Shown piece by piece: positions 1 to 64,000 of a stretch of DNA of 64,000 bases. The stretch covers positions 1,088 to 65,087 of the forward strand of contig NJEG01000018.1 in assembly GCA_002254565.1 (NCBI GenBank), written 5' to 3'. Made by a program: the position numbers and the translations under genes. The notes under the pieces are model-generated. The model was not told the origin of the DNA, searched no databases, and saw only the letters and a program-made list of their open reading frames with translations. Positions within the stretch are counted from its first letter, which is position 1. Every line of letters starts with the position of its first letter. The stretch comes from Candidatus Altiarchaeales archaeon ex4484_2. GTDB lineage: Archaea > Altiarchaeota > Altiarchaeia > IMC4 > QMZM01.

Positions 1-1363
1 CCTGGAGCTCGTTCATTTTCTTCTCCACACCCGTGGTAAGCTTGGATAGGCTATCCTCTCTATCCTTAAGCGTCTGCTCTTTAATTTTGATCTTTTTCTT
101 TTTCTCCTCAATCCCATCGGACATATAGGATAGATTATCCTCCCGCTCCTGAATCTCCTGCTCTTTAGTCTCAAGCTCTTTGGCCTTCTCCTGTAATATC
201 TCCTCTGTATCAAGCAGCTCTTTCTTACGGTTATCAATGTCTCTTTCTTTTTGTTCCAGATCCTCCTCCATGTCCTGTATCTCATCCAGATGCTCCTTTA
301 GCCTTTCTTCCTCTAGGAGAACCTTCTCCCTTCTTTCAAGAAGCTCGCCCCCTAGTTTCTGTATCTCTGACTCATCCTTCTGGAGCTCCTCCTCCCGCTT
401 CTTGAGCTCATCCCTCATTGTCTTGAGTTCCAGCTCATCCCCAAAGAAAAGCTCCATCTCCTCCCGCTCCTCAATAAGCTTCCGCTCCTTCTTACGTAGT
501 TCAGACTCCTTATCCTTCAACTGCTGCTCCTTATCTCTAAGCTCCTTCTCCATCGAAACAACCTGCTGGTGTTTCTTCTGAAGCTCCTTTCTTCTATTGT
601 CCTCTTCCCCCAATACCTTAGCCTCCTTGGAGATTAGATTCTCCTTCTCCTGACGCAGCCTTGATTTCTTCTTCCTTAACTCATCCTCCCGCTCCTTAAG
701 TTCATTCTCTAATCCAGTGTTTTTCTTGTATTCCGCTTCCAGTTCTCTCTTCAACTTAAGAAGTTCATCTTTATCCTTGCCAGCGGTTGCAGCAGAAATC
801 TTCTTCTCAACCTCAGAAAGTTGTTTCCTACCCGCATCTATCTGCTCTTGAAGCTCCTTTCTTTTAAAATATTCTTTCTCCAGCTGATTCTTCAGATTAA
901 TGAGTTCCCTGGATTTCCCCTCACGTTCCTTTCTAAGCTCTTCTTCTATTTTATGATGCTCTTTTCGCTCCTTCATCAAACTCTCTTCAAGTGAGTTAAG
1001 CTCATTCAGACTTTCCCTCAACTTAGCCTCTATGAGTAGCTTCTCTTCATGTTCTTTCTCCAGGATTTTGGATTTCCTTTTTAGCTGTTCTCTAGTTCCC
1101 TTTATAACAATCTCGCCTTTACTTTTCTTTTTCTGGAGGGATTTCACCCTCTGAATAAATTCTCTTGTGACCTCAAGTTCGGGATTGTTTTTATCACCGC
1201 TTGTTCTGATAAGATGTTTCCCCTCAAACTCTTCAATCCAAGAATCAAGCACCTTACGGTCAACCGGCAAGGCTGTTGCCACCGAGCTGGCTTTCAATTT
1301 CCCGGTATAGAGAAGCAATTTCAGCAGCTTCTTAGGATTCCTTGCTTTCTTGCCCTGATACAT
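1..1363 (-). CDS. wHTH-like N-terminal domain plus long E/K-rich coiled-coil protein (partial; 3' end lies beyond the window start)
   Basis: ATG at 1363-1361. I translated all 454 codons down to position 2 without a stop (MYQGKKARNPKKLLKLLLYTGKLKASSVATALPVDRKVLDSWIEEFEGKHLIRTSGD..., then heptad-like KE/EL repeats). Absent from the ORF track because no stop lies inside the window. Confidence 0.7.
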   Translation of the reverse strand, partial: MYQGKKARNPKKLLKLLLYTGKLKASSVATALPVDRKVLDSWIEEFEGKHLIRTSGDKNNPELEVTREFIQRVKSLQKKKSKGEIVIKGTREQLKRKSKILEKEHEEKLLIEAKLRESLNELNSLEESLMKERKEHHKIEEELRKEREGKSRELINLKNQLEKEYFKRKELQEQIDAGRKQLSEVEKKISAATAGKDKDELLKLKRELEAEYKKNTGLENELKEREDELRKKKSRLRQEKENLISKEAKVLGEEDNRRKELQKKHQQVVSMEKELRDKEQQLKDKESELRKKERKLIEEREEMELFFGDELELKTMRDELKKREEELQKDESEIQKLGGELLERREKVLLEEERLKEHLDEIQDMEEDLEQKERDIDNRKKELLDTEEILQEKAKELETKEQEIQEREDNLSYMSDGIEEKKKKIKIKEQTLKDREDSLSKLTTGVEKKMNELQ

Positions 1364-1527
1364 TTTTCGTTAGTTAACGCCGAAATTTAGTTATATTTTT
1401 ATTTCATCTATACTTATTTGTACAGGTTTTTAGTATACGGCTAATATTTATATGAATCGAATCTCATAGTTATATCTTTATATTCATTTATGATATATTT
1501 CATTTCTATGCAGGGTGGATTAAGAAA

Positions 1528-2100
1528 ATGTTGGTTGTGTTAACAGGCATACCAGGAACAGGTAAAACAACAGTTGCTACGAAAGCCCTTGAGGAGCTCG
1601 TTGATGAGGGAGTGAAGTATGATCTGGTGACATACGGTGACATAATGTTTGAGATAGCCAGTAACCTGGGTCTGGTGGAGGGCAGAGATGAGATGCGCAA
1701 GCTTGAGTCCAAGGAACAGAGAAAGGTACAAAGACTTGCCGGAAACAAGATTTCACAGATTGCCGAGGAAAAAGATATACTACTGGACACGCACTGCACA
1801 ATCAGCACCATGAAGGGTTTCCTGCCAGGCTTCCCGGAATGGGTTCTGAGGGGATTATCTCCTGAAGTGTTTGTCCTGGTTGAGGCAGATCCTGCGGAGA
1901 TTGCACTAAGGAGGAGTAGCGACAAATCAAGGCAAAGAGACAGGGATGATGAAAAGGAAATCAGAGAACATCAGGAACTCAACAGGAGTATCGCCATGTC
2001 TTATTCAATATTCAGCGGGTGCACGGTGAAGATTATACAGAACCCACAGGGTAAAGTTGATGAAGCTGTTGCTGAACTGAAAAAGGTGCTCAGAAAATGA
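1528..2100 (+). CDS. adkA: archaeal-type adenylate kinase
   Basis: P-loop GIPGTGKTT at the N-terminus. The 190-aa length and overall sequence are typical of AdkA. It is followed by DUF106 and L34e genes, as in the conserved archaeal cluster. Confidence 0.9.
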   Translation: MLVVLTGIPGTGKTTVATKALEELVDEGVKYDLVTYGDIMFEIASNLGLVEGRDEMRKLESKEQRKVQRLAGNKISQIAEEKDILLDTHCTISTMKGFLPGFPEWVLRGLSPEVFVLVEADPAEIALRRSSDKSRQRDRDDEKEIREHQELNRSIAMSYSIFSGCTVKIIQNPQGKVDEAVAELKKVLRK

Positions 2101-2537
2101 TTGATATTTCAGCTTTGGGCATTGTTATCACAGACAAAGGTATGGTGATAGCTGCTGTCTCGGCAGGTATTGCTGTATTAAGCTCCCTTGTTAGGATGGC
2201 CGTCCTGGACAGAGAGCAAATGAAGGAGATGAAGGAGAAGCTTAAAAAACAACAGACAGAGGTTAAGGAGGCGGCGAAGAGTGGGCATACCAAGAAGGCG
2301 CAAAAAGCTCAGGAGGAGATGATGAAATTGACCATGGAGAACATGAAGCACTCCATGAAGCCATTAATGTTCACATTCATACCCTTCATATTGATATTCA
2401 ATTGGCTTAGAGGCGAGTACGGGGATGTGGGAACCGTTGCCACATTGTTTGGTTTCAACCTTAGCTGGTTTTGGTGGTATCTTGTAACCGCCATGCTTAT
2501 ATCAATAACATTAAACAAAATATTCAAGTTAAGTTAG
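2097..2537 (+). CDS. DUF106/EMC3-TMCO1-like membrane protein (archaeal YidC/Oxa1-like insertase family)
   Basis: TM helices flank a K/E-rich coiled segment (REQMKEMKEKLKKQQTEVKEAAK...). It has a 4-nt overlap with the adk stop and sits in the conserved position after adk. Confidence 0.7.
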   Translation: MIDISALGIVITDKGMVIAAVSAGIAVLSSLVRMAVLDREQMKEMKEKLKKQQTEVKEAAKSGHTKKAQKAQEEMMKLTMENMKHSMKPLMFTFIPFILIFNWLRGEYGDVGTVATLFGFNLSWFWWYLVTAMLISITLNKIFKLS

Positions 2538-2544
2538 GGAAAAA

Positions 2545-2913
2545 ATGGTTGAGAGAAGATTAAGATCCAGGAGCGTGAAGAAAACCAAGAAAAAGACCCC
2601 AGGAGGGGAAACAAGGGTGTACTATAAGAGCGAGAAACCATCAAAGCATAAATGCGGCAGATGCGGTAAGCTACTTGCCGGGACACCCAATGACATACCC
2701 TCCAGAATAAAGAAGCTCAGCAAGAGTGAAAAGAAACCAAGCAGAGCATATGGAGGGAATCTATGCAGTAACTGCTTGGAGAGGCTTCTGAGATACCAGA
2801 CCCGGTTTGAGGTTAAAGAGGGATATAAGGAATACAGCGACCTGCCGTTGAAAAGAGACCTCACCCTGGAGAAATACCTCCCCAGGGGATGGTTTAAGGA
2901 ATTAAAAGAGTAG
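2545..2913 (+). CDS. rpl34e: 50S ribosomal protein L34e (with about 35-aa C-terminal extension)
   Basis: RLRSRSVKKTKKKTPGG...HKCGRCGKLLAG...YGGNLCSNC zinc-ribbon pattern of L34e. Confidence 0.85.
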   Translation: MVERRLRSRSVKKTKKKTPGGETRVYYKSEKPSKHKCGRCGKLLAGTPNDIPSRIKKLSKSEKKPSRAYGGNLCSNCLERLLRYQTRFEVKEGYKEYSDLPLKRDLTLEKYLPRGWFKELKE

Positions 2914-2915
2914 AT

Positions 2916-3950
2916 TCAGTGCATTGGTCTGGATTCTCGTCTGGTTCTGCAGAGTATTGAGTCCATCAGCGCAGGCTCCTTTCTGGAGAGGTGGTGTAGC
3001 AGTTGCTTGGTACTCCACTGGGCCTGCTTTTGCTCGACCTTAGCATCCAGGTGGACTAGATACATTGGCAGAGGATAGCCGTAACTCCTTGAGCCCTTGC
3101 ATAAATCCAGCACCAGGGAAACAATCTCGGGGAAATTGTTCTCCCAGCCGGGTACGTCAATTCTCAGGGGATTGGATAGGGTGGTAGGCTGCAGATATAC
3201 TGTTGGGAAGGATGCTATCAGTGAGGAGTTGATTCTGGAATCCGCCTCAAAGCGGGAGCAGGATGTAAACTCTATAGTCTGGTATCTGTTGTTGCCTGAA
3301 AGCATCCTCAGTATTGAGGAATCCGTCATGAACCTCGGGATTTTTATTTCATATTTCATGGAGAGATAGTTGGCGAACAGCCTGGATTTGCTGTCCTCTG
3401 AAACACCCACTATGTGGATGTTCTCCTGCCTGCATTTCTTCAACAAGCGGGTGAATTTCTTCCTGTAAACCTGGTACTCGCTGCACTCTATAGGCCTTCT
3501 CCGGGAGCACACGTAGAGGGAGCCGTCGATGAATAAATGAGAGGGACTGTGTTCTTCTATGGCCCTGAGCGCTGTCTCAAACTCCATAGCAGCCCTCAGA
3601 AGCTCTATTCTCTCCTTGGTGTGCTCATCATAGTCAATAAGCCCCATGTCAACCTCCCTGACAAATCTCTCGTTCCCTAATTTCTCATCCGTCTTCTCCA
3701 GAACCAGAGCGGAAGTCTTGAGGAAGTACAGGGTAGCCCCAAGCACCTCCTGCAATCCCTCGCCCCCGTCAACAAAGCACATTAATCCATCTGTTTCCCT
3801 GCCTGAGTCATCCACTTCAATAATCAGGTTTTTTTCCTTGATGCTTTCCTTCACAGCATCAACTTCCCTACTATACGATTTAAGCTCATCCAGTATACGA
3901 TCCCTGCAGTTATTGTAGTGTTTGAGCCAGATAGAGTAATGTCCCATCAA
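2916..3950 (-). CDS. NurA-domain nuclease-like protein
   Basis: Blocks CFVDGGEG, LFIDGSLY and IVGVSEDSKS resemble the NurA DGS / SK.S motifs. There are no herA/mre11/rad50 neighbours. Confidence 0.55.
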   Translation of the reverse strand: MMGHYSIWLKHYNNCRDRILDELKSYSREVDAVKESIKEKNLIIEVDDSGRETDGLMCFVDGGEGLQEVLGATLYFLKTSALVLEKTDEKLGNERFVREVDMGLIDYDEHTKERIELLRAAMEFETALRAIEEHSPSHLFIDGSLYVCSRRRPIECSEYQVYRKKFTRLLKKCRQENIHIVGVSEDSKSRLFANYLSMKYEIKIPRFMTDSSILRMLSGNNRYQTIEFTSCSRFEADSRINSSLIASFPTVYLQPTTLSNPLRIDVPGWENNFPEIVSLVLDLCKGSRSYGYPLPMYLVHLDAKVEQKQAQWSTKQLLHHLSRKEPALMDSILCRTRRESRPMH

Positions 3951-3974
3951 ACAATAATAGGTGTTTTTGTTTAC

Positions 3975-4580
3975 TTAAATGTTTACCAGGTATGATGAAA
4001 AAAAGAGGGTGCCCACGAGCAACACCATCATAAGATAGACTGGAAGGCTCCATTTTTTTATACCTAGACCGTCGAACGGTGATACGGGTATCAGGTTGAA
4101 TAAACCAATCCAGGTGTTTATCCGGAATCCAAGAACTGCTGTCAAATCGATAAGAGGCGGTTTAGGGAAAGGCATCAGATATAGCATTAGGAAAGCTAAC
4201 GCAAGGAATAGATTCATCAACGGGCCCATCAGCGATATCTTCCCGTGTTGTTCCCTTAAGATTCTTCTCCCATGCAGGTGCACCGCTCCCGGCGCTACCA
4301 GAATGAATCCCGTAAAAGATATTAGTATTGCGAAAAAAAGACCTTGATAGTTTGCCCTAAATACTGCACCTAAACCGTATCTTTGTGCCAGATACTTGTG
4401 ACCCAGCTCGTGGAGCACGAACCCGAGCCCTACAGCTACAATGGATACGGGAAATGCTATCAGGAAAAACGAGAAGTCGTTGTTTGCATAAAGTATCGCA
4501 AAGGCTATGGACAGGATAATCCATGCCGTGAAGAGCTCCCATAACTCTTTAGGGGATATGGTGAATCTTTTGTGGTTCAT
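3975..4580 (-). CDS. site-2 protease family (peptidase M50) membrane metalloprotease
   Basis: HELGHKY (HExxH) within a TM helix and a downstream FNLIPVSPFDG motif. The protein is polytopic. Confidence 0.8.
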   Translation of the reverse strand: MNHKRFTISPKELWELFTAWIILSIAFAILYANNDFSFFLIAFPVSIVAVGLGFVLHELGHKYLAQRYGLGAVFRANYQGLFFAILISFTGFILVAPGAVHLHGRRILREQHGKISLMGPLMNLFLALAFLMLYLMPFPKPPLIDLTAVLGFRINTWIGLFNLIPVSPFDGLGIKKWSLPVYLMMVLLVGTLFFSSYLVNI

Positions 4581-4641
4581 TTTATAGTACTAGATTATAA
4601 AACTGTTGTATTTTTAAAGGATTAATGTATTAGTATTATAT

Positions 4642-4656
4642 TTATGAAATTCATAA
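4642..4656. promoter_or_regulatory. perfect 7-1-7 palindrome TTATGAA-A-TTCATAA in the divergent promoter region upstream of the wHTH regulator/ABC operon (candidate operator)
   Basis: Read directly from the sequence. It lies 27 nt upstream of the ATG at 4683. Confidence 0.4.
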
Positions 4657-4682
4657 TTTTCATAATAAACTAAAAGATTAAA

Positions 4683-5192
4683 ATGGAGGCTATTGAAGAG
4701 GAATTCGCAGAATTCTTCAAATTACTTGCCAAGACCTACGGCATGGGGGACCTACAGGCAACGGTACTCAGCGTCCTCTACCTGGAGCCTAATGAAGTGG
4801 CTATGGAAGAAATAGCAAAAAGAACAGGCTACAGCCTAGCATCCATATCCAACACCATGAAGATGCTTGAGGGTGCAGGCGTCGTGCGCAGGGTTAAGAA
4901 GCCAGGAACAAACAAGGTCTTCTTTTACATGGAAAAGGACTTAATAAAGCTTAACCTCCAGAAAATCAAAGCAGCATACGAGAGCATCATAAATCCAGGA
5001 AAAGAGATGCTCCCCAAGATAATAGAGAAATATGGTGGTAAAGTAGGGGATAGAAAATCCAGGGAGAAACTGCGCATAATAGAAAACTACTACCATCAGA
5101 TGATACAATTAGATAAACTGCTAAGGCATATGTCCAAGAAACTGGAGCGAATGTCAGCGGAAAACAGAATATTTAACAAAAAAATACCATAA
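4683..5192 (+). CDS. winged-helix transcriptional regulator (GbsR/MarR-like)
   Basis: wHTH-like segment EEIAKRTGYSLASISNTMKMLEGAGVVRRV. It is the first gene of the co-oriented ABC transporter operon. Confidence 0.6.
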   Translation: MEAIEEEFAEFFKLLAKTYGMGDLQATVLSVLYLEPNEVAMEEIAKRTGYSLASISNTMKMLEGAGVVRRVKKPGTNKVFFYMEKDLIKLNLQKIKAAYESIINPGKEMLPKIIEKYGGKVGDRKSREKLRIIENYYHQMIQLDKLLRHMSKKLERMSAENRIFNKKIP

Positions 5193-5208
5193 AGATTGGA
5201 CAAAAAAA

Positions 5209-5949
5209 ATGCCTGAAGAAAACCTCAGGGAGCCGATAATCGAGCTCGTGGATGTCTGGAAAATATATCAGATGGGTGAAGTCCAGGTGAAGGCACTGAG
5301 GGGGTTGAGCCTGGACATATACCCTCAGGAGTTCGTGGCTGTAATGGGCCCCTCCGGTTCAGGTAAATCAACACTCATGAACATGATAGGTTGCCTTGAT
5401 GTGCCCACGAAAGGGAAGGTCTACCTCGAAAACAGGGACATATCCGAGTTACATGAAAGCGATTTAGCGCAGATTAGAGGGCAGATTATCGGTTTCGTGT
5501 TCCAGACATTCAACCTGATGCCGGGTTTAACAGCCCTAGAAAACGTGATGCTGCCCATGACATTTCAGGGAATGGATAAGAGAGATAGGGAAAAAAGAGG
5601 TAAAATGCTTTTAACCAGGATGGGTTTGGGGGATCGGATGGACCACAAGCCAACTGAATTATCCGGAGGGCAGCAGCAGAGGGTGGCTATTGCAAGGTCA
5701 TTAGCCAACGACCCCGATGTCATATTAGCCGATGAGCCAACAGGTAACCTGGACTCCAAAACAGGGAATGAGGTCATGGACATGCTCACCCAGCTACACA
5801 GGGAGGAAGGTAAAACCATTGTTATGGTCACACACGACCAGAGCCTCTCAACATATGTGGAAAGAATCATCCAGATAATGGATGGTAAAACCACTGAAAG
5901 CTTAAACCACAATTACAATAATGGAGGAATCAAAGATGAAAAAATATAA
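5209..5949 (+). CDS. ABC transporter ATP-binding protein (MacB/LolD-like)
   Basis: Walker A GPSGSGKST, signature LSGGQQQR, Walker B ILADEPT. Confidence 0.9.
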   Translation: MPEENLREPIIELVDVWKIYQMGEVQVKALRGLSLDIYPQEFVAVMGPSGSGKSTLMNMIGCLDVPTKGKVYLENRDISELHESDLAQIRGQIIGFVFQTFNLMPGLTALENVMLPMTFQGMDKRDREKRGKMLLTRMGLGDRMDHKPTELSGGQQQRVAIARSLANDPDVILADEPTGNLDSKTGNEVMDMLTQLHREEGKTIVMVTHDQSLSTYVERIIQIMDGKTTESLNHNYNNGGIKDEKI

Positions 5950-7252
5950 AATATGGGCTTTTATATGCATGAGTTTTTTGTTGTTGAACACCGTGATGGC
6001 TGATGTGAGAGTTGACTCCTACTACATGGACGACTACTATATTGAGGCAGGTGATGAGGTATCATTATACTTCAAGTTACACCGCGCCCCAGTTAGCTCA
6101 CTTGTAGGCCTGCAGGAGAAGGTCACCTACGGAGCGGGAGACGTAAAGATTATACAGTCAGAGTCACTGGAGGACTATTATATAGCAAGGATTACACCAG
6201 ACAGCGAGATAGCAGAGCAATACGTTCTCATGAGTAACAGCCAAAAGGAGATAGGACACCTGTCCGTGGGAGAGAACTGGGCATCCAAGTTTGAAATCAA
6301 GATAGCAGAGAATACCCCAGATGCAATCTACAAAATGATGTTCAGGGTATACAAGACAGACTCGGAGTATAAAAACGAGGAAGTGATTCTCCAGAAACCT
6401 TTTGAGATAATGGTCCGGGGAACTCCACAGATAGACATTGACGCAGAGAACAGCATAGGTATCGGCTCAACAGGGAATATAGAATTGACAGTATACAATA
6501 AGGGAGGGGGTGTAGCGAGAGACGTTAAAGTGGATTTAGAACTGAGTGCGCCATTTACCCCAGTAGGCTCCTCTATGAAATATGTGGGATCTATTGATGC
6601 ACACCAATCAGAGAATCTCTCTTTCATGGTTTCGGTGTCCACCACAGCGGATGTGAAAACCCACAACATACCTGTTACCGTAACATATAAAGACGATAAC
6701 GGAACACCAGCCACGGTGTCCACGAACTTTGGTGTCCAGATAGACTCCAAGCCAGAGCTGGCTTTCGGACTAGACCAAGTGGATGAATTAGCTCCTGGAG
6801 TGACAGGGAATATAATCCTGAGCATATCCAATGAGGGCTTCGTGGATGCCAAGTTCCTGAAGTTCACCTTGGAGGAAAGCCCAGATTATGAGGTTCTCTC
6901 AATCAATGAAATCTATATCGGAAACCTTGACTCGGATGACATAGAGACTGATGAGTTCACCATAAGGGTGAAAGACAACGTGAGCAAGACAGTTATTCCA
7001 TTAAATGTTAGGTTGACATACAAGGGTGAAGGAAGCGACACCAGCTATACCAAACAGGGCACGGTGGATATAAACATTAAGTCGAAACGCGTGTATGCAG
7101 AGAAAACACGGGGTAATGGAACAACCAACACCGCTGTTATGGCATTGATAGCCATACCAGCCGTCTTTGTTGGGCTGCTCGTGATATGGTTTGTCTACAA
7201 GGTTTTCGGCTTGGTTACCAGCTACATAAACAGGAGGCTGTTTGCGAGATAA
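5936..7252 (+). CDS. exported CARDB/COG1361-like beta-rich protein with C-terminal TM anchor
   Basis: Signal peptide MKKYKIWAFICMSFLLLNTVMA. Repeated strands such as GNIELTVYNKGGGVARDVKV and GNIILSISNEGFVDAKF. C-terminal TM AVMALIAIPAVFVGLLVIWFV. The gene is embedded in the ABC operon. Confidence 0.6.
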   Translation: MKKYKIWAFICMSFLLLNTVMADVRVDSYYMDDYYIEAGDEVSLYFKLHRAPVSSLVGLQEKVTYGAGDVKIIQSESLEDYYIARITPDSEIAEQYVLMSNSQKEIGHLSVGENWASKFEIKIAENTPDAIYKMMFRVYKTDSEYKNEEVILQKPFEIMVRGTPQIDIDAENSIGIGSTGNIELTVYNKGGGVARDVKVDLELSAPFTPVGSSMKYVGSIDAHQSENLSFMVSVSTTADVKTHNIPVTVTYKDDNGTPATVSTNFGVQIDSKPELAFGLDQVDELAPGVTGNIILSISNEGFVDAKFLKFTLEESPDYEVLSINEIYIGNLDSDDIETDEFTIRVKDNVSKTVIPLNVRLTYKGEGSDTSYTKQGTVDINIKSKRVYAEKTRGNGTTNTAVMALIAIPAVFVGLLVIWFVYKVFGLVTSYINRRLFAR

Positions 7253-7268
7253 GATTTTTCAGGGAGAA

Positions 7269-8489
7269 ATGATTGGGGATTACTTCAGGCTGGCAGTTGA
7301 TGGAATAAAGCAGAGAAAGCTTAGGACATGGCTTACCATGATGGGGGTGTTTGTCGGAATCATTGCTGTAGTCTCCCTCATCTCCCTGGGCCAGGGTCTC
7401 CAGAAGCTCATAGATGACCAGTTCAAGGCGGTGGGGGGAGACGTTTTGATCGTAGTACCCGGGGGGAAGGGATCGTTTATGGCAGGGGGGTCGGGATCAG
7501 ACATTATCTCTGCGAAACTCCATCAAAGCGACCTGGATGTCATAAAGAAGGTGAAAGGCATCGATGAAGCCGTGGGAATATTCCGCTCAACAGGAACACT
7601 GGAGGTATATGATAAAAAAAAGAGTATCCCGGTCTTTGGTTTGCCAACAGACTTGAAATCACAGAAAAGCCTGAGTAAAATAGATCTATACAGGGTGGAT
7701 GACGGCAGATACATAAAACAGGGCAGTAGATATGAGGCACAGATAGGGGTTGAAACATGCAGTGGACTGGATAAGAAACCCGGTGTCGGAGACAAGATAG
7801 AGCTGGAGGGACATGTGTTCCATATCGTGGGAATGAACATGAAGACAGGCAACCCATTCCATGACGCAAAGGTAACAATCCCGATTGAAACAGGACAAAA
7901 AATCTTCAATAAAACAGACGAGTATTCACTTATTACGGTGCGGATTCAGAAGGGGTTTGATATAGATACAGTAGGTGAGAGGATTGAGGAGATGTTGAGG
8001 AAACACAGGGATGTTTCGGAGGGAGAGGAAGACTTCACAGTCCAAACCCCTCAAAACATCGTAGAGGTGTTTAAGGACATAGTCAACATGGTCACATTGG
8101 TTCTGTCAGGTATTGCCGGGATCTCCCTGATAGTCGGGGGGGTGGGGATTATGACTACCATGTATACCTCGGTTCTTGAGCGAACAAGACAGATAGGGAT
8201 AATGAAGGCTGTGGGTGCAAGAAACTCCGACATATTATTGATGTTTGTTATAGAGGCCGGATTACTTGGCCTGACCGGGGGAGTGATCGGCGTCGTACTT
8301 GGTTTAGGTATGAGTAAAGTAGGCGAGTATTTCGCCAGGATGTATATAGAGGACTTCAGTATATACGTGTCCTTAGAACTAGTAGTTGGCGCGCTTATGT
8401 TTTCATTCATCGTCGGATGCATATCAGGGTATCTGCCGGCACGCCAGGCATCAAAAATGCATCCAGTGGATGCCTTGAGGTACAGGTAA
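7269..8489 (+). CDS. ABC transporter permease, FtsX/MacB family
   Basis: N-terminal TM, large extracytoplasmic loop, C-terminal FtsX block (GIMKAVGARNSDIL...PARQASKMHPVDALRY). Start taken at ATG 7269 with GGGAG upstream. Confidence 0.85.
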   Translation: MIGDYFRLAVDGIKQRKLRTWLTMMGVFVGIIAVVSLISLGQGLQKLIDDQFKAVGGDVLIVVPGGKGSFMAGGSGSDIISAKLHQSDLDVIKKVKGIDEAVGIFRSTGTLEVYDKKKSIPVFGLPTDLKSQKSLSKIDLYRVDDGRYIKQGSRYEAQIGVETCSGLDKKPGVGDKIELEGHVFHIVGMNMKTGNPFHDAKVTIPIETGQKIFNKTDEYSLITVRIQKGFDIDTVGERIEEMLRKHRDVSEGEEDFTVQTPQNIVEVFKDIVNMVTLVLSGIAGISLIVGGVGIMTTMYTSVLERTRQIGIMKAVGARNSDILLMFVIEAGLLGLTGGVIGVVLGLGMSKVGEYFARMYIEDFSIYVSLELVVGALMFSFIVGCISGYLPARQASKMHPVDALRYR

Positions 8490-8490
8490 G

Positions 8491-9705
8491 ATGATAGAGG
8501 ATTTTTTCGCTATCTCGATAAGGAATATATGGAACAAGGGAGTCAGGAGCTGGCTGACCATGATAGGGATCTTCATAGGGATAGCAGCCATCGTCTCATT
8601 GATGTCGCTGGGGGAGGGGCTGCAGAATGCCATGGACGAGCAGTTTGAATTACTTGGGTATAACATAATCTATGTTACGCCGGGGAGTTCATTAGTTTCG
8701 ATGGGAACCGGCACTGCAAAGCTTGACGATTACGACCTAAAAATAATTAAAAGAATCAGGGGGGTTGATCTTGCAGGCGGATTAATAACTAAACTAGCTA
8801 AGGTAAAGTTTAAGGATGAAACAGCATATATCCTGGTTTCAGGTGTGGATCCGAGGAGTACACAGGAAATACTCTTTGACAACACAGGCATTGAAATCCT
8901 GAAGGGACAGAAGAAATTCAGTGAAAGCGACAGATACAAGGCCTTCGTTGGATACGAACTCTGGGCAGGTAATGTCTTTGACAAACCGGTGGGTGTTGGA
9001 GACAGAATCACCGTGAATGATAAGAGATTCCAGGTTGTCGGCGAAATAAGCAGGATAGGCAACAGCCAGGATGACCTGAGTGTCTATATCCCCCAGGAGA
9101 CAATAAAAGACATTTTCGGGGTGGAGGATGAGTATATGTTGGTAATGGCGAGGGCTAAGCCCAACTACGATGTAGAGGATGTTGCGGAAGACATAAAGAA
9201 AGCCCTTAGAAAAGACCGCGGCCTTGATGAGGGAGACGAAGACTTTGGGGTGCAGACAATGAAGCAGATGAAGGATTCCGTCGGAATCGTACTGGATGGC
9301 GTGCAGGCGGTTGTTATAGGCATATCCCTTATCTCACTCTTCGTAGGTGGCATAGGGATAATGAACACAATGTATACCTCTGTTTTGGAGAAGACGCAGG
9401 AAATCGGGGTGATGAAGGCGATCGGTGCCAGGAACTCGGATATATCGCTTTTGTTTATGATTGAATCAGGCACTATAGGACTGGTTGGGGGAGTAATCGG
9501 GTGCCTGATTGGGGCAGGACTCAGTAAGGGGGTTGAATATATCGCAGTCGTTGAACTGGATCAGACCATGATTAAGGCAAGCATAACACCTGAACTAATC
9601 ATTGGCGCACTAGCCTTCTCCTTCATCGTCGGATGCATATCGGGTGTTCTCCCAGCTAGACAGGCAGCGCAGCTTAAGCCGGTGGACGCACTGAGATATG
9701 AGTGA
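8491..9705 (+). CDS. ABC transporter permease, FtsX/MacB family (second paralogue)
   Basis: Same architecture as the preceding gene (GVMKAIGARNSDISL...PARQAAQLKPVDALRY). Confidence 0.85.
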   Translation: MIEDFFAISIRNIWNKGVRSWLTMIGIFIGIAAIVSLMSLGEGLQNAMDEQFELLGYNIIYVTPGSSLVSMGTGTAKLDDYDLKIIKRIRGVDLAGGLITKLAKVKFKDETAYILVSGVDPRSTQEILFDNTGIEILKGQKKFSESDRYKAFVGYELWAGNVFDKPVGVGDRITVNDKRFQVVGEISRIGNSQDDLSVYIPQETIKDIFGVEDEYMLVMARAKPNYDVEDVAEDIKKALRKDRGLDEGDEDFGVQTMKQMKDSVGIVLDGVQAVVIGISLISLFVGGIGIMNTMYTSVLEKTQEIGVMKAIGARNSDISLLFMIESGTIGLVGGVIGCLIGAGLSKGVEYIAVVELDQTMIKASITPELIIGALAFSFIVGCISGVLPARQAAQLKPVDALRYE

Positions 9706-9706
9706 A

Positions 9707-10448
9707 CTATCTTATGTAGGTGGGCTGATCCATGGAGAACTGCCTGTCCATGGCCTTCTTCTGCTCGTCTATCATCTTGCTGACCTTCCCCATCTGCTCC
9801 TCCGTCTAACATACTGGTTAACACATTAAGCACAACTTCAGCTGATTTAGCATCTATTATCTGACCGTGGGTTTCACCCATAAGGCAGACAGCATCCATA
9901 TCCCTGTCCATTCCCAAACCAAGGAGAAGGCCTGAGGCGCCGAATATTGCTCCAGAACCCCTGAAGACCACACCATGCTCGCTTAACTCATCCACAAGAA
10001 CCTTGCTTGTGGCAGCTCCATAAACCTTAGGGTTCTTGGTTATGCTGCCGGTGCCTAAACCCCCTAAAGTGAAAATCCTACCAACACCAAGTTCCTCCGC
10101 GATATCAAGTGTTTTATCGGAGATCCTGTACTGGCTCTCAGGGGTCAAACCCTGGAATCCTCCCAATAGAAGAATCATGTCGTTTTTCTTGTTCTTCCAG
10201 TAGTAGAGGCCCATATTAACTAATTCCACGGTATTATCTTTCTGGATGTTAACCTGAGGTGGGAGATAGATAGAATATATTTCAGCGAACTTTTTCCCAT
10301 CCAGCTCATCCAAAAGATGATCTCCTGCAAGCTTGCCCACCAAACCCACACCCGGTAGACCCTCAATTAACACGGGATTATCCAGTTCAGGCCTCTCCAG
10401 CATCTTAACCCTGATGTCATCCATTTTAATGTTATTATCACTTAACAT
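9707..10448 (-). CDS. PAC2-family (proteasome assembly chaperone-like, COG1938) protein with an apparent frameshift near 9800
   Basis: LIEGLPGVGLVGKLA...FTLGGLGTG... is PAC2-like. After ...VLTSMLD the track frame becomes implausible (GGADGEGQQDDRRAEEGHGQ) and overlaps the permease gene by 145 nt. A second frame gives TEEQMGKVSKMIDEQKKAMDRQFSMDQPTYIR* ending at 9707. Confidence 0.7.
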
Positions 10449-10472
10449 ATTATTGCAAGCAGGTGCTTATAA

Positions 10473-11348
10473 ATGACTCCCAAGCCGTTGGAGAGGTATT
10501 ACTCGATACTATCTGGGAAAGAAAAGGCCAGGTATTTGTTGTGCCCCAGCCTAGGGGAGAAGATAAAAGCCGCTAAAAGAATACTGGAAAAGTGTATTTT
10601 CTGCGAGAGAAGGTGTGGAGTAAACAGAATCAAAGGGGAGATGGGATACTGCAGAGTTCTGGAAGCAAGGATTTCCTCGGAGTTCATACACTTGGGGGAG
10701 GAATCACATCTCGTGCCCTCACACACAATCTTCTTTTCAGGGTGTACTTTCAGGTGCGTTTACTGCCAGAACTACGACATAAGCTATTACCCTGAGAGAG
10801 GAATCTACTTCAGGCCTGAACAGCTCGTGGAAAAAATCAACAACAGGAACGCTAGGAATGTGAACTGGGTTGGAGGAGACCCGACACCTAATCTCGCATA
10901 CATCCTTGGAGTACTAGGTTGCCTGGGGAAGAACATACCGCAGGTATGGAACAGCAACATGTATCTTAGCGAGGAATCACTGAATCTACTGGATGGCGTA
11001 ATCGACGTATACCTGACGGACTTCAAGTACGGGAACGACGGGTGCGCTGAAAGATTATCTGATGTCAAAGGATATATGAGAATCATAAAAAGAAACCACC
11101 TGATAGCCAATAAACAGTGCGAGATGATTATAAGACATCTTGTTCTGCCAAACCACCTGGAATGCTGTACCAAGCCGATACTGGACTGGATTAAGGAAAA
11201 CCTTGATAACGTCTACGTTAATGTCATGGGACAGTACAGGCCGGAGTACAGGGTCATGGAATATGCGGACATTAATAGGCGCCTGCACTATGGCGAGCTT
11301 GAGGAGGCGGTCAGCTACGCTGAGAATCTGGGGCTGGATTTAATCTAA
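10473..11348 (+). CDS. radical SAM protein (PflX/COG1313-like activase family)
   Basis: CxxxCxxC motif CTFRCVYC, plus an N-terminal Cys cluster CIFCERRCGVNR...YC. Confidence 0.85.
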   Translation: MTPKPLERYYSILSGKEKARYLLCPSLGEKIKAAKRILEKCIFCERRCGVNRIKGEMGYCRVLEARISSEFIHLGEESHLVPSHTIFFSGCTFRCVYCQNYDISYYPERGIYFRPEQLVEKINNRNARNVNWVGGDPTPNLAYILGVLGCLGKNIPQVWNSNMYLSEESLNLLDGVIDVYLTDFKYGNDGCAERLSDVKGYMRIIKRNHLIANKQCEMIIRHLVLPNHLECCTKPILDWIKENLDNVYVNVMGQYRPEYRVMEYADINRRLHYGELEEAVSYAENLGLDLI

Positions 11349-11706
11349 GGAAAGAGATGAAGGACCCTATTAGTGCCCCCAGGGTATCAGCCACTAAATC
11401 CTCTAGACCGCATATTCTCCCTGGAACAAAAAACTGGTGTATCTCATCTGTTAAACCATACAGGGAAGCTAATAAAACAGCCAGGACGAAAACCCTTGCT
11501 CGGGTGCAGTCCCTGGTTGATGAAATCAGGGCATGCAGGAGAAAACCAAGTATGGAGTATTCTATTATGTGCTCTAGCATAGGAGCGTGTGGGTTTACAA
11601 CTGGCTGCGGTGGATGTGAGATAGAGGATAAAACATAAATCAGCAGCATATAAGAGAGGGTTGTAGCCCATAGTTTCTTGTTTTTTTGTTTATAGGATGA
11701 CCCCAT
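11311..11706 (-). CDS. VanZ-like membrane protein
   Basis: GLTDEIHQFFVPGRICGLEDLVADTLGALIG is VanZ-like. Start chosen at ATG 11706, directly after the stop (11708-11710) of the upstream gene. Confidence 0.6.
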   Translation of the reverse strand: MGSSYKQKNKKLWATTLSYMLLIYVLSSISHPPQPVVNPHAPMLEHIIEYSILGFLLHALISSTRDCTRARVFVLAVLLASLYGLTDEIHQFFVPGRICGLEDLVADTLGALIGSFISFLRLNPAPDSQRS

Positions 11707-11707
11707 T

Positions 11708-12106
11708 TTATCTTCGTGAAGGATGGGGTATGGAAGCGGATTCCTGGAGTATCCTATCCACAGAGGATGATATGCTTTCTTTAACGTTCTTTGCTGCGAT
11801 ACATATTGCCTTCCTCTGGTCTTCATGGACTTTGATATGGAAAAACCGCGAGTTGGATATATGCAAGTCGTTTTTTACCATCTCCAGCTTCAGACCGGAT
11901 TCGTCGACGTAAGGTCTTGAAACGCTACCTTCAAGGTATTTTCTGAGAACATCCCATGAAACTCTGACCTGTAGATTGTTTTTGGGTTGGTAGAATATGA
12001 TCTCTGTGATTTTTTTTTCTAAGTCAGCTGTGTACTCGAACTCTAGCTCCACAGTATACGTACACTCCCAGTGTTTAAATCCTCTCCTGAATCTGAGTAT
12101 GTTCAT
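11708..12106 (-). CDS. hypothetical protein
   Basis: Open frame with coding-like composition, tightly packed before the VanZ-like gene. I recognise no family. Confidence 0.4.
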   Translation of the reverse strand: MNILRFRRGFKHWECTYTVELEFEYTADLEKKITEIIFYQPKNNLQVRVSWDVLRKYLEGSVSRPYVDESGLKLEMVKNDLHISNSRFFHIKVHEDQRKAICIAAKNVKESISSSVDRILQESASIPHPSRR

Positions 12107-12191
12107 TCTCAACCAACCAACATCAAAAAACAAAAAAACTTGGATTAATATCTTAACTTTGGTAGTTTAAAAAACAAAAATGTTAAATAAA

Positions 12192-13523
12192 TCAGTAATA
12201 ATTAACCTCTCTACCCTTCTTTTCTTCATAGATTATACCCTCATCAAAAACAAGGTTGCCTCCGACAAAAGTCTTAACCGGCCAACCCTTCAGCGTCCTG
12301 CCAGCATAAGGGCTCCACCCACATTTAGTGAAAAGCTCCTCCTCCCTGACCACCTTCTCCCTATCCAGGTCAACAATAACCAAGTCAGCATCGAATCCCT
12401 TCTCTATTCTGCCCTTGTTTTTCACCCTGAAAACCCTGGCCGGATTCTCAGCAGTAATTTTTGCAATCAATTCAAGGGTTAACCTACTCTTATGTGTCTC
12501 ATTTAAGAGCAAAGGTAATGTTGTTTCCAGCTCAGGGAAACCAGCGCTCGCGGTGAAAACATCCCCCTCCTTGGATTCCCTCAAATGCGGAGCATGGTCT
12601 GAGGCAATCATATCTATTGTTCCATCAAATAAGCCCTCCCAGAGAGCGCCATTATCTACCTCAGACCTAAGAGGAGGGTTCACCCTACTGTAGGAGCCCA
12701 GCCTTCCCACATCATCCAGGCTGAGGAAGAGATGGTGGGGCGAGACCTCAGCAGTCAGTTGAGGGTCCTTGAACTTCCTTACCAGATTAACCTCCTCCAA
12801 AGTAGAGATATGAGCTACATGGAGCTTGTTTCCAGCAGACTTGGATAGATAAATCAATGAATTCAGGGATTCACTAGCACAGATATTACCTCTTGCTTTA
12901 GCATAAGTTAACGGACTAACATCCTCCCCTGACTCCTTAAGCGCGTTCATCCAGTAATCAATCATCACCTGGTTCTCGGCATGGACTGTGGAAATCAACT
13001 GCTTCTCTCCCAGTATCCTGAAATCCTCAAAGATTACTGCATCATTATCTATCAACAGACTACCTACAGTGGAACATGTGTAGAACTTCACTGAAGCAAT
13101 ACCCCCAAAGAGTTTCTTCAGTTCCTCCTGGTTGTCTGGTGTAGCAGCGAAATGGAAGCCGTAATCAACCAGAGACTTCCCTTTCACATTCTCCCTCTTC
13201 CTGGCCAGCTCCTCTATTGAGGTGGTTGGGGGTTGGGTATTGGGCATGTCGAATAACGTAGTGACGCCTCCCGCTACAGCAGCCTTGGAGCCTGTAACCC
13301 ACCCCTCCTTGGAGACCGCACCAGGCTCACGCATATGCACGTGCACGTCTATCATACCCGGTAGAATGTATTTTCCCCCAGCATCAACAACAGTATCAGC
13401 CTCAGGTAAGGCAGAGTCTTTAACTATATCCTTTATTTTACCAGCCCCTATAACAAGACCCGCATCAACAACCCCTTCAGGGAGGACCAGATGAGAATTT
13501 TTTATCACCAACTCAGCCATCAT
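12192..13523 (-). CDS. pyrC: dihydroorotase
   Basis: Amidohydrolase motifs DVHVHMREPG and ASDHAPH. 443 aa. Co-oriented with pyrK directly upstream. Confidence 0.85.
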   Translation of the reverse strand: MMAELVIKNSHLVLPEGVVDAGLVIGAGKIKDIVKDSALPEADTVVDAGGKYILPGMIDVHVHMREPGAVSKEGWVTGSKAAVAGGVTTLFDMPNTQPPTTSIEELARKRENVKGKSLVDYGFHFAATPDNQEELKKLFGGIASVKFYTCSTVGSLLIDNDAVIFEDFRILGEKQLISTVHAENQVMIDYWMNALKESGEDVSPLTYAKARGNICASESLNSLIYLSKSAGNKLHVAHISTLEEVNLVRKFKDPQLTAEVSPHHLFLSLDDVGRLGSYSRVNPPLRSEVDNGALWEGLFDGTIDMIASDHAPHLRESKEGDVFTASAGFPELETTLPLLLNETHKSRLTLELIAKITAENPARVFRVKNKGRIEKGFDADLVIVDLDREKVVREEELFTKCGWSPYAGRTLKGWPVKTFVGGNLVFDEGIIYEEKKGREVNYY

Positions 13524-13569
13524 GCTTAACTAAATAAAAAAAGAGAGTATATAAATCAAACTATATAGT

Positions 13570-14343
13570 CTATAGGTCAACCACCGCACCGGCTTTGTCT
13601 CTCCTGTATCGTCCGAACTCTGAATTCCTCAGCTGCCCTGCTTCAAAAACCGGGCCATCCCTGCAGACCATAAGACCCGAGTCATCTATGGAACAATGCC
13701 CGCAGACACCGATACTGCACTTTATATACCGCTCCAGGGTCAGCTGACAGAATATGTTTCTCTCCAAGGCGATATCCATCACCCTCTTCATCATAACCTC
13801 AGGCCCGCAGGTGCATATCTGGTCCACCCCCCCATCAACTAATTCCTCCAAGACATCGCATGTAGTTCCCTTCCGGCCGCAGCTGCCATCATCCGTGGTT
13901 AAATGGATTGTGGCCTCACCCTTTAGCCTCTTAAGTGGAACCAACGCCTCCCCTGTTTTTGCCCCGTGGATTACGGTAACTTCCCTATCCTCAGCTAAGG
14001 CTTCATCTATAAAAGGCAACAGTGGGGCGATTCCCACTCCGCCGGCAACAGCACATATGCTTTTACCCTTTAACTTGAAGTGCCCGTCCCCGTAGGGTCC
14101 CCTGAAACCAACCAGGTCCCCCTCCTCTAGGGTAAACATTTTCTCCGTGAAGGAACCAACTTTCCTAACCATTATCTTGACGTCTCCATCCAGTTTAGCG
14201 AAACCGAAGGGTTTCTCACCCTCTCCTGGAATCCATAACATACAGAACTGCCCAGGCCTCGCATCCACCCTCTTGTCTAAGGTGAACGTCTTAACTGTAG
14301 GATTCTCCATCCTAATCCCTGAAATCTCAACCATCTCAAGCAT
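13570..14343 (-). CDS. pyrK: dihydroorotate dehydrogenase electron-transfer subunit
   Basis: FNR-like fold (RPGQF, GGVGIAP) and C-terminal 2Fe-2S cluster CSIGVCGHCSID...VCRDGPVF. ATG 14343 lies 5 nt downstream of the GGTGAT SD core. Confidence 0.85.
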   Translation of the reverse strand: MLEMVEISGIRMENPTVKTFTLDKRVDARPGQFCMLWIPGEGEKPFGFAKLDGDVKIMVRKVGSFTEKMFTLEEGDLVGFRGPYGDGHFKLKGKSICAVAGGVGIAPLLPFIDEALAEDREVTVIHGAKTGEALVPLKRLKGEATIHLTTDDGSCGRKGTTCDVLEELVDGGVDQICTCGPEVMMKRVMDIALERNIFCQLTLERYIKCSIGVCGHCSIDDSGLMVCRDGPVFEAGQLRNSEFGRYRRDKAGAVVDL

Positions 14344-14345
14344 TC

Positions 14346-14464
14346 TCAATCACCCTCACCCATTCATGTGGTCTGATTTTATCGATGGTTTCATTCCTTC
14401 TCCATCATCTTCAAAAATTCCTGTCATTTTTGTCATCTTTGTCATAATTTATAGTTTATACCAT
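14346..14464. repeat. direct repeat copy A (119 bp): pyrK promoter/leader with 3 imperfect 9-bp units TGTCATYTT
   Basis: Aligned by eye to 17405-17550: 7 mismatches plus a 27-bp length difference caused by three extra 9-mers in the other copy. Confidence 0.85.
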
Positions 14465-14597
14465 ATTAATCTCGCCTTCCGCAGGCATTTTTTGTGCACC
14501 AGCCGGTGTCTATAGAATGTCCCGGTTCCTTTTTTTAACCGGTTTTTCACATACTGCGCATGTTTTAATATTCTCCATCTTCAATAAATGTGGTTAT

Positions 14598-14660
14598 TCA
14601 TTGGATTTCTTTTCTTTCTGTGAGGGATTTTTTGAATTCATTGATTCGGGATTCCTTCAT
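14598..14660 (-). pseudogene. 5' remnant of a third AlbA_2/Schlafen-like paralogue (MKESRINEFKKSLTERKEIQ*)
   Basis: The 20 codons match the MKESQTIEFKKSLAERKEI start of both full genes. Its ATG overlaps the TGA of the upstream paralogue (ATGA at 14657-14660). Confidence 0.6.
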
Positions 14661-15877
14661 TCTTTTGCGTAATCTTTTGCGTAATCTTTCTGCCTTTCGT
14701 TAAGCCCCAGCCTATGCAGATCCTCCAATACAGGAGGTAGTTTAAAAATGACAGCAAAAGAACCGGTGATATGCTCAAACTCCGGTTCAGGTATATTCCA
14801 CTCCTTGCATTGATCCATCATGTCCAGTGTTCCACTACCAACATCTTCGACATATTTCACCCAAAAGAGTTGTTTAAATAGCAGAGGATTTCTTGGAATT
14901 GAGCTGTGTTCCTTTTTCAAATCCTCTATGCTTATTTCTTTGGGTAGCGTTCCCGGACTCCAGATTTCAATTCTGTTATCGAAGATCCTCACCTGCACCT
15001 TGGATGGCGACCCATAATCTCTGTGTACAACAGCATTCACAATAGCCTCTCTTATCGCATCTGGCGGGTATTCATATCTCTCTTCCCTCTGAACCTTCTC
15101 GGGAACCAACCATATCGCCTTTCGTATATTTCGCAGAACAAAGTCTCTTGCATTATCGATCAGATCAAAAACGTTTCCCTCCAATGTCTGGAAGTCTATG
15201 TAGGGTTTAACGGGTTTGTTTCCAGAAAATCTGATACATTTCACCTCTGACTGCAAAAACATCGGCTCTTTACTGAAGAGTAGAACAGCAGCATTCGTCA
15301 GTTTCCCATTTCGGAGCAGCTTTAATTTCATCAATACTTCTTCAAGATGAGCCTCTTCAAGGATCTTTAATCCCCTCTGTTTTCGTGCTTCCTTCAGGAA
15401 CCATCTGACCTTCTCTTCATCGATATCCTCTAAAGTTGCTTCCTCACATATCTGGGAATCCCAGAGGAATTCTTTACCCTCAGAGAGAATCTGCCTCAGT
15501 TCATTCACATCGATCTTCTGGTTTGCCTTTCCAACCCTTTTAAACGCCACCGGAATTCTGTCTATCTTGACAAATACTGGTTTTACTTGGCTTTCTTTTA
15601 TCTCTACAACCAAAACAGATTTTTCTTTGATCTTCTTCACCTCAATAGAGGGATAGATTACGGGATTAGTATTCTGCTTAATCTCGTTACTCAGGTTCTC
15701 GATCTCTTTTCCCCTGATTTTTATTCCAACAATCTTCTTTACTGAACCGTCCTTGTTCTCGTCTATGCCAACGAATATCTCCCCTCCCTTGGAGTCTGCG
15801 AATGCTGAGATTGTTTCAAGGATTTCCTTCCTTTCAGCAAGAGATTTCTTGAATTCAATGGTTTGGGATTCTTTCAT
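14657..15877 (-). CDS. AlbA_2 (Schlafen-like) plus HATPase_c_4-like protein, COG2865 family, lacking the C-terminal HTH
   Basis: N-terminal ESQTIEFKKSLAERKEILETISAFADSKGGEIFVGIDE is AlbA_2-like. PPDAIREAIVNAVVHRDY is HATPase_c_4-like. The protein ends in a duplicated DYAKDYAKE encoded by a 12-bp tandem repeat. Confidence 0.75.
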   Translation of the reverse strand: MKESQTIEFKKSLAERKEILETISAFADSKGGEIFVGIDENKDGSVKKIVGIKIRGKEIENLSNEIKQNTNPVIYPSIEVKKIKEKSVLVVEIKESQVKPVFVKIDRIPVAFKRVGKANQKIDVNELRQILSEGKEFLWDSQICEEATLEDIDEEKVRWFLKEARKQRGLKILEEAHLEEVLMKLKLLRNGKLTNAAVLLFSKEPMFLQSEVKCIRFSGNKPVKPYIDFQTLEGNVFDLIDNARDFVLRNIRKAIWLVPEKVQREERYEYPPDAIREAIVNAVVHRDYGSPSKVQVRIFDNRIEIWSPGTLPKEISIEDLKKEHSSIPRNPLLFKQLFWVKYVEDVGSGTLDMMDQCKEWNIPEPEFEHITGSFAVIFKLPPVLEDLHRLGLNERQKDYAKDYAKE

Positions 15878-16008
15878 CTTTTAGCTTTTTTCAATCACCT
15901 TCACCCATTTATGATTTTTGATCTTTTCTATCTCTTTCTGGATTTTTGATTTCCTTGAATTTCATCTTTCCTCATGAATTGAATCGACGCATTTATTTTA
16001 CAGGGCTT

Positions 16009-16041
16009 CGTGCCATTTTCGTGCCATTTTCGTGCCATTTA
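16009..16041. repeat. 11-bp tandem repeat CGTGCCATTTT x3 abutting the stop codon of the 450-aa paralogue
   Basis: Read directly: units at 16009-16019, 16020-16030 and 16031-16041. The last unit contains the TAA on the minus strand. Confidence 0.8.
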
Positions 16042-17391
16042 TGTCAGTTCATAATATGTTTGCTTACTCTTTCCTTTTCTTTTGACTATCCCCTTTTTCA
16101 ATAGTCCTGTAAGATCTCTAAAAGCTGTTCTTTCAGAGCAACCAATTATTTTTACATATTCTGAACGAGTAATTTTTTTATGAATTTTTAAGTATCCTAT
16201 TGTCTTTTTTTGCCTCTTATTTAACTGCTCTAAAGTGTCTTCTGAGATCACATATTTCCTAAAGGTGATTACAAGACTCTTAGCAATTTCTTCAAATAAA
16301 GGTTCCAGAAGATCATGATCTAAGCATTCTCTTATGATTCTATTTGTTCCAGTTCCCCACTGCTCAATAAATCTTATCAAAAAGAAGCATTTTCCAATTA
16401 AAGGATTTCTCAGTATCGAATCGTGTTTTTTCTTCAGATCCTCTACAGTTAATGGTTCTGGTAGAGGTCCACAACCCCAGACCTCAATTCTATCGTCAAA
16501 GATCCTTACCTGAGTATTGCTTTGAATTTCATAGTTTCTATGACAAATGGCATTTGTTATTGCTTCTCTTATTGCCTCAATCGGATATTCCCATGTCTCG
16601 ACTCTTTCTGTTCCGACAATTTTTGCATGTAGTTTAATATGCTCTTTAACAAATTCAACTGCATCTTCCCTTTGGTCAATAATATTTCCTCCAAAGACTT
16701 TCATATCAATGAATTCCAGTGGTTCTGTTCCCTTAAATCTCGCACATCTGATCTCTGCCTGTAAAAAGGATCTTTGGGGGTTTTTACCAAATAGCAGGAT
16801 TGCAGCATTAGTAAGTTTTTTGTCTTTTATTAAATTTAGTCTTCTTAAAGCCTCCTCTACCGATATACTTGGATCAATCTCTAATCTTCTCTCGAACCTT
16901 GCCTTCCTTAAAAATTCCCTAACTGTCTTTTCATTAATATCCCTCAAGGTTGCTTCCTCACATATCTGGGAATCCCAGAGGAATTCCTTTCCCTCAGAGA
17001 TGATCCGCCTCAGTTCATTCACATCGATCTTCTGGTTTGTCCTTCCGACTCTCTTGAATGCTATTGGAATTTTATCAATTTTAGCAAACACAGGCTTTAA
17101 CTGGTTTTCTTTTACCTCAATAACCAAAACATCTTTCCCTTTAATCTTCTCCACCTCAATAGACGGAAATATCACTGGATCAGTATTTTGTTTAATCTCG
17201 TTACCTAAGTTTTCAATTTCCCTGCCTTTGATTTTAACTCCAACTACCTCTTTCATAGAACCGTCCTTGTTCTCGTCTATGCCAATGAATATCTGCCCTC
17301 CCTTGGAATTCGCAAACGCCGAAATCGTTTCAAGGATTTCCTTCCTTTCAGCAAGAGATTTCTTGAATTCAATGGTTTGGGATTCTTTCAT
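16039..17391 (-). CDS. AlbA_2 (Schlafen-like) plus HATPase_c_4-like plus C-terminal wHTH protein, COG2865 family
   Basis: About 80% aa identity to the neighbouring paralogue over the first 170 aa. EAIREAITNAICHRNY. C-terminal HTH-like KKITRSEYVKIIGCSERTAFRDLTGLLKKGIVKR. Confidence 0.8.
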   Translation of the reverse strand: MKESQTIEFKKSLAERKEILETISAFANSKGGQIFIGIDENKDGSMKEVVGVKIKGREIENLGNEIKQNTDPVIFPSIEVEKIKGKDVLVIEVKENQLKPVFAKIDKIPIAFKRVGRTNQKIDVNELRRIISEGKEFLWDSQICEEATLRDINEKTVREFLRKARFERRLEIDPSISVEEALRRLNLIKDKKLTNAAILLFGKNPQRSFLQAEIRCARFKGTEPLEFIDMKVFGGNIIDQREDAVEFVKEHIKLHAKIVGTERVETWEYPIEAIREAITNAICHRNYEIQSNTQVRIFDDRIEVWGCGPLPEPLTVEDLKKKHDSILRNPLIGKCFFLIRFIEQWGTGTNRIIRECLDHDLLEPLFEEIAKSLVITFRKYVISEDTLEQLNKRQKKTIGYLKIHKKITRSEYVKIIGCSERTAFRDLTGLLKKGIVKRKGKSKQTYYELT

Positions 17392-17404
17392 CTTTTAGCT
17401 TTTT

Positions 17405-17550
17405 TCAATCACCCTCACCCATCCGTGGGATTTGATTTTATCGACAGTTTCATTCCTTCTCCATCATCTTCAAAAATTCCTGTCATTTTTGTCATCTTTG
17501 TCATCTTTGTCATCTTTGTCATCTTTGTCATAATTTATAGTTTATACCAT
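17405..17550. repeat. direct repeat copy C (146 bp): duplicate of the pyrK leader with 6 imperfect 9-bp units (17481-17534)
   Basis: 94% identical to 14346-14464 outside the microsatellite. Lies upstream of the 450-aa paralogue. Confidence 0.85.
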
Positions 17551-17752
17551 CTACCTTAGCATCCTGTGCATATCTGGAAACCAGATTAAAGCCCTCGATA
17601 TAGAAATATCCGGAGACGATCTTTGCATACTCGGATTTACTTAACAGTTCCTTTAACACGCTCTCCAATCTCTGATGCTTATTGTCTGTGATATTGGTAT
17701 AGGGATTCTGGTCTGTGTTAGTTTTCCCGGAAATTTTCCCTGTATTTGTCAT
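17528..17752 (-). pseudogene. 74-aa fragment resembling the N-terminus of PLD-nuclease domain (helicase/restriction-associated) proteins
   Basis: LKELLSKSEYAKIVSGYFYIEGFNLVS resembles the first beta-alpha-beta of PLD-like domains. The frame stops where repeat copy C begins. It could instead be an intact small ORF. Confidence 0.3.
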
Positions 17753-17766
17753 TTTTTAGTAATCCC

Positions 17767-18678
17767 TCAACCATGTGCTCTGCCTATAATCTCTTCCAGG
17801 CGGGAGTATCCCTGCTCTTTCATGAAATCCCTTAATTCATCCGTTACCTCCCTGAATACATCAACGCCCCGGTGCCATACAGCGGTTCCTATACCAACAG
17901 CGGAGGCGCCTGCCATCAGCATCTCTACTGCATCTTCCCCCGATTCAATGCCACCAACCCCAATCACAGGTATTTCAACAACATCATAGATGTCATACAC
18001 ACACCTGACAGCCACAGGTTTGATGCAGGGACCAGAGAGGCCACCGAATTTATTCGACAAAACAGGCCTGCCTGAGACAACATCAATCTTCATCCCAGGA
18101 CCGAGGGTGTTTATTGCTGAGATAACGTCAGCTCCGTTTTTTTCCACCTCCAATGCGATGGCCTTGATGTCCACCACATTAGGTGTTAGTTTCACAATAA
18201 GAGGTAAATCTGTTGCATTCTTGACTGCCCGGGTTATCTTACCTGCCGTTTTGGCGCTGGAGCCGAAGGGTTTGCCGAACTCTCTCACATTAGGGCAGGA
18301 TATGTTAGCCTCCAGAAAGGCTGGCTCGGCCTTGGATAATAGCTCGGCCATGTAGCCGTACTCGGAGATGCTTTTGCCGTAGAAGCTTGCTATCACAGGA
18401 GCATCTACGGAGTCAACTGCCTTCTTAAGCTCCCCCATTGATTCCTCCGGATCGGGACATGAAAGACCTATAGCATTCAATAACCCGCAGTCCAGTTCCA
18501 CCACCACAGGGTTTTCATGCCCCCTCCTTTTCTGGGGGCCGATGGATTTAGTGATTACGGCAGCTGCACCAGATGCGGATGCTCTCTTAAGAGCTGATGC
18601 AGTGACCCCAAGGACTCCGGAAGCCAATACTGTGGGGTTGTTTAATCTGATGCCAGCTAACTCCGTTGAAACATCCAT
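17767..18678 (-). CDS. pyrD: dihydroorotate dehydrogenase catalytic subunit (class 1B)
   Basis: Motifs NAIGLSCPD, ISCPNV, GGLSGP, IGVGGI. 303 aa. Confidence 0.9.
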   Translation of the reverse strand: MDVSTELAGIRLNNPTVLASGVLGVTASALKRASASGAAAVITKSIGPQKRRGHENPVVVELDCGLLNAIGLSCPDPEESMGELKKAVDSVDAPVIASFYGKSISEYGYMAELLSKAEPAFLEANISCPNVREFGKPFGSSAKTAGKITRAVKNATDLPLIVKLTPNVVDIKAIALEVEKNGADVISAINTLGPGMKIDVVSGRPVLSNKFGGLSGPCIKPVAVRCVYDIYDVVEIPVIGVGGIESGEDAVEMLMAGASAVGIGTAVWHRGVDVFREVTDELRDFMKEQGYSRLEEIIGRAHG

Positions 18679-18714
18679 CCTTGATTTAATTATTCTCTTT
18701 CTTCAATAATAACT

Positions 18715-19632
18715 ATGAAACCAAGGATTCTCATCTCGGATAAGATACATGATAAGGCAATTGATGAGGCTAAGTTGTTTGCTGATGTTGACCTGAAATT
18801 CAATCTCACCCCCAAGGAGCTGGTAGATAAGATAAGAGATTATGACGCATTAATCATTCGCTCCGGGACCAAGGTCACCAGAGAGGTTATAGCTAACGCC
18901 GGGAAACTCAGGATTATTGGCAGGGCAGGGGTGGGGCTTGACAATATAGACCTTAAGGCAGCCGGAGAAAAAAATATTGAGGTTGTTAACTCCCCCGAGG
19001 CTTCAACCATTTCTGTAGCTGAATTAGCCGTTGGCTCGCTGATCGCATTGATGAGAAACATACACCACGGGCATTCATCCCTTAAAAAAGGCAGGTGGGA
19101 TAGAAGCAAGCTAACCGGGAACGAACTCTACGGTAAAAAAATAGGGATTATAGGATTCGGGAGAATCGGGAGGGAGGTAGCTGATCGGGCAAAAGCCTTC
19201 GGAATGGACGTGCTGGCATTCGACCCTAACATAACAGTAGAGGATGCGAGAGAAAACAACTGCGAGTACAGGGAGCTGGATGAATTAATAAAAGAGGCTG
19301 ACGTGCTCACATTACATGTGCCCTTAACAGAAAAAACCAGGGGCTTGATTGATACAGCAAAAATAGAAAGCATGAAAAAGGATGCTGTGATCATCAACGC
19401 AGCCAGAGGAGGTGTAGTTAATGAGGAAGACCTGTATGCAGCATTAAAGAAGGGCGTCATCAAGGGTGCAGCCATCGACGTCTTCGAGTCAGAGCCACCT
19501 GAGGGAAGCCCTCTATTGGAGCTGGACAACATAGTTCTGACACCCCACCTTGGAGCCAACACCGAAGAAGCCCAGATTAATGCCGGAGCAGTGGTGGTGG
19601 AGAAGATAAGAAATCACTTCAGGAACGCCTGA
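18715..19632 (+). CDS. D-isomer-specific 2-hydroxyacid dehydrogenase (short D-3-phosphoglycerate dehydrogenase-like)
   Basis: NAD fold GIIGFGRIGREVA; catalytic-region motifs NAARGGVV and TPHLGA. No ACT domain. Confidence 0.8.
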   Translation: MKPRILISDKIHDKAIDEAKLFADVDLKFNLTPKELVDKIRDYDALIIRSGTKVTREVIANAGKLRIIGRAGVGLDNIDLKAAGEKNIEVVNSPEASTISVAELAVGSLIALMRNIHHGHSSLKKGRWDRSKLTGNELYGKKIGIIGFGRIGREVADRAKAFGMDVLAFDPNITVEDARENNCEYRELDELIKEADVLTLHVPLTEKTRGLIDTAKIESMKKDAVIINAARGGVVNEEDLYAALKKGVIKGAAIDVFESEPPEGSPLLELDNIVLTPHLGANTEEAQINAGAVVVEKIRNHFRNA

Positions 19633-19657
19633 TTTTTTTTATATATGCTGTGTTTTC

Positions 19658-21133
19658 ATGAAAGATATAGAGGATATAATCAAGAAATTCGAGGACGAGG
19701 GAATAATACTCACCTCCAGAGCCCTGGGAAAAATACGGGACAACTCCATGAAGCCGGATGTGGTTATAGAGAAAGCCAGGGAGAGGAATGTGTGGCTTAT
19801 ATCCGACGAGTTCATTGTGGAGTTCATAGAGCAAAAAAAGAAGAAAGACAAGCCCGTGAAGAAGACAAAAAAAATTCCCGCCAAGGAGAGAGACAGCGAA
19901 CTAAAAATAAATGAAGACTTTGACGTTACAGGAAAAAGCACCTGCGAGGGGAGGATAGAGGATTTTCTGGGATACTTCAACCATAAATACGAGAACATAA
20001 AAAGCGTTTTAAAAGAGAGACCCTCCATGAGGTCAGCGGTCCCCATCAAGTTCCTGAGGAAACAGGGCAATGACATCAATTTACAGTTTATTGGAATGGT
20101 ATCGGATAAGAGAGAAAGCAGGAGAGGATTCAAGTTCCTTGACCTCGAGGACCCTACGGGTGAGATACGGGTTCTGGTTTCCAAGGACAGCAGGGAACTG
20201 AATGAATTATTCGACAACATCCTCCTGGACGAGGTTATCGGCGTGGAGGGGAGAATATATAATGATCTGTTCATAGCTAAATCAATATATCAGCCTGATT
20301 TGCCGATAAACCATAAAACCAACTCAGCTCCAGATGACGTCTGCGCTGCCATGATATCCGACATACACGTTGGCAGCTATCTCTTCCTGGAAAAAGAATT
20401 CAAGTCATTCATCGACTGCCTTAAACCCAACGGGAACAGGAAAAACGGGGATATATTCGGGAAAATAAAATATCTGGTGGTAGCCGGAGATCTGGTAGAC
20501 GGTGTGGGAATCTACCCCAACCAGGAAAAGGAATTAGCTATCCCAGACATCTACAAACAATATGACTTTCTTGCCTCCCTGCTGGAGGAGGTGCCAGACC
20601 ACATAGAGATAGTATTGTGCATGGGCAACCACGATGCTGTAAGGCTTTCAGAACCCCAGACCAAGCTGGATAAGGACATTGGTGCGCCATTGTATGATCT
20701 ACCTAACGTGCACATGTGCGGTAACCCCTCAATGATCTCAATGCACGGGGTAAAAACTCTCATATACCATGGGACATCACTCGACGGCATAATAGGTAAT
20801 CTGTCCAGGTGCACATACAGCAGGCCGGAGGTGGCGATGGTAGAATACCTCAAAAGGAGATATCTTGTACCCAGCTACGGTAGAGATAATATCGCTCCAG
20901 AAGGGAAAGACTATCTCTTCATAAATGAGATACCCGACATATTCCACTGCGGTCACGTTCACACAAACGGGTATATGAACTATAGAGGGGTTAGGGTCAT
21001 AAACTCAGGCACCTTCCAGGCAAGGACCAAATACCAGGAAGAGCAGGGCCACGTCCCAACCCCGGGAAGAGTTCCCATAATAAATCTACAAAACCACGAG
21101 GTATCCATGGTACACTTCTACGATGAGGGATGA
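19658..21133 (+). CDS. polB: DNA polymerase D (II) small subunit DP1
   Basis: Calcineurin-like phosphoesterase motifs ISDIHVGS, VAGDLVDG, GNHD and GHVH. Overlaps the DP2 gene by 11 nt. Confidence 0.9.
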   Translation: MKDIEDIIKKFEDEGIILTSRALGKIRDNSMKPDVVIEKARERNVWLISDEFIVEFIEQKKKKDKPVKKTKKIPAKERDSELKINEDFDVTGKSTCEGRIEDFLGYFNHKYENIKSVLKERPSMRSAVPIKFLRKQGNDINLQFIGMVSDKRESRRGFKFLDLEDPTGEIRVLVSKDSRELNELFDNILLDEVIGVEGRIYNDLFIAKSIYQPDLPINHKTNSAPDDVCAAMISDIHVGSYLFLEKEFKSFIDCLKPNGNRKNGDIFGKIKYLVVAGDLVDGVGIYPNQEKELAIPDIYKQYDFLASLLEEVPDHIEIVLCMGNHDAVRLSEPQTKLDKDIGAPLYDLPNVHMCGNPSMISMHGVKTLIYHGTSLDGIIGNLSRCTYSRPEVAMVEYLKRRYLVPSYGRDNIAPEGKDYLFINEIPDIFHCGHVHTNGYMNYRGVRVINSGTFQARTKYQEEQGHVPTPGRVPIINLQNHEVSMVHFYDEG

Positions 21134-24100
21134 GGAATACTTTCAGGAATTGAAGGAGAAGATTGAAGAGGTCTATAAGATAGCTAACGAAGCCAGGAGC
21201 AGGAACTTCGATCCTGACAGCAGAGTGGAGGCTATCCCCGCAGGCGACCTGGCTACGAGAGTGGAGGGTCTTGTAGGGCCGAAGGGTATAGCAGAGAAAA
21301 TAAAGGAGATTGGTAGGGAGAATATAAAGGGTATAATAGAGTACATACTATCTGACATATCCACTGTCTCCAAGGAGGAGAAGGAGAAAAGAGTGGAGCA
21401 AGCATTAAGGACTACCTTGGCTATACTGACAGAGGGTGTTGTTGCCGCACCCATTGAGGGGATATCCAAGATTGACATCAAAAACAACCCAGACGGCTCA
21501 CAATATCTCTCAATATATTTTGCAGGACCCATAAGAAGTGCTGGCGGAACAGCCCAGGGATTGGCTGTGGTGATAGGAGACTACCTCAGGAAGAAGGTTG
21601 GTTTAGTAGAGTATAGACCCACCAATGATGAGATAGAACGCTACGTTGAGGAAATAAAGATATACAACGACAGAGTAACCCGTCTACAGTATCTCCCCAG
21701 GGATGATGACATTAGAGAGATTGTCAAAAACACCTCAGTCTGCGTTGATGGTGAACCAACAGAAAAGAGGGAGGTCTCCATACACAGGGATCTGGAAAGA
21801 GTAGACACCAACAGAATCAGGGGAGGAATCTGCCTGGTTATTGCAGAAGGTATTGCACAGAAGGCTCCTAAACTGATGAAGCATACCAAAAACCTGGGTC
21901 TTGACTGGAGCTGGCTATCTAGTATAGCGAAGGGCAAATCAGGTCTCAGGGAAGAAAACAGTGCGGGAGATAAGAAAATTAAACCAATAAGCACATTCAT
22001 GTCCGAGGTTGTGGGCGGGAGACCAATCTTCTCCGCCCCCTCAGCCAAGGGGGGATTCCGTCTCAGGTACGGGAGAAACAGGACCTCAGGTATTGCCGCT
22101 AAATCAGTACATCCTGCAACAATGGTTTTAGCAGATGGTTTTATCGCTACCGGAACGCAGGTGAAGGTTGAACGCCCCGGGAAAGGCTGCATCATAACAG
22201 AATGTGACTCAATAGAGGGTCCCCTGGTGAGGCTGAGAAACGGTTCCGTTGTCAGGGTGGAAAGCGCCTCTACCGCCATGGAATTAAAGAAAGACCTTGA
22301 TGAGATACTATTTTTGGGTGATATACTCATAAGCTACGGTGACTTCCTGCAGACCAACACCAAACTCCACCCAGCAGGTTATTGTGAGGAATGGTGGGCT
22401 CAGGAGGCAAGTAAAGCCTGTGAAAAGATAAACCTGGATGTGAGGGATCCTGACGAAGCGGTTGAGTTATCGCTGAAACATAAAATCCCCCTGCACCCCA
22501 GATACACCTTTCACTGGGAGGATGTTGGCCTTGAGAAACTAGAGATCCTGGTCGAATGGCTTCTTTTAGGGGAGATAGATGATAAAAATAAAGAACTGGT
22601 TTTGGAACCCAACCCTGAAGCAAAAGAGATACTTGAGCACCTTGGTGTGCCCCACACGTTTGTAAACGAAAAAATCAGGATAAGGGAATACAAGCCACTC
22701 ATGTATCCACTGAAGGCATTTGATGGTAAGAAACTGGATAAGGAATCATTTAGGGAGGCATTGAAAGAGTTCAAGGGGAAAGATATCTACGGTTTCGTAG
22801 AAAAAAACGCCCCCATAACGGTGAAAAGAAAAAGCGGCACATATATTGGTGCCAGGATGGGTCGCCCAGAGAAAGCTAAAGAGAGAAAAATGCAGCCAGC
22901 AGTTCACTCCCTTTTCCCAATAGGAAATTCAGGTGGGAAGGAGCGGCTAATAAACGTTTCCTCTGAAAAAAACATGATAAACGTCGAGATTGCAAGATAC
23001 TACTGCGATAAATGCCATAGCCGAGTCTACTTCCCGGTATGCCATAAATGCGGGAACAAGACAACACTTAAGAGGATATGCCCCTCATGCAACATCGAAA
23101 CCGGGCGTGAGATGTGCCCGAGATGCAAAACAAAAACCTTATCCTATGAAAAAATGGGGGTGGATATAAAGAAACTCTGGAGGGAGGCAATCAACAAAGT
23201 TGGTAAAGCAAGTAAGGTTAAGGGAGTTAAGGGTATGATTTCAGAGTTCAAGATTCCAGAGCCGCTGGAGAAGGGCATACTGAGGTCCAGGAATGATGTC
23301 TACGTCTTCAAGGACGGCACAATAAGGTTTGATTCAACTGACGCTCCAATGACCCACTTCAAGCCCCGGGAAATCGAAACCAGCCTGGAGAAACTAAGGG
23401 ATCTGGGATACGATAGAGACTATAAAGGTGAGAAACTTGTTGATGAGGAACAGATTCTGGAGTTAAGACCCCAGGATGTGATCATACCCAAAAGTGGCGC
23501 TATATACCTTCTGAGGGTGTCTTATTTCATAGATGATCTGCTTAAGAGATTCTATGGTATGGAAAGGTTCTATAACCTTAGTAGTGTGGACGAGCTTATA
23601 GGGCACTTAATCATCGGATTAGCTCCCCACACATCCGCCGGGATAACAGGCAGGATTGTGGGATTCACCCGCGCCAACGTCTGCTTCGCACACCCCTACT
23701 GGCACGCGGCCAAGAGACGGAATGCTGACGGAGACGAGGACGCATTTATGCTGGCACTTGATACATTAATAAACTTCTCCCGGAAATATCTCCCAGCATC
23801 CAGGGGAGGTAAAATGGACGCCCCCCTGGTTGTTACAACCCTGATGGATGCCAAGGAAGTGGATGATGAAGCCCACAAGATAGAGATAGTGGACAAATAC
23901 CCCCTGGACTTCTACGATAAGACCTGGGAGTTCGCAGACCCCTCAGACGTTGATGTCAAAATCGCAAAGGATGTTCTTGAATGCGACCCATTTAATAACC
24001 TGTTGTTCACACACTCTACAACAGATGCTACAGGCCCTATATTGAAGTCCCAGTACCTCAAGTTGACTAACATGGACGAGAAGGTTGGCGCCCAACTGGG

Positions 24101-24467
24101 CGTAGCTGAAAAAATCAGGGCCATAGACGAAAGGGTTGTGGCTGAGCTGGTAATCAACTCCCACTTCCTTAGGGATACATACGGGAACCTGAGAGCCTTC
24201 AGCAGGCAGAAATTCAGGTGCGTTAACTGCAACGCATCATATAGGAGAATACCCTTGGGAGGTAAGTGCACGAAATGCGGCGGCAAGCTTTTGTTGACTG
24301 TGACCAAGGGAAGCGTAGAGAAGTACCTGGGCACCTCCATGAAGCTGGTGGAGAAATACAACTGCAGCCCCTATATGAAGCAACGACTGACACTCTTACG
24401 GAAGGAGATAGACAGCCTTTTTACCAACGACCTGAGCAAGCAGGTAGCCCTGTCAGAGTTCATGTAG
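21123..24467 (+). CDS. polC: DNA polymerase D (II) large subunit DP2
   Basis: 1114 aa. Internal zinc fingers CDKCHSRVYFPVCHKCG...CPSCN...CPRC and C-terminal CVNCNASYRRIPLGGKCTKCGG. No intein-like insertion is apparent. Confidence 0.95.
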   Translation: MRDEEYFQELKEKIEEVYKIANEARSRNFDPDSRVEAIPAGDLATRVEGLVGPKGIAEKIKEIGRENIKGIIEYILSDISTVSKEEKEKRVEQALRTTLAILTEGVVAAPIEGISKIDIKNNPDGSQYLSIYFAGPIRSAGGTAQGLAVVIGDYLRKKVGLVEYRPTNDEIERYVEEIKIYNDRVTRLQYLPRDDDIREIVKNTSVCVDGEPTEKREVSIHRDLERVDTNRIRGGICLVIAEGIAQKAPKLMKHTKNLGLDWSWLSSIAKGKSGLREENSAGDKKIKPISTFMSEVVGGRPIFSAPSAKGGFRLRYGRNRTSGIAAKSVHPATMVLADGFIATGTQVKVERPGKGCIITECDSIEGPLVRLRNGSVVRVESASTAMELKKDLDEILFLGDILISYGDFLQTNTKLHPAGYCEEWWAQEASKACEKINLDVRDPDEAVELSLKHKIPLHPRYTFHWEDVGLEKLEILVEWLLLGEIDDKNKELVLEPNPEAKEILEHLGVPHTFVNEKIRIREYKPLMYPLKAFDGKKLDKESFREALKEFKGKDIYGFVEKNAPITVKRKSGTYIGARMGRPEKAKERKMQPAVHSLFPIGNSGGKERLINVSSEKNMINVEIARYYCDKCHSRVYFPVCHKCGNKTTLKRICPSCNIETGREMCPRCKTKTLSYEKMGVDIKKLWREAINKVGKASKVKGVKGMISEFKIPEPLEKGILRSRNDVYVFKDGTIRFDSTDAPMTHFKPREIETSLEKLRDLGYDRDYKGEKLVDEEQILELRPQDVIIPKSGAIYLLRVSYFIDDLLKRFYGMERFYNLSSVDELIGHLIIGLAPHTSAGITGRIVGFTRANVCFAHPYWHAAKRRNADGDEDAFMLALDTLINFSRKYLPASRGGKMDAPLVVTTLMDAKEVDDEAHKIEIVDKYPLDFYDKTWEFADPSDVDVKIAKDVLECDPFNNLLFTHSTTDATGPILKSQYLKLTNMDEKVGAQLGVAEKIRAIDERVVAELVINSHFLRDTYGNLRAFSRQKFRCVNCNASYRRIPLGGKCTKCGGKLLLTVTKGSVEKYLGTSMKLVEKYNCSPYMKQRLTLLRKEIDSLFTNDLSKQVALSEFM

Positions 24468-24475
24468 CTTCCCTA

Positions 24476-24967
24476 TCATTTAACCACAATCTTCAGGTGC
24501 ATGTCCCCAACCTTCCTGTCCTCCAGGTAGAAGGAATCTGCTTTTTCGGGGGTGAATGATTTAGTCCGGTTGATTTTCGGGGGCAGGTACCAGTTAATCT
24601 TCAACTCCTCGTTTATTAAACGATAAGCTCTTGAGTCCCTGTTCTCCAGAATCAGATTCGTCTTCACACCCTTCTCAAGTTCCAGCTCCTGCGGGGTGAA
24701 TTTATTGTCTACAGCTATTATCCTGTAGGTGTTCTCGGGTAGAGTTGTTGTGGTCGTCGAAAGAGTGGATGATGTGCTCCCTGTTTCGGAGGTGGAGGTG
24801 CTGGTTGAGGTCACAGTCGAAGTTGTTGATGTTTCTGTTAAGGTGGTTGACGTGGATGTTGTCTTAGTCCTGTATGTCAGCGAGGGCTGGTTAGGGTCCT
24901 CGAAGGTGCAGCCCGAAAAAAGGAGGGTGGAGAGTGCTAGAATGAAAGCATAATGTTGGGGTTTCAT
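24476..24967 (-). CDS. lipoprotein with Ser/Thr-rich linker and a small beta-rich (cupredoxin-like?) C-terminal domain
   Basis: Signal peptide plus lipobox LLFSGC and a roughly 55-aa T/S-rich tract. The C-terminal domain lacks Cys/His copper ligands. Confidence 0.55.
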   Translation of the reverse strand: MKPQHYAFILALSTLLFSGCTFEDPNQPSLTYRTKTTSTSTTLTETSTTSTVTSTSTSTSETGSTSSTLSTTTTTLPENTYRIIAVDNKFTPQELELEKGVKTNLILENRDSRAYRLINEELKINWYLPPKINRTKSFTPEKADSFYLEDRKVGDMHLKIVVK

Positions 24968-24973
24968 CCATAA

Positions 24974-25348
24974 TCACCTGGACCTTAACTCGCTTAAGGT
25001 AGGTCTGAGATAGGAGCTAAGAGATATTTGCGGCTCTTTTGTCTTCTGGGGCTCGGGCTTAAGTTTTTGGGGTCTTTTCACCAGCTCTATCTTCCCATAT
25101 TTACCGGAGGAAACCTGCAGATCACCCCCATATGCCTTACACCAACCTTTCTTTACCACAATAAAATCCCCTTCCCTAAAGAAGTCCACCTCATGATTCC
25201 AAAGGGAGAGAACACATTCACCTGATGCGTCCCTGACCTGGCAGGAGCAGACCCTGTTCTGGTTCCATTCCCTGACACCCTCCTTGGAGAGTATCTCCAA
25301 ACCCAGCAGGGGAACAGGCCTGTTCTCCTCTAACTCATAGACTTCCAT
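24974..25348 (-). CDS. OB-fold nucleic-acid-binding protein (SSB/RPA-like, tentative)
   Basis: About 95-aa OB-like core (VCSCQVRDASGECVLSLWNHEVDFFREGDFIVVKKGWCKAYGGDLQVS) followed by a basic tail. Confidence 0.45.
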   Translation of the reverse strand: MEVYELEENRPVPLLGLEILSKEGVREWNQNRVCSCQVRDASGECVLSLWNHEVDFFREGDFIVVKKGWCKAYGGDLQVSSGKYGKIELVKRPQKLKPEPQKTKEPQISLSSYLRPTLSELRSR

Positions 25349-25443
25349 TTTTTCTGGGTTAAACTATTAGGTGAAACTGGAATATAAACGTTCAGGATTT
25401 TCTAGGGTGGGGAATTTATCTCGGGTGTTTTTAATAGTATACT

Positions 25444-25650
25444 GTGAAGAAACATTTCATTTGTCTGTTCATCCTGTTGCTTTTATCCAGCGGCTGTCTG
25501 AGAGAGGATGAATGCGAGGACGGGATATGCGATACAGAAGACCTGCCCCCGGCTGTTGAGGGAGCTTTATGCCATAATCCCCCATCCACTTTTCAGCAGA
25601 GACAGCGTTTATCTCCTGGAGTATCTGCCCATCAACACAGCCTTAGCTAG
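25444..25650 (+). CDS. small lipoprotein-like ORF, possibly a remnant of a Cys-rich secreted protein
   Basis: GTG start, signal peptide plus lipobox LLSSGC, then ECEDGICDTED. The 3' end overlaps the PEBP gene by about 40 nt and looks non-native. Confidence 0.3.
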   Translation: MKKHFICLFILLLLSSGCLREDECEDGICDTEDLPPAVEGALCHNPPSTFQQRQRLSPGVSAHQHSLS

Positions 25651-26040
25651 AGAATGCTCTTCCACCCTCTCCCTGAAGTTGTCCCTGCTCAAGTCCTCTG
25701 TCATCTCCCTATCAAGAGCGTAGACTGTGAAAAAGTACCTGTGGGTTCCCGAAGGCGGACACGGCCCCCCGTACTCCAGCCTCTTGAAGTCGTTTGTTAC
25801 CTCCTTCCCTGGAGCTTTTTTTCCTTCATTTAGCTCTGAGACGTTAGCTGGGATGTTGTAGACCAGCCAGTGGATGAACTCTCCCATGGGCGCGTCAGGA
25901 TCTACACAGGTTAAGGCAAAGCTTTTGGTCTCATCAGGGTACTTACTCCACTTCAGGTGCGGGCTGATATCCTGCCCGTCGCAGGTATACCTTGAGGGAA
26001 TCAATCCCTCACTCTCGAAGCTGTTGCTTTCTAATTCCAT
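25609..26040 (-). CDS. PEBP/YbhB-family protein
   Basis: CVDPDAPMGEFIHWLVYNIP and GPCPPSGTHRYFF motifs. Start taken at the internal ATG 26040. Confidence 0.8.
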   Translation of the reverse strand: MELESNSFESEGLIPSRYTCDGQDISPHLKWSKYPDETKSFALTCVDPDAPMGEFIHWLVYNIPANVSELNEGKKAPGKEVTNDFKRLEYGGPCPPSGTHRYFFTVYALDREMTEDLSRDNFRERVEEHSLAKAVLMGRYSRR

Positions 26041-26170
26041 ACCATACACCTCCTTTTTATTTAACTCCGCCCCCTTCTCCTGGAGGCAGAGACTAGATAA
26101 ACACATAAAAAAAAACAAGATAAAATAACCTCATATTAAAATAATAGAGAAACACAAAAAGATAAGATAA

Positions 26171-27559
26171 TCAGGTTTTAAGGTCTTCGTGGATGCTTTG
26201 GGCTGCTCTCTTGCCTGCGGCCATGGCGCTTATTACAGTAGCAGCTCCGGTAACGATGTCCCCGCCCGCATAAACCCGTTCCAGGCTAGTACGACCATCC
26301 CGGCCCGCCTTAACATTACCCCTATCACTTACCTCCAGATCAGGGATCGTGGAAGGCAACAGAGGATTAGGTCCCTGACCAACTGCTATAATAACCGTGT
26401 CAAAATCCAAAACAAAATCTGAACCCTTAACCGGAACAGGACTCCTTCTGCCGGAGGAATCAGGCTCCCCCAACTCCATCCTAACACACCTCAAACCAGA
26501 CACGTTACCCTCACCATCACCCAGGAACTCCACAGGATTAGTCAAGTAATCAAACACCACACCCTCGCCCCTAGCATTAACAACCTCCTCCTGCCGGGCA
26601 GGCAACTCCCCCCCGCTCCTCCTGTAGACCACATGCACCTCCCCGGCTCCAAGTCTAAGAGCAGCTCTAGCGGAATCCATGGCCACATTACCCCCGCCAA
26701 CAACAGCCACCTTTGAGCCCACCCTAACAGGGGTATCATACTCTGGGAACAAATAAGCCTTCATCAGATTCACCCTAGTCAAAAACTCATTAGCACTATA
26801 TACACCATTAAGATTCTCCCCCGGAAGGCCTAAAAAATAAGGTAATCCCGCCCCAGAACCGATAAATATCGCATCAAAATCACGCCTTAAATCACTAAAC
26901 GATACTGTCCTGCCCACCAGAACATTAAGCCTGAACTCCACACCCAGCCTCTTTAGGTAATCTATCTCGCTGTCAACAACACTCTTGGGGAGGCGGAACT
27001 CAGGTATACCATACCTCAAAACACCACCCGGCTCATGAAGAGACTCGAATACAACAACGGAATAACCGTTTTTTATAAGCTCAGCTGCACAGGATAAGCC
27101 AGCCGGTCCGGAGCCGATGACAGCAACCCCCCCACTGGTAGAGAGGGGCGGTGAAGGAGATTCATCCACTCTATTTTTAATCAACCAGTCACCCACGAAA
27201 CGCTCCAGCCCGCCTACGGAAACAGGCTCAGCACCCATCTTGTTCAGAACACAATAAATCTCGCACTGGCTCTCCTGCGGACAAACCCGCCCACATACTG
27301 CTGGGAAGATGTTGCTTTCCCTTAACCTGTCAGCGGCCTTATCGAAGTCCTTCTCCTTTATGTGCTTAATAAAACCAGGTATGTCAACCCTAACCGGACA
27401 GCCCTCCATACAAGATGGATTACTACAGGATAGACACCTTGACGCCTCCCTTAAGACCTCATCTGCGGAGTAGCCTAAAGAAACCTCCCTGAAGTTTTTA
27501 ACCCGCTCCCCTGGATTCTGTTTACTTACCTGGGTTTTCTCACCAACACCATCCATCAT
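26171..27559 (-). CDS. GltD-like NAD(P)H oxidoreductase large subunit (NfnB/SudA family)
   Basis: N-terminal Fe-S Cys clusters (CLSCSNPSCMEGCP; CGRVCPQESQCE) and dinucleotide folds GSGPAGL and GGGNVAMD. Confidence 0.85.
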   Translation of the reverse strand: MMDGVGEKTQVSKQNPGERVKNFREVSLGYSADEVLREASRCLSCSNPSCMEGCPVRVDIPGFIKHIKEKDFDKAADRLRESNIFPAVCGRVCPQESQCEIYCVLNKMGAEPVSVGGLERFVGDWLIKNRVDESPSPPLSTSGGVAVIGSGPAGLSCAAELIKNGYSVVVFESLHEPGGVLRYGIPEFRLPKSVVDSEIDYLKRLGVEFRLNVLVGRTVSFSDLRRDFDAIFIGSGAGLPYFLGLPGENLNGVYSANEFLTRVNLMKAYLFPEYDTPVRVGSKVAVVGGGNVAMDSARAALRLGAGEVHVVYRRSGGELPARQEEVVNARGEGVVFDYLTNPVEFLGDGEGNVSGLRCVRMELGEPDSSGRRSPVPVKGSDFVLDFDTVIIAVGQGPNPLLPSTIPDLEVSDRGNVKAGRDGRTSLERVYAGGDIVTGAATVISAMAAGKRAAQSIHEDLKT

Positions 27560-28389
27560 TTACCACAAGCCTCCAGGTAACGTTTAAGTGAAAGCTCCTC
27601 CTGTCTTAGATAGAACCCATGCCTATGGAATAACTCATCGAAATCCACCTCATGGGCGTTGAATTCCGGGCCGTCAACGCATGCGAAACGTGTCTCGCCG
27701 TTAACTGTAACCCTGCAGGAGCCGCACATTCCGGTGCCGTCAACCATGATAGGGTTAAGGCTTACAACAGTCTCTATACCATACTCTTTGGTCAACCCGG
27801 ATACTGCGGACATCATAACCAGCGGCCCGATAGCAATAACCCGGTCCACCTTCAAGCCCCCGTCTATTAAATCCCGCAGCTGGTCCGTTACAAAACCCGC
27901 CCTCCCGCAGCTGCCGTCATCTGTTGTAACATAAAATGAATCAGATAATTCATCCATCCTCTCACGCCAGAACAACAATTCATCGCATCTGGCACCCAGT
28001 ATAGAGACAACACAGTTACCCTTATCAGCTAACGCCCTGGCTATCGGGTAGATGGGGGCTACACCAATACCACCGCCCACACACACCACAGTACCATACT
28101 CCCTAATCTTGGAAGGGTTGCCTAAGGGACCTAATAGATCAAGTAACTCATCCCCCACCTCAAAAGATGCCAGCTCTTTCGTGGACTTACCAACCTCTTG
28201 GAATATCAGGGAGATACTACCCGCCTCCACGTTCACATCAGCTACGGTTAGGGGGATTCTCTCTCCTCTCTCATGTATTCTCAGGATGATAAATTGCCCC
28301 GGCTGGTAGGATTGTGCTATCAGGGGAGACCTCACCTCCAACAAAACAGCTTCGCTGTGGACTCTTTCCCTGGACAGAATTTCGTTCAT
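27556..28389 (-). CDS. PyrK-like FAD/2Fe-2S small subunit (NfnA/SudB family)
   Basis: GGGIGVAPI and C-terminal CGSCRV...ACVDGPEF. 4-nt overlap with the partner gene. Start at ATG 28389 after GAGGGA. Confidence 0.85.
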   Translation of the reverse strand: MNEILSRERVHSEAVLLEVRSPLIAQSYQPGQFIILRIHERGERIPLTVADVNVEAGSISLIFQEVGKSTKELASFEVGDELLDLLGPLGNPSKIREYGTVVCVGGGIGVAPIYPIARALADKGNCVVSILGARCDELLFWRERMDELSDSFYVTTDDGSCGRAGFVTDQLRDLIDGGLKVDRVIAIGPLVMMSAVSGLTKEYGIETVVSLNPIMVDGTGMCGSCRVTVNGETRFACVDGPEFNAHEVDFDELFHRHGFYLRQEELSLKRYLEACGK

Positions 28390-28467
28390 AGCAGTCCCTC
28401 GGTTATATAATTTCAATTATAATATAATTATACTACACCAAATACAAATTGATTATGAGGCTAAAAT

Positions 28468-29367
28468 ATGACAACACTAAGGGAATACTTGGATAGCACC
28501 AGCTGTGAAGAAAAACTGAAGGACTTAATCGAGTTAGTCTCCGATCAGGCTATTCCGATAAGGAAGGCATTCATATCCAACCAGGAATACGTGGACAGCG
28601 AAAACATCTACGGAGAGAAACAGATAGCCCTGGATAAATGGTCCAACGAACACCTGATGAAGACCTTCAGGGAATCAAAGCTTGTGAAGGAGGCGGCCTC
28701 GGAGGAGGAGGCTGAGGTGGTGGAGTTCCCGGATGCTGAGGCCAGCTATGCTGTAACAATTGACCCCCTTGACGGCTCCTCGCTCGTTCAGGTCAACCTG
28801 GCTGTTGGAACAATAGTCGGAGTATACGAGAAAAGTGTGATGGAGGAGGGCAGGAACCTGAAGGCTGCATTCTACATGCTGTATGGGCCGTTGACTGTTT
28901 TGGGTTTGACTGTCCGAGAGGGTGTGCACTTTTTCGCTCTCAACGAGGAAAACGAGTACGTGATGACCCAAAAAGACGTCAGGATACCTGAGGGTAAACT
29001 GTATGCCAGCGGAGCATTGAAGAGAGACTGGCTTCCAGAGCACCAGAGATTCATAGAATACCTCGAAAAAGAAGGCTACAAGCTAAGATACTCAGGCTCC
29101 TTTGTAGCAGACGTCCACCAGTATCTTAAATATGGGGGCGTGTTCTCTTACCCAGCATATCGGGGGAAAGAAACAGGTAAACTAAGGCTGCTTTTTGAGG
29201 CCAACCCCATGGGCTTTATCGTATCCGAGGCAGGTGGGAGGATAAGTGATGGAAAAAAGAACCTGCTCGAAATCAGACCCGAGAAATTAGATCACAGAAT
29301 ACCTATTTATGTCGGAAGCAAGGGCATAATAGAAAAAATGGAAAACGAATATGATATAGAGGTTTAA
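28468..29367 (+). CDS. fbp: fructose-1,6-bisphosphatase class 1
   Basis: GEKQIALDKW, DPLDGSS, RYSGSFVADVHQ and GKLRLLFEANP signatures. Confidence 0.9.
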   Translation: MTTLREYLDSTSCEEKLKDLIELVSDQAIPIRKAFISNQEYVDSENIYGEKQIALDKWSNEHLMKTFRESKLVKEAASEEEAEVVEFPDAEASYAVTIDPLDGSSLVQVNLAVGTIVGVYEKSVMEEGRNLKAAFYMLYGPLTVLGLTVREGVHFFALNEENEYVMTQKDVRIPEGKLYASGALKRDWLPEHQRFIEYLEKEGYKLRYSGSFVADVHQYLKYGGVFSYPAYRGKETGKLRLLFEANPMGFIVSEAGGRISDGKKNLLEIRPEKLDHRIPIYVGSKGIIEKMENEYDIEV

Positions 29368-29372
29368 AAAAA

Positions 29373-30329
29373 ATGACTGGACATGAACCGATCTCAGGTA
29401 AAAAACTCTTTAAGCCATTGATTGATAGAGACTGTATTGTTATGGCAGCAAACACCCGCTACATCCCGGGGGTCGCGAAAGGCATACTACAGGCTGCTAA
29501 AGACACCAACAGCCCGATATTGAGTGAAATAGCCCGCTCAGAAAGCGATCTCAAGGGTGGATACACAGGATATACTCCAGCGGAATTCGCCGAAAAAATA
29601 ATGGATATAGCAAACGAGGTAGGCCTCAATAAATGGGTTCTTCACGCAGACCACATATCCGTCAAGAAAGGTGATAGGGAAACCATCGAGGGGACGAAGG
29701 AGCTGGTGAAATCACAGATTAAAGCAGGGTTCACATCTTTTGCAATAGACGCATCCCACATCTTCAACTTTGAGGGAGAAACAGTAAGGGAGGAATTAGA
29801 GGGCAACCTGGATGCGACAATCGAGATAGGTAGATTCATATCAAAGGAGATGGGATCGGAATCATATGGCCTGGAGGTTGAGGTAGGTGAAGTCGGCAGG
29901 AAAGATGAGGAAGGATTTATTCTCACAAGCCCCGAGCAGGCGTCTACATTCATATCAGAGCTCAACAATGCAGGAGTGGAACCGGATCTTCTGGCCACAG
30001 CCAACGGCTCCACCCACGGGAACATATATGATGAAAGGGGGGTGAAGATAGAGCAGGTTTCCATCGACATAGAGAGGACGAAGAATATAGCTAAGGCCCT
30101 AAGAGAGATGGGCTCGCATGTCAGAATAGCACAACACGGGATAACCGGAACGCCACTGCACCTGATTGCCACACAGTTCCCCAGGGGTGATGTTATAAAA
30201 GGCAACGTCGGAACTTTCTGGCAGAACATTGTCTGGGATATACTGAAGGTTTATGAAATAGACCTCTATGAAAAAATAGAGAAATGGGTTCTGGAGAAGT
30301 ATGCCGGTAAAGGAAAAAGAGTGCCTTGA
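29373..30329 (+). CDS. fba: class II fructose/tagatose-bisphosphate aldolase family protein; the C-terminus is probably frameshifted and may extend to 30382
   Basis: LHADH, AIDASH, NGSTHGN and AQHGITGTP metal/substrate blocks. See the finding on the A5 run at 30314-30318. Confidence 0.7.
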   Translation: MTGHEPISGKKLFKPLIDRDCIVMAANTRYIPGVAKGILQAAKDTNSPILSEIARSESDLKGGYTGYTPAEFAEKIMDIANEVGLNKWVLHADHISVKKGDRETIEGTKELVKSQIKAGFTSFAIDASHIFNFEGETVREELEGNLDATIEIGRFISKEMGSESYGLEVEVGEVGRKDEEGFILTSPEQASTFISELNNAGVEPDLLATANGSTHGNIYDERGVKIEQVSIDIERTKNIAKALREMGSHVRIAQHGITGTPLHLIATQFPRGDVIKGNVGTFWQNIVWDILKVYEIDLYEKIEKWVLEKYAGKGKRVP

Positions 30330-30378
30330 TGTTCTATAAGGCATTCAACAGCATAGGGAAGGCAGAGCACATAAAATT

Positions 30379-30639
30379 ATGATCGAAAACGCGTATCTGC
30401 AGGTGAAAAAGGCCTCCAGGGGCTATAAACCCGCCTGGAGGGAGATGGTGGAATCACTGTCTACGGGGATGATGGGAACCTCCCCCTCCGAGTTGAGGTA
30501 TATGCTAGCTGGTGGTATGCACCACAATAAGGGGGGAATAAGAAAGAGTGAGGTACTGCAGCACACCATCGGATTTTTCCTTATCCTCACAGGCTTATGC
30601 TTCACCTTCCTAGGAGCATATATCTATTTATTTCCGTGA
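30379..30639 (+). CDS. hypothetical small protein with C-terminal TM helix
   Basis: Its ATG forms an ATGA overlap with the stop of the shifted aldolase tail frame. No family recognised. Confidence 0.35.
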   Translation: MIENAYLQVKKASRGYKPAWREMVESLSTGMMGTSPSELRYMLAGGMHHNKGGIRKSEVLQHTIGFFLILTGLCFTFLGAYIYLFP

Positions 30640-30820
30640 AACCCATGTTCACCCTGATATTCGAGCCGTCCGTAACACATCATTTGTTCTTTTTTCTTCC
30701 CTTCAATTACCAGATGATTGCTCTCAGCGAAGCCGTAAAGATAAGGTGAACTAAGAAAAATCATCTCAAATTCTGGGGTATATAAAAGGAACAACTGGGT
30801 AATTACTTGATACACGCAAA

Positions 30821-32611
30821 ATGGATGTTGTAGGCATAGAGGGCTCCGTGCTTCTTCTGGACATAGGATTCGTAATCCTTTCAGCAACCATACTGGCGAT
30901 CATAGCACGGGCTCTGCGGCAGCCTCTCATCGTGGCCTACGTTCTGGCCGGGATAATAATCGGCCCCTGCGGCATGGGCCTGATAACAGAGAAGGAAGTA
31001 ATCAACGTTCTAGCAGAATTCGGGATAGCATTATTGCTGTTCATGGTCGGCCTGGAACTGGATTTTCGCAGACTCAAGGATGTGGGAAAAGTCTCACTCA
31101 CCTGCGGGCTGGGGCAGATAAGCATAACCTTCATCGCAGGATTCCTGCTGTCTAAATACCTGCTGATGAACATGAGCGGCTACACTGATCTATGGGCTTT
31201 CTATGTGGCCTTCGCCTTAACCATAAGCAGCACCATGATTGTGGTAAAACTCCTATCCGACATGAACGAACTGGACACCCTCCACGGGAAGATTGTTCTA
31301 GGAACACTGCTGGTGCAGGACATCGTCTCCATAATAGTGCTCGCCTCCCTCTCCTCACTAGACGGATTCTCCCCGGTAAACCTTATAAGCCCCATGCTCA
31401 ACGGAGTAGCCCTGGTAAGCATAGCCATCATCTCAGCCAGATACATTGGCCCCCCCACACTGCGTTATGTCGCAAAGTCTACAGAAATACTCTTCCTGTT
31501 CGCCCTATCATGGTGTCTGATATTCTCCTTCATCTCCCTTAAGATGGGATTCAAGACCGTAACCGTAGGAGCCTTCCTTGGAGGAGTGTCTCTAGCAATA
31601 TTCCCATACAACCTCGAAGTAATAAGTAGAATTAAGTCCCTCAGGGATTTCTTCGCCACCATATTCTTCGTGTCCCTGGGAATGCAGATAACATTCGACC
31701 CCAAGCTCCTGCCCCTGGGCTTGATTCTCTCCGCATTTGTCTTGTTCGGAAACGTCGCCATAGTTATGTTAATAAACCTCCTCTCAGGTTTCAGGAAGAG
31801 AACCTCGTTCCTGACCGCCATCTCCCTAGCCCAGATAAGCGAGTTCTCCCTGATAATCGTGGGAAACGGAGTCCTCCTAGGCCATATACAAGAGAGTATG
31901 CTCTCGCTGGTTACAATAATTGCGGTGGTGACCATAACAGTGAGCTCCTACTTTATCGTACACGGGGCTGGGTTCTACAAGAAAATGATTCCATTCCTCA
32001 ATCTTGTGGAAAGAATAGGAGACCATAAGATACGGGAACTGGAGAAGATACCGAAGAAATCCAGTAACCACATCATATTATGTGGATGTCACAGGATGGG
32101 CAAAATCATAATAGAAACCATTAAGGAAATGAAGAAAAACTACCTGGTGGTGGACATTAACCCCGAGCTGGTGAAGAAACTAATCGATGAAGGAGTACCC
32201 TGTATCTACGGCGACATCGGGGACAAGGAGATACTGGATAGAATTGATTTAAGGGATGCTGAGATTGTTATCTCGACCATACCAAACCACGAAGACAACC
32301 TGCTTCTTATCAGAGAGGTGAAGAAAGCCCGCCCAGAAACCATAGTTTTTATATCCGAGAAACATGTGGACAACGCCCTGGGGCTATACAATGAAGGCGC
32401 AGACTACGTTATTATTCCGGACATAGTGGGAGGTGAAAGAATTTCCGAGTACATGACGGAATACATAACAGACATCAAAGGTATAAAAGAAGCGAGAAAA
32501 AAACACATAAAGAAGCTTGAGGACATCAAGAGAGAGGAGAAACTTGGAAAATACGAGTACACCCTCCTAAAAGAGCTGGGGGGGAGATACAACAATGAAT
32601 CATTTAAATAA
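30821..32611 (+). CDS. Kef-type monovalent cation:proton antiporter (CPA2) with C-terminal RCK/TrkA-N domain
   Basis: Polytopic Na/H-exchanger-like N-terminal domain. C-terminal Rossmann IILCGCHRMGKII...VVDINPE. Confidence 0.85.
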   Translation: MDVVGIEGSVLLLDIGFVILSATILAIIARALRQPLIVAYVLAGIIIGPCGMGLITEKEVINVLAEFGIALLLFMVGLELDFRRLKDVGKVSLTCGLGQISITFIAGFLLSKYLLMNMSGYTDLWAFYVAFALTISSTMIVVKLLSDMNELDTLHGKIVLGTLLVQDIVSIIVLASLSSLDGFSPVNLISPMLNGVALVSIAIISARYIGPPTLRYVAKSTEILFLFALSWCLIFSFISLKMGFKTVTVGAFLGGVSLAIFPYNLEVISRIKSLRDFFATIFFVSLGMQITFDPKLLPLGLILSAFVLFGNVAIVMLINLLSGFRKRTSFLTAISLAQISEFSLIIVGNGVLLGHIQESMLSLVTIIAVVTITVSSYFIVHGAGFYKKMIPFLNLVERIGDHKIRELEKIPKKSSNHIILCGCHRMGKIIIETIKEMKKNYLVVDINPELVKKLIDEGVPCIYGDIGDKEILDRIDLRDAEIVISTIPNHEDNLLLIREVKKARPETIVFISEKHVDNALGLYNEGADYVIIPDIVGGERISEYMTEYITDIKGIKEARKKHIKKLEDIKREEKLGKYEYTLLKELGGRYNNESFK

Positions 32612-32652
32612 AAAAGTTGATTATAAAGTTAATAATTACTAATATTAAGAAT

Positions 32653-32832
32653 ATGGTTGCTTCAGTGGATAGAGATAAATGCATGTACTGCGGGGGTTGT
32701 GTCTCCATATGCCCCACGGATGCTCTTGAATTAATGGAGACATTCATCAAAGTAGATGAAGACACTTGTGTCGGATGTGGCTCATGTATCAGATTCTGCC
32801 CCGTAGGGGCATTATATGAGAAAGATGAATGA
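32653..32832 (+). CDS. 2x[4Fe-4S] ferredoxin
   Basis: CMYCGGCVSICP and CVGCGSCIRFCP. ATGA overlap with the reductase gene. Confidence 0.7.
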   Translation: MVASVDRDKCMYCGGCVSICPTDALELMETFIKVDEDTCVGCGSCIRFCPVGALYEKDE

Positions 32833-33860
32833 TGAACAGAGAATATGATGTAATTGTGGTGGGCGCCGGCCCGGCAGGGAGTATGGCAGCAAAGACTGTT
32901 GCTGAAGGGAAACACAGTGTTCTGGTATTGGACAAGAAACAGGAAATCGGAACACCCAAGAGATGCGCTGAGGGAATTAATGCAAGGGTGCTTGCATCTC
33001 TTGATATAAAACCTGACCCCCGATGGGCTATCAACAATATAAGGGGTGCTGTATGCTATTCACCGTCAGGAAATAGTGTAAATACCGATTTAGGAGCTAT
33101 GGGAGGATACGTGCTGGAGAGAAAGATATTCGAGAAACACCTGGCAACCCAAGCAATTAAGAAAGGAGCCAGGTACATGGTAAAAACCAACGCCAGAAAG
33201 GTTTTAAAGGAAAACGGATTTGTTAAGGGAGTGAAGGCAGACTACATGGGCGAGGAACTAGAGCTTAAATCCAGGATTGTTATAGCAGCAGACGGCGTGG
33301 ACTCGAAGATAGCCAGAGATGTTGGGATAGACACCAAAAATGTTCTCGAAGACTACCATTCCGGCTTCCAGTACGAGATGGCCGGCCTCAAACTGGAAGA
33401 GGAAGATAAGCTACACATCTATTTCGGCGAAAAAATAGCACCAAAGGGGTATGTGTGGATTTTTCCCAAAGGAGATAGCGTAGCTAACGTAGGGATAGGT
33501 ATACTAGGCAAACTCTCATCTGACGGTAATCGGGCGATAGACTACCTGGACCGCTTTATTGGATCACATCCCGAGATATTCCAAAATGCTTCACCCATAG
33601 AGATAAACGCTGGAGGTGTGCCGATGGGGTCCCCACTAGAGGATATGGTGGACAACGGGTTCATGGTTGTGGGAGACGCAGCCCACCATGTGAACCCCAT
33701 ACACGGCGGAGGGATTTCTCTGGCCATGGAGGCTGGCATGATAGCCGGGCAAGTGGCTTCTGAAGCGCTGGATAGGGGAGATGTTTCCAAGAAATCGCTT
33801 CAGGAATACCAGCGAAGATGGGAGGATAAATTCGACACCAAGCTGAAGAAGCTGATATAA
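32829..33860 (+). CDS. geranylgeranyl reductase family (digeranylgeranylglycerophospholipid reductase)
   Basis: VVGAGPAGS FAD fold, GDAAHHVNPIHGGGI. At 343 aa it is somewhat short; see the finding on 33860-33958. Confidence 0.85.
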   Translation: MMNREYDVIVVGAGPAGSMAAKTVAEGKHSVLVLDKKQEIGTPKRCAEGINARVLASLDIKPDPRWAINNIRGAVCYSPSGNSVNTDLGAMGGYVLERKIFEKHLATQAIKKGARYMVKTNARKVLKENGFVKGVKADYMGEELELKSRIVIAADGVDSKIARDVGIDTKNVLEDYHSGFQYEMAGLKLEEEDKLHIYFGEKIAPKGYVWIFPKGDSVANVGIGILGKLSSDGNRAIDYLDRFIGSHPEIFQNASPIEINAGGVPMGSPLEDMVDNGFMVVGDAAHHVNPIHGGGISLAMEAGMIAGQVASEALDRGDVSKKSLQEYQRRWEDKFDTKLKKLI

Positions 33861-33962
33861 TGAAGTTGACGGAATCCAAATACAAGTTTCTTATCAGGAT
33901 ACTGGCTAAAAACGCCCCCCACATGGCCCCACTAGCAAAGAAGTTCCTGAGTAAATAAAGAA

Positions 33963-34193
33963 ATGGACAGGGAAAAAATAAGGAAAGACGGGCTAAAGCT
34001 CATCGACGAGTTCTCTGAGATGCTCAAGGAGGTTAAGGAAACGGATGAAACCCACTACGTGGTTGACCTGAAAAACGTTACCAGAGATGATGGGAAACCA
34101 GAGAGGAAAAAAGAATTCCGTGAGAAGATGAGGAGGATAGCTCCCAGATGGGAGGACAACCACGTTATAGCTGAGAAAGGCCGTAAAGAATAG
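33963..34193 (+). CDS. GatC-like small protein (tentative)
   Basis: 76 aa. Helical N-terminus then DLKNVTRDDGKP...IAPRWEDNHVIAEKG, loosely like the GatC C-terminal region. Confidence 0.35.
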   Translation: MDREKIRKDGLKLIDEFSEMLKEVKETDETHYVVDLKNVTRDDGKPERKKEFREKMRRIAPRWEDNHVIAEKGRKE

Positions 34194-34365
34194 ATGTAAT
34201 CTCATGAAGAAGGGGGAATACTACCTCAAGTTCAGGGACCTGTTTATAGCAAGCTGGTTGGGTTCCGTTTTCGAGGAAGCCTACATCTATGTCCTAAGAT
34301 TTATTGTTTAGGTTGATGTTGAGGTAGTATCAATGCTTAAATATTCTTAAGTCCATATAGGGTAT

Positions 34366-35592
34366 ATGGATGCTGTTGTGTTAGCTGCCGGTGAAGGTGT
34401 GAGGATGAGGCCTCTGACCTCCACCAGGCCGAAGCCTATGCTCCCGGTTGCCGGGAAACCTATACTGGAGTGGGATTTGGAGGCGCTGGTGATAAACGGC
34501 TTCAGAAAGATTTACATGATTGTAGGCTACAGGAAAGAGAGCATTCAAGACTATTTCGGAGACAGCTTCAAGGGCATGGAAATAGATTATGTCTTCCAGG
34601 AAGAGCAGCTGGGAACAGGGCATGCTGTCTCGCTAGTTGAAGAAAAAGTAGGTGACTCCTTTCTGGTAATGAACGGTGACCTTCTAGTATCAGACCATCT
34701 TATAAAAAAATTTCTTGGAGACAACAGAAAACACAATACAAGAAACAGCATCTCTCTGGTTGAGGTAATAAATCCCTCAGAGTTTGGGATAGTTGATTTA
34801 GAAGATAATCTCGTTAATTCAATAACCGAGAAGCCTGAGAAACCCGAAAGCAATTTAGCGAATGCAGGAATCTATCTATTCAATAAAGAAATATTTAAGG
34901 CAATAAAAGAAATAAAGGAATCCACGAGAGCAGAATATGAGATAACCGATGCTATAAAAACCCTCCTGGACAAAGAGGAAGTCCACGGATTCAAGTGCGA
35001 GAGCAGGTGGATTGACGTGGGCAGGCCCTGGGATCTGCTTGATGCAAACGAGTTAATGCTTAAGGATCTGAAACTGGAATATGATAAGGAGGTAAAGATT
35101 GAAGAAAACACTACATTAAAGGGTGAGGTACATGTTGGGAAAGGTAGTGTAATAAAATCAGGTTCATACATTGAGGGACCAGCGTATATAGGCAGGGACT
35201 GCATAATTGGTCCGAACTGCTACATAAGACCATACACCCTACTAATGGACAACACCAGGGCAGGTAATGCTGTGGAGATAAAGAACTCCATAGTGATGTC
35301 AGAAACCAACATATGCCACCTCTCATATATAGGTGACTCAGTGATAGGTGAAGGCTGCAATCTCGGAGCGGGCACGAAGGTAGCTAACCTCAGATTCGAC
35401 CACGGGGACGTGAGGATGGAGATAAAAAACAAGCTCACCCCATCAGGAAGAAAAAAACTGGGGTGCATAATGGGAGACCACGTTAAGACTGGGATAAACG
35501 TGTCCATACTCCCCGGCAGATTGATATACCCCAACGCTTATGTGGAAGCAGGTAGTATCGTGAGAAATACAATCTACAGCGAAGAAGAATAA
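34366..35592 (+). CDS. bifunctional sugar-1-phosphate nucleotidylyltransferase/acetyltransferase (archaeal GlmU-like)
   Basis: LAAGEGVRMRPLTSTRPKPMLPV nucleotidyltransferase motif. C-terminal hexapeptide (left-handed beta-helix) repeats. Confidence 0.8.
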   Translation: MDAVVLAAGEGVRMRPLTSTRPKPMLPVAGKPILEWDLEALVINGFRKIYMIVGYRKESIQDYFGDSFKGMEIDYVFQEEQLGTGHAVSLVEEKVGDSFLVMNGDLLVSDHLIKKFLGDNRKHNTRNSISLVEVINPSEFGIVDLEDNLVNSITEKPEKPESNLANAGIYLFNKEIFKAIKEIKESTRAEYEITDAIKTLLDKEEVHGFKCESRWIDVGRPWDLLDANELMLKDLKLEYDKEVKIEENTTLKGEVHVGKGSVIKSGSYIEGPAYIGRDCIIGPNCYIRPYTLLMDNTRAGNAVEIKNSIVMSETNICHLSYIGDSVIGEGCNLGAGTKVANLRFDHGDVRMEIKNKLTPSGRKKLGCIMGDHVKTGINVSILPGRLIYPNAYVEAGSIVRNTIYSEEE

Positions 35593-35596
35593 AAAA

Positions 35597-36091
35597 ATGA
35601 TTGGAAGAAACAAGGTCTTCAAGGTCCTTCTGTTAACCACGATATTGCTTTCCCTGTCCCTGAGCGCCTCATCCGAGGATAAACTCAAACCGCTTCTGGA
35701 GGGGGCGTATAACTCAATAAAGGTTGTGGTAGATAATGTAGCTGGATTATTATTCGGCCTATTCCCAGGGATTAGGGAGTCACTTTACAGCCTTTTTTTC
35801 TGGGAACCGGAGGAGGAATACCTCTCTTGGGTCATCTCTTTGAGGTCTCTCTTCTGGCTTTTTTATATAGCAGCATTTATTGTTCTAATAGCCTTTCTCC
35901 TGCAGATATGGAGCATGTCCAAGCGATACCTTTACAATACAATAACAGGCATAGGTATTCTATTAATATGCATCCACCTTTTGGATGTGGAGATAGAATT
36001 CACACTACTGAACCTGATACTAGTCGTCTTGCTCGGCATCCCGGGAGCGCTTATTGTTATCGTGTTTCAGTATATTGGAATACCTATCTAA
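35597..36091 (+). CDS. hypothetical membrane protein
   Basis: Signal peptide plus about 3 TM helices. Confidence 0.5.
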   Translation: MIGRNKVFKVLLLTTILLSLSLSASSEDKLKPLLEGAYNSIKVVVDNVAGLLFGLFPGIRESLYSLFFWEPEEEYLSWVISLRSLFWLFYIAAFIVLIAFLLQIWSMSKRYLYNTITGIGILLICIHLLDVEIEFTLLNLILVVLLGIPGALIVIVFQYIGIPI

Positions 36092-38152
36092 CAGTTTCTT
36101 TCTCCTAGCTAACTCAAAAAGGAGAGCAAGAGCAGCTAAGATAATCAAAACAGAAGCAAGGTGCATATAGAAAGCCCATTTCTCTCTCTCCCCCGAGTGT
36201 ATCTCTTTTATTTTATCCAATTGCCTATCACACTCATCAATGCCTTCCTCATAAGCCAACTCCACGTAAATATCCTTAGCCAGCTCAAGATAGGTGGTTG
36301 CATTGACGTAGTCCTCTGAATCAAAATACTCTCCCCCAGTATCCAGGTAACTTTGCGCCTGCCGGTGCTTAACTGACACATTAATTATATGCTCTGCATG
36401 TCTTGATTCGTTCAAATAGCCAATAGAGCGGAAATCATCTCTAGCTGCTCTAGCATACACTGTAGCGTTTTCGTAGAATCTTCCCTCCAAAAAGGATTCC
36501 GCCTTCTCCAAGTTTACATCCGCATCAATCAAGATTTTTGCCGTGGATATAACCTCCAGCGTGCTCTCAACCCCTGTGGTTTCGTTCAGCTTAGAGTATA
36601 TGTATTGGGACTCTTGCGCGTACAGTATCGAATTCTCGTAGTCCTTGGATTCCAGATGCTGTAGTGATGAGGTATACAGGGTATCTGCGTAGCGGCTCCA
36701 TGACTTCCTGATTTCCTGCACTAAATCATCCGCCCTCAGAATCCCCCCCCGATCGTCCGCATCAAAGAAGATATCTAAGGATATCTCTGCATACGATAAT
36801 GCGGTCTCATATTTTCCTTCTTCCATATAATCGCTTGCATCATTATAGAATTTCTCCGCCTTCAAGCTCTTGTTTTGGGGGGGGGTATATTTCTCGCACT
36901 CGTTTATTATGAGATGGCATCGTAGGATGCCTTCATCGAACCCAATATCCAGGAATAAATCACGGCACTTTCTAGCATACTCCAGGGCTTTCTCACAGTT
37001 CCCTTCAGTGAGGTAATAGGCTCTGGCATTCTTGAAAAAGTATTGCCCGTCACTGTAGACAATGAAGTCAGGGTTTATTTCATAGAGATAAATGTTGCTG
37101 CTGGTTGCGACAGCAAGATACCTTGAAACACCCCCCCTGGAGTAGACATAGACTGCATTAATGTGGTCCCCCAATACATTCTCAACCCTGAGGTTTCCTA
37201 CCTCATCCAATGAATATATTATCTTGTTCGTTACTATAAGGGTGCGGGCGAATTTATCACTTTTGAATTCCAGGATGGACGAGTCCACCAGACCCTCCAG
37301 CTCCTTTTCATGGAGGATGTTCATGTTCCGGTCAAACAACAGAAAGGTGTCGTCTTCTCTTAAGGCAACAATCTCGTCCAAGCCGTCAGTGTTCACGTCA
37401 CCTGAATCCACCTTAAAAATCCGCTTGTTTGTGTTAAGTAAAGGCTTGACTACACCATTCTCTAGGGTATAGATCCCCTTGAAGGTCCCAAAGACCGCTC
37501 CCTCCAGCGTGTTCTCTCGCTTCAGGGCCATATCCCACACCGCCCCGTCAAACACGTACTTATTCAGCAGGGCGCCATATCTGTCCAGCACGTAGACTTT
37601 GGAGTCAAGGGATGCTACAACCACATTCCTGTTAATGAAACGGATGTCTGAGGGTATGTCACCCATTAGATAATCCCACCGGTATTTGGTATCATATTCC
37701 GTTACCACCGAACCTTCCATCTCGAAGTAGTACACCCGCTCCTCAACGAAGCTGGTACCCTTCATGCTTGAGCCGGCTATTATATCCAGGCTACCATCGC
37801 CGTCGAAGTCTCCTGGCATGAAATACATAATCTTTTCCTTAGCGTGTCTCTGGGGGGCTCCGCAGCCTATCATCTTCCTCTGAGCTATCTTATCCACCCA
37901 CGTCTTGTACTCCAGGTTGCCGTCCAGGTTTATTGCATAAATATAGCTTCTGACAACATCGAAGCTGGAGGCGTATATCTCCTCACTCCCGTCCTGATTG
38001 AAATCGTAGATGTAGACATCGTCTGATTGGAGGGGTACAGTCCACTTCAGTTTCAGGAGAGGGTACTGTTCCACATAATCCTGGGAAGTGCATTGATGAG
38101 AGAGGAACAGTATTGTAATTAAAAAAACTAAGCACCCCCTCCAGTACACCAT
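36020..38152 (-). CDS. exported FG-GAP-like beta-propeller plus TPR-like repeat protein with C-terminal TM anchor
   Basis: DFNQDGSEEIYASS, GDFDGDGSLDIIAGS and GDVNTDGLDEIVAL are FG-GAP/Ca-binding-like. Five units of about 45 aa with a Y..A..Y...A pattern. TM ASVLIILAALALLFEL. Confidence 0.6.
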   Translation of the reverse strand: MVYWRGCLVFLITILFLSHQCTSQDYVEQYPLLKLKWTVPLQSDDVYIYDFNQDGSEEIYASSFDVVRSYIYAINLDGNLEYKTWVDKIAQRKMIGCGAPQRHAKEKIMYFMPGDFDGDGSLDIIAGSSMKGTSFVEERVYYFEMEGSVVTEYDTKYRWDYLMGDIPSDIRFINRNVVVASLDSKVYVLDRYGALLNKYVFDGAVWDMALKRENTLEGAVFGTFKGIYTLENGVVKPLLNTNKRIFKVDSGDVNTDGLDEIVALREDDTFLLFDRNMNILHEKELEGLVDSSILEFKSDKFARTLIVTNKIIYSLDEVGNLRVENVLGDHINAVYVYSRGGVSRYLAVATSSNIYLYEINPDFIVYSDGQYFFKNARAYYLTEGNCEKALEYARKCRDLFLDIGFDEGILRCHLIINECEKYTPPQNKSLKAEKFYNDASDYMEEGKYETALSYAEISLDIFFDADDRGGILRADDLVQEIRKSWSRYADTLYTSSLQHLESKDYENSILYAQESQYIYSKLNETTGVESTLEVISTAKILIDADVNLEKAESFLEGRFYENATVYARAARDDFRSIGYLNESRHAEHIINVSVKHRQAQSYLDTGGEYFDSEDYVNATTYLELAKDIYVELAYEEGIDECDRQLDKIKEIHSGEREKWAFYMHLASVLIILAALALLFELARRKKLLDRYSNILKHDNNKRSRDAEQDD

Positions 38153-38162
38153 TTTTGTTTTT

Positions 38163-38549
38163 TTAGAGCTGAATGATTTTCCGCTGACCTAGAGCACCCA
38201 TAACCAACACCTCATTACCCTGTGATAGCTCTCCCTTATAATCTTTGGGCACAGGCAACTCAAATGTTTCATAGGATGTCATATCCATCAACTGGACATT
38301 ACCTCCAACCACATTAAGCACCTGGCATGTGTCTTTGCTGATTATAGGTATCTCCACCTTCTGACTAACCGGGCCCATTATGTTCCTTTTCTGGTCATCA
38401 AATATGCCCACAGCCTCCAACCGAGCCTTCATCCCACCGTGTTTACCGGGCTTGGATTTGGTTATCTTCGACACCCTGCAAGCCTCTCCGTCGATTATCA
38501 CGTATTTACCTTCCTTCAAGTCCTTTATGGTACCAATCTGCTTACTCAT
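38163..38549 (-). CDS. eif5a: translation initiation factor 5A
   Basis: Hypusination loop SKPGKHGGMKA. 128 aa. Confidence 0.9.
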   Translation of the reverse strand: MSKQIGTIKDLKEGKYVIIDGEACRVSKITKSKPGKHGGMKARLEAVGIFDDQKRNIMGPVSQKVEIPIISKDTCQVLNVVGGNVQLMDMTSYETFELPVPKDYKGELSQGNEVLVMGALGQRKIIQL

Positions 38550-38821
38550 TTTTTTACATCAACACAAGAAATTTATGAAGTAAATTTCTTGATTATTATG
38601 AAGTTATAATTCAAAAATAAAAGAATAGATTAATAATAAGAATAGAGAATAAAATAGGTTAATATGCTATGGGGGAAAAATAGTTATGGTTGCTCCAGAA
38701 GGCATGATGTGCTAATAGACTCTGGATATAGGGTGGAACATCATATATTCAGGAGGTAAGCGAAATTACTACCTGTACCAGGTAATCTGGTGCAGATTTA
38801 CCCTGATCACCCCAAGTTAAC

Positions 38822-39662
38822 ATGGCTCAATTAAGCAAAAAATTATTTGGTCTGTTGTTGATTGCTGTGGTCTTGTTCTGTTCAGGTTGTGCGGAAAAAA
38901 GACAAACAGAAACCACCCTTGGCCCGGGCGATTACAGTTTCACAATTGAACATCAGGGAATAGAAAGATTTTATTTAATGCATGTTCCAGAGGGTTATGA
39001 CGAAAACAATCCAACTCCTCTTGTTTTTGCGTTTCATGGAAGACTAGGGAATGGGAGGTATATGAAAGAAAATTATAATTTCCTAGAGGAATCAAATAAA
39101 AAAGGATTTATTGTTGTTTTTCCGGTGATAGATTTGCATCGTGGAATGCTGGGAAATGCTGTGCATATGCTTTCGAAAGCAACAGCGATGATGTTGGATT
39201 TGTGAAAAAAATTCTGGAGGATATAAAAAATAATTTTAATGTTGATGAAAACAGGATTTATGCAACAGGCATGTCTAATGGAGCAAGATTCTCATACAGG
39301 CTTGCCTGTGAAATGAGCGATACATTCGCTGCAATCGCAGCTGTTTCCGGGGTGAAAAGCACCATCTCATGCAATCCCTCAAGACCAATACCTATCCTGC
39401 ATTTGAAAGAAATCAATGTAATAATGAAAAAACAAGAGTCCTTGAAGTCGGAGGCGCATACTGTGACTCCTACAGTAACTGCGCAGGAGACAGCGAAGTC
39501 AGATTATGTGTTACAACTGAAGGGGGGCATTCATGGCCCGGAGGAAGTAAACCAAGAGAAGGAGCAGACACCCCCTCAACAGCCATTAATGCAACAGAAA
39601 TAATCTGGGAGTTTTTTGAGAAACTCCCACACGACATCGTCGGCGTTTATGTCATCACTTAA
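38822..39662 (+). pseudogene. PHB-depolymerase-family esterase (LpqC/COG3509-like) lipoprotein, disrupted by two frameshifts
   Basis: Three consecutive frames carry the family blocks. Frame 1 has lipobox LFCSGC...FAFHG...GFIVVFP. Frame 2 has SWNAGKCC...DDVGFV...RIYATGMSNG...CNPSRPIP. Frame 3 has EGGHSWPGG...IIWEFFEKLP. The first shift is at a GG/GGG run near 39128. Confidence 0.7.
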
Positions 39663-40526
39663 AGCTCCCACCGTCTTCTTCCACAACCTGCATATATAAC
39701 CATTAGGATATGTTTTACATGCCTCAGGACTATATGTCGTACGGCCAGGCCAGGCATGTCCCATACCCCCTATTGTGCATAAAGTAACTTCCGCATTGTC
39801 TTGGCATTCCTGGTAGGTAACGCAGGTAGCGTTTCTATTTCGAAAGGTAATCTCTGTCCTATCTGAGCATCCGTTGATTTGCTTCCATTGATCAATATAG
39901 TTTCGCACTGAAGTACAGTCCCATAGTTTACCTGTTTCCACCGGTAACCCAATCTTGCTGAGGAATTCTGACATGCATCCTCCACACTCACCGCCCTCGT
40001 AAAAAGCACATGGATCTTCGGTTCCATGAAAATGCATTACCGGAACCGGTCTTGATGGGTTACATTCATCAAATGCGTCATGGCCGCCGCTTGGAGCAAT
40101 CGCAGCAATCTTGTCAGCTAACTCACAGGCTAATCTGTAAACCATCAGCGCTCCGTTGGACATCCCGATAGCGTAAACCCTGTTTTCGTCAATACTGAAA
40201 TCATCCTCCAGTTTCCCTATCATCTCTCTAATAAACCCTACATCATCAACATTATTGTCTGCTGCGGGAGGGCAGCATCTGCCCGCATTCTATGAACCGA
40301 ATATTTTTCCAAATACTTTTTTCCCAGTTCCTTCAGGGTACACAACAATGAATCCCTCTTCATTGGATTTATCATTCAACCCGAAATACTCGACACTGCC
40401 TTCAGCGTTTCCGCCCCCGCCATGGAAGGCTATTACAGCAGGGATTGGGGTTTTATTATCATAAGAGGGAGGGACATGAACAATATATTTTCTCGTTAAG
40501 CCGTCATGCTGGATTGAAAAATCATT
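39576..40526 (-). pseudogene. second PHB-depolymerase-family esterase paralogue, 5'-truncated and with an in-frame TAG
   Basis: A single frame gives NDFSIQHDGLTRKYIVHVPP...AFHGGGG...GFIVVYP...GS*NAGRCC...VYAIGMSNG...GMGHAWPG...VVWEFLKKLP. The TAG at 40290-40292 replaces the conserved Trp. No start codon or signal peptide. Confidence 0.7.
39606..39629. repeat. 24-bp near-perfect palindrome TGGGAGTTTTTTGAGAAACTCCCA shared by the 3' ends of both esterase pseudogenes (9-bp stem, 6-nt loop hairpin)
   Basis: Read directly. The plus strand encodes WEFFEKLP and the minus strand encodes WEFLKKLP. Confidence 0.85.
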
Positions 40527-40619
40527 TTATGTGTTTTTATATTAATTGTTGCTGGGGGTGTTTACTGGTTTTTAAGCCAGCCAGCATCCTGCGGCGGTGA
40601 TCTTGACTGCCCTCCTCAG

Positions 40620-41387
40620 ATGAAGTGCGATAACTCTGTTTGTATCGATGTAGGTTGTGTTGGTGAGGGCGGCACAATCCCCAGAGCCATCTCACCAGAA
40701 TACAGAGAGCATATGGCAGCTGAATGCTGTGAGGGTCTTGAAGCAATAACCTACTCCGGATATTTCGACGAGAATTGTGGCCGTGTGCCGTTGGCGGGGG
40801 CTCCAGCAGGAATCTGCTCCAGATGCGGTAATGGAGTCTGTGACCAATGGGAGACGAAATGCAACTGCCCAGGAGACTGCATAGAAGAGGGATGTGTCGA
40901 AGTTGGAGAAGAGATATCTCCAAAAGAATATAGTCAAGGCGTTCGGTGCTGCTCTAGGCTGAAGAGGATAAATACGGGGCGGTACTTTTTTCCATGCAAC
41001 ACGCCTGGAGAATATGCTTGTGACGAGAATGGATGTTCAATACCTCCCCCAACATCAGATGAAGTTCCATGGTGGCAGTGCACTCCATGCGGCAATAAAA
41101 TTTGTGAATCCGAATACGGGGAGAATGGATGCAACTGCCCAGGAGACTGCACAGAAGCCAGCGGATGTGAGGCATTAACCTCAACAGAAAGGGATTTTTG
41201 CTACCAGAACAAGGCACTGAACACATCAGACGCCTCCTACTGTGATAAAATAACAGCTACCGACCCTTTTGTATCAAAAGATACTTGCTATAATCTCCTT
41301 GCTGCTAAAACCAAAAATAAAGCATTATGTGATAAAATCCAGCAACCGGAAATAAGAAGGAATTGCTTAGAGAATGTTCAACAATGA
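40620..41387 (+). CDS. Cys-rich secreted-type protein with two CGNxxC...NCPGDC modules; the true start is uncertain
   Basis: CSRCGNGVCDQWETKCNCPGDC and CTPCGNKICESEYGENGCNCPGDC. The frame is open from 40518 and encodes a TM/signal-like KIILCVFILIVAGGVYWFL with no in-frame start codon. Confidence 0.5.
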   Translation: MKCDNSVCIDVGCVGEGGTIPRAISPEYREHMAAECCEGLEAITYSGYFDENCGRVPLAGAPAGICSRCGNGVCDQWETKCNCPGDCIEEGCVEVGEEISPKEYSQGVRCCSRLKRINTGRYFFPCNTPGEYACDENGCSIPPPTSDEVPWWQCTPCGNKICESEYGENGCNCPGDCTEASGCEALTSTERDFCYQNKALNTSDASYCDKITATDPFVSKDTCYNLLAAKTKNKALCDKIQQPEIRRNCLENVQQ

Positions 41388-41402
41388 GATAAGATAAACA
41401 CG

Positions 41403-41908
41403 AGAAAACCGTCTTTAATATTATTGATATCAATCGTTTTTCTTCTTATTCCTCAATATGCTGGAGCACAAAATAATTGTAATGGTTTAGCCTCCATAAC
41501 AGTCGCAACAGATAAGGAAACCTATACAGCAGAGGATATGTTTGAAACTTAATTTGTTTGCGGCAACGGCATCTGCGAGCAGTGGGAGATAAAATGCAAT
41601 TGCCCGGAGGACTGCGGAAATTGTTCTGAATTGGGCTCTGTCAATGTAACAGTAAACTAAGACACATACACTTTCGGCGAAACAACAACAGGCTCTATTT
41701 CAGTGGAAAACAAGCAGAATACAGCCTTACACTCACTGCGGGAGGAGTGTGGGAAACATCCGCATTCAAACCCTCCAACGGAAACTATCGCGGTGAAGAA
41801 GAATGGAAGGAGGTGATAGAGTTACTAGAAAGAGATAACAACGGAGAATTATATACAGTCCAGAATGTTCATCTTAGCAGCTATCTTTTAGTCAGGCGAT
41901 AATCCTCC
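41403..41908 (+). pseudogene. decayed secreted Cys-rich/CARDB-like gene (two in-frame TAA stops plus one frameshift)
   Basis: One frame reads signal-like SLILLISIVFLLIPQYAGAQ...VATDKETYTAEDMFET*FVCGNGICEQWEIKCNCPEDCG...VNVTVN*DTYTFGETTTGSISVENK. It then shifts to ...EYSLTLTAGGVWETSAFKPSNGNY...LYTVQNVHL. Confidence 0.45.
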
Positions 41909-41984
41909 AACCAGTAAGCGGGGTTGTTTTATTATCTGGTTGAAGTGGTTTCTTCTTTTAATCAGGGAATCGAATATTATCTTT

Positions 41985-42464
41985 ATGCCCGATAATAGAC
42001 CGTCATGGGATGTTTATTTCTCAGAGATCACAAGAAAGGTTGCAACGCGTTCAACCTGTATAAAAAGGAGGATTGGAGCAGTCATAGTCAACGAGAAACA
42101 TGAGATTGTTGCCACAGGATATAATGGTGTGGTCAGGGGAGCCCCACATTGTCTGGATATCGGCTGTATCAAAGACGAAAAAAATATAGCAAGCGGTACG
42201 GGACATGAGATTTGTCCTGCGGTTCATGCAGAACAGAATGCCCTGATACAGGCAGGTAGAAACAGCCTAAACTGTACATTATATGTCAACGCCTTCCCCT
42301 GCAAGATTTGTGCGAGATTAATTGTTAACGCAGGCATAAACAGGGTAGTTACCAGCGGAGAGTACACCGATGAAGAAGGACTGGATATACTGAAGAATGC
42401 CGGAGTCACCATCACCCACATAGGATTAGGGGATAGAAACGATGTCGTTGGGAATGAAAAATAG
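41985..42464 (+). CDS. dCMP deaminase (ComEB-like)
   Basis: Zinc motifs HAEQNAL and PCKICARLI. Confidence 0.85.
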   Translation: MPDNRPSWDVYFSEITRKVATRSTCIKRRIGAVIVNEKHEIVATGYNGVVRGAPHCLDIGCIKDEKNIASGTGHEICPAVHAEQNALIQAGRNSLNCTLYVNAFPCKICARLIVNAGINRVVTSGEYTDEEGLDILKNAGVTITHIGLGDRNDVVGNEK

Positions 42465-42496
42465 AGATACCACAACAGCAAACACTTTAAATGAAA

Positions 42497-42530
42497 TACC
42501 TAATTATTTGGTAGTTTACCTAATTATTTG
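42497..42530. promoter_or_regulatory. two direct 14-bp repeats TACCTAATTATTTG spaced 20 bp start to start, upstream of the ACT-hom operon
   Basis: Read directly (42497-42510 and 42517-42530). A partial third AAATACC follows at 42534-42540. Confidence 0.35.
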
Positions 42531-42582
42531 TTAAAATACCAGACGGGTGTTATTCTTTAACTCCCACTTCCTATTTTTAGAT

Positions 42583-43077
42583 ATGAAAGTCGAGATGGAG
42601 ATGGGTTTGAAGGACGTTCCAGGCAGCCTTCTCAGATCACTTACGCCCATCTCAAAACACGGAGGCAACATCCTGAGCGTGCTGCACCACAGAGGCGAAG
42701 CTAATCTGGTGAAGGTTAAGATAGTCTTTGAGATAAAAGACCAGAAAAGCCTGGAATTGATACAGAAGTCTCTGAGAGAGTATAGAATAAATATGTCAGA
42801 GATTTTTGTTGAGGGCAGGAGATACTACGAGAAAAAAACCCTATCATTCATATTAATAGGTCACGTAATAGACTCGGACATAAGAGATACCATAGACCGG
42901 ATAAACGAGATAGGATGCGTCTCGGATGTGGACGTGGTGATGCCCGATCCCAAAAAGAAATCATCTGTCCTGATGAAGGCGGATGTAGATAACGGGAGCC
43001 TGGATAAAGCAGTTACCGTAATAGAAGAACTATGCAGGAAAAAGAACCTGTTTTTTATTCATTCACTAGAGAAATGA
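42583..43077 (+). CDS. ACT-domain protein
   Basis: MKVEMEMGLKDVPGSLLRSLTPISKHGGNILSV is an ACT-like beta-alpha-beta. ATGA overlap with hom. Confidence 0.6.
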   Translation: MKVEMEMGLKDVPGSLLRSLTPISKHGGNILSVLHHRGEANLVKVKIVFEIKDQKSLELIQKSLREYRINMSEIFVEGRRYYEKKTLSFILIGHVIDSDIRDTIDRINEIGCVSDVDVVMPDPKKKSSVLMKADVDNGSLDKAVTVIEELCRKKNLFFIHSLEK

Positions 43078-44075
43078 AAAAAATAAAGCTTGTTATTGTG
43101 GGATTGGGGGTAATCGGTAGAGGGGTTATAGAGATACTCTTGGAAAAGAAGGAATTCCTCAGGGATATGGGATTGGATTTGAAGGTCGTTGCCTTATGTG
43201 AGGTAGATGGCAGCATAGTCTCTGATGAGGGGATTGATCTAAAGAAAACCCTTGAGCTTGCGGGCAGGGGGGAACTTGATAAACACAAGCAGTGGAGTAA
43301 CAGCAAGAGTATTGAGATTCTGGGAGAGGTTAAAGCAGATATTGTTTTAGAGCTGACCCCGGGGAACATAGAAAACGGGGAACCAGGATACAGCCACATA
43401 AAAGGGGCCCTGAAAAATGGAATGCATGTTGTCACCTCCAACAAGCCGCCAATAGCATTACATTACAGGGAATTACATGAACTCGCAAGAGGGGAAAATC
43501 TGGAACTGCGGTATGAAGCCGCTGTTGGAGGGGCTATTCCAATACTAAACCTGCACCAGAAATGCCTGCAGATTAATGAGGTAGAATCTATCTACGGCAT
43601 ACTTAACGGAACCACAAACTATGTCCTGAGCAAGATGGTAGAGGACGGCCTAAGCCTGGAGAATGCATTAAACGAGGCTAAAGAGCTGGGTATAGCGGAA
43701 CAGGACCCGTCATACGACATCGACGGAGTGGATACTGCACTGAAGGTGGTAATATTAGCTAATTCCATACTGGATATGAACGTTGAATTTGGAGGTATGA
43801 AGATTAGGGGTATACGGGATGTAACCCCCGAATCGGTGGAGTTGGCGAAGAAACACGGGTACGTTATTAAATTAATTGGTGATGTGCGCCGTATGGAGGT
43901 TTCACCCCGCCTCATACCCGTAGACCACCCACTGAATGTGTCAGACAGCCTTAATGCTGTCATGATAGACTCTGATGTTGCCGGAGAACTGACCCTCGTA
44001 GGGCATGGTGCAGGCGCCAGAGAAACCAGCAGCTCGATTTACTCTGACGTTATTGACATCGCAGCAGGGATATGA
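43074..44075 (+). CDS. hom: homoserine dehydrogenase
   Basis: N-terminal VGLGVIGRGV NAD fold. Catalytic domain with GILNGTTNY and AKELGIAEQDPSYDIDGVD. Confidence 0.85.
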   Translation: MKKIKLVIVGLGVIGRGVIEILLEKKEFLRDMGLDLKVVALCEVDGSIVSDEGIDLKKTLELAGRGELDKHKQWSNSKSIEILGEVKADIVLELTPGNIENGEPGYSHIKGALKNGMHVVTSNKPPIALHYRELHELARGENLELRYEAAVGGAIPILNLHQKCLQINEVESIYGILNGTTNYVLSKMVEDGLSLENALNEAKELGIAEQDPSYDIDGVDTALKVVILANSILDMNVEFGGMKIRGIRDVTPESVELAKKHGYVIKLIGDVRRMEVSPRLIPVDHPLNVSDSLNAVMIDSDVAGELTLVGHGAGARETSSSIYSDVIDIAAGI

Positions 44076-44272
44076 TAGTCTGCTACCATGGATCCCATGT
44101 CAGGACGCATACTTAACAGGGATACTATCCCGTAATCCGTAGTGGACGATGTAGGAATACACGATAGATTATCAAGCCACCCATACTCTAGAGGATAAGG
44201 CCAGACACTATAGCATTGCAGACAACAAAACACGATACATCCCAGAGCCCATCGTTCTAAAAACCCAAGAAA

Positions 44273-44884
44273 TTACTTTAGTTTCCTGTTTTTGGCTCTT
44301 AAGCTGGGTCTGGCTTTCTCAGCACCCTTCCCTTTCCGGGTGAGGCCCCTGCCCGTTTTACCCGCAGGAGTTAAGCCCCTAAAGACCCGGTTCCGGTGTT
44401 TACTGCTGCATATCCAGTTAATCTCGTCATCTCCCTCAATAACCGGATGGTTTGGGTCCACCAAGACCACCTCATACCACCTATACTGCCCGTCCTCCCA
44501 CAGCCAGTAAGACCCCAAAACCTCCATATTAGTGTAATGTTTCTGGGCTCTTTCCTCAGCAATTCTCTGCTTGCTCTTACCGGGGGTGATCTTTAACTGT
44601 CCAGCCCTCTTCGGACGCCTGCCCTTTTTTGGCCTTGATCTACCCGTAATACCCTTCTTTATTCTCACCCGGGAGATGGTGAATCCCTGCTTAGCCTTAT
44701 AGCCGTAATGCCTGGCCCGATCGATTCTGGTAGGCTTATCAACCCGCACCACAGAGCGGCCTCTCCTCCACCGCTTCTTTCGCTCAATAAACAACTTCCT
44801 CAACTCCGGGTGCTCCAGGCTGGAATATCTCCTGCCAACATCCTTATATAATCCACTGATATATTTATGATAACCCATTTTCAA
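44273..44884 (-). CDS. rpl15e: 50S ribosomal protein L15e
   Basis: RVDKPTRIDRARHYGYKAKQGF...YEVVLVDPNHP pattern. Confidence 0.9.
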   Translation of the reverse strand: MKMGYHKYISGLYKDVGRRYSSLEHPELRKLFIERKKRWRRGRSVVRVDKPTRIDRARHYGYKAKQGFTISRVRIKKGITGRSRPKKGRRPKRAGQLKITPGKSKQRIAEERAQKHYTNMEVLGSYWLWEDGQYRWYEVVLVDPNHPVIEGDDEINWICSSKHRNRVFRGLTPAGKTGRGLTRKGKGAEKARPSLRAKNRKLK

Positions 44885-44981
44885 TGAGATAGTAGTATAT
44901 TGATTTAATTAGTCTAAATATTTATTATTTTATCAATAAAAATCATCGGTCTAGGTGGATAATGTGCCCATAAAAAGATTA

Positions 44982-45587
44982 ATGAATTGGTTTAAAGATA
45001 TATTCGGGAAGAAAAAGGAAATAAGGATTGGATTCTATGGGCCTCCAAACGCTGGTAAGACAACACTGGCGAACAAGATTTCTATGGACTGGACAGGGGA
45101 GCCGATAGGTAAAGTATCTGAAATCCCACACGAAACCAGGGAGGTGCAGAAAAAAGAGAAAGTTGTTATCAGGACAGGAGATAAGAGCATCACAATGAAC
45201 CTCCTGGACATGCCAGGAATTGCCACAAAAATAGACTACGAGGACTTCATAAAGAGGGGTATGGAGAAAAAAGAAGCTCAGATAAGAGCCAAGGAGGCCA
45301 CCAGGGGAGTTATTGAAGCCATCAAGTGGTTGGAGCACGTGGACACGGCCCTGGTTGTTATGGACTCAACAAAAGACCCCTACACCCAGGTGAACATCAC
45401 CATAATAGGAAACCTGGAGGCCAGGGGCATTCCAATAATAATAGTAGCCAACAAGCTGGATTTAGCTGAATCCAAGCCTGAATGGATTGAGGAAGCATTT
45501 CCACAGCACCCTGTTGTGGAGTTATCCGCCTTAACAGGAAACCACGTCGAGGAACTATATGAGGTCATAGCCAAACACTCAAGATAA
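44982..45587 (+). CDS. small GTP-binding protein (MMR_HSR1-like)
   Basis: G1 GPPNAGKTT, G3 DMPG, G4 NKLD. Confidence 0.75.
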   Translation: MNWFKDIFGKKKEIRIGFYGPPNAGKTTLANKISMDWTGEPIGKVSEIPHETREVQKKEKVVIRTGDKSITMNLLDMPGIATKIDYEDFIKRGMEKKEAQIRAKEATRGVIEAIKWLEHVDTALVVMDSTKDPYTQVNITIIGNLEARGIPIIIVANKLDLAESKPEWIEEAFPQHPVVELSALTGNHVEELYEVIAKHSR

Positions 45588-45588
45588 A

Positions 45589-45960
45589 ATGGAAGTAGAG
45601 ATAGAGTTCATATCATCCAACATACTGGAGTCAAAAACAAACACTCAGAGAATGAGTTACATCCTGAACAGAATAAAAAAGAATAAGATACTGGTCCTAG
45701 AGAGAGGTCTTAGCTCATTTGACGAATCCCGGCTGATAGAGGAAACCATGAAACAGATAGATGAGAAATTCAGCGGCATAGAGATCTCAACCCTGAAGGA
45801 AAACAACGCAAAGGGAGTGAGAGAAAAACTTATACGGATTCTGGGGGGTAAACCAGGCGGGTTGACGGTAATCGGACCCTCGAGATTAATCAAGAAAATA
45901 AAGAAGGAGCCTGAGAGAATATCTCTTTTCGCCGAGTTTAAGGACTCAGGGAAAAAATGA
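45589..45960 (+). CDS. DUF2073-like archaeal protein
   Basis: ILVLERGLSSFDESRLIEETMKQIDEKFSGIEIS matches my memory of the DUF2073 core. It follows the GTPase gene by 1 nt. Confidence 0.5.
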   Translation: MEVEIEFISSNILESKTNTQRMSYILNRIKKNKILVLERGLSSFDESRLIEETMKQIDEKFSGIEISTLKENNAKGVREKLIRILGGKPGGLTVIGPSRLIKKIKKEPERISLFAEFKDSGKK

Positions 45961-46820
45961 AGAACATCCTAAAAAAAAGCATCAAAGAAACCTACCAGCT
46001 TGGTTTAAAGAAGCCAGGTATTTACTTCCTGGGTTTCCTGTTTTTTTTCGCCCTATCCCTTTATTTATTCCTGATTACAGCAATAATGCAACATTTCTTT
46101 GATTTCCCCTTCAACTGGGATAGCTACTCGATAAATTATATTGTAGGTAAAGGCTGGCTGCATATTTCTCTGCTGTTTCTCATGGTTTTCCTCAACACAA
46201 TTATATTCTGCTTTATTGGTGCCTTTTTCACCCTAGTATTTTTTCATTCAATAAAAAAAGACGGCTTAGCTGAGGATATAAACAGCTATCTAAAGTGGAA
46301 GAAACTCGCGAAATTCATATCCGAGGGATACATAAAGATGCTGCTCTTATTTATTCCATTCACCCTGGTTTTTCTGATAGTTACCCTAATGTTAAGCCTG
46401 CCATCAGTTCTACTTTGGGGAGTATTAGCTCAATCCACTCAGGTAAACCAACTGGTGATTTTGTTTATAGTAGGCTTACTTGATTCCCTCATCCTATCAG
46501 GGATTTTCCTGAAGATAGGGTTTTCCTTCCCCATCCTAGTCTACGAGAAAAGAGAGGTGATTGAATCCCTTAAGAGAAGCGAACGCCTTACTAAAGGCTT
46601 TTTTATAGAGATCTGGACCACAATAACATTCTTCATGTTCATTGTCTTCGTGAGTAATTTTCTGGTCAGCTATGTTGGTATGCTCCTGGGATACATGACC
46701 CTTTTACAATTCCTATTTAATTCTATTTTGGTTGTGCCCCTTGGTTTCATACTCACAACCAGAATCTATTTAAACCTGAAAGAGTTTGCATACCATAAAA
46801 ATGCCCCACAAGTGCGCTAG
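45957..46820 (+). CDS. polytopic membrane protein, uncharacterised
   Basis: About 6-7 TM helices. 4-nt overlap with the preceding gene. Confidence 0.5.
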   Translation: MKNILKKSIKETYQLGLKKPGIYFLGFLFFFALSLYLFLITAIMQHFFDFPFNWDSYSINYIVGKGWLHISLLFLMVFLNTIIFCFIGAFFTLVFFHSIKKDGLAEDINSYLKWKKLAKFISEGYIKMLLLFIPFTLVFLIVTLMLSLPSVLLWGVLAQSTQVNQLVILFIVGLLDSLILSGIFLKIGFSFPILVYEKREVIESLKRSERLTKGFFIEIWTTITFFMFIVFVSNFLVSYVGMLLGYMTLLQFLFNSILVVPLGFILTTRIYLNLKEFAYHKNAPQVR

Positions 46821-47184
46821 ATGCAACAGGATATATGAGGATAACGCAGAAGAGCTATTAGAGGGATGTAGCTGCGGCTCCCGGGTTTTCCTGTACACCA
46901 GGGCGAAAGAAGATGAAAAAACTCATCAAGAGGTGATAGACGAGCTGAAGAAAAAGAACATTACAGAAGATGACCTGGGATGGATAGAAGCTAGATTCAG
47001 TAAAGAGTTAGAGGGAAACGAGAAAACACTCAGTTTAGATGTGGAAAATCTAGCTCAACTTGATAAGGGAAGATACAGACTTGACCTGCCGTCTCTGATG
47101 AAAGGCGACCCCCTAGTAATAAAATCTAGGAAAGGCGTGTATTATATAGACATCGTGCATGCTATGAAGAAAAAGGATCATTAG
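46801..47184 (+). CDS. Zn-ribbon protein (DUF2072/COG3364-like)
   Basis: N-terminal CARCN...CSCGS zinc ribbon followed by an acidic helical region. Confidence 0.55.
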   Translation: MPHKCARCNRIYEDNAEELLEGCSCGSRVFLYTRAKEDEKTHQEVIDELKKKNITEDDLGWIEARFSKELEGNEKTLSLDVENLAQLDKGRYRLDLPSLMKGDPLVIKSRKGVYYIDIVHAMKKKDH

Positions 47185-47282
47185 TTATTTATTTCTCTGA
47201 ATGTAGAGCCCCGTCCATAGCTAATATTACGGGTGATGTAGATTGTGGGATATAAAGTTTTCCTTCAAATAAATTAAGTGAT

Positions 47283-48617
47283 ATGGCAATTCATCCAATA
47301 GAGTCTCGATACGGCAGACCCAAAATCAGAAAGATATTTGATGATGAAACAAAGCTTTCCCGGATGCTTGAGGTCGAATCCGCTCTTGCCCGGGCCCACG
47401 CCAAAGCAGGCAGTATCCCACAGGATGCGGCAGATGAGATAACAAAAAAAGCAGACATTAGATACGTTAAATTAGAGAGAGTAAAGGAGATTGAAGCGAA
47501 GATAGATCATGATGTGATGGCTATCGTCGAAGCTCTTTCTGAGCAGTGCGGTGATGCAGGGAGATATGTTCACCTGGGGGCGACAAGCAATGACATCCAG
47601 GATACTGCGCTGGCCCTACAGCTTAAGGAGTTTATCACCTACCTGAAAAAAGATTTAGAGCAGCTTAAAGGGGTAATCATTAAACAAGCGAAGAAACATA
47701 AAAACACCGTAGCAATCGGGAGAACCCATGGTCAGCACGCTATCCCAACAACCTACGGCCTGAAGTTCGCTATATATGCGATGGAGATACAAAGAGGTAT
47801 AGATCGGCTGAGAGAGTGCGAGGAAAGAATCATTGTGGGTCAGCTGACCGGTGCAGTAGGTACGCAGGCTGCGTTAGGTGGAAAGGGCATTGAGCTGCAG
47901 AGATATATGATGGAGGATCTGGGCTTAAAACCAGTTAAAGTTTCGAATCAGGTAATTCAAAGAGACAGGCATGCGGAATTCCTCCTTAATCTGGCTTTGA
48001 TAGCTGAAACACTCAACAAGATTAGCACCGAAATCAGGAATCTGCAGAGGACAGAGGTGGGTGAGGTATCTGAAGGCTTCGGTAAGGATCAGGTCGGCTC
48101 CTCCACGATGCCGCATAAGATGAACCCTATTTATGCTGAACGTATCTGTGGACTCAGTCGCATCATTAAGGCGGATGCGTTCGCGTCCCTCGACAACATC
48201 CCGTTGTGGCATGAAAGGGATCTGACTAACTCCAGCTGCGAGAGGATTATCATACCTGAGTCCTGCATACTAACGGATTATATCCTGAATCTCTGCATTG
48301 ATTTAATCCGGAATCTGGTATTCGACAAGAAAGCAATAGAGAGAAACCTTAACCTCACCCAAGGGAGGGTTATGGCCGAATCCGTTATGGTTGCCTTAGT
48401 ATCCAAGGGATTGGGCAGGCAGGAGGCACATAAATTGACCAGAGACTGCGCCCTCGAAAGCCACCGCAGGAGGGTAGGGTTCAGGGAAACATTACTAGAG
48501 AACAAGGAAGTCAAGAAACTATTGGATGAGGAAGAGATAAAGCATGCCCTCAACCCAGGTAAGTATATCGGGACAGCGGTCGAACAGGTGGAAAGGGTGA
48601 TAAAGGAACTGGAATGA
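47283..48617 (+). CDS. purB: adenylosuccinate lyase
   Basis: Fumarate-lyase signature GSSTMPHKMNP. 444 aa. Confidence 0.9.
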   Translation: MAIHPIESRYGRPKIRKIFDDETKLSRMLEVESALARAHAKAGSIPQDAADEITKKADIRYVKLERVKEIEAKIDHDVMAIVEALSEQCGDAGRYVHLGATSNDIQDTALALQLKEFITYLKKDLEQLKGVIIKQAKKHKNTVAIGRTHGQHAIPTTYGLKFAIYAMEIQRGIDRLRECEERIIVGQLTGAVGTQAALGGKGIELQRYMMEDLGLKPVKVSNQVIQRDRHAEFLLNLALIAETLNKISTEIRNLQRTEVGEVSEGFGKDQVGSSTMPHKMNPIYAERICGLSRIIKADAFASLDNIPLWHERDLTNSSCERIIIPESCILTDYILNLCIDLIRNLVFDKKAIERNLNLTQGRVMAESVMVALVSKGLGRQEAHKLTRDCALESHRRRVGFRETLLENKEVKKLLDEEEIKHALNPGKYIGTAVEQVERVIKELE

Positions 48618-48832
48618 AGATTAAGGCATGTAGTAGATGCGGTTCAAGAAAACTTGCCCTCATGGAACTACCCAAGGAGAAAGAATCATATCCCCACTCC
48701 GAATTAATGGATAACCTTGTGGCAGTGAGATATCTCTGCGGGGACTGTGCATTAATAGATGAAGCAGTAGTCTTCAACTCAGAGGAGGATTGGAGGAGGT
48801 TTCTGGATGTAAAGAATCAATCAAGGATATAA
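48614..48832 (+). CDS. small CxxC...CxxC zinc-ribbon protein, uncharacterised
   Basis: CSRCGS...CGDC. ATGA overlap with purB. Confidence 0.4.
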   Translation: MKIKACSRCGSRKLALMELPKEKESYPHSELMDNLVAVRYLCGDCALIDEAVVFNSEEDWRRFLDVKNQSRI

Positions 48833-49767
48833 ACCCTGTGGTCTAGTTTTATTACCTTCACCTCATCACCCTGCTTCAACATCCCCTTAGTATTCCTCAA
48901 CTCCAGTGTTTTGTTATCCTCCAAGCTAAGCAACTGCAGGTCATGTGGGCTTACAGAGGTGACAATACATCTTTTTACGTCGGAGGCCTTTGCAACAGGC
49001 TTAATATCCGATAGCTCATTCAGAGGTAACGAAACGTTTTTCCCGGAATCAAGATTCCTAAGCTTTACAGTACTACTTCTCTCCAAAACCTGCAGGATTC
49101 TGTTATTGTATCTAATCAAATCCCCCACCCCAAAGGATGGTTCCTTCACAGAGATAGAGGACCTGTAGACATCTTTACCATCCTGTTTACCCATCAGAGT
49201 ATATGAGTCCCTCACCAGGAAACCCTTATTCCTTAATTCCCCCATCAGACGGGTCCCATAGCGGGAGGATATCAGATAAATGTCCACCCCACCCCTCACC
49301 TTCTCCACCTTAGAGACCATGGATGATTTGACGCCCTCAAACAATTTCCCGGGATTTTTAACCCTAAGCTGTAGTATGGACTCATAGTATCCTGCAGAAA
49401 TTCTACCGCAGAAGGGGCAATTACCTCTTTCCAGGCCAATCTCTCCTGTCACTTCCTTCTTGAATTCCTCGCCCAGGTATTCCCCGGAAAACAGTATCTT
49501 GAGCTTTATCTTGTTCCTGACTAAGGAAAAACTCTCCAGCTCCACACCAATAGTCTTGAGTTCCCCTGGAACAACAAGTTTATCCTCCACCACCCTGGAT
49601 AGAACAACCTCTAAACTTCTGTCCCAACTAGTCTTGTATCTGGTTCGGCCACAGTTACACAGAAACAACACCGTATGCTCTATGTATAAGGGATTATCCT
49701 CTAGATAGCAGTCAAGGCACAGGCCCTTCCCCTCCCTGCCGCATTTGGGACAAAACATTTTTTCCAA
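48817..49767 (-). CDS. NMD3-family protein (archaeal)
   Basis: N-terminal zinc knuckles CPKCG...CLDC...CNCG followed by NMD3-like beta-rich domains. Confidence 0.7.
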   Translation of the reverse strand: MEKMFCPKCGREGKGLCLDCYLEDNPLYIEHTVLFLCNCGRTRYKTSWDRSLEVVLSRVVEDKLVVPGELKTIGVELESFSLVRNKIKLKILFSGEYLGEEFKKEVTGEIGLERGNCPFCGRISAGYYESILQLRVKNPGKLFEGVKSSMVSKVEKVRGGVDIYLISSRYGTRLMGELRNKGFLVRDSYTLMGKQDGKDVYRSSISVKEPSFGVGDLIRYNNRILQVLERSSTVKLRNLDSGKNVSLPLNELSDIKPVAKASDVKRCIVTSVSPHDLQLLSLEDNKTLELRNTKGMLKQGDEVKVIKLDHRVYILD

Positions 49768-50044
49768 TAAGCCTTATATGATATATATTAGGATTTGAAG
49801 TAAACTACCCACTGCTTAAGCATGTGGGCATTCCATCAGGAGGTTGGGTGTCATGCACAGCATAAAGTCTGTTTACAGGGACTCGCCTGCTGGTAAACTG
49901 GAAAGAAGCAGATTGATTAGAAACATGCTTATCCCGCACCAATAGAGATTTAATCACATACCCCCTAGATTTAATATCTAAAAAGGGGATATGTCGCAGT
50001 TCCTCCCATCCCCAAGGGGATGGGTCTCCTTGCCACAACATAAG

Positions 50045-50674
50045 ATGAAAATAAGATGGTTTGGACACGCCAGCTTCTGCATAGAAACTGAGGGGAAAAC
50101 AATCTACATAGACCCCTATTTCATACCCAAAAAGCCGGTTAAGGCAGATATAATTCTGGTAACGCATGAACACTACGACCACTGTGAGATAGAAAATATC
50201 AGACGGCTGAGGAAACCCCATACGGCAGTGATAGCCAGCAGCGAAGCAGCGAAGAAGATAGAGGGCTCCGCTATTGCCAGAGCAGGTGATTTAATAAACC
50301 TCCACGGAATCCATATAACCGCAGTGAACGCCTACAACATAGATAAATACTTCCACAAGAAAGGTGAGGGAATTGGTTTTGTGATAGAATCAGGTGCTAA
50401 AAGAACCTATCACTCAGGGGACACCGATTTTATACCCGAGATGAAGGACCTGGAAAATATTGATGTGGCCTTGATGTCTGTTGGTGGAAAATACACCATG
50501 GACTACCTTGAGGCGGCTGAGGCAGTCAAGACCATAAAGCCCAGGATAGCAATACCAATGCACTGGGGAAGCATTGTTGGAGAAAAACAAGACGCTGAAG
50601 GATTCAAGAAAAAAGTCGAGGAAGAAACAGAAACCAAGGTTTTTATCCTGGAAAACAGGTGGTTATCTCTTTGA
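50045..50674 (+). CDS. metallo-beta-lactamase-fold hydrolase (UPF0173-like)
   Basis: MKIRWFGHASFCIE...VTHEHYDH (HxHxDH). Confidence 0.75.
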   Translation: MKIRWFGHASFCIETEGKTIYIDPYFIPKKPVKADIILVTHEHYDHCEIENIRRLRKPHTAVIASSEAAKKIEGSAIARAGDLINLHGIHITAVNAYNIDKYFHKKGEGIGFVIESGAKRTYHSGDTDFIPEMKDLENIDVALMSVGGKYTMDYLEAAEAVKTIKPRIAIPMHWGSIVGEKQDAEGFKKKVEEETETKVFILENRWLSL

Positions 50675-51343
50675 TACCCTGTATTTCAGCAGCAACTCAT
50701 CACCTTTCCTGTTCATGGACAAAAGCTTTAGTTTCAGCGCCTGCCCCTCCATGAATCCGGCGCCGTCAACCAGGGTGGGAGCATCCCTGCCACCGAATAT
50801 CCTGGGTGCTACTGTGACATATATCTCATCAACCAAACCAGCCTTAAGGAAGCGATAGTTTGTCTCAGCCCCACCCTCAATCATCAATCTCCTGACCCCT
50901 AAACCATGAAGGGTTTTTGCAATAAAGCAAGGGTCTATCTCATCATCTACGCTTACGTAAACATCCGCCATATCCCCCAGTTCATCAATCTTTAAGGTGT
51001 CAGAGTCCCTGGAGGCAAAAAAAATTTTCTCAGCATTCCCGTAGTTAAGGAACTCAGAGTCCAAGTTAACAGAATCTATTCTTCCAACCGCCACCTTCAT
51101 GGGATTCTCGGATAAACCCTTTTCCAGCCGCTCCTCCCTCAGCTTCCCTGATTTAACGGTCAGCTTAGGGTCATCTGTCAGTAGCGTGTTCATTCCCACC
51201 AGCACAGCATCGGAGCCGGCCCTCAGTTTGTCAACCATATCCATGTCTTTCTGGCTGGAAATCCTTACCTGTCGTCTCTCAAGGGTTGATATCTTCCCGT
51301 CAACCGTCATAGCCGAGTTGATGAAGATGAAAGGCTTCTTCAT
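50663..51343 (-). CDS. 2,5-diamino-6-ribosylamino-4(3H)-pyrimidinone 5'-phosphate reductase (RibD C-terminal domain family)
   Basis: INSAMTVDGKIST...DAVLVGMNTLLTDDPKLT...MIEGGAE. Confidence 0.8.
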   Translation of the reverse strand: MKKPFIFINSAMTVDGKISTLERRQVRISSQKDMDMVDKLRAGSDAVLVGMNTLLTDDPKLTVKSGKLREERLEKGLSENPMKVAVGRIDSVNLDSEFLNYGNAEKIFFASRDSDTLKIDELGDMADVYVSVDDEIDPCFIAKTLHGLGVRRLMIEGGAETNYRFLKAGLVDEIYVTVAPRIFGGRDAPTLVDGAGFMEGQALKLKLLSMNRKGDELLLKYRVSKR

Positions 51344-51347
51344 TTAA

Positions 51348-52769
51348 CTACCCCTTGACCACTCCAATAGGCTTCATTCTCGCAACCGCCCTGGATATTC
51401 CACTCAACTCCACGCTCTTTATAACATCGTCCACGTCCTTGTATGCCTTAGGCGCTTCTTCGGCCAGCATCTTGGGGTGGGTGGCTTTCACAAAAATACC
51501 CCTGGACTCCAGCTCCCTCTTCAGCTCGGATCCCTGGAAGGATTTTATCGCTTTACGTCTTGACATAATCCTGCCGGCGCCGTGGCATGTGCTCCCAAAG
51601 GTTTCCTCCAACCCCTTCTTTGTTCCCACAAGTAGATAGGATGATGTGCCCATATCCCCTGGTATAAGCACTGGCTGCCCTACACCCAGGTACACATCAG
51701 GGATCTCTTTCCTGCCCGCAGGGAAGGCTCTGGTAGCGCCTTTCCTGTGGACACATAGGTTTCTCTTTTCTCCGTCCAGCTTGTGTTCCTCGAACTTCGC
51801 GATGTTGTGGCAGACGTCGTAGGTTAATGGCATATCTATCTCTCGCCCGAATACCCTGCGGAACGTCTGCCTGACCCAGTGAGCAATCACCTGCCGGTTG
51901 CAGAAGGCGAAATTGACTGCTGAATACATTGCACCAAAGTAATCCCTGGCCTCTTTCGAGTCCAGCGGAGAGCAGGCCAGCTCCTTATCAGGTAATCTTA
52001 TCCCGTATTTCCTCGCAGCCGGCAGCATTGTTTTTATGTAGTCGCTTGCTATCTGATGCCCGAAGCCGCGGGAGCCACAGTGTATCATAACAGTTACCTG
52101 CCCCTCCTCGACTACACCGAATTTATGGGCTGCTTGCGGGTCAAATATTTTGTCGACTGCCTGCACCTCGAGGAAATGGTTTCCTGCACCGAGAGTTCCC
52201 AGCTGATTTTTCCCCCGGGATTTAGCCCGATCGCTTACCTTCGCTGGGCTGGCGCCCTCTATCGCACCGTTTTCCTCCGTATGCTTGAGATCTTCCTCTA
52301 AGCCAAGGCCCTTATCTATAGCCCATCCGGCGCCTGAAACAGCCACCTTGTCGAGCTCACTTATTGACAGACGGAGACTGCTTTTGCTTCCTACACCCGA
52401 GGGCACAGTATTGAACAGAGAGTCCACCAGCTGCCTGAGCCTCGGTCTCAGCTCGCTCTCTGATAAATCCGTGGTTAACAGACGGACTCCGCAATTGATA
52501 TCATACCCGACTCCGCCGGGGCTGACAACACCCTTGTCTGAGCCGAACGCTGCCACACCCCCGATAGGGAAGCCATAGCCGTAGTGGCCATCGGGCATCA
52601 CCATAGCTGCCTTCTCTATGCCAGGTAGTTTAGCAACATTCGATGCCTGCCTGAAGACTCCCTCCTCCATAGCCCGGAACACTTTCTCGGTGGCGTAAAC
52701 CCTGACCGGGACATTAAGTTCACTGCTCTGATGTTCCCACACGCCTTTTTTGATTTGCTTGAAGTCCAT
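51348..52769 (-). CDS. rtcB: RNA-splicing ligase RtcB
   Basis: GGVGYDINCGVR, HCGSRGFGHQ and CHGAGR blocks. 473 aa. Confidence 0.95.
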   Translation of the reverse strand: MDFKQIKKGVWEHQSSELNVPVRVYATEKVFRAMEEGVFRQASNVAKLPGIEKAAMVMPDGHYGYGFPIGGVAAFGSDKGVVSPGGVGYDINCGVRLLTTDLSESELRPRLRQLVDSLFNTVPSGVGSKSSLRLSISELDKVAVSGAGWAIDKGLGLEEDLKHTEENGAIEGASPAKVSDRAKSRGKNQLGTLGAGNHFLEVQAVDKIFDPQAAHKFGVVEEGQVTVMIHCGSRGFGHQIASDYIKTMLPAARKYGIRLPDKELACSPLDSKEARDYFGAMYSAVNFAFCNRQVIAHWVRQTFRRVFGREIDMPLTYDVCHNIAKFEEHKLDGEKRNLCVHRKGATRAFPAGRKEIPDVYLGVGQPVLIPGDMGTSSYLLVGTKKGLEETFGSTCHGAGRIMSRRKAIKSFQGSELKRELESRGIFVKATHPKMLAEEAPKAYKDVDDVIKSVELSGISRAVARMKPIGVVKG

Positions 52770-52799
52770 CCTCCCTTAATAAACAATGATTAGAGTTAC

Positions 52800-53381
52800 T
52801 TAACTCAGATTCTTTTTCAGCGAAGACTCCAGGTGCGAAAGCTTCTTTCTGCCCTTCCTGAATCTCCTGTTGGAGAAAGCTGTAAGATATGTTAGGTATT
52901 TCTCGTCAACCAGAAGACGCCCCTTCTCTGCTAGGGGACAGTCCACCCTTTCGGTGTCACATACCTCCACCAGATAGCGTTCCTTTTTCAGGCCCTGGAG
53001 GCCAACCCTCTTGTAGCCTGAGTCTCTGACAATATAAAGAATCTTCTTGGCTTTCTCTATTGTTTTCGCTGCGATATGGAGTATAGCGGACTCGTATTTA
53101 AACCATACTACCCCATCAGGAGGTATGTCCTGCAGGCACTCGATTACTTCCCCGGGGGTTATCTCCCTGTGCCATTTACCCAGCCACCGGCTTTCTTTCT
53201 TAGACCCCCGCTCAAGCAACAATGTTATCCTGCCGGAGCAGCTGGAGGTGGTGTAGAAATCATCCAAGGAATTAATGTGCTCGAGGAGGGGGATTATTTC
53301 CTCGTCCACATCCCCCAGATTCCTAGCCTGATTGTAGCGCTCCAGTGCGTTCCTTTTCTGGTTGACGAAACGCTTAGACAT
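52800..53381 (-). CDS. taw3: tRNA wybutosine-synthesis protein 3 (TYW3/Taw3)
   Basis: YTTSSCSGRI motif. About 190 aa. Confidence 0.75.
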   Translation of the reverse strand: MSKRFVNQKRNALERYNQARNLGDVDEEIIPLLEHINSLDDFYTTSSCSGRITLLLERGSKKESRWLGKWHREITPGEVIECLQDIPPDGVVWFKYESAILHIAAKTIEKAKKILYIVRDSGYKRVGLQGLKKERYLVEVCDTERVDCPLAEKGRLLVDEKYLTYLTAFSNRRFRKGRKKLSHLESSLKKNLS

Positions 53382-54186
53382 TTCTGTTTTCTTTGTCCAC
53401 CAGTTTAGTGGTTATCTCCACCAGGGGGTGTTGGGCATAGTCCATCACCTCGATGTCATTTAGTGTGATGAGAGTTCTTTCCTTAGCAGTTTTTTCCATC
53501 CTCAACTCCACCTCAGGCTCCATTTCCAGGACGTGAGCCATCAGCTCATCAATACCCTGCCTCAGAGCCGCTACAGCCCGGTGGTGTCCGTCAACCAAAA
53601 CGAAATAGCTCTTCCTCCTCACAACGATTATAGGCTCCGCCAGCCCCTTCCTGAGCTCATACTCCCTACCCTCCAGCTCATCAGCATAAATCTTGTTCTG
53701 GGTTGGATGCAGTTTATTAACCGGGACCAAGCGCTTACCTAACTCAACACGCACGCCATACTCGCTCTCGAGGAGGCTTTTCACCATGTTAACCTTACCG
53801 GGAGTTACTCTTTCTATATGGGAGCGCAGTATATCCAGGGTGGAGATGATACCCACCAGCATCCCGTTCCCGTTCACCACAGGAAGCTTCCTGTATCCGT
53901 ACCTGAAGAGTACTCTGCCAGCGTCACCTAAATCCAGCTCAGGTCTAGCAACAACCAGCTTTTTCTTCTTCTTTAAGATATCCTCCACCCTCCTGTTTTT
54001 TTTATCATAGCTTTTGAGGAGCTGTTTAGCGGTGAGGAAACCAATCAATTCATTATCCCTGACCACGGGGAAATTCTCGTGAGTGGATGAAATAAATTTC
54101 TCTATGGCCTCAGCTACAGTTGAATCAGAGGCTATATAATCCACCTCCGGTGTCATGTAGTCAGCTACCTTGGGTTTCACAGCCAT
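53374..54186 (-). CDS. CBS-pair plus ParB/sulfiredoxin-like domain protein
   Basis: Two CBS motifs in the N-terminal half. C-terminal LHPTQN...VLVDGHHRAVA is ParB N-terminal domain-like. Confidence 0.7.
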   Translation of the reverse strand: MAVKPKVADYMTPEVDYIASDSTVAEAIEKFISSTHENFPVVRDNELIGFLTAKQLLKSYDKKNRRVEDILKKKKKLVVARPELDLGDAGRVLFRYGYRKLPVVNGNGMLVGIISTLDILRSHIERVTPGKVNMVKSLLESEYGVRVELGKRLVPVNKLHPTQNKIYADELEGREYELRKGLAEPIIVVRRKSYFVLVDGHHRAVAALRQGIDELMAHVLEMEPEVELRMEKTAKERTLITLNDIEVMDYAQHPLVEITTKLVDKENRNV

Positions 54187-54233
54187 AGTAAATAATTATA
54201 TGAAATACCCTATAAGTAAGAGAGAGGATTAAA

Positions 54234-54956
54234 ATGAAGAAGGATGTTAACCTGATACTCTTTGGGTTGGTGGTATTCCTATTGTTCAGTATGGTGGGGA
54301 TAACACTATACTATCAGGAGACATACAAGTCCCTGGATGAAAGCCACGCTCAGGCTATGGGAAAAATGATGGAGACAGAATACCAGCTGAACGAAACCAT
54401 CACCGAAGTGGAGAAGAAAAGCAAGGAGCTGGACAATAGAGAGAATGAGTTGATTGATATAATAAATGAGCTTGACTTGTCTAAAAAAAAGGTTTCCTCT
54501 CTGGGAGACTATTACGAAAACCTCAGGGGAGAAAAGGAAACCCTTGAAAACCAGCTTGATTCAGCTGAAAGCAATAGAGACAGATATAAGTTGAACCTAG
54601 ATGAAAAAACCAAGGAACTGGAGGTGTGCGAGAAAGACAAGAAACTCATCCAGAGTGAGTTAGGTGATGCGGAAAAAACGATATCCACAGCCAAGGGCAA
54701 GGTAGGGAATATGAGCTCAATAGCCTACAGCCTCTGGGTGGATCTTGATGAGATTGAGTCGATAATCGATGATGATATAAGAGACGATCTTGATGATATC
54801 AGGGATGACATAGAAAAGGGGAAACCCGTAGATGAAGGTGATGTGGACCGCGTCAGCGACTCTGTCTATGAGGTATATGACAAAATCGGGGCAAGCAAAA
54901 ACCTGCTTAGAATAATCAATACCATAATATCAAGACTTAACACCATCCTCAGTTAG
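54234..54956 (+). CDS. N-terminally anchored coiled-coil protein
   Basis: TM LILFGLVVFLLFSMVGITLYY followed by E/K/L-rich coiled coil and an acidic DDDIRDDLDDIRDD tract. Confidence 0.5.
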   Translation: MKKDVNLILFGLVVFLLFSMVGITLYYQETYKSLDESHAQAMGKMMETEYQLNETITEVEKKSKELDNRENELIDIINELDLSKKKVSSLGDYYENLRGEKETLENQLDSAESNRDRYKLNLDEKTKELEVCEKDKKLIQSELGDAEKTISTAKGKVGNMSSIAYSLWVDLDEIESIIDDDIRDDLDDIRDDIEKGKPVDEGDVDRVSDSVYEVYDKIGASKNLLRIINTIISRLNTILS

Positions 54957-54959
54957 AAA

Positions 54960-55910
54960 ATGAAGGCTATATTGATAAGGAAAATCAAGGACACCAGAAG
55001 AGAGCACTGGAAGATTCGACTTTTCATCGCCTTGATAAATGCTGTGATAGTATTTCTTCTGTCTGCCCTAATCCTGAGTTTTATGAAAACAGATATGCTG
55101 ATTGCCTTAGCTCCAGCTCTCATCTACCTGGTCTATGAATTCTTTATCTCCAGCGCTGAAAGCGAGAGAGTCCTAGTGGAACGGATTTCATTAAATAACC
55201 CGGAGATAAGGGAGCAGATTAAGACAGCCTACGATAATAGGAGAGATAAGGGGAGGAATATCGTTTTGTTGTCCCTGAGCAGGGAGGTATCCAAGATGAT
55301 AGATAAGACAGGCGTATCATCCCTTATGGACAGCAACGAACTAGTATTTAAAACAGTCTCGGCTGTTTTTTTGTCGTTTATCCTGTTGACTGTGAACGTT
55401 ATGGGATTCGATGTCTCGTTCATGAGCTCACTGCTGGATAACGAAGAAATCAACCACCTGATTGGGGGGATAGAAGACTCCACTGGATTTGATTTGAGGG
55501 AGGGTCTATCCAGCACGGGAGAAAAAAAAGAGTATGCGGCTGATGACAGATTTGAGGACAGCGTGGAGAGACCGGACATCGGCTCATCACATGGTGGTGT
55601 TACCTCCGGCTTTGACGAAGGAGAGATACCGGACTCAGGAGGCGGTGCAGGTTCCACAGCAGACGAGGATATTTTTGGGGATCCCTCTACTGCATCAATT
55701 GAGGGCCGCAACGTGGATATGAAACTCCATCCGGAATACGGTGGAAACATAGAGTTAAGGGACGTTAATGATGAAGCAGAGGGGTGGGAGATTCCAGAGA
55801 AAACGTTGGAGGGGGAAGCCAGCGGGATGCCGGATCAGGATCCTATAGAGTATAAAGAGTTCATAAAGAGGTACTTTGAGGCCATTCAGCAGGAGGTTTC
55901 CAGACATTAA
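54960..55910 (+). CDS. membrane protein with acidic/Gly-rich tail ending in a P.EYKEFIKRYFEAI motif
   Basis: Three predicted TM helices. The C-terminal motif resembles those of accessory proteins in MoxR/vWA operons (from memory). Lies immediately upstream of MoxR. Confidence 0.45.
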   Translation: MKAILIRKIKDTRREHWKIRLFIALINAVIVFLLSALILSFMKTDMLIALAPALIYLVYEFFISSAESERVLVERISLNNPEIREQIKTAYDNRRDKGRNIVLLSLSREVSKMIDKTGVSSLMDSNELVFKTVSAVFLSFILLTVNVMGFDVSFMSSLLDNEEINHLIGGIEDSTGFDLREGLSSTGEKKEYAADDRFEDSVERPDIGSSHGGVTSGFDEGEIPDSGGGAGSTADEDIFGDPSTASIEGRNVDMKLHPEYGGNIELRDVNDEAEGWEIPEKTLEGEASGMPDQDPIEYKEFIKRYFEAIQQEVSRH

Positions 55911-55940
55911 TATAGTTTGAGTCAGATATAAGATTAAACC

Positions 55941-56972
55941 ATGAAAACAGGAGGAAGCCTCTGGGGAGAGATAAAGATAATAAAGGGTGAGGAAAAGATC
56001 AAGGAAAGAGATCTGGAGATGATTTACCCAAGGATAAAGGATCTATATAATGCAATAGTCTCTGAGATAGGGAAGAATGTTATCGGACAAGATGAGGTTA
56101 TTGAACAGATTCTGGTGTCTATCTTCTCGAAAAACCATGCACTCCTGGAGGGTTACCCTGGGCTTGGTAAAACATTTACCGTGAGTACTCTCTCGCAGAT
56201 ACTTGACCTAGACTTTACGAGGATACAATGCACCCCTGACCTGATGCCCTCAGATATAACCGGTACGTATATTGTAGAGGAGGAAGGAGGTGGTAAGAGA
56301 TTCAAATTTGAGAAGGGTCCTGTTTTCACCAACATATTGTTGACTGATGAAATAAATCGGGCAACCCCCAAAACACAGTCAGCTCTCCTGGAGGCCATGC
56401 AGGAGAGACAGGTCTCCGCGGGTAACAAAACATATAAGCTTGACTCACCGTTCTTTGTTCTCGCAACACAAAACCCCATAGAGATGGAAGGCACCTACCC
56501 CCTGCCGGAGGCGCAGCTGGACAGGTTCCTGCTAAAAATTATGATAACCTACCCCAAAAAGGAAGAGGAAGGAAGGATAATAGATCTCTTCACCGGTGAA
56601 GATAGAACGGATGTGAAACAGCTGATACACAAGAACGAGTTCCTTAATATTCAACGCCTCACTCGGAAGGTTCCCATATCGCAGGAAAACAGGGACTATG
56701 TCCTGGATGTAGTAACCAAGACAAGACCTGAAAACGATGGAACAGCGAAGGAATACCTGGACTACGGGGCATCGCCCAGAGCCTCCATAGGACTGGTTTT
56801 GGCATCTAAGGCCAGGGCCCTTGTAAGGGGTAGAAGTTATGTTAGCAGGGAGGATATAGAAAAAATGGCTTATCCCGTGCTGAGGCACAGGATTATTCCC
56901 AACTTCGAATCCGAGAGAAAGGGCGTTACAACAGATCACGTGATAGAAAAAATACTGAAAGAGGTGGGTTAG
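55941..56972 (+). CDS. MoxR-family AAA+ ATPase
   Basis: Walker A GYPGLGKT, Walker B LLTDEINRATPKTQSALLEAM, ATQNPIEMEGTYPLPEAQLDRF. Confidence 0.9.
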   Translation: MKTGGSLWGEIKIIKGEEKIKERDLEMIYPRIKDLYNAIVSEIGKNVIGQDEVIEQILVSIFSKNHALLEGYPGLGKTFTVSTLSQILDLDFTRIQCTPDLMPSDITGTYIVEEEGGGKRFKFEKGPVFTNILLTDEINRATPKTQSALLEAMQERQVSAGNKTYKLDSPFFVLATQNPIEMEGTYPLPEAQLDRFLLKIMITYPKKEEEGRIIDLFTGEDRTDVKQLIHKNEFLNIQRLTRKVPISQENRDYVLDVVTKTRPENDGTAKEYLDYGASPRASIGLVLASKARALVRGRSYVSREDIEKMAYPVLRHRIIPNFESERKGVTTDHVIEKILKEVG

Positions 56973-57856
56973 TGGTTGTTGACCCGGATTTCCTGAACCA
57001 GCTGGGTAACCTGGAGTTGATAGCCAGGAAGAGGGTTTCTAACATCAACGTAGGAAGCAAGAGATCTATTCGAACCGGAAGGGGTATTGAGGTATCTGAT
57101 CATAGGCAGTATTATCCAGGAGACGACTTTAAGGCCATAGACTGGCGCCTTTATGGTAGGACGGAGAGGCTCTACATCAGGCGTTTCGAGGAGGAGAAGG
57201 ATTTAACAACACATATATTGGTGGACTCCAGCTCCAGCATGGATTTCTCTGTTGGGGGGATGAGGAAATTCGATTATGCAGCTAATCTTGCCGCAGGGTT
57301 TGCTTTCCTGTCAGTCAAAAAGTATGAGAAATTCGGTTCCGCTATGTTCACCAAGGGCATAATGGATATTGTACAGCCCAGAAAAGGTAAGAAGCACTTC
57401 TTCAGGCTTGTTGAGTTGATGGACAAATCAAATCAGGAGGGGGAAACAGACCTCAGGAGGTCTATTGATGAATACACGAAGATGATAAAATCCCGCTCCT
57501 TTGTAATAGTTCTATCGGACTTCATCGAGCCGATTGAATCCCTTGAGCATGCTGTCTTCAGGATTGCTAAATACTCGAAGGAGGCTATCCTGATGCAGGT
57601 TCTGGACCCGGGAGAAATTAACCTTAAGTGGAGGGAGGACGTGAACTTTGAAGATATGGAGAGCTCCAAGCTGGAGAGAACATACCTCAGCCCCGGCTTC
57701 AGGGAGGATTACTCCAGGAAGATAAAAGATCACATCTACAACCTGCAGGAGATTTGCAGGGATGCTGGCGTGGACTTCTATTCCGTGACCTCGGATAAGG
57801 CGTTGTTTGATTCCTTTATCCAGGTTATTGAGGGTAGGAAAGTTAAGGCCCTTTGA
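56972..57856 (+). CDS. DUF58-domain (vWA-like) protein
   Basis: DHRQYYPGDDFKAIDWRLYGR motif. GTG start overlaps the MoxR stop. Confidence 0.8.
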   Translation: MVVDPDFLNQLGNLELIARKRVSNINVGSKRSIRTGRGIEVSDHRQYYPGDDFKAIDWRLYGRTERLYIRRFEEEKDLTTHILVDSSSSMDFSVGGMRKFDYAANLAAGFAFLSVKKYEKFGSAMFTKGIMDIVQPRKGKKHFFRLVELMDKSNQEGETDLRRSIDEYTKMIKSRSFVIVLSDFIEPIESLEHAVFRIAKYSKEAILMQVLDPGEINLKWREDVNFEDMESSKLERTYLSPGFREDYSRKIKDHIYNLQEICRDAGVDFYSVTSDKALFDSFIQVIEGRKVKAL

Positions 57857-57919
57857 TTTTTTAAGTTTTAATGTAATGTTTTATACCATAGGCTGGAGTA
57901 AATGAGGTTTCTTTAAAAA

Positions 57920-59191
57920 ATGTACCGAAGTTATGAAGAAATGCCAAAGATAAGGCTCCCCAATGCAGGGGATATAAAAATAAGCGACAGCACCCTGAGA
58001 GACGGAGCCCAGATGACTGGCGTGGTATTAACCAGAAAACACAAACTCAGGATACAGGAATACCTGCATGAGATAGGAATCGAGAAACTAGAGTGCTTCC
58101 TGTTCAACGAAAGAGATAAGAAAGTAGCCAGGGACATGCTGGATAAGGGATACACTAACCCCGAGGTTACCGGGTGGGCTAGGGCTAACACAGGAGATAT
58201 TGACTTAGTTCTCAATATGGATGGTATAAAGGAGACGGGGATATTGATGTCCATCTCCGAAACCCACATATTCGACAAGCTTGGGGTGGAGAAAAGAGAG
58301 GAAGCAACAGAGAAATACCTTAATGCATTAGAGTACGCAACAGACCATGGATTGAGGGTTAGATGCCATATGGAAGACATCACAAGGGCGGATTTCTCCT
58401 ATGTGAAGGAGTTCACCAGAAAGGTTATCGAGATAGCACCTGATTCACTGATAAGATTATGCGACACCCTGGGTCTGGGGATGCCCTTCCCCGGCAGCCC
58501 GTTACCTTACAGCATACCAGAGATGGTTAAGATGATGAAGGATTTAGGGGTTAAGGAGATAGAAACCCACATGCACGATGACTTCGGGCTTGCTATAGCC
58601 AACTCCCTGGCCGGGTACTGGAACGGTGCGAACTGGTCTAATCTCACATTCCTTGGTATAGGCGAGAGAGCAGGTAACGCGGAACTGGAGAAGATACTCC
58701 TCTTCCTTATATGGAGGGTGGAGGGATTCGAGAGATACAACACAGAGAAGCTGGTTGAATTCGCGGAATACATGGAAAAGGAGGTCAGGGTCCATGTACC
58801 CAGAAACAAGGCAGTGGTAGGGAGAAACATATTCGCTCACGAGTCAGGCATCCACACAGCCGGCGTGATAAAAAACCCCTTCACCTACGAGCCCTTCCCG
58901 CCGGAGCTGGTTGGGGGAGAGAGACGCCTGGTTGTCGGAGACACCTCTGGCACAGAAGTAATCAGGAACAAGGTTGAGGAAATAACAGAGACATTGATGG
59001 GGGTGAAGGTGAAGGTTGATAAGAGAGATCCGAGGATTATAAAAATACACAATGAGATACATAAGCTGTATGATGCAGAAGGCAGGGTTTCCTCCATCTC
59101 CGATGATGAGATGAGGAAATACGTGGAGAAATACTTTATATTTGAGCCAGTAGCTGATGTGATAAAAACAAACGAAAACAACGGAGAATAA
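57920..59191 (+). CDS. HMGL-like aldolase family: homocitrate/isopropylmalate/Re-citrate synthase-like
   Basis: DSTLRDGAQ, HMEDITRAD and HMHDDFGLA metal/substrate motifs. Specificity cannot be told from sequence alone. Confidence 0.7.
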   Translation: MYRSYEEMPKIRLPNAGDIKISDSTLRDGAQMTGVVLTRKHKLRIQEYLHEIGIEKLECFLFNERDKKVARDMLDKGYTNPEVTGWARANTGDIDLVLNMDGIKETGILMSISETHIFDKLGVEKREEATEKYLNALEYATDHGLRVRCHMEDITRADFSYVKEFTRKVIEIAPDSLIRLCDTLGLGMPFPGSPLPYSIPEMVKMMKDLGVKEIETHMHDDFGLAIANSLAGYWNGANWSNLTFLGIGERAGNAELEKILLFLIWRVEGFERYNTEKLVEFAEYMEKEVRVHVPRNKAVVGRNIFAHESGIHTAGVIKNPFTYEPFPPELVGGERRLVVGDTSGTEVIRNKVEEITETLMGVKVKVDKRDPRIIKIHNEIHKLYDAEGRVSSISDDEMRKYVEKYFIFEPVADVIKTNENNGE

Positions 59192-59192
59192 T

Positions 59193-59903
59193 TCAGTGGT
59201 CTATCGTGTCAAAGTGCTTGGATTCAACATTCCTGTTAGTGAGCATATTAAAGTATTCCTTCACGTACCTGAGGAAAACCCGCAGATATCCCTCCTGCTT
59301 AAACCTTCTCGCTGAATTGTAGACTATCAGGTTTTTATCGATTATGATTCTCCCAAGTTTTGCGCGACCCATCCTCAGGGAAAGCTCTGTGTCCTCAAGC
59401 ATAGACAGGCTTTCATCAAAGCCCCCGACCTTTAGAAAGGCACTCCTCCTGTAGGCACAGTTGGGCGTACCAAGCTGATAGAAGCCAAACAATGCCGTGA
59501 ACCTGTACCATAAATCAGAGTTGATTTTGAACATAATCTTATCCAGTAACCTGGCATCAAGAGGCCTTAAAACACCGCCGACGCCAACCACACCCGGGTC
59601 ATGAAATTTACCTGCAATCTCCCCCACCCAGTCACTCTTCACCATAGTATCCGCATCCGTGAAAGCCACCACATCAGCATCACTCTCCATCACACCCAGA
59701 TTCCGGGCAGGGCCTGGGGCGTTGGTATGGGCCTTGATTACCTTATCCGCGTACTCCCCAGCTATATCAACTGTTTTATCAGTGGATCCAGCATCCACCA
59801 CAATAACGTTGAAAGTTTTATATCTGTTTTCCTTAATTGATTTTAGGCATTTACCTATATCTTTTTCCTCGTTATATGCGGGAATGATAACTGATACCTT
59901 CAT
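59193..59903 (-). CDS. family 2 glycosyltransferase
   Basis: VSVIIPAYNEE, VVDAGSTD and FTDADT motifs. Confidence 0.85.
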   Translation of the reverse strand: MKVSVIIPAYNEEKDIGKCLKSIKENRYKTFNVIVVDAGSTDKTVDIAGEYADKVIKAHTNAPGPARNLGVMESDADVVAFTDADTMVKSDWVGEIAGKFHDPGVVGVGGVLRPLDARLLDKIMFKINSDLWYRFTALFGFYQLGTPNCAYRRSAFLKVGGFDESLSMLEDTELSLRMGRAKLGRIIIDKNLIVYNSARRFKQEGYLRVFLRYVKEYFNMLTNRNVESKHFDTIDH

Positions 59904-59950
59904 CTTGAAAGTATAAAGTTATTCTATTAGGCAATATAAATATATAAAAA

Positions 59951-61015
59951 ATGAAGCGCAAGACCATGATATTGTTTCTGGTGGGGGTAATACTTATTGT
60001 CCTGCTCCTGCATACACTGGATATCAAACAGATTGAGGGAAAGCTGGTCAAGATGCCCAAGCAGGAACTCCTGAGTTATCTAACCGGCTTGTTCATCATA
60101 CAACTGGCTGTAATGCTTCTCTCAGCCCTGAAATGGCGTATTGTGTTAAGAAACTCGCAGGTTTCAATGAAAAACATTATCCCGGCAACCTTTGTAGGCT
60201 ACCTGGTCAACAACATAACACCCGTTGGCTTAGCGGGAGGGGAGCCAATCAGGGCATACATCCTATACAAGACTGACAGGATTAGTATGCCCACCTCAGC
60301 ATCTTCCGTGATAGTGGACCTCTTCCTTGAGATATTCCCCATTTTCATCATGATTCTCGCATCCATAGGGATTGTTTTATCAAGCGGCGTGCCCTTGGAG
60401 GTGTCCGTCCTGTTGTTGGTGATGATGTTGATTCTGGCGGTATTGTTCGCTGCCGTGGTTAGTATAGTATACCATAAACCCTACTCCAGCAGTCTCCTGA
60501 GGATTATAGGTAAAATCATCTCCGTAACGCCCTTCTTCAGGAGATACAGTGAACGGCTTGGGGATGAATTCGAGGACATAACCCATAGATTCGATGAAGC
60601 AATGAAGCTGCAACTGCTGGACAACCAGATAATCATCCAGGGAGTTTTCATCTCCAGCCTGGTGTGGATTCTGAGGGTGGTAAGACTTTACGTGTCTTTT
60701 CTGGCCCTGGGGGTGGAGGTTGCATTACCCACGGTAGTGGTTGTGGAAACCATGGTCTCAGCGGTTTCGTTCCTGCCGCTGCTTCCAGGAGCCATGGGTA
60801 TATGGGAGTGGACTTCTGTGGAGTTGTTTAGCATAGTCTCGCCCTATTCTGGAATAAGCATCACCCGGGAATATGCTGCCATGGGTACGTTAATGAACAG
60901 GGTGTTTTTGTACCTGATACCCTGTGTTATTGGTGTTCTAGCTGCATTCTATCTCGGGCTGAACATCTCCAGGATAACGGGAGAGGATAAGGGAGGGCTT
61001 GAAGAGTCCATCTGA
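59951..61015 (+). CDS. UPF0104/lysyl-phosphatidylglycerol-synthase-TM-region-like (flippase-like) membrane protein
   Basis: About 8 TM helices. Divergent partner of the GT2 gene, a common pairing. Confidence 0.65.
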   Translation: MKRKTMILFLVGVILIVLLLHTLDIKQIEGKLVKMPKQELLSYLTGLFIIQLAVMLLSALKWRIVLRNSQVSMKNIIPATFVGYLVNNITPVGLAGGEPIRAYILYKTDRISMPTSASSVIVDLFLEIFPIFIMILASIGIVLSSGVPLEVSVLLLVMMLILAVLFAAVVSIVYHKPYSSSLLRIIGKIISVTPFFRRYSERLGDEFEDITHRFDEAMKLQLLDNQIIIQGVFISSLVWILRVVRLYVSFLALGVEVALPTVVVVETMVSAVSFLPLLPGAMGIWEWTSVELFSIVSPYSGISITREYAAMGTLMNRVFLYLIPCVIGVLAAFYLGLNISRITGEDKGGLEESI

Positions 61016-61051
61016 CTTTTATTGGTGAAATACCAGAATATTACCTCCAAG

Positions 61052-61333
61052 ATGAAACTACCTAAGGTATTGAACACCTACTGCCCGCACTGCAGGAAAC
61101 AGGGGGAACATGATGTCTCGCTCGGCAAGAAAGGGAAAGCGAGCAGCATGAGGGAAGGGCAGAGAAAATTCGAGCAGGTGAAGAAGGGATACAAGGGCTC
61201 ACCCAGAACACCCAAAAAGCATGTCTACAAGATAGGTAAACGGACTGTTGCAATGCTCAAGTGCAAGAACTGTGGGAAGAAACACCAGAAGGTTTACAGG
61301 TCTAGAAGCAGGAAGAGAACGGAGATAGAATGA
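61052..61333 (+). CDS. rpl44e: 50S ribosomal protein L44e
   Basis: CPHCRKQ...CKNCGKK zinc ribbon and basic composition. Confidence 0.9.
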   Translation: MKLPKVLNTYCPHCRKQGEHDVSLGKKGKASSMREGQRKFEQVKKGYKGSPRTPKKHVYKIGKRTVAMLKCKNCGKKHQKVYRSRSRKRTEIE

Positions 61334-61509
61334 CTAGAAGCAGATTTCTGAGGGTTAAATGCGGCGACTGCGGTAACGAGCAGGTAATCTTTGATAGGAT
61401 ATCCACTGTAGTTAAATGTCTTGCCTGCGAAAAGATTCTTGCAGAACCAAGGGGTTCTGTGGCCGACATCAAGGCTGAAATACTTGACGTCGTCGACAAT
61501 AAAACATGA
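61330..61509 (+). CDS. rps27e: 30S ribosomal protein S27e
   Basis: My translation: MTRSRFLRVKCGDCGNEQVIFDRISTVVKCLACEKILAEPRGSVADIKAEILDVVDNKT* (59 aa, C4 zinc ribbon). Below the ORF-track length cutoff. ATGA overlaps on both sides. Confidence 0.85.
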   Translation: MTRSRFLRVKCGDCGNEQVIFDRISTVVKCLACEKILAEPRGSVADIKAEILDVVDNKT

Positions 61510-61928
61510 AAGAATTCGAGTTCCTAGAGCATACCGCCGACCTCAAATTCAGGTCCTACGGCAACAGCCTAAGTGAATGCTTTATTAATTGTGCTAGAGC
61601 ATTCACCCACTCCATAGCAGACCTCGGCTCCATAAAAAAAGAAAAAAGCAGGGAATTAAAGATCAGGGAGAATGAGCTTGACCTGCTGTTACATGATTTC
61701 CTTTCTGAGCTGTTGTTTCTTTTTGAGACAGAGAATCTGTTGTTCAGCGAATATGATATAGAGGTGGAAGAGAGTGGAGGATATGTTATGCGGGCATCAG
61801 CCCGAGGGGAAGAATACACTCCAGGCAGGCATCTATTGAAGACCGAGATTAAGGCAGTAACACTCCACGACCTCTACGTGAAGAAGATGGAAGGAAAGTG
61901 GGTTGCCCAGGTTTTATGTGATATCTAG
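61506..61928 (+). CDS. archease
   Basis: N-terminal FEFLEHTADLKF and C-terminal IKAVTLHDL signatures. 140 aa. Confidence 0.9.
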   Translation: MKEFEFLEHTADLKFRSYGNSLSECFINCARAFTHSIADLGSIKKEKSRELKIRENELDLLLHDFLSELLFLFETENLLFSEYDIEVEESGGYVMRASARGEEYTPGRHLLKTEIKAVTLHDLYVKKMEGKWVAQVLCDI

Positions 61929-63141
61929 CATCTCCCTGCCTTCTTTGACAATCTGGTTCAGCTTTTTTTTGGTGGTTGCTTCTGCTGTAATTCTGATAAA
62001 TGATTCCGTTCCCGAAGGCCTTATAAGAAACCAGCCCTCCTCCGAGGAAAGCCGCACCCCGTCAATGGTGTTCAGCTCGTAATCCAGTCTCTTGGCTTTC
62101 TTCAGGACAGACGCCATAATCACCGGCTTCTTATTTTCCTCGCACGGAATCTTCACCCTCAGGGTGGGGTATTCATTCACATCATCCAGTATCTCATAGA
62201 AACGGTTCTCTGAAACCATCTTGGCTGTTACCGCAGCAGTCAACACCCCGTCAGGGAACAAGTGCACTTCCGGGAATATAAATGAGCCGGAGGGCTCGCC
62301 TCCAAAGTCTGCGTGTTCTCTCTCGACTGTGTTAGCCACAGAAACATCACCTACTGGTGTCCTGATGACCTCCCCGCAGACCTCCTCGACCCTCATGGAG
62401 GCATCTACTGTGGTAACAACCTTGTTTTTCCCGTAAGCGAGTATGGAGACCATCGTGTGCTACCGCAACATCAACGCCAGATTCACGAACAATACTGCAG
62501 GTTTCTTTCAGGTTCTCCTCTGTCGGCTCAAGTCCGTGAGGGAATAATCCGTTGGTTTCAGTATTTAAGGCCTTCACCTGGCAGCCCATCTCCTCCAGGA
62601 GCGGGGGTGTGATAACAGAACCAGCTCCGTTAGCGCAGTCAACCAATATTTTAACTTCACTACCTACCAAGCCCACCTTTTTTAGTATCCTTTCCATGTG
62701 CTTGCCCAGGTAATCCACCACCTCGGTTTTGGTTTCCGATATTTCCACCCGCTTGAATTCCCTTAAACGGAATGCACTCTCCAAACACCTCTCCGGGTCT
62801 GGTGAATAGGCCCTGCCCCCGCTCCAGAACTTAAATCCGTTGTATTGGGGTGGGTTATGGGATGCTGTTACCACCACAGAGGTGCCGTATTCCTCCGAGG
62901 CCATGGCCACCGTTGGAGTGGGCACCAGCCCTAAATCCACCGCATTCTTTCCTGTGGCCTTCAAGCCCATGATGAACTGATCTTTCAGTTGAGGTGAGCT
63001 TTCCCGGCAGTCCATGCCTATCGCAATAAACTCATCCTGGGAGCAGGTTCCCAGGGCCATGGCAAGGTCTGCCACAAACTCCCTACTGATGTCTTTTACC
63101 TTTCTTCTTACTCCTGAGGTGCCGAATAGTCTATCAGCCAT
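61914..63141 (-). pseudogene. phosphohexomutase (phosphoglucosamine/phosphomannomutase family), broken by an out-of-frame internal deletion
   Basis: The N-terminal frame has the active site TASHNPPQYNGFK and runs to ...VAVAHDG. The C-terminal frame resumes at VSILAYGKNKVVTTV...GGEPSG...RPSGTE. Roughly 20 residues of the DGDADR metal loop are missing. Confidence 0.75.
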
Positions 63142-64000
63142 TTTTTATTTCTGGGACAATAATCTTTGCGAAGTTTATTATAAGAATCAACACAATAGGC
63201 CCCAGAAACAAGCCCGTGAAACCAAAGACCGCCGGTCCGAAGATATATGCCAGCATCAGGGAGCCCTTGTGCATGTCTTTACCGCTTACCAGAGGCCTTA
63301 AAAGCAGGTCCGGGGTGAAGTCCACGAAGACGTTGACCGTGAAAAGAAAAACCAGGAGATAAGGCCATTCATGAAAAAGGATGTCGTTGAGGTATGCCTC
63401 AGCCCCCAGATAAGCGAACAACGGAACCCAGATAATCTTTATCCCCACAGCAGGCACAAGGGTTCCCAGACCACATAATATCCCAAGAAGGAGGGGGTAG
63501 GGTATCTGTAGCCCTGGGTTCGCTATCGTATTCAGCAGATGGAATGCTATCACCCCAATCAGGGATGTGACCATTATGGTTAGGATGTTCCCGAAGAAGA
63601 TCTTCTGGAGGCTTGAGTCAACGGATTCGATGAATCGGGTGAATGTCTCATCCCCCCAGGGATTAAGTGTTTCCGTGAGAAAGTTTTTTATCCCGTGTCC
63701 GTGTTTGAGGAAATAGAATGTTAGAGTGAATGTCAAAAAGAGCTTGAATAGTATGTCTGCTATCTGGAACAGAGGCAGTATCAGGTTATCGTAGACTGCC
63801 ATGCCTCCCTCCCCCATAAAAACCAAGAGGTCCAGGTCTTCCAAGTTAAGATAGATTTCCTCCAGCTCCCTGACTTCATTATTTATGTGTTCATTCAGGA
63901 TAAACGCGTTAGCGGAGAGAAGCTGGTTTAGCTCATGGGATGCTACACTGAGGGAGTATAAGGCTATTGATATAACAGGCAGTACTAATACAATAAGTGA
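63134..64000 (-). CDS. AI-2E family transporter (UPF0118/PerM-like), partial; the 5' end lies beyond the window
   Basis: Polytopic. C-terminal half has LRPLVSGKDMHKGSLMLAYIFGPAVFGFTGLFLGPIV. The frame stays open from 63844 to 64000 (my translation found no stop). Confidence 0.75.
   Translation of the reverse strand, partial: SLIVLVLPVISIALYSLSVASHELNQLLSANAFILNEHINNEVRELEEIYLNLEDLDLLVFMGEGGMAVYDNLILPLFQIADILFKLFLTFTLTFYFLKHGHGIKNFLTETLNPWGDETFTRFIESVDSSLQKIFFGNILTIMVTSLIGVIAFHLLNTIANPGLQIPYPLLLGILCGLGTLVPAVGIKIIWVPLFAYLGAEAYLNDILFHEWPYLLVFLFTVNVFVDFTPDLLLRPLVSGKDMHKGSLMLAYIFGPAVFGFTGLFLGPIVLILIINFAKIIVPEIKNG

Follow-up and report, generated by a model that had tools for sequence, protein, structure and literature searches.

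Tandem repeats at the 3′ ends of Schlatpase-HTH genes and a strain-variable, probably defense-type islet between pyrD and pyrK of an Altiarchaeota archaeon

Schlatpase-HTH proteins, also catalogued as the "HisKinase-HTH" class of prokaryotic Schlafens (pSlfn) (bioRxiv 10.64898/2026.05.29.728809; PMC13056530), are spread widely by lateral transfer and frequently lie near defense genes. The stand-alone members are without demonstrated activity or phenotype. None of the Slfn-HisKinase fusions that were put to a phage panel was protective (PMC13056530), and no Schlatpase-HTH protein is known to defend against phage. The SLFN and GHKL domain pair was characterized in 2026 within SLFN-pAgo. RzAgo of Runella zeae is the only case in which the mechanism of this module has been worked out experimentally: ATP drives tetramerization, and tRNA is then cleaved. 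The sensor of RzAgo is an Argonaute core with RNA guides, which forms guide-dependent filaments. The multi-domain architecture of Schlatpase-HTH proteins recurs in Corynebacterium diphtheriae DIP2311 (PDB 3lmm), and PDB 2kyy matches their N-terminal domain; both are structural-genomics entries without assigned function.

Here we describe two divergent Schlatpase proteins, one of which has lost its HTH by deletion, that are encoded side by side in an archaeal pyrimidine operon, an arrangement that sets them apart from the catalogued Schlatpase-HTH proteins. They lie in a window of 64,000 nucleotides from the uncultured Altiarchaeota archaeon Candidatus Altiarchaeales archaeon ex4484_2. In this window pyrD (dihydroorotate dehydrogenase, 17767-18678; PF01180 at 3e-73; TIGR01037 at 370.7 bits, cut-off 270), pyrK (DHODH electron-transfer subunit, 13570-14343; NF000796 equivalog at 309.8 bits, cut-off 224) and the neighboring, co-transcribed pyrC (dihydroorotase, 12192-13523; TIGR00857 at 362.8 bits) share one orientation on the minus strand, as do all features described below. 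pyrD and pyrK form the upstream and downstream flanks of a gap of 3,423 bp (14344-17766). A preliminary description of this DNA had given the block as 14346-17766, and its account of co-oriented pyr genes 3.4 kb apart holds. The AT-richness that it reported is equally clear: G+C is 38.0% in the gap, compared with 50.4% in pyrD, 51.2% in pyrK and 45.5% in the whole window, and no other 3.4-kb window has so low a value (mean 45.5%, sd 2.1). By themselves, the G+C content and the housekeeping neighborhood of the islet do not point to a function.

Four relatives have an empty site (contigs L019, L021, L023 and L025), with pyrD and pyrK separated by 5-20 nt. In L019 and L021 the TAA of pyrD is followed by AGGAA and the ATG of pyrK (5 nt between), and pyrD adjoins pyrK in L023 and L025 too. 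The surrounding gene order (serA-like, PolD small subunit, pyrD, pyrK, pyrC, orf141, VanZ-family gene, radical-SAM gene) is conserved in all. Because these four sites are empty, the islet is a genuine and derived insertion, as the preliminary description had supposed, and it split an ancestrally contiguous pyrD-pyrK junction in one Altiarchaeota lineage. Since the insertion cuts a translationally coupled pair, it must bring new expression signals for pyrK.

The content of the islet varies among strains and species. L005 encodes a PyrD identical to that of the window, yet has ~2 kb of extra DNA at the junction, with an AAA_14/DUF4143 ATPase gene (PADLOC candidate PDC-S01, 6e-97) and an Mrr_cat remnant. 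In L009, from a sister species, the islet consists of an intact PLD-Mrr gene, one Schlatpase gene and an intact zinc-ribbon ORF. A Schlatpase 3′ remnant immediately follows pyrD in L008, and an unrelated acetyl-CoA hydrolase/GNAT gene occupies the same junction in L010 and L024. The downstream Schlatpase gene of the window, par2, is 97.7% identical in nucleotides to its L009 copy, while the flanking genes are merely 88-90% identical. The corresponding dS values are 0.074 for par2 and 0.106 for a PLD remnant described below, compared with 0.35-0.39 for pyrD, pyrK and pyrC, which points to recent lateral exchange of the islet genes. Conserved housekeeping flanks that are empty or differently filled in relatives, and a cargo of AT-rich, partly decayed nuclease/ATPase genes, are features that the islet shares with defense islands and hot spots; that the cargo is of this type and partly decayed had been suggested from the start. 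Unlike defense islands, the islet is very small (3.4 kb) and lacks an integrase, a tRNA gene and an att site. We found no integrase or transposase in the block, as already reported, and no tRNA gene within the window.

The upstream Schlatpase gene, par1 (16039-17391), encodes an intact protein of 450 aa with an SLFN/AlbA_2 nuclease domain, a GHKL ATPase domain and a wHTH, as judged from Pfam (PF04326 at 1e-23, PF13749 at 1.7e-19, and a weak HTH_DeoR match), alignment and an AF2 model. Alignment A2 (30 sequences) has no variation at E3, E8 and K10 (motif E3-x4-E8-x-K10), nor at E276, N280, G346 and G348. The model (pLDDT 79) matches the folds of 3lmm and of human SLFN5/11/14. Among the structural matches DIP2311 ranks first (Foldseek E = 2e-23), with a sequence identity of only ~19%, and ArsR/MarR-type wHTH proteins and AspA are among the fold matches of the C-terminal domain. 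The product of par2 (14657-15877; 406 aa; PF04326 at 4e-21, PF13749 at 2.4e-22) is a Schlatpase without an HTH. In the window an in-frame 180-bp deletion at 14689 took out this domain; the full-length protein has 466 aa in L001/L004 and in L009. The AlbA_2 plus HATPase_c_4 architecture predicted in the preliminary description was therefore recovered by HMMs in both proteins. With catalogued Schlatpase-HTH proteins they have in common the order PF04326 SLFN_AlbA_2, PF13749 GHKL ATPase and short C-terminal HTH, the E-x4-(E/D)-x-K motif, the GHKL N-box and a length of ~450 aa. Both belong to Schlatpase-HTH, the commonest prokaryotic Schlafen architecture, and their nuclease motif (E-x4-E-x-K) is intact. 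With RzAgo they share the SLFN and GHKL supradomain, and have a wHTH instead of the Argonaute core. The view that such cargo is functionally uncharacterized is now half true: the domain pair has been characterized in SLFN-pAgo and the architecture catalogued, and it is the stand-alone members to which the description still applies. PADLOC gave a partial match of the pAgo model (positions 54-460) over the SLFN-GHKL part at 3e-22; matches were to partial domains or to a candidate family (PDC-S01, only in L005), and there was no validated defense system in the islet.

The two genes had been presented as tandem paralogues. par1 and par2 are only 56-58% identical, and par1 is closer (58-78% identity) to homologues in Woesearchaeota, Methanoperedenaceae, Petrotogales, Patescibacteria and others; at this level the family occurs in many archaeal and bacterial phyla, a wide horizontal spread. 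Nucleotide likeness between par1 and par2 is confined to the first ~470 nt (83-84%), which suggests gene conversion. The segment 17395-15862, comprising par1, its repeats, a spacer, a leader and the start of the next gene, is colinear with the unrelated contig L033 at 77% identity. par1 and par2 are best read as cargo from different Schlatpase sub-lineages, not as local duplicates.

The block outside par1 and par2 is wreckage. A 74-aa ORF next to pyrD (17528-17752) had been compared with the N-terminus of PLD-nuclease/helicase proteins. It is indeed the remnant of a PLD nuclease (PLDc_2 + Mrr_cat), truncated at both ends, with the true start and everything past ~codon 80 lost; there is no helicase part. 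At 95% identity, positions 17745-17549 match L009 11094-11290, which lie within an intact 485-aa PLDc_2 + Mrr_cat ORF, and L005 has a longer version of 95 aa. A start fragment of a third Schlatpase gene, 20 codons and a stop (14598-14660), has an ATG that overlaps the par2 stop (ATGA). As previously described, it resembles the starts of par1 and par2 (15/20 aa identical; 79% over 66 nt). It also occurs in L009 and is therefore older than the split of the two species. Finally, a 44-aa zinc-ribbon ORF (CxxC...C; 14449-14578) is frameshifted, appearing in two frames in tblastn; the L009 copy (14011-14145) is intact.

Both Schlatpase genes end in tandem repeats. A triple 11-nt direct repeat, AATGGCACGAA x3 (16007-16040), begins at the par1 stop codon, and in L033 the same unit occupies the same position behind the gene that is 78% identical to par1. 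The 3′ end of par2 carries a 12-nt direct repeat, GATTACGCAAAA x2.4 (14661-14689), translated as KDYAKDYAKE, which is x3 in L001/L009. All 14 intact genes of the subfamily that we examined, from at least 8 lineages, have tandem repeats of a gene-specific 10-12-nt unit (2.4-3.9 copies), starting from 60 nt before to 6 nt after the stop codon, and a Rhodothermus pseudogene of the subfamily bears one as well. A scan tightened to a period of 10-12, a minimum of 2.7 copies and no more than 1 mismatch retrieved 17 repeats across 313 kb, each of them at the 3′ end of a Schlatpase gene or amid Schlatpase remnants. The repeats go with the gene regardless of the downstream context (an epimerase gene, an oppositely oriented pilin gene, a contig end), and they are missing in more distant homologues (25-29% identity). 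The similarity of the repeat units tracks the identity of the wHTH recognition helices (Mantel r = 0.37, p = 0.003), and for the SLFN-GHKL body there is no such correlation (r = -0.11). The helix-unit correlation weakens to r = 0.22 (p = 0.04) without the closest pair and to r = 0.18 (p = 0.08) when par1 is left out too. Because the unit tends to track the recognition helix, the repeats may be cognate operators, and our proposal is that the triple repeat of a gene is bound by the wHTH which that gene encodes. Their fixed place at the stop codon would fit a role at the RNA level or in recombination just as well.

Taken with a proposed mechanism and role for the repeats, we consider it probable that 14344-17766 is a small, strain-variable islet of the defense type, inserted at pyrD-pyrK and remodeled by recombination between cassettes. 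By homology, binding of ATP at the GHKL domain would cause oligomerization, which would assemble the SLFN sites (E-x4-E-x-K) into an active tRNase and shut down translation in the infected cell. The C-terminal wHTH would be the sensor or a regulatory module. If it bound the triple 11/12-nt repeat of its own gene, whose units follow each other at one helical turn, the protein would be tethered to or pre-assembled at the locus that encodes it, or would regulate its own expression. Some wHTH proteins, either of the excisionase/RDF type (Apl, RdfS) or centromere-binding (AspA), are reported to bind direct repeats with this spacing; with its C-terminal wHTH fold and a candidate site of direct repeats at 11-bp spacing, par1 may resemble them by analogy. 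Unlike them, the islet has no recombinase or partition ATPase partner.

The repeats also lend themselves to a reading in which a Schlatpase-HTH gene and its 3′ triple repeat are a selfish, single-gene mobile cassette, with defense secondary or absent. The repeats would be recombination sites bound by an excisionase-like wHTH, and the conserved 5′ end (ATGAAAGAATCCCAA...) would be the landing pad. Singleton copies occur between housekeeping genes with no integrase near, the genes in the window, L009 and L033 are succeeded by the beginning of a "next" copy, and orphan 3′ ends and orphan triple repeats are stacked in L039 and L018; wHTH recombination-directionality factors are reported to bind direct repeats one helical turn apart. 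We nevertheless find this reading unlikely, since neither the protein nor its neighborhood has a recombinase, the SLFN domains studied to date cut RNA and not DNA, and homologous recombination between conserved 5′ ends explains the arrays and remnants equally well.

It is similarly improbable that par1 and par2 are ordinary transcription factors (old COG2865, "predicted transcriptional regulator") of pyrK-pyrC or neighboring genes, and the islet regulatory. The genes are co-oriented with the pyr genes and directly upstream of them, the proteins combine a C-terminal wHTH with candidate operators, and repeats and a leader precede the next gene of the array. However, the par genes are missing from relatives with the same pyr genes, differ among strains with identical PyrD, and have spread laterally across phyla at 58-78% identity. 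In addition, the nuclease and ATPase motifs are strictly conserved, the 3′ repeats follow the gene whatever is downstream, and par2 of the window has kept its open reading frame without an HTH.

Two copies of the cassette leader, R and R′, form the long direct repeats. R (14346-14464), directly upstream of pyrK, has TATA-like boxes, a 9-nt unit x2.7 and a ribosome-binding-like core (GGGTGAGGGTGATTGA). R′ (17405-17550) has TATA-like boxes, the 9-nt GATGACAAA array (x5.7 at 17481-17531) and a GGTGA-rich core beside the par1 ATG. Our alignment of R (119 nt) with R′ (146 nt) reproduced exactly the 7 mismatches and 27-nt difference reported previously; the latter amounts to three additional GATGACAAA units, and L001 has two 9-nt units more than the window. 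A third, partial copy (15888-15931; core 15891-15908) lies just upstream of par2, and the 18-nt core occurs 3 times in the window, compared with 0.15 expected by chance. This third leader was absent from the preliminary description, as were the frameshifted zinc-ribbon ORF and the 180-bp deletion in par2.

The preliminary description had taken R and R′ as the junctions of a Campbell-type event, in which circular foreign DNA with a copy of the pyrK leader recombined into the chromosomal leader. Two long repeats in the same orientation do enclose AT-rich cargo, 3 kb apart, and without an integrase homologous recombination would be needed. We regard this origin as very unlikely. The preliminary description had predicted an empty site with one copy of the leader, and this prediction fails, as the leader is absent from the empty sites. 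The L009 islet, with its closely related par2, was inserted despite having a single leader copy. R′ does not bracket the block: it is internal to the islet, with the PLD remnant (17752-17528) between pyrD and R′. A crossover at R also predicts par1 between the older par2 and pyrK, and par1 is upstream of par2. All 7 mismatches fall within the last ~30 nt of R′, which resembles the cassette leader of L033; R′ therefore arose by recombination between two cassette leaders and is a mosaic of an R-type 5′ part and an L033-type 3′ part, not a scar of the att type. R and R′ are copies of the upstream leader that belongs to the cassettes, both with a variable 9-nt array and a GGTGA core, and do not mark insertion points. 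We infer that R supplies putative expression signals of pyrK-pyrC; alternatively, transcription of these genes could read through from pyrD.

That the islet is an assembly artifact (a chimeric join or repeat collapse in a metagenome-assembled genome) deserves almost no credence: several contigs do break right within the 9-nt R′ array (L005, L006 and L007 terminate there and L002 begins there) and the two indels that distinguish the window from L001 both lie at short tandem repeats, but the 128-kb scaffold L001/L004 and the 18.8-kb contig L002, from separate ENA assemblies, reproduce the order and every islet junction at 100% identity bar these two indels, and the sister species (L009) independently has the same backbone.

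The terms "direct repeat" and "tandem repeat" have 0 occurrences in the preprint (bioRxiv 10.64898/2026.05.29.728809), and PMC13056530 is likewise silent on tandem repeats at the gene's 3′ terminus. The triple 11-base repeat that recurs at the 3′ end across the subfamily is previously unremarked. The islet is fairly ordinary, and the new element is the repeats at the 3′ ends of the genes across a protein subfamily.

On the minus strand of the window, pyrD (18678-17767) is separated from pyrK (14343-13570) and pyrC (13523-12192), all three of which pass the curated NCBIfam cut-offs, by a gap of 3,423 bp (14344-17766; hereafter the islet). At 38.0% G+C, it is the minimum among the 3.4-kb stretches of the window (mean 45.5%, sd 2.1); pyrD and pyrK have 50-51%. 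Read from pyrD along the minus strand, the islet contains a 74-aa ORF that is a PLD remnant (17752-17528), a long direct repeat R' (17550-17405), the gene for par1 (450 aa, 17391-16039) with a perfect triple 11-nt repeat at its stop codon (16040-16007), a partial leader (15931-15888), the gene for par2 (406 aa, 15877-14657) with a 12-nt repeat at its end (14689-14661), a 20-codon Schlatpase start fragment (14660-14598), a frameshifted zinc-ribbon ORF (14578-14449) and the second direct repeat, R (14464-14346), which adjoins pyrK. Exactly 7 mismatches and a length difference of 27 nt, corresponding to three additional 9-nt GATGACAAA units in R', separate the two repeats, and an 18-nt leader core occurs three times in the window vs 0.15 times expected. 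When re-measured, the gene order, repeats, domains and G+C of the preliminary description were borne out in detail. The islet proteins match no NCBIfam model. Rfam searches returned no RNA family (13500-19000 at E ≤ 1; whole window at gathering scores), so the leader is not a known riboswitch or attenuator. Elsewhere in the window, a second, distant PyrK-like gene (27619-28305, minus strand, 35% identity) is probably a member of a sulfide-dehydrogenase/ferredoxin-NADP reductase-type pair and not a second pyrK, because its counterpart in L004, the matching contig, has a GltD-like pyridine-nucleotide oxidoreductase as its partner.

The nearest genomes to the window are uncultured Altiarchaeota metagenome-assembled genomes. 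Relatives were found by scanning metagenomes with PyrK, and their neighbourhoods were then compared. The common neighbourhood consists of a serA-like gene, the PolD small subunit, pyrD, pyrK, pyrC, orf141, a VanZ-family gene and a radical-SAM gene. In the two relatives with a PyrD identity of ~80% (L019 and L021), the TAA of pyrD is followed by AGGAA and then by the ATG of pyrK, and the two genes are likewise adjacent in two more distant contigs (L023 and L025). Because the site is empty in these four relatives, the tight pyrD-pyrK junction is ancestral, and the islet was gained on the branch that gave rise to the window, L008 and L009. The junction holds other cargo in L005, L008, L009, L010/L024 and L022, and it was hit independently in the last two cases, in Altiarchaeota-like lineages. 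L010 (9859-11742) and L024 (1777-3657) carry there a 627-aa fusion of an acetyl-CoA hydrolase/transferase and a GNAT domain, whose start overlaps the pyrD stop, and L022 carries ~1 kb of other, unrelated DNA (1854-2883). Together, the empty sites and the strain-to-strain variation support the initial view of the block as an insert with defence-type cargo.

Cargo varies even among the closest strains. The PyrD protein of L005, a co-occurring strain, is identical to that of the window, yet ~2 kb of additional DNA directly follows pyrD (10913-12974), with an Mrr_cat remnant, small ORFs and an AAA_14/DUF4143 ATPase that matches the PADLOC candidate PDC-S01 (6e-97; a candidate family matched in L005 only); after the ATPase comes a PLD remnant of 95 aa, longer than that of the window. 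In L008 (PyrD 93%), a Schlatpase 3' end directly follows pyrD and precedes the par1-par2 spacer. L009, a different species (PyrD identity 88%), has the order pyrD, an intact 485-aa PLDc_2 + Mrr_cat nuclease, a single Schlatpase-HTH, the third-copy start fragment, an intact 44-aa zinc-ribbon ORF, one copy of the leader and pyrK. PADLOC found no validated defence system in the islet, only partial-domain matches (pAgo, Aga), and the L009 nuclease gave a weak ZacB match. Between the window and L009, par2 has a dS of 0.074 and the PLD remnant one of 0.106, vs 0.35-0.39 for pyrD, pyrK and pyrC, and par2 is 97.7% identical at the nucleotide level (window 14689-15877 vs L009 12538-13726). Given the low dS of the islet relative to its flanks, the two lineages exchanged islet DNA well after their divergence, which points to a recent lateral exchange confined to the islet.

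The whole arrangement recurs at 100% identity in separate ENA metagenome contigs, L001/L004 (a 128-kb scaffold) and the shorter L002, which carry exactly the PyrD and PyrK of the window. L001 differs from the window only in the length of the R' array and of par2. The 9-nt unit GATGACAAA is present in ~2.7 copies in R (14422-14445) and 5.7 copies in the window R' (17481-17531), and the R' of L001 has two units more (array at ~6640-6710). Contigs L005, L006, L007 and L002 end or start in this array, as expected if several variants co-exist in the samples. In frame, the array reads as a short (MTK)n upstream ORF that terminates in the leader core; a conserved (MTK)n...G peptide was rejected, as the 7 mismatches between R and R' cause 5 amino-acid changes. 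Par2 has 466 aa in L001, and the window copy carries an in-frame 180-bp deletion at 14689 that precisely excises the HTH (IKAINY...SGLR) and spares the KDYAKDYAKE tail. Collapse between repeats was rejected as the origin of this deletion, since the junction microhomology is only 1-2 nt.

Par1 and par2 combine a Schlafen (SLFN) domain with a GHKL ATPase, and the AlbA_2 plus HATPase_c_4 architecture read from the sequence was recovered above Pfam thresholds in both full-length proteins: AlbA_2 (PF04326) scored 84.6 bits in par1 and 76.2 bits in par2 (gathering cut-off 25.3), and the following GHKL ATPase (PF13749) scored 70.1 and 79.2 bits (cut-off 26). This domain pair is named "Schlatpase" in a 2026 preprint and occurs in 58.6% of 103,533 SLFN proteins (bioRxiv 10.64898/2026.05.29.728809). 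The catalytic motif E-x4-(E/D)-x-K (defined in PMC13056530) is present in both N-termini (MKESQTIEFKK; E3, E8, K10), and E3, E8, K10, E276, N280, G346 and G348 are invariant in an alignment of 30 sequences (A2). A short C-terminal HTH follows: residues 392-449 of the par1 AF2 model (pLDDT 79) form three helices and a wing, a fold search with this model matched residues ~390-450 to ArsR/MarR/AspA-type winged helices, and HTH_DeoR scored 18 bits, below its cut-off of 21. The HTH of par2 is present in L001 and L009 and deleted in the window. The par1 model also matches DIP2311 (3lmm, E = 2e-23), 2kyy (over the N-terminal domain) and human SLFN14, SLFN5 and SLFN11, and the PADLOC pAgo model matches over the SLFN-GHKL part. 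For the proteins of the window we infer ATP-dependent oligomerisation, tRNA cleavage and phage protection, activities shown only for RzAgo and other Slfn fusions. The architecture was catalogued in 2026 as "HisKinase-HTH" (19.2% of 5,930 prokaryotic Schlafens), and the HisKinase fusions assayed gave no protection (PMC13056530). No stand-alone Schlatpase-HTH has a demonstrated phenotype, and no stand-alone Schlatpase(-HTH) has a known trigger or ligand.

The two genes had been described as tandem paralogues. A tandem duplication does not agree with their protein identity, which is 56-58% overall between par1 and par2 and 58-78% between par1 and proteins of other phyla (Woesearchaeota, Methanoperedenaceae, ANME-2, Thermoplasmatota, Aenigmarchaeota, Petrotogales, Syntrophomonadaceae and Patescibacteria). 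Par1 and par2 are not each other's closest relatives and therefore represent separate lineages within a family that moves laterally. High similarity (83-84%) is confined to the first ~470 nt of the two genes, which suggests gene conversion. A search of viral contigs with the Schlatpase alignment found no relatives and thus no sign that the genes are virus-borne.

The preliminary description interpreted R and R' as the product of Campbell-type capture of foreign DNA at the pyrK leader. An empty site with a single leader copy was looked for, and L019, L021, L023 and L025 carry none; L009, in which the islet is present, has one copy. R' is also internal to the islet, beginning ~216 nt inside the pyrD-side border with the PLD remnant between it and pyrD, so capture at the leader is not supported. 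As originally noted, there is no integrase or recombinase (no such Pfam family within +/-10 kb), and a tRNA scan of the 64-kb window found no tRNA gene. An origin of the leader as the ancestral 5' region of pyrK was rejected because it is absent from L019, L021, L023, L025 and L010.

The source of the leader is indicated by L033, an unrelated 2.9-kb contig whose par1 homologue is 78% identical and which is colinear with window positions 17395-15862 at 77% identity. In both, the gene is followed by three copies of AATGGCACGAA, a spacer, the leader core and the opening codons of a next copy. Over their first ~90 nt, R and R' differ only in how many 9-nt units they have, and all seven mismatches fall within the last ~30 nt of R', which read ATCAAATCCCA and resemble the L033 leader; R reads ATCAGACCACA. 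From this colinearity and mismatch pattern, the leader belongs to Schlatpase cassettes, and R' is a recombinant of two cassette leaders, not an insertion scar. Compared with L009, a segment made of R', par1, the spacer and the leader takes the place of PLD-Mrr codons ~80-485, and its right-hand junction falls in the conserved beginning of par2; par1 and par2 are identical over their initial 66 nt and the 14 nt before them. In the ancestral arrangement the start of pyrK was coupled to pyrD, and R therefore probably now supplies the pyrK ribosome-binding site (GGGTGAGGGTGATTGA) and perhaps, through TATAAA-type boxes at its 5' end, the promoter.

The par1 stop codon runs directly into three copies of AATGGCACGAA (16007-16040), and par2 ends in a GATTACGCAAAA unit (14661-14689) that is present in three copies in L001 and L009; neither unit occurs elsewhere in the 64-kb window. 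We considered every par1/par2-subfamily gene with DNA at hand. All 14 intact genes, from archaea and bacteria, and one pseudogene carry ~3 tandem copies at the stop codon. Outside par1 and par2, there are 2.8-3.9 near-perfect copies of a 10-12-nt unit (nearly always 11), starting from 60 nt before to 6 nt after the stop codon. The unit is gene-specific: TGAAACGAAAG in L012 (9359-9393), TTATGCCAACT in L015 (9386-9419), TGCGGTGCAAA, GTATCCGGAA and TGCGTCCGATA in three genes of the Woesearchaeota contig L018 (5975-6009, 7609-7639 and 9343-9376), the par1 unit AATGGCACGAA in L033 (1414-1450), ATTTCGGATAA in L034 (2069-2104), GTGAACGAAAA in L035 (Petrotogales, ~4332-4361), TTAGCGGAAAT in L036 (Patescibacteria, 4359-4394), GTGGCACGAAA in L037 (Thermoplasmatota, 2626-2660), GGCTCACAAAG in L038 (Aenigmarchaeota, 4360-4394) and four copies of TTGCGACGCAT in L039 (Methanoperedenaceae, 4357-4399). 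The pseudogene with the repeat (L040, ~2830-2870) is 37% identical and lies on plasmid pRMAR01 of Rhodothermus marinus.

The positional association of the repeat with the stop codon is very strong. Across 313 kb of DNA we found 17 repeats with a period of 10-12, 2.7 or more copies and no more than one mismatch, every one of them at a Schlatpase 3' end or in a stack of decayed 3' ends or orphan repeats. Homologues at 25-29% identity from Runella, Aliarcobacter, IncC and Pseudomonas plasmids and Staphylococcus lack the 3' repeat. A tblastn search of plasmids gave only distant homologues (<40% identity), of which 5 of the 6 examined were without it, and the feature is therefore limited to the par1/par2 subfamily. 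Literature searches on the AlbA_2/HATPase_c_4 pair, on COG2865 and on Schlafen proteins in connection with an HTH, an operator or direct repeats returned no description of 3' repeats; as far as they show, the stop-codon triple repeat was previously undescribed.

Some loci contain "graveyards", in which decayed Schlatpase 3' ends and orphan triple repeats of differing units are stacked (L039 4400-4691; L018 2430-2616 and 7680-7743). One L018 remnant has the unit of a neighbouring intact gene, and in L039 the unit TTATGCCAACT is that of the L015 gene, which is unrelated. These stacks, with units matching other genes, suggest repeated cassette replacement that leaves 3' ends behind. The three Schlatpase-HTH genes of L018 lie in tandem (3392-10643), a ~50-aa ORF that has several cysteines and a hydrophobic N-terminus resembling a signal peptide stands ahead of each, and two DUF1016/YhcG (PD-(D/E)xK-type) genes bracket the array. 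Single genes occur in sugar-nucleotide/glycosyltransferase/epimerase clusters in L035, L038 and L039, and the L037 gene adjoins a pilin gene and ribosomal protein genes. No integrase was found near the Schlatpase-HTH genes of L035, L037, L038 or L039.

Our preferred reading is that the stop-codon repeat is the putative cognate site of the gene's own HTH. In published abstracts, a one-helical-turn spacing of direct repeats is described as typical of wHTH proteins that oligomerise on DNA. Par1 and its homologue P0002 have the recognition helix GCSERTAFRD (residues 417-426 of par1) in common and identical units. The homologue P0057, 59% identical overall, has the helix KVSPRTAFRY and a unit (GTGGCACGAAA) close to that of par1; P0003, 75% identical overall, has the helix NITDRTVLND and a quite different unit. 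For all 14 genes, Mantel tests correlated the unit with the recognition helix (r 0.37, p 0.003) and not with the SLFN-GHKL body (r -0.11, p 0.73). Because the correlation weakens on removing L033, a member of the closest pair (r 0.22, p 0.04), and then also par1 (r 0.18, p 0.08), this covariation is suggestive only; it would mean that the unit tracks the wHTH recognition helix rather than the whole protein.

The fuller model, in which the triple 11-nt repeat of the par1/par2 subfamily is the site of the protein's own wHTH and part of a swappable specificity module gating the Schlafen nuclease, is one we hold tentatively, as a possible rather than a probable account. The protein's own C-terminal wHTH would bind the triple repeat, HTH and site would form a tightly linked module that can be swapped, and this module would template or restrain oligomerisation on the gene's own locus and so control when the nuclease is activated. 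SLFN-pAgo is held inactive by a guide-RNA filament, of which this module would be a DNA-based counterpart.

Taken alone, the islet is a modest result, a further case of a small, variable group of defence-type genes, from an archaeal phylum that has been little studied. Its location is unusual, since it breaks the translationally coupled pyrD-pyrK pair and must bring expression signals for pyrK. The 3' repeat is the more useful outcome and the one most worth following up. Schlatpase-HTH, to which the par1/par2 subfamily belongs, is the most abundant prokaryotic Schlafen class, and Schlatpase(-HTH) proteins account for more than half of ~100,000 prokaryotic Schlafens (bioRxiv 10.64898/2026.05.29.728809). 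A gene-specific triple 11-nt repeat beside the HTH-coding end provides a concrete candidate DNA ligand for Schlatpase-HTH, and it might be the reason that clones of this class with native promoters have been silent to date.
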